From NCBI GenBank assembly GCA_964013405.1, contig CAXGWI010000026.1:1-30888 (forward strand): a DNA stretch of 30,888 nt. Reading direction: 5' to 3'. Positions 1 through 30,888 of the stretch are shown one piece after another; the stretch's first letter is position 1, and each line of letters begins with the position of its first letter. Source of the DNA: an uncultured Myxococcales bacterium (GTDB lineage: Bacteria > Myxococcota > UBA4151). The notes beneath the pieces are model-generated. The model did no database searches and was not told the DNA's origin. It saw nothing but the letters and a program-made list of their open reading frames with translations. The position numbers were made by a program, and so were the translations under genes.

Positions 1-799
1 CGCAGGTGAGCAGGCGATCCCGCAACGGATTCTCGAGGAGCACGCCGAAGGGGCCCTCCACCATCAGGGTCTCCACGTGCAGATTGCGATCCCGTTCGTT
101 GGGGTCTGGATCATCGGGACGATAGTAGTCGTTGATAAATGCGACGGCGAAGGTGTGATAGCCCGCTTCGACGTTGACCCGAACGCTGTAGTAGGTGCCC
201 GGTGCGTTGTCGTCTTCCACATCGAAGGTCTCTAGGTCCCGCCCATCGAGGCGCAGGCTTAAACGGGCTGGGTCGGGTCCAGCCTGATTGGCCCAGGCCG
301 AGACCCCCAGTTCGTATTCGCCGCTGTGGCTGGCGGTGAACTCGGCGATGATCTCGCCGTTGGACCACAGGTTCCAGTACTCGGCGCTGGCACCGCCGAC
401 CGGACTGCCTAGCTCGGTGGCGACGAATGTCGTCCGGGTGAGTTGGGGGGCAGCCTGTAGGACCTCCTCGACGGCGGCCTCGGCGATGGCTTCGAACTGC
501 TCAAGGTGCAGGGGAGAAACGCTGAGAACCTCGCCCACATTATCGAAACCATAACCCACATCATCATCAGGAAGGGTCTCGGCAGCTTGCCGGTCGATGC
601 CGAGGAGTTGGTTGAGCGCCCTCCCGTACTGGGTGCGGTTCAGCCGGCGCAGGGGAACAAAGCCAGAGTCTGTACAGATTTCTGGCTCCGCGACAGGCGG
701 GCTAACTGGCGGCGGTGCGGTGGGCTCGCCCGACGGGATCTCGGGAGCCTCATAGCAAGCGCTGCTGAGCAACAGAAGGATGGGGAGGAACCGAGTCAT
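1..799 (-). CDS. Partial lipoprotein of the DUF1587/DUF1592 (PSD-domain) family with an inserted CBM60-like Ca-binding beta module; 3' end lies outside the window
   Basis: Not in the ORF track. Manual translation from ATG at 799 is open to the window edge: MTRFLPILLLLSSAC (lipobox), then PLRRLNRTQYGRALNQLLG...LPDDDVGYGFDNVGEVLSVSPLHLEQF (DUF1587-type motif), then FAVAFINDYY...DRNLHVETL (CBM60-like motif). Confidence 0.8.
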   Translation of the reverse strand, partial: MTRFLPILLLLSSACYEAPEIPSGEPTAPPPVSPPVAEPEICTDSGFVPLRRLNRTQYGRALNQLLGIDRQAAETLPDDDVGYGFDNVGEVLSVSPLHLEQFEAIAEAAVEEVLQAAPQLTRTTFVATELGSPVGGASAEYWNLWSNGEIIAEFTASHSGEYELGVSAWANQAGPDPARLSLRLDGRDLETFDVEDDNAPGTYYSVRVNVEAGYHTFAVAFINDYYRPDDPDPNERDRNLHVETLMVEGPFGVLLENPLRDRLLTC

Positions 800-1041
800 G
801 ACGGGTCTAGCGTGCCAGAAGCGGCCCTGTGGCGCCAGGGTAGCGCCCGGGCTGCGAAGGCCAACGGGCTTCGGTTTGGGGGAGGGGGCGATCTCGAATC
901 CGATAGAGCGGCCGGGGGATTGAGTCATCCTCGACGAAGGCCCCCCCGAGTTGAAGCCGTCGATGCCTTTTGAGCCCACCTGGCTTGCCTTAGAGCGGGA
1001 GAAGCGCCACTGTTTACCGGACTAGGTAGGAGGCTTTCACC

Positions 1042-3045
1042 ATGAGACCGGCGATCTGTCTTTCTTTACTCTTTTTGCTCGGCTGCCCCGAGCAAGTGAT
1101 CGTGCGGGACCGGGAATCGGCTTGCGGTGACGGCAAGGTCGAGGCCGGTGAAGCCTGTGACGATGGTAATGAGGAAACAGGCGATGCCTGTACCAATGAC
1201 TGCCAACTTGCCCGCTGTGGTGACAAGATTCTGCGGACGGATTTGGGGCCAGAAGAGGCCGACTTCGAAGCCTGTGATGATGGCAATGAGGTGGACTCAG
1301 ACCTGTGCCTTCGGAACTGTCAGGCGGCTCGCTGTGGTGATGGTGTTGTCCGCCTCGATCTGCCCGAAGACGATCCGGCCTTCGAGCCCTGTGATGATGG
1401 GAACGACTCCAATGAAGATGGCTGTTTGAACGGTTGTCTTCTGGCCCGTTGCGGCGATGGTTTTGTGCGTCAGGACCTGAGCGTGGGCCTCAGTGGCTAC
1501 GAAGCCTGCGACGATGGCAACGTCGTGGATGAAGACGCCTGCCTCAACGACTGCTCTTTGGCCCGCTGTGGCGATGGTGTCGTCGGTCCTGGTGAAGGCT
1601 GTGACGACGGGAACGAGAACCCCGCCGACGATTGCAACCTCTGTCAGCCGGCCAGTTGTGGCGATGGCATCGTTCAAGAAGGGGAGGCCTGTGACGATGG
1701 CAACGAGGTGGACAGTGACGACTGCCTGAGTACCTGTGCTGCGGCCCGTTGCGGTGATGGCTTTCTTCAGGAGGGTGTGGAGGGCTGTGACGACGGGAAC
1801 GCAGACCAGCACGATGATTGTACCGCGGCCTGTGAACCCGCTCGCTGTGGTGACGGCGTCTTACGCCGAGGTATTGAGGCCGGCGAAGCCGGGTATGAGG
1901 CCTGTGATGATGGTGGGCTCGTCGATGGTGATGGCTGTTCAGCCTCATGTCTCCAAGAGCGCTGCGGCAATGGTCGCATCGACCATGGTGAGACCTGTGA
2001 CGATGGCAATGGGATTGCTTCAGATGCCTGCACCAATGCCTGCCAGCCGGCCGCCTGCGGTGATGCCATTCTCCAGGTGGGGGTGGAAGAATGCGACGAC
2101 GGCAATCAGGTGGACGATGATCGCTGTTCGAATGATTGTGTTGCGGCGGTCGCTAGCGTGTGTGGCGATGGGCAAGTGGATGCAGGCGAAGCCTGCGACG
2201 ATGGCAACCGGAGCAATCTCGACAACTGCACCAACGGCTGTGAGCAGGCCCGCTGCGGTGACGGGATTATTCGTCGCGATCTCGAGTTAGGCGCCGAGGG
2301 CTTTGAAGATTGTGATGACGGCAACGAGGATGCCTTCGATGCCTGCGTTTCGTGTCGCCCGGCTCGCTGCGGGGATGGCGCGCTGCGGCAGGATCTTCAA
2401 GAGGGGCAGCCCGGTTTCGAAGCCTGTGATGACGGCAATGAAGACAATGGCGACGATTGCCTCAACGACTGCGAGGAGCCCCGTTGCGGTGATGGATTCG
2501 TCCAAGCGGGCATGGAGGATTGCGATGATGGCAACGGGAGCAATGAGGATGCCTGTCTCGCAAACTGCGTCTCCGCCCGCTGTGGTGATGGTTTCGTGCG
2601 GGCGGACCTGCAAGTGGGCCAGGCCGGCTACGAGGTCTGTGATGACGGCGCCAACGGCGACGACGATGACGGCTGCGACGATCAGTGCCAAGCGATCCAG
2701 GTGGGCGGCAATTGCCAGAACCACCCCCGCTGGACCCCGGTCACTTGTCAGACAGCGGAATGGGTTTGGTCGATGGATCGAAACCGGGCGCAGGACCTAC
2801 AGGGTGCAAACCAGCAGCGGATCCTCGCAACCGGTTGTACCCACGGTGGAGGCCAGCCAGCGTTGTCGACCGGGATGTGCAGTCTTGATGGCCAAGGCTG
2901 GGTGAGTACCCAAACCTTCACCATGCAGCTCTGCAATGCCCGTTGGTACCATATCGGCGGCAGGCACACGGGGAACTGTGGCGGGCACGATGGCGATACC
3001 TACCGCCTCTTGGTTCTTAACGAAGAGGACTGTTACGACTACTGA
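1042..3045 (+). CDS. Myxococcus-type cysteine-rich repeat (DUF4215) lipoprotein with an unassigned C-terminal domain
   Basis: GGAGG upstream of the ATG; signal peptide with lipobox LLGC; 15 repeats of CG(D/N)x...E.CDDG...C...C; ~110-aa Trp/Cys-rich C-terminal domain. Confidence 0.85.
1123..2688 (+). repeat. 15 degenerate coding repeats (CGDG...CDDGN units)
   Basis: 15 CDDG motifs counted in the translation; nucleotide motifs such as cgctgtggtgatgg and gcctgtgatgatggcaa recur. Confidence 0.85.
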
Positions 3046-5393
3046 CTTGGGATCTCGAGCCAGCGGGGTACCCAGCGACCATCGATTTGAGCCATCACAG
3101 CCCGGTCATCGGCGCGCACCGCCACAGGAAAGCGCCGGCCGTCGGGTGTGATCCGGAAGCTCCGGGCGACCCCTCCCTCGTTACGGACGGCGACATGGAG
3201 GCGACCGGGAATACCTCCAGCCAGCCAGGGAGCCTGGAACTGGAACTCCAATCGACCGTTGCTACGGCGGAGCTTGATCCAGTCGGTCGGTTCCTCGATG
3301 ACCTCTGGGCCTTGCCGCCCTTCGCAGTCAAAGGACAGGATGGCCCCCGAGGGGAAGCGCAGCCGGCCGCTGGAGTAAGGGCTGAGGATGTAGGGGGAGG
3401 CGCCGAGGCGTAACTGTCCCTGCAGGTCCCAGCGGCGCCAGGTGGTTCCATCGGTGGCCTTGATGGCGTAGCCGGTCCCGAAACTCGGTACCAAACTGGG
3501 CTTTGGAATCAGGGTGCAGCGCGGGGGATGGACTTGGAGGGTAGGGACCTCCGAGTGAATCCTCGGCAAGCCTTCATAGGCCATGGTGAGGATTTCCAGG
3601 TAGCCGTCCGAATCCAAGTCGACCTTGGCGGCCCCCCGGCTGGAGTACGCGTGCCTGGGGTTTAAGGAGTCATCGCTGCCATGGGCGCTGAGTCCAACCT
3701 CAGCCGAGGCTTCGAGGAAAGGCCCATCCTCCTGCTGCAGGAGCAATGCATCGTAGTGGAGGCTCCAGACGATGGTGTCGATCCCCGGCGGTGGCGGCAG
3801 GCTGCCTTGGGCCAGGTAGACATCGTCTCGACCATCCCGATTAAAATCGTCGACGACGATACCCCAAGCAAAGAGGGGGAAGCCATCGACCATCGGCAGG
3901 TCTAAGCCGAGGTCTTCGCCCCGCTGGATCGCTCGGCCTTGGGCGTCAAACCGAACGGCCTTATTGGGTCCCTCGTCGCTGACATAGATCACTTCGCCTT
4001 CGCCCTCGACCACCAGCGCGCCGATGCCCATCAGAGAGTCGTTGGCGACGAGGAGATCAGGCAAGCCATCGTCATTGACATCCAGGCCGCCGAGGCCCAG
4101 GGCGCTGCCATCGTCATAGAGGGGCAGCAGTTCATGCTCAGCGAAGGGGAGGAATTGCCCATCGGGCTGCTGCCGGAAGGCTAAGTTTTGCATGGGTGCC
4201 AGGCGAAAACGCTGGCGGATATCACCGACAGGCGTGGGTTCGCTGTCACAGGTCTCTTCTTGGGGTGGACCACTGCTGTTGCGAAAGGCTCCACAGGGGT
4301 CATAGGGCTCCCCAAAGGGCTGGCGTCGGTGACTGCAGACTTCGTCGGGGGCACAGCGCACGAAGGTCGCACCGATCAAGGGCTGGTAGGGGTCACCACC
4401 CTGTTGCATCAGCATGCTGGTGAGCTCGGCCATGACCCGTTCGGAAAGTTGGCAGCCGATCCAAAGGTCGAGGCGTCCATCGTGGTCGATGTCTTCGGCG
4501 ACGGCGGCACCGGCGAAGCAACTCCTTCCTGGGTGGGCTTCGGGCAAGGCCTGAATCAGATCTGTGGTTTCCCGCTGGGGCTGAAAGCGCTCAAGGAGGA
4601 CGCTGCCATCGCCCAGGCGAAGCAATTCGTGGAAACCGTCTCCCTCTACGTCGATCCCGAAGGCGCTCGGGTACTCTGCAGCATTGGGCTCAAGCAATTC
4701 AGGCCGCGGGACGAAGTGGAGGCGCCCAGTATAAGACTGGTTCTCAAGGATCATCGCATCATCGGTTGGCGTACCCTCCCGGCGGCGGTCACCGAGATAG
4801 AGGTCGAGGTCGCCATCCCGGTCGAGATCGAACAAACCGGCACCGAAACCGTAGCCACCGGTCATCCCGGAGGGTTCGGCTGCGCGATGGTCCGTGACCC
4901 CTTCTGCGAACCGGCGTTCAAAGACCAAGCCGAGCTCTGGGTTGGGGCGGGGGAGGCAGAATCCCCCTGGAGCACAGCGTTCGGTCGCTTCACACTCGGC
5001 ATGAATTCGACAGGCCTCCTGCTGACAGACCTGATCCCGGCACCGGTGGCCCTGGGGACAGTCGCCATCCCGAGCACAGGCTAGCGCTCTTGGCTCGACG
5101 CAGCGTCCCGCCTCGCAGACCTGCGGGTCGTTGCAGTCGGAGGGGGAGTCGCATTGGGGCGGGGCACATCGGGCATCCTCGCAGATCATGGGTTGGATAC
5201 AGTCGAGATCCTCATCACAGAGGGCGATACATGCATCATCAATGCACTGTTGTGGTGACAGACAGGCCGGCCCTTCGCCACAGCCGAGGCCACTGTCGAG
5301 AGCCACTTGGCCTGCATCCGGTGGGCTTGCGGGGGGGCCCGGGCAGCCGACCAACAGCCACGAAAGCGCTAAGGCGAGGGGAGTTCGAACCAT
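3039..5393 (-). CDS. CRTAC1/ASPIC-like FG-GAP (VCBS) repeat lipoprotein with N-terminal Cys-rich repeats (copy 2)
   Basis: MVRTPLALALSWLLVGC lipobox (alternative ATG at 5405); Cys-rich repeats; DLDRDGDLDLY, DIDHDGRLDLW, DVNDDGLPDLL, DFNRDGRDDVY and DLDSDGYLEIL Ca-binding loops; divergent ASPIC/UnbV-like tail (LRFPSG...IEEP). Overlaps the DUF4215 gene tail-to-tail at 3039-3045. Confidence 0.75.
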   Translation of the reverse strand: MVRTPLALALSWLLVGCPGPPASPPDAGQVALDSGLGCGEGPACLSPQQCIDDACIALCDEDLDCIQPMICEDARCAPPQCDSPSDCNDPQVCEAGRCVEPRALACARDGDCPQGHRCRDQVCQQEACRIHAECEATERCAPGGFCLPRPNPELGLVFERRFAEGVTDHRAAEPSGMTGGYGFGAGLFDLDRDGDLDLYLGDRRREGTPTDDAMILENQSYTGRLHFVPRPELLEPNAAEYPSAFGIDVEGDGFHELLRLGDGSVLLERFQPQRETTDLIQALPEAHPGRSCFAGAAVAEDIDHDGRLDLWIGCQLSERVMAELTSMLMQQGGDPYQPLIGATFVRCAPDEVCSHRRQPFGEPYDPCGAFRNSSGPPQEETCDSEPTPVGDIRQRFRLAPMQNLAFRQQPDGQFLPFAEHELLPLYDDGSALGLGGLDVNDDGLPDLLVANDSLMGIGALVVEGEGEVIYVSDEGPNKAVRFDAQGRAIQRGEDLGLDLPMVDGFPLFAWGIVVDDFNRDGRDDVYLAQGSLPPPPGIDTIVWSLHYDALLLQQEDGPFLEASAEVGLSAHGSDDSLNPRHAYSSRGAAKVDLDSDGYLEILTMAYEGLPRIHSEVPTLQVHPPRCTLIPKPSLVPSFGTGYAIKATDGTTWRRWDLQGQLRLGASPYILSPYSSGRLRFPSGAILSFDCEGRQGPEVIEEPTDWIKLRRSNGRLEFQFQAPWLAGGIPGRLHVAVRNEGGVARSFRITPDGRRFPVAVRADDRAVMAQIDGRWVPRWLEIPSQ

Positions 5394-7795
5394 CGGGGAA
5401 TCCATCGGCCATCCACTTGGAGCATGGCCTGTATATCGCTCGCGTTGGTGGCGATATCGAAACGGGTCCGGTCCATGGATGCATGGACGATACGGCTGCT
5501 GCCATCAGCTTGGCGGAGGGCGACACGGACCACGGGTTGACCGCCATCATACCAGGGCATGTGAAGGAACACGCTGTGTCCTTCAACTTGGGCTTCCCAG
5601 CGAATCCAATTGGGTTCTTCGACCACTACGGGCCCCGGCTGCCCCCGGCAGTCGAAGGCGATCTCAGCACCGGAGGCGAAGCGGAGGCGACCCCGGGTGG
5701 CTGAACTGAGCACATGGGGAGACGCGCCCAAACGCATCTGACCCTGCATGTCCCGGCGGAACCAGGTCTCGGTACCTTGGGCTGCCACCGCATAGCCGTA
5801 GCCGTAGGTGGGGACATAGCGTGAGCGGGGCACCAGCGTGCAGCGGGCACCGGGGCCATCTCGCAATGGGACTTCGGCGTGGAGGCGGACATGGCCTTCA
5901 AAGGGCACCGTGAGCAGATCCAAAGCGCCATCGAGGTCCAAATCAGCCTTCACCGTGCCCCGGCTGGAATACACGAAGGTGTCGTCCAACGAGTCTTGGT
6001 GATCGTGGACACTCACCCCCACTTCGTCGGTGAGGATGAGAAAGCGTCCATCATCTTGCTGTAGCGCCATGAAATCGTAGTGATCGGCCCAGGCCGAAAT
6101 CGGCACCCGCTCGATCATCCCTTGAGTAACGTAGAGGTCATCATCGCCATCCCGGTCGAAGTCCTCGACCACCGTGCCCCAAGATTCCAGGTCGGTGCCG
6201 TTACGGGTCGCTAAGGTTAAGCCCACATCATCGACGATATTGATGGATGCGCCATTTTCGTAGCGAACCAGTCGATTGGGGCCCTCATCGGCGATAAAGA
6301 GATGGTCGCCCCGGCCATGAATCTTCACGAGGCCGAGGCCCATGTAGCTGTCATTGGCCGTGATGAAGTCAAGGAGCCCATCGTCGTTCATGTCGACCAT
6401 GCCGAAGGCAAGGGTCGCCCCGGAATCCTGAAAGATCAGGTCTTCTTCGTAAACCAGCGCGCCGTCGACCTGAAACAGGGCGAAATTTCGCATCACGTCC
6501 ATCTCAAGGACATCCCACTCGGCATCGATGGGACCCTCTTGCCCCGGTTGGGCGAAGAAGGTTTGGCTCAAGTTGGGTAGGCCCATGTTGATACGGTGGT
6601 AGGCGCAGCCTTCCCCTGGCGGGCAACCGAAATAGGTGGCCCCCTCTAAGGGGTAGGCCCGGACACCGGTTCGATAGATCTCTTCCGCAGAAGCGATTGC
6701 GAAGGCGTTCAACTGACAGGCGAGCAGCAAGTCGACGTCGCCATCCATATCCAGATCGGCCGGAAGTGCCGCACCGAGATTGCAGTTTGTCCGGCGAATA
6801 TCGCCCTCTGGCAAAAGGTCGAGAAGGTTCTCGCTCGATCGGGTGGGGTGGAATCGTTCCAGTCGGGCATAGCCATCCCCTAGGACCACCAGTTCGTCGT
6901 AGCCGTCACCTTCGAGGTCGAGCCCGAAGGCCGAGCTGATATCTTGGCTGCCGTGGGGCTCGCACTCACCCGGTACGGGTACAAAGCGCAGGCTGCCTGG
7001 AATGGAACGATTCTCGAACAGACAGGCTGGATCGACGTCGACCCGAACTCGATGCCGGGTGCCGAGGAAGAGATCCAAGTCGTGGTCTCCATCCATATCG
7101 AAGAGTCCCCCGCCATAGCCGTAGCCCGTCATCTGACTGGCGCGAATATTGCCGAGGGGCTCGGCGCCGTAGTGACTGGTGACCGGCTCAAAAAAACGGC
7201 GCTCGAGTTGAATGCCGTATTCGTTTGTCGGTCGGTCGAGACAGCGGTTCAGGTGACAGCGTTGGTGGCGGGGGCAATCCCCGTGGACGAGGCAGTCGCC
7301 GCCATAGCAAAGCCCGTAACTCGAACAGCGCTGCCCGTGCCCACAGTCCCCATCGGCAGCGCAGGGAGCCTCCCCAATTTCGCGGCAGAACCGCTCGTCA
7401 CAACGGGCGCTTTCGGCACAATCCGTGTCCGTCTCGCATTCCGGTTCTCGACAGAGTTGTTCCCGGCAGAGTTGGCCCTCAGGGCAATGGGTATCGACCT
7501 GGCATTGATGGTCCTGGCATTGATCATCCAGACAACTCTGCGACTCGGCGCAGTCCTCACTGGTCCAGCAGCCCGGCTCACAAAAGGTGCCGGCGGTATT
7601 GCAGCGTTGGCCCGTGGGGCAGGGACAGGGGCTTTCACAGCGATCGAGAACGCAGATTTGAGATGCTGAGCAGCCCCCACAATTGGGTTCCTGACCCCCA
7701 TCGATGACAGGCCCCGCATCGGGCACAGGCCTCGGCTCTTGGCCTGGACAGGCCAGCAGACAAAAGAGCGGGATGACAACGAGAGACCTCAGCAT
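5369..7795 (-). CDS. CRTAC1/ASPIC-like FG-GAP (VCBS) repeat lipoprotein with N-terminal Cys-rich repeats (copy 1)
   Basis: MLRSLVVIPLFCLLAC lipobox (ORF track start 7804); Cys-rich repeats; DMDGDHDLDLF, DLDMDGDVDLL, DMNDDGLLDF, DFDRDGDDDLY and DLDLDGALDLL loops. Colinear paralog of 3039-5393; both end in (I/V)DGRW(I/V)PRW. Confidence 0.75.
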   Translation of the reverse strand: MLRSLVVIPLFCLLACPGQEPRPVPDAGPVIDGGQEPNCGGCSASQICVLDRCESPCPCPTGQRCNTAGTFCEPGCWTSEDCAESQSCLDDQCQDHQCQVDTHCPEGQLCREQLCREPECETDTDCAESARCDERFCREIGEAPCAADGDCGHGQRCSSYGLCYGGDCLVHGDCPRHQRCHLNRCLDRPTNEYGIQLERRFFEPVTSHYGAEPLGNIRASQMTGYGYGGGLFDMDGDHDLDLFLGTRHRVRVDVDPACLFENRSIPGSLRFVPVPGECEPHGSQDISSAFGLDLEGDGYDELVVLGDGYARLERFHPTRSSENLLDLLPEGDIRRTNCNLGAALPADLDMDGDVDLLLACQLNAFAIASAEEIYRTGVRAYPLEGATYFGCPPGEGCAYHRINMGLPNLSQTFFAQPGQEGPIDAEWDVLEMDVMRNFALFQVDGALVYEEDLIFQDSGATLAFGMVDMNDDGLLDFITANDSYMGLGLVKIHGRGDHLFIADEGPNRLVRYENGASINIVDDVGLTLATRNGTDLESWGTVVEDFDRDGDDDLYVTQGMIERVPISAWADHYDFMALQQDDGRFLILTDEVGVSVHDHQDSLDDTFVYSSRGTVKADLDLDGALDLLTVPFEGHVRLHAEVPLRDGPGARCTLVPRSRYVPTYGYGYAVAAQGTETWFRRDMQGQMRLGASPHVLSSATRGRLRFASGAEIAFDCRGQPGPVVVEEPNWIRWEAQVEGHSVFLHMPWYDGGQPVVRVALRQADGSSRIVHASMDRTRFDIATNASDIQAMLQVDGRWIPRWFELPSP

Positions 7796-7843
7796 GGCAA
7801 GCACAGGTTAGCGCGTGCTCGCGCGAAGGGCACGTTCTGTGAC

Positions 7844-8794
7844 CTAATCGGGCCTGGGCCCGATATGGCGTAGGGAGTCGGCCTCGATAAAAATACGCTT
7901 CACTTCCGGCACTTGTGACTTCACTTGGCCCTCGATGGAATCAATGACTTGCTCCAGTTCATGTACCGCCATGGTGGGGCTAAACTGGAGCCCGAGATTG
8001 AGCAGGATCGTATCGGCACCAAAGTGGATGGTTTTGAGATCGATGATATTTTCCACCTCAGCGGTGGCGTCCACGATGGCGCGAAGTTTTTCTTCGGTTT
8101 GTTGGTTGGCCGAGGTGCCGACCAGCAAGCGCATCGTGTTGACTGAGAGGAACCACGCGACCCATGCTAAAATCACACCGATCATGAGCGTGGCGGCCCC
8201 ATCGTAGACGGCGTTGCCGGTGAGGGCCGTTAGGCTGACACCAGCGAGGGCGATCAACAAGCCAGCCATCGCTGCCGCGTCCTCGAAGAGCACGGTCACC
8301 ATCTCGGCTTTGCGAGTTTCTCGAACCGCGGCCCAGAGTCCCAGGCCCATCTTCTTCGCTTCCTGGTTGAACTCCTTGATCGCGACGCCAAAACTGAAGG
8401 TTTCGATGACGATACTGACCCCAAGGACGATGATGGCGATCTTTTGGCTTTTGACCACCGCATCGCCGCCGAGGGCATTTTGGAGTTTATGGACGCCCTC
8501 ATAGCACGCGAAGACGGCGCCCAGGGTAAAGATGGAGATGGCGACGACGAAACTCCAGAAGTAGCTCTCTTTGCCATAACCGTAGGGATGAGCCGCATCC
8601 GGTGGCCGTTTCGCCCGCTTCATGCCGAAGAGGAGGAGGGCTTGGTTGCCCGTGTCGGCCAAGCTGTGAATGGATTCGGCGAGCATCGCCGAACTCAGGG
8701 TGAACATGTAAGCCACAAACTTGGCGATGGCGATCAGGCCGTTGCCAATTAGGGCTGCAATGACGACTTTAAGGCTACCGCCACCTGCGCTCAT
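7844..8794 (-). CDS. Cation diffusion facilitator (CDF) family metal transporter
   Basis: About six hydrophobic segments; AMLAESIHSLADTGNQ (HxxxD), HPYGYGKE, VLFEDAAA; C-terminal cytoplasmic domain ending in IFIEAD. Confidence 0.92.
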   Translation of the reverse strand: MSAGGGSLKVVIAALIGNGLIAIAKFVAYMFTLSSAMLAESIHSLADTGNQALLLFGMKRAKRPPDAAHPYGYGKESYFWSFVVAISIFTLGAVFACYEGVHKLQNALGGDAVVKSQKIAIIVLGVSIVIETFSFGVAIKEFNQEAKKMGLGLWAAVRETRKAEMVTVLFEDAAAMAGLLIALAGVSLTALTGNAVYDGAATLMIGVILAWVAWFLSVNTMRLLVGTSANQQTEEKLRAIVDATAEVENIIDLKTIHFGADTILLNLGLQFSPTMAVHELEQVIDSIEGQVKSQVPEVKRIFIEADSLRHIGPRPD

Positions 8795-9645
8795 GGATTG
8801 TCCTTTCCAAAGAAGGGGACGCCTTCGTCCAAGAAGAAGTCCGGGGCCAATGCTTGGCTTGGATCGATTGCGTAGATGCTGAAATCTTCACAGCCTTCCT
8901 CGGCCAAGACCTCATCATCGATAAAGAAGTTCCCACTGCAGTCCGTCCCGGGCCGGCAGAGCACGGCCTGGGCCGCATCCGCCATGATCGCGGGGCTTCG
9001 ACAACTGCGCCGAAACTCGGGCCCGCCCAGCATATCGATGGCCGCGGTCGCGATGGCGGTGCGGGGCCACAACGCATTGACGCCAATGCCCTTGTTTCGG
9101 AGTTCCTCCGCCATGCCGAGGACGCACATACTCATACCGTACTTACTCATGGTGTAGGCCACGTGATTCTTGAACCAGCGCGGGTCCAGGTTCAGTGGGG
9201 GGGAGATATTGAGGATATGGGGATTGTCGCCTTCGGCCAGGAGGGGAATGCACTTCTGACTCATCATGAAGGTGCCGCGAACATTGACGGCATGCATCAG
9301 GTCATAGCGCTTCATCGGCGTCTCGACCGTGCCTTTTAACTGAATCGCACTGGCGTTGTTAATCAGGACGTCGAGCCCACCCCATGCCGCCTCGACCGCT
9401 TCGACAGCCGCGACCACCATGGCTTCGTCACGGACGTCGACGACGAGGGGGAGCGCCTCGCCGCCGGCGGCTTCGATGGCTTCTGCAGCCGTATAGATGG
9501 TCCCAGGAAGCATCGGATGCTTCCGGTTGGATTTGGCGGCGATCGCGATGCGTGCACCGTCCTGAGCAGCCCGCAGGGCGATCGCCTCGCCGATGCCCCG
9601 GCTCGCCCCCGTGATGAGGATGCGCTTGCCTTTTAAGTTAGCCAT
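8791..9645 (-). CDS. Short-chain dehydrogenase/reductase, HSDL2-like (284 aa)
   Basis: ITGASRGIG, INNAS, YTMSK (YxxxK), NALWPRTAIATAA. Start revised to ATG at 9645, which forms a TAATG overlap with the upstream stop; its stop overlaps the CDF start (ATGA). Confidence 0.9.
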   Translation of the reverse strand: MANLKGKRILITGASRGIGEAIALRAAQDGARIAIAAKSNRKHPMLPGTIYTAAEAIEAAGGEALPLVVDVRDEAMVVAAVEAVEAAWGGLDVLINNASAIQLKGTVETPMKRYDLMHAVNVRGTFMMSQKCIPLLAEGDNPHILNISPPLNLDPRWFKNHVAYTMSKYGMSMCVLGMAEELRNKGIGVNALWPRTAIATAAIDMLGGPEFRRSCRSPAIMADAAQAVLCRPGTDCSGNFFIDDEVLAEEGCEDFSIYAIDPSQALAPDFFLDEGVPFFGKDNP

Positions 9646-11846
9646 TATTTGTCCTTCCGAACGGGGCGTAGGGGGGTGCTCACCCTCCCACCGCAGTCTG
9701 TGGCGGGATGGTAGAGCCGCCCCTCGTGGTTCATGATCCAGACATCCAGATCCTCCCCGCTGCTGTTCAGATCGGCTACAGCACAAGCGATGAAGGTTTT
9801 TTGGTCGAGATCGATATGCGCGTTGTGCGCGGCGCATACAGCCTTGGCCCGTTCCTGGGTGACGCCTTTGCATTGGGGGCCTCGGCAGGGGAGACACTGT
9901 CCCTCCTTTGAAGTACGGCTGGGTCCACCGGGGTCGTCGCCTTCAATGGGCCCCGAACAGTAGGTGTAGCGATTCGCCTCGAAGGTTTGCTCTAGTCCGA
10001 GTTGATCCCAACTTCCCCACTGGTCGTGTTCAGAACGAAAGACGGACTGAGCTTGGTAAAGGCGTCGGAGGTTCACTTTCGCTTCAGCCTGCTTCGCTCT
10101 GCATTGCTGTTGGATGAAGTTGGGGATGCCGATCGCTGCGATCAGGGGAACGATGGGCAGATTGACGCCCCGACGCATGGAGTAGAGCTCGTCCTCGTTC
10201 AAATGAAGGGCGCTACTCAAGTCGGCATAGGGCAGCAAACGCCTCTGCATGTCAGAGGAGCCAGAGGGTTTCTCTTGGGCCGGTTCTGTTGTCTCGTCTG
10301 TTTGCGTTCCCTCCATAGCGTCTGCAAGGTCACTGAGTGCGTTGGCTGTCGCCTGAAGTTCGGCCTCTAGCTTCGGAATCAGGCGCTTAGCGAAGTCCTT
10401 GAGATCAGCTTCGAGTCCGTAGATCAACGTCGCTTCCTTGAGCCCCGATTGGCCTGGCTTAGCAGATTGGGTCTTTAGGAAGCGGCCCACGGCCTCCTCG
10501 CTGGCGCCGATGATGATGCCATCTTGGGTCTGAATCACCGTGGGCGACAGCCCAGGCATGGGGCGGGGAAGGGGCAGTCGGAGGGCCTGTTGACCCTCGA
10601 TTGGTCCTTCCTTTGCACCCTTGCTGATGAAGAAGCCGCGCAAAGCACGAAAGACTTTCGCACTGGCCTCGTCACCATCAGCCCCAAGAATGAGCAGCAG
10701 ATCTGCTGGGCTCATCGTCTTCCAGTCCGTGCTGAGGCTGGATTTCGGGTAGGTGAGAAGGAGCTCACCGTTGATCCCTGCACTGAATTCGGGCCAAGCG
10801 AGCCCCAGGGTATTGCCCATGACCATGGCCAAGCCTTGAGCCTCGCCGAGTTTCGCCCGAGTCTCCGCCATTTTGGCTGCTTCTTTTGCATCTACAAAGT
10901 CGGGGATCAGGGCGAGAAGGCCATCAAAGAGCGTGGAGAGGTTGAGACGCAGACGGATCTGTATATGGTCTCGATTCAACACCCGGTCAGCGGCTTGGGA
11001 GGGAAGCCGAGCGGGCCCGAAAATACCCCCCAAGCCCGTCTTGAGTTTGTCACCGAGAAGGAGTCGCCAGCCGTTCATGCCTTGGCTGTCATAGCTCCAG
11101 GACATGGCTCGAACATAGCGCTCCATTTCGCCTTGTTTGAGCCCGGTATCGGCCTCCCACTTCCGGGCGATGGGCCCCATATAGAGCAAGCCCAGAGCCT
11201 CGGGCTTCTGGGACGGACGGAGCCGGCTGTGCTCCGGTGAAGCAGCGAGACGCTCACCGGGGCTTGTAAGGGCCTTCCAGGGGCCAGGGTGCATCCCTTT
11301 CTGGTCCGGGGACTCGGCGGCCACAAAAAGAATGAAGTCACCCTGCTGGTAGAGGTTGGCCCGGGCTTTGCCATCCAATAGCAATTGCCGCTGACCCTTC
11401 CCCGGGGCCGAGTAGGTGACGACGGGTTGATCGATCAGCGCATCGAGGGCGGGCAGGAGCTTGTCCAAGTCCTTGGCCTTGAGGGCGACAACCAGCCGAA
11501 CGGGCTCCAGCAAGAAGCCGATGCCAATGCCTGCATCGATATCCACACCGATGGAGCGCCAGCCTTCTGTTTCAGTGGGATCAAAGCCGAATCTTGCCAG
11601 CCACTTCGTCATGTCCTCCCTGTTCTTATCGCCTGGCTTTGAGAGGTCCCGGAACAGCTTGACGCCTTCACCCAATTTCTCACTGGGGTTGCCGAGGTAG
11701 CCGATTGCAGCGGTGTGTCGGGCGGGCAGCTGTCCTTCGAGGAACTCCAGTGTGGTGGCAGATCGGCCATGAACCCGCCCTGCCCCGTGCTGGCATGCAG
11801 TCGAAAGAACGAGCGCTGCAAGTGCGCCGATCGCTTGTCTCGTCAT
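9645..11846 (-). CDS. Lipoprotein (~733 aa) with a large DUF3352-like N-terminal region and a C-terminal PilA-like type IV pilin domain
   Basis: Start revised to ATG 11846 (GGGAG SD; MTRQAIGALAALVLSTAC lipobox). C-terminal LIAAIGIPNFIQQQCRAKQAEAKVNLRRLYQAQSVFRSE...NRYTY...FIACAVADL...DVWIM follows the deltaproteobacterial PilA pattern. The DUF3352 resemblance is tentative. Confidence 0.72.
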   Translation of the reverse strand: MTRQAIGALAALVLSTACQHGAGRVHGRSATTLEFLEGQLPARHTAAIGYLGNPSEKLGEGVKLFRDLSKPGDKNREDMTKWLARFGFDPTETEGWRSIGVDIDAGIGIGFLLEPVRLVVALKAKDLDKLLPALDALIDQPVVTYSAPGKGQRQLLLDGKARANLYQQGDFILFVAAESPDQKGMHPGPWKALTSPGERLAASPEHSRLRPSQKPEALGLLYMGPIARKWEADTGLKQGEMERYVRAMSWSYDSQGMNGWRLLLGDKLKTGLGGIFGPARLPSQAADRVLNRDHIQIRLRLNLSTLFDGLLALIPDFVDAKEAAKMAETRAKLGEAQGLAMVMGNTLGLAWPEFSAGINGELLLTYPKSSLSTDWKTMSPADLLLILGADGDEASAKVFRALRGFFISKGAKEGPIEGQQALRLPLPRPMPGLSPTVIQTQDGIIIGASEEAVGRFLKTQSAKPGQSGLKEATLIYGLEADLKDFAKRLIPKLEAELQATANALSDLADAMEGTQTDETTEPAQEKPSGSSDMQRRLLPYADLSSALHLNEDELYSMRRGVNLPIVPLIAAIGIPNFIQQQCRAKQAEAKVNLRRLYQAQSVFRSEHDQWGSWDQLGLEQTFEANRYTYCSGPIEGDDPGGPSRTSKEGQCLPCRGPQCKGVTQERAKAVCAAHNAHIDLDQKTFIACAVADLNSSGEDLDVWIMNHEGRLYHPATDCGGRVSTPLRPVRKDK

Positions 11847-11895
11847 GGCTAACTCCCTGCAGCCCATAGTCCGGTGTTCCCGCTTGTGACAACCG

Positions 11896-11911
11896 TGCGG
11901 TCTAGACCAAT
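11896..11911. promoter_or_regulatory. Candidate GntR/HutC-subfamily (dre-like) operator in the divergent promoter region
   Basis: Perfect palindrome GGTCTAGACC at 11899-11908; the minus strand reads ATTGGTCTAGACCGCA; lies in the 115-bp intergenic region. Confidence 0.3.
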
Positions 11912-11961
11912 GGCGCCGGTCGTGTGTAAGCTCCTTCGCGAACTGTTTTGGAGCCCAAACG

Positions 11962-14550
11962 ATGGCCTTCTTCGGGCGCGGGAAAGACGACCGCAAATCG
12001 CCGATGGTTCGTTTGCAACGATCGGATTACCAGGGCCCAACTGAGATGCGGCAACTCATCAACGAGGTCCTCTCTGGCAGGGGCCTGAAGGCCCGCGATG
12101 TGAGCTGGTCGCTCTGTTCTCCCCGCCAGGAGCTACGGGCCATGGGGCTGAAGGTCCTGAAATCCCACTCCCTGGATTATGCCAAGCTGCTGCTGGCTGA
12201 AATGCAGGGGAAATCAAACGCTGAAATGCGTAATCTGATGCTGTCAGCTGCTGAGTTCGATGCCGCGGTGGTCACGACGGTGGCGCAAACGCTGATGGCT
12301 GAGACCAACGCACAGCGTCGGGAAAAGGGTTTCTTTCTCGTGCGCCAGGCACCTCGGGAAAAGACCCAGAGCCTCTTAGGTACGATGATCAAGGGCACCG
12401 ACCCGGAAGCCCAGGTGGTGGCCATCGACCTGCTCAAAGATGATCCGGAAGGGCTCAGGCGGGTCGGGCTTGGCGCCGCCGAATTGCAGCGCATGTGTGA
12501 GAGCGATGATGAGCGGATTCGCAGAGCGGGTTACGATTTGCTCAACGCGATGGGTCAAAGAAGCCGCGAGCAGGACCGCCTCCTCCTCAAGGGCATCACC
12601 GATGAGAGTTACCAAATCCAGAGCCTCTGTGCCCGAACGATCGGCCAGATGTTGGCCCAGGACGACGAGGAGATCGAAAGTGGTCTCATCAGTCTCCTCG
12701 CCGATGGCCGTAATCAGGTCCGTACCGCTGTCGTCGAGACCTTATCCCACTGTCCTCAGCCCCGGCGGGTGATTCGCCGTTATCTCAGCTTCATTAAGGA
12801 CCTGCCGGGCTGGGTTCGGGAGCGGGCCTTGGACAGCCTCAAGAGTTTCGGTGACCGACTGGTGGATCCCATCGTCGAACTCATGGGGGATCCGGATCGA
12901 GAGATTAAGCTCTTAGCTTTGGGCATCGGCGGCACCTTTGAAGACGAGCGCTGTGTTCAGCCCATTGTGGGCATGCTGCAAGATGAGGACTGGTGGACTC
13001 GAATTACGGCGGCGGAGACGCTGGGCCGAATCGGTGACCGACGGGCTGTCGATGCGCTCATCAAGTGTCTAGACGATAAGGATGTCCAGTGGGCTGCCAT
13101 CGAGTCCCTCGCCATGATTAAGGACAAGCGGGCGATCAAGCCGATGGCCCGCTTTCTCAATCACGAAGCCGATGAGGTCCGGATGGCAACCGTCGAAGCC
13201 TTGTCTGCCTTTGAGGACCCTGGGGTGGTGAAGGCCCTTCAGGACCGGGTCAAAAATGACCCAAGCGCCGAAGTTCAGCGCCGAGCCATCGAGCTCATCC
13301 GTGAGATCTCGGACAAAACCGGCAGCACGCAGGACGTGAAAGCCCTGGAAGCCATGGCCGCAGAGCGAGCCAGAGAGCGCTCAGGGGGTAAACTCGACGA
13401 CCTGCTGATCAAGGCCCGTCAATTGCAGTGCAGTGACGTGCATATTGCGGTGGGCCTGCCGCCGCTGTTTCGCACCGCCGGGATTATCGAACCGGTTGAA
13501 GGTGAGGAGAGGCTCGACGAAGCGGCGGCCAAGAAAGTCCTCTGTGACATTCTCACTGAGCCCCAACTGCAGCTGCTTGAGAAAGACCAGCAGATCGACT
13601 TCTGCTACGTCATCCCCAACGTCGGGCGATACCGGGCGAACATCTTTATCCAGAGACTTGGCCTGGGAGGGGTCTTCCGGATTATCCCCGGGATCGTTCC
13701 CACCTTCCGGGATGTGGGCCTGCCGGATTATCTGACGGCCGTGACCAATAACCACCAGGGCTTGGTCGTTGTTTCTGGACCGGCAGGTGCAGGAAAATCA
13801 ACAACTTTAGCGGCCCTTGTGAATCTGATTAATGAGCGCAAGCGAGCCCATATTCTCAGTGTGGAAGAGCCCGTCGAGTTCGTCCACACGATGAAGCAGA
13901 GTTTGGTGAACCAGCGGGAGGTGAATAAGCACACCCAGAGCTTCGCCAATGCGCTGCGGGGGGCTTTGCGTGAAGATCCGGACATCATCGTGATCGGTGA
14001 TATGCGGGATCCGGAGGTCATCAACATGGCCCTCGAAGCTGCGGAGACGGGCCACTTGGTCATCGGCACCATGAACACCACCAGTGCCCACAAGACCATC
14101 GATCGAGTCATCGAGAGCTTTCCGCCCAATGAGCAAGACGCTGTGCGATTGGCCTTGTCGGAGACCCTGCAGTTGGTGATCTGCCAGCGGCTCCTACCCC
14201 GAGCCGACCAGCCGGGCCAGGTCGCTTGCTTCGAGATCCTGCCCTGTGTTCAAAATGTGCGGACTCTCATTCGCGACGACAAGGTTTACCAGCTTCCAGG
14301 CATTATGGAGTTGGGTAAGACTCAGGGCATGCGCACTGCCGACATGAGCCTGGAGCAACTGATGGATGCCGGGCGAATCACCGCAGAAGATGCCTACATT
14401 CGGGCTGAGAAGAAGGAGACCTTCGAGGGCATGGTGAGTGCCCAGTTCCTCGCCGAGGTTCAGGCTCTTGAGCCGGTGAAGAAGGACGATCAGGACGGTC
14501 CAGGTAAGAAGCCCGCTACGACCGGTGCAGCGCAAGGGAGGCCCTCATGA
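11962..14550 (+). CDS. HEAT-repeat domain fused to a PilT/PilU-family type IV pilus ATPase
   Basis: Roughly the first 460 aa carry HEAT/PBS-lyase-like repeats (e.g. DEDWWTRITAAETLGRIGDRRAVDALIKCLDD). From ~13387 a PilT domain: SDVHIAVGLPP, GRYRANIF, GPAGAGKSTT, ALREDPDIIVIGDMRD, AETGHLVIGTMNT. Confidence 0.88.
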   Translation: MAFFGRGKDDRKSPMVRLQRSDYQGPTEMRQLINEVLSGRGLKARDVSWSLCSPRQELRAMGLKVLKSHSLDYAKLLLAEMQGKSNAEMRNLMLSAAEFDAAVVTTVAQTLMAETNAQRREKGFFLVRQAPREKTQSLLGTMIKGTDPEAQVVAIDLLKDDPEGLRRVGLGAAELQRMCESDDERIRRAGYDLLNAMGQRSREQDRLLLKGITDESYQIQSLCARTIGQMLAQDDEEIESGLISLLADGRNQVRTAVVETLSHCPQPRRVIRRYLSFIKDLPGWVRERALDSLKSFGDRLVDPIVELMGDPDREIKLLALGIGGTFEDERCVQPIVGMLQDEDWWTRITAAETLGRIGDRRAVDALIKCLDDKDVQWAAIESLAMIKDKRAIKPMARFLNHEADEVRMATVEALSAFEDPGVVKALQDRVKNDPSAEVQRRAIELIREISDKTGSTQDVKALEAMAAERARERSGGKLDDLLIKARQLQCSDVHIAVGLPPLFRTAGIIEPVEGEERLDEAAAKKVLCDILTEPQLQLLEKDQQIDFCYVIPNVGRYRANIFIQRLGLGGVFRIIPGIVPTFRDVGLPDYLTAVTNNHQGLVVVSGPAGAGKSTTLAALVNLINERKRAHILSVEEPVEFVHTMKQSLVNQREVNKHTQSFANALRGALREDPDIIVIGDMRDPEVINMALEAAETGHLVIGTMNTTSAHKTIDRVIESFPPNEQDAVRLALSETLQLVICQRLLPRADQPGQVACFEILPCVQNVRTLIRDDKVYQLPGIMELGKTQGMRTADMSLEQLMDAGRITAEDAYIRAEKKETFEGMVSAQFLAEVQALEPVKKDDQDGPGKKPATTGAAQGRPS

Positions 14551-15671
14551 GCGAAGGGGGGATGGAGACCAAGCGGATCACCCGCTTTCTACAGTTGATG
14601 ATCGAAAAGGGCGCCTCTGACATGCACTTCAGTGTCGGGCGCCCCCCCATGTTCCGATTGTCCGGTGAGATCGATCCGCTCCGCTACCGAGTCTTGTCCA
14701 ATCGAGACTATGTGGACCTCATTCGGCCCATCGTGGAGAAGGAGGAGGACTGGGAGCACTTTCTGACGACCGGGGACTTAGACTTCTTCTTTGCCGTGCC
14801 CAATCTCGCCCGTTTTCGCGCCAACCTGTTCATGCAGGAAGGCGGATTCGGCGCTGTGTTTCGTGTGATTCCGACCAAGATTTTGACCCTTGATCAGCTG
14901 GCGATGCCGCCGGCGGTGAAGAAGATTTGTGACATGCGCAACGGGCTCGTGTTGGTGACGGGGCCCACCGGCTCGGGTAAGTCCACCACCTTGGCGGCCA
15001 TCATCGATAAGATGAACAAGACGCGAAAGATGCATATCATCACCATCGAGGATCCCATCGAGTTCGTTCACAAGCACCAGCAAAGCGTGATTACCCAGCG
15101 GGAGATTGGGACCCACGCACCGAACTTCAACTCAGCCCTCAAGGCGGCCGTGCGTGAGGATCCAGATCTTCTCCTCGTGGGTGAGATGCGGGATCTCGAA
15201 ACCATCACCCAGGCCTTGAATGCTGCGGCCGCAGGCCTGCTCGTCTTCGGTACACTGCATACCAACTCCGCGGCCAAGACGGTCGATCGTATCGTCAATG
15301 TCTTTCCCCAGGAGGAGCAGGAGGCGGTGCGGAGTATCTTGGCCGAATCCTTGAAGGGGGTTTTGAGTCAGCAATTGTTGAAACGGATCGGTGGGGGACG
15401 GGCCGCTGCGGTGGAGATCATGTTCTCCGGCGCCGCCCTGCCGAACCTGATCCGTGAAGGGAAAACCTACCAGCTGACCGACTACATAGCGCGCGGGAAA
15501 AAGGCTGGGATGCTGACCATGGACGACGCCTTAGCCAAACTGGTGAACGAGAAGGTTGTGCCTTACCAGCCGGCCTTGGAGAAGGCGATCGATAAGCTGG
15601 AGTTCCCAGCGAAGATCGATGCGGAGATTTTCGCTGAGGCCAAGCAAGCGGCTGCGGCGGGAGCCGCCTAG
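14547..15671 (+). CDS. pilT: PilT/PilU-family type IV pilus retraction ATPase
   Basis: ASDMHFSVGRPP, RFRANLF, GPTGSGKSTT, TIEDPIE, REDPDLLLVGEMRD, FGTLHT, NLIREGK; ATGA overlap with the upstream gene. Confidence 0.92.
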   Translation: MSEGGMETKRITRFLQLMIEKGASDMHFSVGRPPMFRLSGEIDPLRYRVLSNRDYVDLIRPIVEKEEDWEHFLTTGDLDFFFAVPNLARFRANLFMQEGGFGAVFRVIPTKILTLDQLAMPPAVKKICDMRNGLVLVTGPTGSGKSTTLAAIIDKMNKTRKMHIITIEDPIEFVHKHQQSVITQREIGTHAPNFNSALKAAVREDPDLLLVGEMRDLETITQALNAAAAGLLVFGTLHTNSAAKTVDRIVNVFPQEEQEAVRSILAESLKGVLSQQLLKRIGGGRAAAVEIMFSGAALPNLIREGKTYQLTDYIARGKKAGMLTMDDALAKLVNEKVVPYQPALEKAIDKLEFPAKIDAEIFAEAKQAAAAGAA

Positions 15672-15719
15672 TGGGCGGGCGGTTCATGGCTCAACGCTCG
15701 TCGTTGAGAGGCAGGCTTG

Positions 15720-17252
15720 ATGGGCAAGCCTGAAGCTCAGATCCGTCAAAGCCTTGTAGAGGGTGATGGCGGTGAGGGAAGCCACGGGCCCGGTCCAGCC
15801 GAGTTGGAGAAGCACCCTTTTGTGAGTGGGGTGGGCTGGGTCGATCCTAAACTCCAAGCCAAGTTGGAACGGGGCGAGCCCGTGGGACGGCTGGAACGAA
15901 GTGCAGCGGGGCCCCGGGTGATCACACCCATGCCCGGCGTGCTCGTGATGGCCAACTGGCGGGTCATGGTCGGTTGGAAAGATCGTCCCGTCCCCAGGGC
16001 TGATGCGGCGCCGAAGAAACCATCGGTCGAGGCAACGACCCCGGTGACGCCACCAGCAAGCGCTCGGTCTCAGTCCGAGACCCCTTCCGAGCCGGCGGCC
16101 CCAAGCCCGAGGCCGGCGGCTGCCACCGCTGCCGGGCCCCGCCCAGAGGCGGCAGCGCCAAGGCCAGACCCCCGTCCCGTCCCGTCCCGTTCCGAGCAGA
16201 CCTTGGCACCAAGTTCTCAGCCTTCGACAATTCGTCCGGGCCCCGGAACAGAAGCGAGGCCTGGACCCCAGCAATCCGTTGCGCCATCGCCAAGGCCAGC
16301 CCCCACACCCGTTGCGAGCCCGGCCGAGCCGGCCCCGGCACCGAGTCGTCAGCCTTCGGCGCCCAGTCCTCCGCCCGAACCTGCGGCGAGGCCTGAGCCC
16401 CAGCGCCCAGCAGCCCGGTCACCTTCGACCATTGAACCGGTCAAGCCAGCAGCACCCGAAGAGCCCAAAGCCCCGGTTCAGCCGGTCGTTGAAGCCCCAT
16501 CGAGCCCGTCCTCCGCCGCTGCGGGCGCGCAGCCTGCCGGTCAGGGAGATGAGCCCCAAGATGGCGGGGGCGCTCGGGTTGTGTTGAGTCCGGAGGTTCT
16601 GGCTTCTGTTCCCAACTTCTACCGAACTGAGGTGCGACCCGAACACGGATTTGAGGCTCGGGAACTCTATATTTTACAGCGGATGATCGGCCGGTTCACT
16701 TTGAAACAGTTGATCGCCATGCGCCTCGGGATGAACGATGGGGAACTTGGCGACCTTTTGGCGAAAGCGCTGACCCATGGCGTTTTGACCGGCTTACCCC
16801 CATCGGCCATGCCCCCATCGAAAGGGGCCGACCAGCCGCAGCTGCGGGAAGCCCCAACGACCGCCGAACGGGAGCCCGCTAAGCCCGCTGAGCCCGCTGA
16901 GCCCGCTGAGCCCGCTGAGCCCCAGCCACCGGCGCCAACTGCCCCGCAACCCAGGGCTGCTAGGCCTCGGGCTCCCGAGATGCCAGTAGCTACCGCCCCG
17001 GTCGTTCCCGAGTCGAGCAGAGAACCCGAGGAGAGCATGCAACGGGTGAGCGGCTCGGCCATGCCCATGTTTCACCGGGATCGTTATCGCCCCGACTATG
17101 GCTTCACCCCCCAGCAACTCTACGTCATGCAGCGCATGATTGGTCGCTTCACCGTGGATCAATTGATCGCCATGCGTCTCGGACTGCGAGAAGGTGAAGT
17201 CCACGACCTGCTGATTCGGGCCGTGTCATTGGATGTTGTCACCCTGGAGTGA
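15720..17252 (+). CDS. Pro/Ala-rich protein with two copies of a ~63-aa domain (winged-helix-like); function unknown
   Basis: Long open frame after pilT with an internal duplication: LYILQRMIGRFTLKQLIAMRLG versus LYVMQRMIGRFTVDQLIAMRLG. Conservation of the duplicate at protein level supports this frame as coding. Confidence 0.7.
   Translation: MGKPEAQIRQSLVEGDGGEGSHGPGPAELEKHPFVSGVGWVDPKLQAKLERGEPVGRLERSAAGPRVITPMPGVLVMANWRVMVGWKDRPVPRADAAPKKPSVEATTPVTPPASARSQSETPSEPAAPSPRPAAATAAGPRPEAAAPRPDPRPVPSRSEQTLAPSSQPSTIRPGPGTEARPGPQQSVAPSPRPAPTPVASPAEPAPAPSRQPSAPSPPPEPAARPEPQRPAARSPSTIEPVKPAAPEEPKAPVQPVVEAPSSPSSAAAGAQPAGQGDEPQDGGGARVVLSPEVLASVPNFYRTEVRPEHGFEARELYILQRMIGRFTLKQLIAMRLGMNDGELGDLLAKALTHGVLTGLPPSAMPPSKGADQPQLREAPTTAEREPAKPAEPAEPAEPAEPQPPAPTAPQPRAARPRAPEMPVATAPVVPESSREPEESMQRVSGSAMPMFHRDRYRPDYGFTPQQLYVMQRMIGRFTVDQLIAMRLGLREGEVHDLLIRAVSLDVVTLE
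16171..16190 (+). repeat. (CCCGT)4 pentanucleotide tandem repeat inside a CDS
   Basis: cccgtcccgtcccgtcccgt read directly. Confidence 0.85.
16872..16922 (+). repeat. 9-bp in-frame tandem repeat (GAGCCCGCT), about 5.7 units, encoding EPA/KPA
   Basis: gagcccgct aagcccgct gagcccgct gagcccgct gagcccgct gagccc. Confidence 0.9.
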
Positions 17253-17274
17253 CGGGACTCCGACTTGAACCCAC

Positions 17275-19062
17275 TCAGGACTGGACGGTGTGAATCACCC
17301 GCTGGGGGAAGGGGATCTCGATGCCTTCGGCGTCGAAGGCCTCCTTGAGCCGCTTGTTGAGCTCCCGGACCACGGCCCATTGCTCGCCGGGACCGGTTGT
17401 CGCCATCACCCGGAACGTAACGGCTGAATCCGCAAGTTCCGTGACGCCAACGAACACGGGTGCATCCTGAAGTCTTTCCTTCCAGTCCTCTTCCGCAAAC
17501 AGGGTTTCGCCGACCTGGTTAACGATGGCTTCCACCTGATTCAGGTCGCTGCCGTAGCCAACCCCAACGTGACAGAGCGCCCGGCACCAATCCCGAGTGA
17601 GGTTCGCCACGCGACTGATACTGCCGTTGGGGATCACGTGCAGCGTGCCATCGAGCTGCCGGATCCGAGTGGAGCGTAGATTGATCTGCTCAACTGTCCC
17701 CGTTTGTCCCGCGATTTCCACCACGTCGCCCACAGCATATTGATTCTCGATGAGGATGAAGAAGCCGTTGACCAGGTCCTTCACAAGGCTCTGAGACCCG
17801 AAGGAGATGGCGAGACCGAGGATGGCGACGCTGCCGAGAATCGGCCCTGTATTCACCCCAATCGTATCGAGGGCGATGAGGCCTGCGATCACAAAGGCGG
17901 CGATCCGAAGCAGGCCAGTGAGTACGGCTGCAATGGTGCCTGCTCGTTGTTCTCCAGCCGACTGATGGCTGGCATCACCGTCATCGGCCGCATGCTGGAT
18001 CCCTTTGCCAAGGGTGTTGATGAAGACGAGGCCAATCTTGAGGAAAATAGCGATCAGGAGCAGGCCAAGCATCACCTGCCAGCCGCGCCGCTGGGACCAA
18101 TCCACGGTGCCATCGAGGGCGACTTGAGCCCAGCGTCCGAGCCGACTGGCTTCCACCACGTCTTGTTCTAGAGCCTCAATGCGACCGATTCGGTACTTGA
18201 TACGCCCTTCGACGAGGGTTCTCTCGATTTGATAGGCTTTGAGTTGACGGGTCTGTCCCTTCAAGTCGAGCCTGAGCGCCTGTGCTTTTGTCCGAATCTC
18301 TTCAGCCCGTTTGGACCAGTAGGCGCCGTAGGCCTGGGACCAGGGATCCGCAGGCTCCGGTCCGACTTCACTTTGTTGCTCTGCGATTCTCAACTCCTCC
18401 TGGGCCAGTTGGGAATCGACGGTCTGGGCCTTCACGAGGATCGTGGTGGACTCGATCTGTCGCTCGACCATGGCGTCGTCTGCTTCGGCGAGCACCCGCT
18501 TGCCACTTTGGATTTTTAACTGCCGTTCCAGGTCATCGAGATGACGGCGGTGTCGCCGCAGGGGGTTTTGGTGGCTCGTCAAGACGCCGGACTCCTCTTG
18601 GCCAAACCGGGCGTCGTCCACCTGCTCCATGGCATCGATGGCGTTCTCCAAAGCGTCTCGCTCGGTCACGACCGCCTCCAAGTAGACGTCTTGGTTGGCA
18701 ATTTTGCGGGTGGAGAGATCAGCCCAATCTCGAAGGCCTTTTGCCTTCGCCGCACCGCTGGGAACCGAGGCATGACTCAACTCGTTGGCGTAGGCCCGAG
18801 CTGTCAGGACCTGGCGCTCCCAGTAGGCTTTCCACTCCCGATTACTGAAGGCCTTGGTCTCGAGCAGTCGAAGGCGCTCTTGGAGTTGATTGGCCCGGGT
18901 ATTGCCCCGGTCGATATCCGCCGAAAGCGTGACGAGCTGGGGGCGGTCTTCAAGGGCTTCCCGCCAAGCTTGCTGCGTCAAGCGTAAGGACTCCTTCGCT
19001 TCGAAGCGCGGGGCCTCGGCCCCGGGCGTTTGGGCGATGATCAGACTAATCGCGAACCACAT
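17275..19062 (-). CDS. Small-conductance mechanosensitive channel (MscS family, YbiO-like) with a long N-terminal coiled-coil region
   Basis: GLAISFGSQSLVKDLVNGFFILIENQYAVGDVV, GTVEQINLRSTRIR, IPNGSI, GIEIPFPQR; ~300 aa helical charged region before the TM segments. Confidence 0.92.
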   Translation of the reverse strand: MWFAISLIIAQTPGAEAPRFEAKESLRLTQQAWREALEDRPQLVTLSADIDRGNTRANQLQERLRLLETKAFSNREWKAYWERQVLTARAYANELSHASVPSGAAKAKGLRDWADLSTRKIANQDVYLEAVVTERDALENAIDAMEQVDDARFGQEESGVLTSHQNPLRRHRRHLDDLERQLKIQSGKRVLAEADDAMVERQIESTTILVKAQTVDSQLAQEELRIAEQQSEVGPEPADPWSQAYGAYWSKRAEEIRTKAQALRLDLKGQTRQLKAYQIERTLVEGRIKYRIGRIEALEQDVVEASRLGRWAQVALDGTVDWSQRRGWQVMLGLLLIAIFLKIGLVFINTLGKGIQHAADDGDASHQSAGEQRAGTIAAVLTGLLRIAAFVIAGLIALDTIGVNTGPILGSVAILGLAISFGSQSLVKDLVNGFFILIENQYAVGDVVEIAGQTGTVEQINLRSTRIRQLDGTLHVIPNGSISRVANLTRDWCRALCHVGVGYGSDLNQVEAIVNQVGETLFAEEDWKERLQDAPVFVGVTELADSAVTFRVMATTGPGEQWAVVRELNKRLKEAFDAEGIEIPFPQRVIHTVQS

Positions 19063-19155
19063 GGCATCGTCTCCGGGGCTCGGCTATCCACAGGCCGAGG
19101 CGGCTGCAAGACGCAAATGGCCTGGCCCACTGATCATGACTGAGGAAGTCGTCGC

Positions 19156-20724
19156 TTAAAGGATGGCTGCGGGTACGAAGCCTGCGAGCCAGGTGCGGAA
19201 CCGCAGGGTCCAGGGCGCAAAGCGGTCGCCATTGTCCTTTTCGGTCACTCGGAGGGAGTTTTCCGGTTTGATCTCTTGCTCAATCCAATCGAGGACGCCG
19301 CGAGCGGCGGCAGCCGAAGGGATCAGCACGACGCATTCGGTATTTAAGTTCGCGCTGCGCGGGTCGAGATTGAAGGTGCCGATGACGAGCAATTCATCGT
19401 CAACGACCATGGTCTTCGCATGGAGGCTATAAATCGGCAGTTTGCGCATCGAGCGAACCTGAGCACTGGACATGAGATCCCGCCGGATGCGGGCATCGGG
19501 ACGAAACTCATAGAGTTCAACACCGGCGGCCAGAAGCTTTGATCGGACCCTTTGATAACCCCGGTGCGCGGCCAGGCCATCGGTTGTGGGCAGGCTGTTG
19601 GTCATGATGATGACTTGAACCCCCCGTTTGGTGGTTTCTTGGAACAGCTTTTCACCCAGCGATGTGGTGATGAGGTAGGGGGTTTGGATCACGATTCGCT
19701 TTTTGGCGGCGCGGACAATTTCAATGAGGGTTGTGGTGGCGAGACCACCACCACCCAGGCCCTCTTTACCCGGGTTCTTGCCCGGGTCATCGGAGACAAA
19801 GACCACATCGTCGACCCAGTGGAGCTCATTGGTGGCGGCCAGTTGTTGAAAGACCAGGGGAACCTGACTGATCCGTTTGCGCGTGCTGGTCCTGAAGTTG
19901 TTGGGGTCGCAAGCATAGCGCCGGAGTTGGCTGGCGAACCGCTGGGCGACCTTGGGGTCGGCCGGGCCCATCAGCCCAGTGACTTGGGCTGAGCGTTTGT
20001 CGGACCAAAACTGATCGAAGCTTCGGCTGACTTGCGCCACTGCCTCACCGAGCAGCAGGACATCTCGGTCGCGGAAGTTGAACTGGGTATTGAAGTCAAA
20101 GTACTCGTCGGCGATGTTGCGTCCCCCTGTGATCACCGCTTGGCCATCGACGATAAAGGTCTTGTTGTGCATGCGTTGGTTGGCACCACGGAAGTCCATG
20201 GCAGCCTTGGTGAGTGCAACGGGTAGACTTTTGCCGGTCTTCAAATTCGGATTGTAGACCCGGACTTCGAGGTTCTCCTGGGCATCCATAAGTTGCAGTA
20301 GTTCCGCGTCCGTGTCGTAGAGCAGGTCGTCGATGAGTAAGCGGACTTTGACGCCCCGCTTGGCCGCTTGGATCAAGTAGTCGATGGCGATCAAGCCGAC
20401 GTTGTCCGACGAGAAAATGAAGTACTGGACGTCGATGCTTTTGAGGGCGTTTTCCGCCAGCCAGGCCCGGCTGACCATGGCACCGGCACCGTCCTCAAGC
20501 ACCCAGACGCCGGTACGCTTCGCCAATTGCTCCTCGTAAGCAGCCAGGGCGCTGCTCAGCCCCTGGGCCGGGGCCTGGACGAGGGAAGCGCAGTGGTCCT
20601 TCTTGGCCGCGAGGTCCCCATGCAGCAGCCGGTCTTTGACCGTCGCATGACAGCCGGTCGCGAGCAGGACGACGCTGGCGAGATAGGGCGCCAGGTGCCC
20701 GCGGCTGGCTAGCCTATTTGGCAC
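19156..20724 (-). CDS. Phospholipase D family protein (ClsC/YmdC-like cardiolipin synthase), predicted lipoprotein
   Basis: Two HKD motifs (RMHNKTFIVD with GGRNIADEYF; LHAKTMVVD with GTFNLDPRSANLNTE); LLATGC lipobox; GTG start overlaps the upstream gene. Confidence 0.88.
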   Translation of the reverse strand: MPNRLASRGHLAPYLASVVLLATGCHATVKDRLLHGDLAAKKDHCASLVQAPAQGLSSALAAYEEQLAKRTGVWVLEDGAGAMVSRAWLAENALKSIDVQYFIFSSDNVGLIAIDYLIQAAKRGVKVRLLIDDLLYDTDAELLQLMDAQENLEVRVYNPNLKTGKSLPVALTKAAMDFRGANQRMHNKTFIVDGQAVITGGRNIADEYFDFNTQFNFRDRDVLLLGEAVAQVSRSFDQFWSDKRSAQVTGLMGPADPKVAQRFASQLRRYACDPNNFRTSTRKRISQVPLVFQQLAATNELHWVDDVVFVSDDPGKNPGKEGLGGGGLATTTLIEIVRAAKKRIVIQTPYLITTSLGEKLFQETTKRGVQVIIMTNSLPTTDGLAAHRGYQRVRSKLLAAGVELYEFRPDARIRRDLMSSAQVRSMRKLPIYSLHAKTMVVDDELLVIGTFNLDPRSANLNTECVVLIPSAAAARGVLDWIEQEIKPENSLRVTEKDNGDRFAPWTLRFRTWLAGFVPAAIL

Positions 20725-21136
20725 GGGGGACTGGGCCAGATTTCAGTGTGACGGTTCTGGCGCTCACTAGGACACAGCGCTGACCGAAAAGCGGCCGGGT
20801 CCCAAGCAGGATGAAGCCATTGCTGCTCACCCGGTAGCGCGGGGCGAAGAGATGGGTGGCCGTTTTCGCATTTTCGAGGGCATCATAGATGGCCTCTTTA
20901 TGCTCTGCGCTGAGGCCCCAGCCAAAGCCGCCGCTCAATTCGCCGCCTCGGTACTGAAAGAGGGAAGCCAAGCGGAAGCCGAGGAGATAGTTGCCACAGG
21001 CTTCGCCCTCAATCCAGTCACCCACAACGTAATCTGCGCTCGCCAGGGGGAGGGCTGCAGCAGGAATCGTCCGGCTGTTGTGGGCGCAGCCAACCGAGGT
21101 GGTCAGGACAAAAACGAAGGGAAGGATGCGTGCCAT
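20714..21136 (-). CDS. Small hypothetical lipoprotein (weak TRL-like pattern)
   Basis: MARILPFVFVLTTSVGC lipobox; GGAG SD upstream; EGEAC...LLG and C-terminal CVLVSA; co-oriented with and overlapping the PLD gene. Confidence 0.65.
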   Translation of the reverse strand: MARILPFVFVLTTSVGCAHNSRTIPAAALPLASADYVVGDWIEGEACGNYLLGFRLASLFQYRGGELSGGFGWGLSAEHKEAIYDALENAKTATHLFAPRYRVSSNGFILLGTRPLFGQRCVLVSARTVTLKSGPVPRAK

Positions 21137-21296
21137 TTGGGGTCTCCGCGATCATCATAGGAGAACTCAGCGATGATTGGCTAGACTCGCTACACAACTC
21201 GCTGGGTTCGTGCGTGCCGGGACCCTGCACGCGAAGAAGGCTTGCCGGCCAGGCGTTCCCCCTATAGACGATCGCTCGCTACGGGGAGGTACCCAC

Positions 21297-21833
21297 GTGC
21301 TGCTTCAAGGCCAAGCCTTCGAGCAGTTAATCGAGCACTGGCTCGAGTCCCTCGTCCCGTTGGTTCCCTCAGGTAGCCTAATCGTCGGGATTCGAACGGG
21401 CGGAGAGCCGCTGGCTCGCCGGCTCGCGGATCGCCTCGCCCGAGAGGGGAAAGGCGCCCAGTTGGGACTGCTCGATATCGCCCTTTACCGAGATGACGTG
21501 GGTCTGCGCATGAAGACGCCCAGGGTCCTCGGTACCGAGATCCCCCAGGAGATCGATGACCGCTTCATCGTCCTCGTCGATGATGTCTTTTACACCGGTC
21601 GAACCATTCGTGCGGCCTTGAGTCGTATCGCCGACCTGGGCCGACCCAAGCATGTGCTCCTCGCCTGTCTCGCTCGCCGACCCGGGCGGGAGTTGCCCAT
21701 CGTCCCTGATGTGGTGGGGACCGAGTTGGAAGCCCCCCCCCAAGGCTTCAAAATTGAAGTGAGCATGGCTGAGGGGCTCATTCGAAGCACGGCGGTCACT
21801 GAGTTATTGCCGCTCAGCGAGGAGGATGCATGA
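21297..21833 (+). CDS. pyrR: PyrR bifunctional pyrimidine regulator / uracil phosphoribosyltransferase (divergent N-terminus)
   Basis: LDIALYRDD, IVLVDDVFYTGRTIRAA (PRPP motif), GRP, RELPI; start revised to GTG 21297 after GGGGAGG; lies directly upstream of pyrB. Confidence 0.88.
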   Translation: MLLQGQAFEQLIEHWLESLVPLVPSGSLIVGIRTGGEPLARRLADRLAREGKGAQLGLLDIALYRDDVGLRMKTPRVLGTEIPQEIDDRFIVLVDDVFYTGRTIRAALSRIADLGRPKHVLLACLARRPGRELPIVPDVVGTELEAPPQGFKIEVSMAEGLIRSTAVTELLPLSEEDA

Positions 21834-22813
21834 GGGGCGTCTCTGGGCTTGGACAGCTTGATTCCCTCGAAGGACTCACCAATCGGAGCGGTTGGCCCCA
21901 CAGCTTGTTCTCCACCGATGGCCTGCCTCGCGATGCGGCGCTGGAGATCATCGGGACCGCCCGGGAAATGGTTGAGGTCGGACGCCGGCGGGTCAAGAAG
22001 CTGCCGACCCTCCGCGGCCGGACGGTCATCAACGCCTTCTTCGAGAATTCGACTCGCACGCGGGTCAGTTTCGAACTGGCCGGCAAACGTATGGGGGCCG
22101 ATGTGATCAACTTTTCGGCCGCGGCGAGCTCCGGTGCGAAGGGCGAAACCCTCGGGGATACGGCCCGCACGCTCGCCGCAATGAACCCGGATTTGATCGT
22201 GATCCGGCACCCAGAGGGTGGGGCGCCGTGGTTTCTCCGGGAACGGGTGGGCTGTGCGGTGATCAACGCTGGTGATGGTATCAACGAACATCCCACCCAG
22301 GCGCTCCTCGATGCGCTGACGCTCATGGAGCAGCTGGGTGACTTGGATGGCCGGACCATCGCGATCGTCGGCGATGTGGCCCACAGTCGGGTGGCCCGTT
22401 CCAATATTCACTTGCTCCATACCCTGGGGGCGACGGTGATCTGCGTGAGCCCGTCGACCATGCGACCAGCCCAGATGGACCAGTCATTGAAGGCCCAGTG
22501 GACCGACGATTTGGATGCGGTGTTGCCTCGCTGCGACGCGGTCATGATGCTCCGCATCCAGCGGGAGCGCCTGCGCGAGAGCCTGTTTCCTCACAATCGG
22601 GAGTTCGCCATTCGTTTCGGCTTGAACCCCCGTCGGGCAGATCTGCTGCCCGCTCACGGCATCATCCTTCATCCCGGGCCGATGAATCGGGGCGTCGAGA
22701 TTGAGCCGGCCGTGGCCGATGGCGACCGGGCGATGATCCTGTCCCAGGTGGAAAACGGTGTCGCCGTACGCATGGCACTGCAACTCATGTTGCTGGCAAG
22801 GGGTGAAGGATGA
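21830..22813 (+). CDS. pyrB: Aspartate carbamoyltransferase catalytic subunit
   Basis: FFENSTRTRVSFE, KGETLGDT, NAGDGINEHPTQALLD, GDVAHSRVARSN, LRIQRER, HPGPMNRGVEI. Confidence 0.97.
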   Translation: MRGVSGLGQLDSLEGLTNRSGWPHSLFSTDGLPRDAALEIIGTAREMVEVGRRRVKKLPTLRGRTVINAFFENSTRTRVSFELAGKRMGADVINFSAAASSGAKGETLGDTARTLAAMNPDLIVIRHPEGGAPWFLRERVGCAVINAGDGINEHPTQALLDALTLMEQLGDLDGRTIAIVGDVAHSRVARSNIHLLHTLGATVICVSPSTMRPAQMDQSLKAQWTDDLDAVLPRCDAVMMLRIQRERLRESLFPHNREFAIRFGLNPRRADLLPAHGIILHPGPMNRGVEIEPAVADGDRAMILSQVENGVAVRMALQLMLLARGEG

Positions 22814-24111
22814 GTCTGCGTTGGATCGCTGGAGGACGGGTGATCGACCCAGGCCAGGGGGTGGACCGCCTTGGGGATGTGGAGATCGCTGATGGTCACG
22901 TGGTTGCTCTTCACCCTGAGGGAACCGCACCCGTGGGCGAGGGGACCTTGGATGCCAAGGGCCTTTGGGTCCTGCCGGGGCTCATCGACATCCATGTGCA
23001 CCTCCGGGAACCGGGTCAGGAGTACAAAGAAGATTTGCTCAGCGGTTCGAGAGCGGCCGTCGCCGGGGGGGTCACCACATTGGTGTGCATGCCCAACACG
23101 AAACCGGCGATCGACAAACGGGAAGTCGTTGGTCTTTTGCGGCGGCGAGCCGATCAGATCGGTCTCTGCGATATCCAGGTCTGCGGTGCGATCTCCCGGG
23201 GGCTGAAGGGCGAGGAGCTGGCAGACCTGGGCGAAATGGCCGAAGCCGGAGCCGCGTGCTTTAGCGATGACGGCTATCCGGTGATGAATGCGGGGCTGCT
23301 GCGCCGGGCCTTTGAGTACGCGAGCGATTTGAACCTCATGCTCATGCTCCACGAGGAAGAGATCGACCTGTCCAATGGTGGCTCCATGCATGAAGGGGCC
23401 GTGAGCAGCCGAGCCGGTCTGCGGGGGATTCCCGCAGCCTCTGAGTCTTCGTTGATCGCCCGAGATTTGGAGATCGCCCACGAGTTTGGTGGGCGCATGC
23501 ATGTCTGTCATATGAGCACCAAGCGGGGTGTGGAACTGGTTCGGGCTGCGAAGGCCCGCGGCTGGCCTGTGAGTGCGGAAGTCACGCCGCACCATTTGTT
23601 TCTGACGGATTTAGCGGTGGTTGAATCCGATTACCATGGGCACACTAAGATGAACCCGCCGCTCCGCTCCCGAGAGCATGTCCAAGCGCTGCGAGAGGGG
23701 CTTCGGGACGGCACGATCGAAGCGATTGCAACGGACCACGCGCCCCATGGTGATGTGGAAAAGGAAGAAGCCTTCGGCTGCTGTGCGTTTGGCGTCACCG
23801 GCTTGGAAACCAGCTTTGCCCTCAGTTTGCGATTGGTGGATGAGGGGGTCATCGACTTGTCTCGGGCCGTTGAACTTCATACCGCTGGCCCAGCCAACGT
23901 GATGGGCTGGAGCGATCGGGGGCGCCTTGAGCCCGGCCGCCGGGCTGATCTGTGTTTAGTGGATCCAGAAGTGGTCTGGACCGTCGATCCGAACGAGGGC
24001 TTCTCGAAGAGTGTCAACACGCCTTTCGTTGGCTGGCAACTCAAAGGGCGAGTCTGCACCACCATCTTCGAAGGTAACATCGTTTATCAAAATGGAAGGC
24101 CTGCACGATGA
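22810..24111 (+). CDS. pyrC: Dihydroorotase (long, class I)
   Basis: DIHVHLREPG, CMPNT, EVTPHHL, KMNPPLR, IATDHAPH, SKSVNTPF. Confidence 0.96.
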   Translation: MSLRWIAGGRVIDPGQGVDRLGDVEIADGHVVALHPEGTAPVGEGTLDAKGLWVLPGLIDIHVHLREPGQEYKEDLLSGSRAAVAGGVTTLVCMPNTKPAIDKREVVGLLRRRADQIGLCDIQVCGAISRGLKGEELADLGEMAEAGAACFSDDGYPVMNAGLLRRAFEYASDLNLMLMLHEEEIDLSNGGSMHEGAVSSRAGLRGIPAASESSLIARDLEIAHEFGGRMHVCHMSTKRGVELVRAAKARGWPVSAEVTPHHLFLTDLAVVESDYHGHTKMNPPLRSREHVQALREGLRDGTIEAIATDHAPHGDVEKEEAFGCCAFGVTGLETSFALSLRLVDEGVIDLSRAVELHTAGPANVMGWSDRGRLEPGRRADLCLVDPEVVWTVDPNEGFSKSVNTPFVGWQLKGRVCTTIFEGNIVYQNGRPAR

Positions 24112-25214
24112 CAACAGCGACCCTGATACTGGCCGATGGTCGGCGTCTGCAGGGCGAAGGCTTTGGGGCTGAGGGCATAAGCTTTGGCGAAGTGGTCTTC
24201 AACACGGCCATGTGGGGTTACCAAGAGATCCTGACCGACCCCTCCTATCGGCGTCAGATCGTCACCCTGACTTCCGCGGAGATCGGGAATTACGGCTGTG
24301 TTCCCCGGGATGATGAGTCCGCCGGGCCTCAAGTGGCCGGCTTGATTATTCGGGCCCTCAGTCCGCTCGCCAGCAACCACCGGTCTGAAGAAGATCTCGA
24401 TCGTTATCTGCGGCGCCACGGTGTGGTGGCGATCCGTGGCATCGACACCCGGGCCTTGACCCGTTCGATCCGCGATGAGGGGGCGATTCCGGGAGCCATC
24501 TGTTTTGGCGACGATCTCGACCTGGACGGGATCGCAGCCGAACTGGCTGAGCAGCCTTCGATGGAGGGATCTGACTTAGCCTCGGAGGTCACGACCTCAT
24601 CGGTCTATGAATGGGGCGTCAATAGTGCGGGCGAGGATCGTCGCGGTGAGGGCAGCTACCACGTGGTGGCCTATGACTTCGGTGTGAAGCGGAACATCTT
24701 GCGACTCCTCAAGGACGCTGGAGCTCGAGTCACCGTGGTTCCTGCAAACACGTCAGCGGCGGCCGTTGATGCGCTGTCCCCCGACGGGATCTTTCTCTCC
24801 AACGGCCCCGGTGACCCGGCCGCTGTGGACTATGTGTTGCCGGTGATCGAGGCGTTGATGGGTCGTTATCCTACCTTTGGTATTTGTCTGGGGCATCAAC
24901 TCATGGCCCTCAGCCAGGGGGCGGCAACCTTCAAGATGAAGTTTGGTCACCGCGGCGGTAATCATCCCGTGCAGCACTTCAAGGCCGAGCGGGTAGAGAT
25001 CACCAGTCAAAATCACGGATTTGCGGTCAGTGATGAGGGGCTGCCCGAGCACCTTGTTGTCACCCACCGTCATCTCAATGACCAGACCATCGCCGGCCTC
25101 CAGTACGATGGCTTTCGAGCCTTTTCGGTCCAGTTCCACCCCGAGGCTGCCCCTGGGCCCCATGACAGCCGCTCCCTGTTTTACCAGTTTCGCCAACTGA
25201 TCGAGTCGTCATGA
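24108..25214 (+). CDS. carA: Carbamoyl-phosphate synthase small subunit
   Basis: GEVVFNT, GYQEILTDPSY, SNGPGDP, FGICLGHQ, SQNHGF, VQFHPEAAPGPHD. Confidence 0.97.
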   Translation: MTTATLILADGRRLQGEGFGAEGISFGEVVFNTAMWGYQEILTDPSYRRQIVTLTSAEIGNYGCVPRDDESAGPQVAGLIIRALSPLASNHRSEEDLDRYLRRHGVVAIRGIDTRALTRSIRDEGAIPGAICFGDDLDLDGIAAELAEQPSMEGSDLASEVTTSSVYEWGVNSAGEDRRGEGSYHVVAYDFGVKRNILRLLKDAGARVTVVPANTSAAAVDALSPDGIFLSNGPGDPAAVDYVLPVIEALMGRYPTFGICLGHQLMALSQGAATFKMKFGHRGGNHPVQHFKAERVEITSQNHGFAVSDEGLPEHLVVTHRHLNDQTIAGLQYDGFRAFSVQFHPEAAPGPHDSRSLFYQFRQLIESS

Positions 25215-26074
25215 CCTTTCCCGCAGAGACGGCCCGGTTGACCGTCTGCGACTGGCTGGCCGAGTATTGCGCATCTCGGGGCGACGACAGCTTAGGGCAA
25301 GGTATCTGCCACGCTGTCCTCGCTGGTGGAAAGCGGCTCCGTCCGGTGTTGACGCTGCTTTGGGGGCGCCGGTTTGGCGCCCCTGAGCATGCGCTGCGGG
25401 AAGCCTGCCTCGCAGTCGAGTTACTCCACACCTACAGCTTGGTTCATGATGACCTTCCGGCCATGGACGACGATGCCCTCCGACGGGGGCAGCCGACGGT
25501 CCACGTCGCTTTTGGTGAGGCGGTGGCCATTTTGGTCGGCGATGCCTTGCTTACCGAGGCCCTTGGGCGCTTCGGTCAGATCGAGGGGGGCGACCCCGAG
25601 CGCAGTTTGAAAGCCCTCGACTGCCTCCAGCGCGCCGCCGGTGACCAAGGCATGGTCCGGGGCCAACTTCTGGATCTTTTAGGCGCCGCGAAGTCGGTCG
25701 AGGATGTGGTGGAGGTCCACCGACTCAAAACCGGCGCGCTGCTCTCCGCAGCCTGTGAAATGGGCGCAATTCTCGGCGGCGCATCGGCCGCCGATCAAGA
25801 CCGGGTGCGGCGCTTTGGTTTCCATCTAGGGCTCGCCTTTCAAGCGAGGGACGACCTTCTCGATGATGTCGGTGAAGAAGCAGCGCTGGGCAAACCGGTC
25901 GGATCCGATGCGGACCGGGCACTGCCCACGCTGCTTGCGCTTCTGGGCCCACATAATTGCCAACTCCGCGTCGAGGATGAGACGGCATTGGCCATGGATT
26001 GTCTCGATGGCAGCGATGAAGTCGAGGCAGAGATAGGTGCCCTCGCCGATTGGCTGCTCGCTCGCCAGAGTTAG
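25211..26074 (+). CDS. ispA: Polyprenyl (farnesyl/geranylgeranyl) diphosphate synthase
   Basis: GGKRLRP, SLVHDDLPAMDDDALRRG, GQLLDL, KTGAL, FQARDDLLD, LGKPVGSD. Confidence 0.92.
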   Translation: MTFPAETARLTVCDWLAEYCASRGDDSLGQGICHAVLAGGKRLRPVLTLLWGRRFGAPEHALREACLAVELLHTYSLVHDDLPAMDDDALRRGQPTVHVAFGEAVAILVGDALLTEALGRFGQIEGGDPERSLKALDCLQRAAGDQGMVRGQLLDLLGAAKSVEDVVEVHRLKTGALLSAACEMGAILGGASAADQDRVRRFGFHLGLAFQARDDLLDDVGEEAALGKPVGSDADRALPTLLALLGPHNCQLRVEDETALAMDCLDGSDEVEAEIGALADWLLARQS

Positions 26075-26092
26075 CTTTACTCGGCCGATACA

Positions 26093-26121
26093 TTGCGCCC
26101 CCCGTCCAGACCGGCTATCGT
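26093..26121 (+). promoter_or_regulatory. Possible sigma70-type promoter for the Cys/Gly-rich lipoprotein gene
   Basis: TTGCGC, 17-nt spacer, TATCGT, ending ~35 bp upstream of ATG 26157; consensus match only. Confidence 0.3.
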
Positions 26122-26156
26122 TGCTGCAGCCCCCGTAGGGGCTTGGGGAATATTCC

Positions 26157-27833
<1,677 letters not shown>

Positions 27834-27869
27834 GAGTTTCATCGAGCACCGGAAAGACTTCCGGCCATG

Positions 27870-27905
27870 GGAAAGGGGCGAATGGGTTCGCCCCTTTCCT
27901 TTTTT
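27870..27905 (+). terminator. Rho-independent terminator
   Basis: Perfect 13-bp stem GGAAAGGGGCGAA-tggg-TTCGCCCCTTTCC followed by T6; a smaller hairpin CCGGAA-agac-TTCCGG lies at 27849-27864. Confidence 0.88.
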
Positions 27906-27973
27906 GGTCCGGGGAACTGGTACCCATGGGCAAACTCTGGTAGCAGCCCACCGGAAAATCTGGGGGCAGTTGC

Positions 27974-29578
27974 ATGAGGGTCGTGATCCCAAAAGAGAGT
28001 GGCGAGGGGGAACGGCGAGTCGCTGCCACGCCTGAGAGTGTCGGCCGTCTTTTAAAGCTCGGCTATGAGGTGGCAATCGAGGCCGGTGCAGGTCTAGAAG
28101 CCTCCTTTACCGATGGGGCTTATGAAACCGCCGGTGCGGTCATCGAAAGTGACCGGGCAGCCCTTATGGGCGGCGCAGACCTCGTGCTCATGGTCAATCC
28201 ACCGACCGTGGCAGAGATCGAGACCATCCGGCCTGGCGCGACCCTGATTAGCTTCTTTAGGCCTGAAGGCGATGACTGCCCGCAGACCGCCGCCTTGGTT
28301 GAGCAGAAAATCACCATGCTCTCCATCGACTTCATTCCCCGGATCAGTCGGGCCCAGAAAATGGATGGGCTCAGCTCCATGGCGAACATCTCCGGCTACC
28401 GGGCGGTGCTCGAAGCTGCGGCCGTCTACGGAAGTTTCTTCACCGGCCAGTTTACGGCCGCCGGTAAGGTGGCGCCGGCCAAGGTGTTGATCGTGGGTGC
28501 TGGGGTCGCAGGGCTCGCAGCCCTTGGCGCGGCCACCGGTTTGGGCGCGATCGTTCGGGCTTTCGACGTGCGCGCATCGGTGAAAGACCAGATCAAGAGT
28601 CTTGGTGGTGAGTTCCTTGAGGTCGAACTCGAGGAGTCTGGCGATGGTGGTGGCGGTTACGCCCGCACCATGAGCCCCGAGTATCATGCAGCCCAAATGG
28701 AACTCTTTCACCAACAGGCCCAGGACGTGGACATCGTGATTACGACGGCGCTGATCCCGGGCCGGGAAGCCCCCATCCTTTGGGAGCGCCGCCATGTGGA
28801 GGCCATGAAGCCCGGATCGGTCATTGTGGATCTCGCAGCGGCGAAGGGCGGTAATTGTGAACTCACCGAGCCAGGGGAATCCATCACGGTGAATGGGGTC
28901 CACATCATTGGCTATACGGACCTGACCAGTCGTCTGCCAAAGACTGCCAGTGAACTCTACGCCAGCAACCTCTGTCATCTGCTGGATGATTTGGGGGGGG
29001 CCGAGAAGACGGCAGACTTGGACTTCACCGACGAAGTGGTCCGGGGCTGCTGCCTACTTCATGAGGGCGCCAAGCCGGTCTTGCCAGAATTGCCTGAAGC
29101 ACCGGCCCCCCAAGCTGTAGCGAAGCCTGCACCGAAGCCTGCACCGGAGCCTGCGCCAGCCACGGCGCCTGAGCCCGAAACTCCTGACGAAGCCACCGGC
29201 GCAAGTGCCGCCAGTCCTGTGGGCTGGGTGATTTGTGCCATCCTGATGGTTCTCTGGGTCTACTTGCGTAGCCAGGGCAGTCCGCCCGAGTCCGCTGGAC
29301 ATGGTGACGAATTCTTGCAGCGCCTGACTGTCTTCGTGCTGGCCTGTTTCGTGGGCTGGCAGGTCATTTGGTCGGTGACTGCAGCGCTTCACACCCCGCT
29401 GATGAGTGTGACGAACGCCATCAGTGGGATCATCATCGTCGGTGGCATTCTCACCGCCGCAGACGGTTTTACATCGACCGCAGGGATTCTGGGCTTGGCC
29501 GCGGTTCTCTTTGCCACCATCAACATCGCCGGGGGCTTTCTCGTCACCCAGCGCATGTTGAAGATGTTTCGGAAGTAG
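27974..29578 (+). CDS. pntA: NAD(P) transhydrogenase subunit alpha (fused, E. coli-like)
   Basis: [70 protein letters not shown]. Confidence 0.97.
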
Positions 29579-29587
29579 GGGGCGATC

Positions 29588-30888
29588 ATGACAAGTACAT
29601 TCTCGCTTTTCGCAGCCCCCCTGACCGCCGTTACAAGCGCGTCGACAGGTGCGAGCGCCGCAGTCGACTATTCTGGTGATTTCGGGGCCTTGAAGACGGT
29701 CTCGTATCTGATCGCTGCGGTCTTCTTTATTCTGTCGCTGCGTGGCTTGAGCGATCAAGAAACCGCCCCTCGTGGCAACACCCTGGGCATCATCGGGATG
29801 GTGATTGCCGTCTTCGCAGCCACCATGGGCGAATCGACAGGCCACTATGAACTGCTGGCCATCGCGATTGGCGTTGGCGCTGTCATCGGTGCGGTGATGG
29901 CCGTTCGGGTCGCCATGACCGCCATGCCTGAACTGGTGGCGATTCTGCACAGTTTCGTCGGCCTAGCAGCCGTTCTGGTCGGCATTGCTTTGTATCTGGA
30001 TGCCCGGGGTAAGACAGCTTGGGGCACGGTCCTGGGTATTGAGATTTGGGTCGATGTCTTCATCGGCGCAATCACCTTCACCGGCTCGGTCTTGGCCTAT
30101 TTGAAGTTGAAAGGTTCCGTGTCCGGCAAGCCCTTGCTGCTGCCGGGGCGCCACCTACTCAACTTGGCGATGTTCGGCGCATCGATTTATCTCTGCGTGC
30201 CGTTTATGGCTAACGGCGGCGTCGATGGCCTCCAGCCGCTGCTGATCATGACGGCGATCGCCTGTGTCTTGGGCTTTCACCTGGTGGCAGCCATCGGCGG
30301 TGCCGATATGCCGGTGGTGGTGAGTATGCTGAACAGCTACTCGGGCTGGACCGCGGCCGCCGCGGGCTTCATGTTGGGCAACGACCTGCTCATCGTGACC
30401 GGTGCGTTGGTGGGCTCCTCGGGGGCCATCCTCAGCTACATCATGTGCAAGGCCATGAACCGAAGCATCGTGAACGTGATCTTCGGTGGCTTTGGCGCGA
30501 CCCCGGCGAAGCCCTCTGGCGACGCGACACAAGGGGAGGCATTGGAGGTCTTCGAGACCGATGCGGAGGAGACAGCCGCCGCTTTGCTCGAAGCCAAAGA
30601 GGTCGTGATCGTGCCGGGCTACGGCATGGCTGTGGCTCGAGCCCAGCACTCCGTCCGTGAGATCGTGGATCTGTTGCGGGACAAGGGGAAGAAGGTTCGC
30701 TTCGCCATTCACCCAGTGGCCGGGCGTTTGCCGGGCCATATGAACGTGCTCCTGGCTGAAGCCAAGGTGCCCTACGATATCGTCCTCGAGATGGACGAGA
30801 TCAACGAGGACTTTCCCGACACCCAGGTGGCCTTCGTGATCGGCGCCAACGACATCGTCAATCCGGGCGCTCAAACCGATGAAAGTAG
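29588..30888 (+). CDS. pntB: NAD(P) transhydrogenase subunit beta (partial, runs off the window)
   Basis: Not in the ORF track. From ATG 29588: [88 protein letters not shown]; no in-frame stop before the edge. Confidence 0.96.

Follow-up and report, generated by a model that had tools for sequence, protein, structure and literature searches.

The conserved unit of this locus is a pair of adjacent PilT-family genes, the first encoding a HEAT-PilT fusion (PilT-A) and the second a partner PilT (PilT-B), and alignments with their relatives show that the two members differ in which of the otherwise near-invariant ATP-site residues they have lost. We posit, at roughly even odds (a probability of about 0.5), that the pair is a conserved accessory retraction-type module whose subunits likely form one mixed ring acting on a type IVa pilus machine encoded elsewhere. 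The pair is apparently undescribed in print, as a literature search, largely without subscription papers, returned nothing on a HEAT-PilT fusion or a comparable mixed PilT ring. The window, i.e., the whole stretch of DNA analysed, comprises 30,888 nucleotides from an uncultured Myxococcales bacterium.

The original prediction had described a lipoprotein with a PilA-like C-terminus that faces, across a short divergent spacer, two coupled PilT-family genes and a downstream Pro-rich protein with a duplicated domain, and all four ORFs were found where it had placed them (9645..17252; Table 1). At the level of single genes this description held: the coordinates of the 115-bp spacer agree, the two PilT genes overlap by 4 bases and both products pass the TIGR01420 (PilT/PilU) cut-off of 319 bits, the two copies of ~75 aa in the Pro-rich protein are 46% identical, and the lipoprotein C-terminus matches the PilA family NF041775 at E 1.7e-13, though far below that family's 400-bit cut-off. 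A promoter scan for sigma-70-like sites gave 3 versus 1.7 expected, none of them in the 115-bp gap. The sequencing runs checked contained less than one-fifth of the words, with no piece bridging the gap between lipoprotein and PilT-A, and short contigs from one RNA run map to the HEAT-PilT and Pro-rich genes, which we take as evidence of neither expression nor habitat. A Pfam ExsD match (E 0.0095) was set aside as noise. The products encoded at the right end of the window are one Cys-rich and one transhydrogenase-like protein.

Table 1 Features of the locus (positions in the window).
Feature	Position	Strand	Remarks
Predicted lipoprotein, 733 aa	9645..11846	-	Stop 9645, likely start ATG 11846
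Pilin-like segment of lipoprotein, aa 563-720	9687..10160	-	NF041775 PilA match
Divergent intergenic region, 115 bp	11847..11961	.	Between lipoprotein start and ATG 11962
HEAT-PilT fusion (PilT-A), 862 aa	11962..14550	+	HEAT_2 E 3e-38; TIGR01420 399 bits
HEAT-repeat solenoid of PilT-A, ~460 aa, alphaRep/PBS-type	11962..13371	+	All helical in model
Partner PilT (PilT-B), 374 aa	14547..15671	+	TIGR01420 435 bits
Pro-rich protein, ~510 aa	15720..17252	+	Alternative start TTG 15717
First winged-helix-type domain, Pro-rich protein	16581..16796	+	Model pLDDT 91
Second winged-helix-type domain copy, Pro-rich protein	17028..17249	+	Sequence repeat

The locus had also been called stand-alone. Within the window this is correct, with zero matches to the PilB, PilC, PilD and PilM-Q families among 23 scanned ORFs (five of them wrong-strand picks at the right end), but the host genome (94% complete) carries core pil genes on other contigs, namely pilB-pilT-pilC on C46, pilA on C2, pilQ on C154 and pilM on C39, as well as a PilU-like copy on C18. 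Since the core genes sit there, the locus is accessory rather than stand-alone.

The fusion and its partner are found together in two phyla. With a HEAT-domain profile, 42 of 401 genomes in the window's phylum gave matches (E <= 1e-25), as did 17 of 251 Acidobacteriota genomes, the latter tally counting one unpublished genome (G429) whose DNA was left out of the comparisons. Full fusions were present at 46 of 48 loci, the others being one truncated copy and one HEAT protein without PilT, and a second PilT lay no more than 131 nt downstream at 40 of the 46; two loci end at a contig edge, and four, all of the long type and from one genus, have no adjacent partner. The short type (~830-870 aa), to which the window fusion belongs, was paired at 16/16 loci, and 14/15 fetched Acidobacteriota loci were paired as well (locus L274 from this phylum holds a PilT-A without a partner), so that the partner recurs in the pooled set of short-type fusions from Myxococcota-like and Acidobacteriota genomes, 30/31 of which are directly followed by a second PilT, although related genomes are not independent in such counts. 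The long type (~940 aa) has a TPR-Ser/Thr kinase as third gene in 6/6 loci scanned. In an AU test, a single clade uniting the short and the long type was not rejected (p 0.48), so the fusion may have arisen once or twice. Distances of PilT-A and PilT-B correlate over 30 pairs (r 0.96), as shared descent alone can yield. A contig scan with a generic PilT pattern contributed three HEAT fusions among 80 loci, the remainder serving as outgroup and controls; a search of 1.84 billion representatives was left unused because generic HEAT proteins swamped its matches, and an attempt to cluster the neighbouring ORFs all against all suffered from too much noise in GC-rich DNA.

Evolutionarily, neither member falls with canonical PilT or PilU in a 240-sequence FastTree or in an 86-sequence IQ-TREE quick tree, the latter no independent test, as its groups were named from the former. 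PilT-A clusters with proteins encoded first in other PilT pairs, among them the Pro/Ala-tailed ones of genomes G014 and G037 (SH-aLRT 87 for the inner set and 95 for a 20-row set that includes two unpaired proteins), and PilT-B with the second members (SH-aLRT 82-84). The G014 and G037 pairs have a Pro/Ala-rich N-terminus and carry H229N in the first member and H222V in the second. They fit the published description of Myxococcus xanthus MXAN_6705/6706, to which they and the window pair may be orthologous. According to that description (PMC13584747), deletion of MXAN_6706 causes a partial S-motility defect and is among the strongest of three paralogue deletions, whereas that of MXAN_6705 is not; the His boxes are called conserved, motility defects are partial, and no mechanism is offered. 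The same paper poses as open questions why myxobacteria retain multiple PilT paralogues and what drives pilus retraction once pilT is deleted. Of the original interpretation, a conserved and apparently undescribed accessory module is supported for the pair, which also has a partly studied putative relative with a different N-terminus.

As proteins, the two PilTs have best PDB sequence matches at E 1e-87 to 1e-75, and relatives of the window fusion include one at 86% and one at 81-84% identity (the latter P0003). The arm formed by the HEAT repeats is similar to alphaRep binding scaffolds; in the whole-chain model of PilT-A (pTM 0.55, mean pLDDT 81) its placement relative to the ATPase is not fixed. 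Numbered after P. aeruginosa PilT, the Walker A K136, the Asp-box E159 and E163 and the arginine fingers R82 and R97 are intact in both proteins. PilT-A further retains the equivalents of T220 and H222 and carries T132A, D160E, E204D and H229N (its own A608, E636, D680 and N705), and PilT-B retains those of T132, E204 and H229 and carries T220A and H222L (its own A229 and L231). The AIRNLIRE motif, modelled at the PilC contact in published work, is replaced by NVRTLIRD in PilT-A and partly kept as ALPNLIRE in PilT-B.

The window pair displays in full a complementary pattern of losses that runs through the short type. Every PilT-A keeps T220 and H222 (31/31), and losses fall on H229 (22/31), E204 (to D, 15/31) and T132 (29/31); every PilT-B keeps T132, E204 and H229 (30/30), and losses fall on H222 (30/30) and T220 (13/30). 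Among 140 other PilT/PilU proteins, the same positions are retained in 140 (E204), 139 (H229) and 138 (H222, T220 and T132 each). Loss of T220 in PilT-B is commoner where PilT-A lost H229 in the per-pair table, in which kin are not independent. The pattern has exceptions: both E204 and H229 are retained in 9/31 short-type PilT-A, which therefore need no partner on that side, long-type fusions mostly retain H229 (25/29), and the second gene of a non-HEAT pair (L081) retains H222.

Published accounts of these motors place H229 on the subunit that binds the nucleotide and T220 on its neighbour. PilB residue H420 binds both the gamma-phosphate and, from the packing unit that follows, T411, a residue located between H413 and H420 (PMC5424180); in PilT, the distance from T220 of one subunit to H229 of the next (N to N+1) measures a closed interface (10.64898/2026.02.06.704419). 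The H229A mutation abolishes and H222A lowers twitching, and E204A leaves PilT unable to hydrolyse ATP (PMC10187167), with retraction three times slower in H222A (10.1101/2020.02.12.946426); an alternating C3 state of the PilT ring is possible (10.1101/672212). Other published texts were also used (PMC12607626, 10.1101/2025.10.30.685630, PMC6060248, PMC5065972). From published text rather than coordinates, H222 would lie on the facing side together with T220, and T327 of PilB would correspond to T132 of PilT.

Functionally, PilT-A would thus lack residues for acting on the nucleotide that it binds itself (E204, H229 and T132), whereas the residues extending into the adjacent site (T220, H222) remain, and PilT-B would be the reverse, its nucleotide side intact and its neighbour-reaching residues lost. 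A ring of PilT-A or PilT-B only would be impaired at all six interfaces; an alternating A-B ring, since T220 and H229 sit on neighbouring subunits, would rebuild three intact sites (nucleotide side of B, facing side of A) and leave three weak ones, making a slower or conditional motor. The ring would engage PilC, and the HEAT arm may serve as an input that, by binding a protein, docks or switches the ring. In related PilT-A proteins, the position of the HEAT arm is taken by a disordered N-terminus or, presumably, in some of them by an MshEN-like one. More tentatively than the mixed ring itself, and as a possibility we would not yet call probable, we propose an alternating 3+3 ring in which three ATP sites are rebuilt and labour is split in an F1-like manner within the PilT family, with a swappable N-terminal input (HEAT, disordered tail or MshEN-like). 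Several observations weigh against parts of this picture: the E204D and H229N changes are less drastic than the alanine mutants studied in print, the known two-motor system PilT-PilU is reported as stacked homohexamers, the altered AIRNLIRE of both members counts against engagement of PilC, and a strictly obligate ring fits poorly with the unequal effects of deleting MXAN_6706 and MXAN_6705, if orthology holds.

The main rival, which we hold to be unlikely though well short of negligible, is that PilT-B, as a natural H222 variant, forms a slow homohexameric retraction motor, with HEAT-PilT forming a separate weak ring or pseudo-ATPase that stacks on or regulates it. The stacked homohexamers of PilT-PilU and the unequal M. 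xanthus phenotypes would suit this explanation, as would the H222A mutant, which still retracts, the nucleotide-side residues kept by all PilT-B and the lone fusion at L274. It leaves unexplained, though, why every PilT-A has kept T220 and H222 despite its losses at H229 and E204, and why T220 is more often lost in PilT-B where PilT-A lacks H229, with the same reservation about kin.

It is rather improbable, in our view, that the pair no longer serves the pilus and instead powers or senses something else, such as a different membrane platform, a signalling scaffold or the handling of DNA, with the HEAT arm binding a new client. A departure of this kind would agree with the 25/31 short-type loci that have no pilus gene within the fetched flanks, with the changed AIRNLIRE in both members and with the kinase gene that follows long-type pairs. 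Against it, the pair adjoins minor pilin/pilY1 or pilC-like/pilB-like genes at the other 6/31 loci, which occupy three separate places in the tree, and the putative M. xanthus relatives have a motility phenotype. A pilus role is further supported by PilB, found above cut-off in 16/16 short-type genomes tested, a co-occurrence read with no control set and in phyla where type IV pili are common.

Very doubtful is the idea of a pair of paralogues, redundant or in decay, that stay next to each other with each working alone or inactive, as the catalytic losses of PilT-A and the fusions without partner (L274 and the four long-type loci) might suggest; R82, R97, K136, E159, E163, R176 and R194 are intact in 31/31 PilT-A and 30/30 PilT-B, the frames are intact across two phyla, and the losses are position-specific.

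The two genes that flank the pair are lineage-specific neighbours. The lipoprotein, which has a lipobox-like LSTA-C18 and whose stop overlaps the start of an SDR gene (TAATG), is a local neighbour outside the conserved module. It has one full-length relative (P0049, 76% identical), and across 60 related genomes the matches were confined to its pilin part; a two-sequence HMM found no copy in 71 other fetched loci, with a free pilin as sole weak match (E 0.005), and two metagenome scans for relatives gave 81 and 277 pattern matches, none confirmed. In G001, a genome of the same genus, the intergenic DNA is conserved but runs straight into the SDR gene, and the lipoprotein was either inserted in the window genome or lost in G001. 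Its GC (0.60) and GC3 (0.68) are like those of neighbouring genes, so there is no sign of recent foreign origin. Structurally, the atlas model of residues 20-560 resembles DUF3352 clusters and pilin-like fusions at TM 0.62-0.67, the likeness to DUF3352 itself being 0.95 in atlas features (the family is present in 36% of that cluster) and TM 0.67 when predicted models are compared, with no sequence match to the DUF3352 profile PF11832. Known proteins in which a DUF3352 fold is joined to a pilin-like domain (SBP_bac_10, T2SSG), mostly from Planctomycetota, are alike in fold, and the window protein differs from them in this missing profile match and in a pilin part from its own lineage's PilA; no relevant description of DUF3352-pilin fusions was found in the literature searched, again largely without subscription papers. 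Identity between the pilin segment and the PilA of the same genome is 36-40%, in an alignment that starts past the G/FTLIE cleavage site and Glu5, and because both are missing the segment is predicted to be unable to enter a pilus.

Besides a short N-terminal motif that is conserved, the Pro-rich protein has two domains resembling winged-helix folds at middling scores (best structural matches of the domain model at Z 5-6.5, Foldseek E >=0.2), and an atlas search with the duplicated domain returned only unnamed matches, below 0.9. Its gene occurs in 5/61 genomes, all of the window's family (f1), in which it follows the pair as third gene of the operon in G001-G003; the domain is present in one copy in genus g2 and in two in g1. 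It may be a family-level accessory. What remains of the proposed accessory, undescribed module is therefore the conserved PilT pair, without the lipoprotein and, given its confinement to one family, without the Pro-rich gene. That all four genes form one stand-alone, pilus-derived machine, as the original prediction considered, we regard as scarcely credible and already largely refuted, because, although the divergent layout speaks for it and may recur once in a close relative (the longest contig listed is 6,492 bases for P0049 and for P0003 alike), against it stand the 0/71 recurrence of the lipoprotein and its absence at the G001 site, relatives that match its pilin part only, its coupling to the SDR gene, a pilin segment without cleavage site, and its predicted place outside the cytoplasm with the ATPases inside; the four-gene system does not exist.

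If the mixed ring is real, it would be a new architecture among pilus motors, otherwise described as homohexamers, and a candidate for what drives the hitherto unexplained retraction of pili without PilT in myxobacteria. The pair supplies a residue-level model that can be tested and, in that case, would be a natural tool for asking how many sites a PilT ring needs.

Set beside known systems, the window pair shares TIGR01420, Walker A, Asp box and arginine fingers with canonical PilT (P. aeruginosa 3JVU/3JVV, Aquifex 2EWV/2GSZ, Geobacter 6OJX/5ZFQ) and differs from it by the 460-aa HEAT arm, by E204D/H229N against T220A/H222L and by the altered AIRNLIRE; canonical PilT is encoded between pilB and pilC, here on C46, and the pair outside such a block. 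With MXAN_6705/6706, as described in print, it has in common adjacent PilT genes of which the first is N-terminally extended, by a disordered stretch there and by HEAT repeats here. The F1-ATPase alpha3beta3 ring alternates catalytic and non-catalytic paralogues, and an alternation giving three working sites would be alike, by analogy only, the functions being unrelated. PilT-PilU (V. cholerae, P. aeruginosa; M. xanthus MXAN_1995) is likewise encoded by two adjacent PilT-family genes, although PilU, unlike either window PilT, retains both His-box histidines, and by this comparison an accessory role in retraction is plausible for the window pair.

A second type of HEAT-PilT fusion, longer than that of the window at about 940 aa, has a PilT partner of its own, and the His-box residue H222 (numbered as in Pseudomonas aeruginosa PilT) was absent from all 25 long-type partners. 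Behind the long-type pair, a Pkinase match was found in each of the six third genes scanned, and at one further PilT-family locus (L095), where a HEAT-repeat kinase gene stands in front of two PilT genes, the second of these was also missing H222.

Coordinates and placement of genes in the window and at PilT-family loci of other genomes.
Feature	Position	Strand	Context
TPR-Ser/Thr kinase gene	L025, L026, L027, L032, L199, L214		third gene, after long-type pair
HEAT-repeat Ser/Thr kinase gene and two PilT genes	L095:5588-10380		kinase gene immediately 5' of the PilT genes
First members of related pairs	L048:1282-2814; L077:9542-11020
HEAT-PilT without partner, with the genes next to it	L274:4472-10034	-
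Two tandem FG-GAP repeat proteins and one DUF4215 repeat protein	window 3039-7804; 1042-3045	-; +
pyrR-pyrB-pyrC-carA-like genes, then polyprenyl synthetase	window 21177-26074	+
Predicted exported protein (558 aa, rich in Cys and Gly) and second ORF	window 26157-29578	+

Pilus-type genes were seen beside HEAT-PilT at several loci. The lone HEAT-PilT of L274 is directly followed by a T2SSF (PilC-like) gene and then one for an MshEN-bearing PilB/GspE-like ATPase, and prepilin genes lie farther upstream. Minor-pilin genes lie divergent from the pair at five loci (L046, L189, L281, L282 and L283), three of which (L046, L189 and L282) contain a PilY1-domain gene. P0049, the sole full-length relative of the window's pilin-fused lipoprotein, has two pilin-like domains arranged in tandem where the lipoprotein has one.

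Elsewhere in the window, phospholipase D and MscS genes lie on the minus strand upstream of the pyr genes, and the ORF accompanying the exported protein is, judging from its sequence, presumably NAD(P) transhydrogenase alpha-like. The tandem FG-GAP repeat proteins also occur in the same-genus genome G001, and in G004, another related genome, a DUF4215 gene is found near the Pro-rich gene.

Finally, the first members at L048 and L077 open with the motif LLGRI...L..IDLDQL, which is similar to the c-di-GMP-binding MshEN domain, although a Pfam search returned no MshEN match for either.
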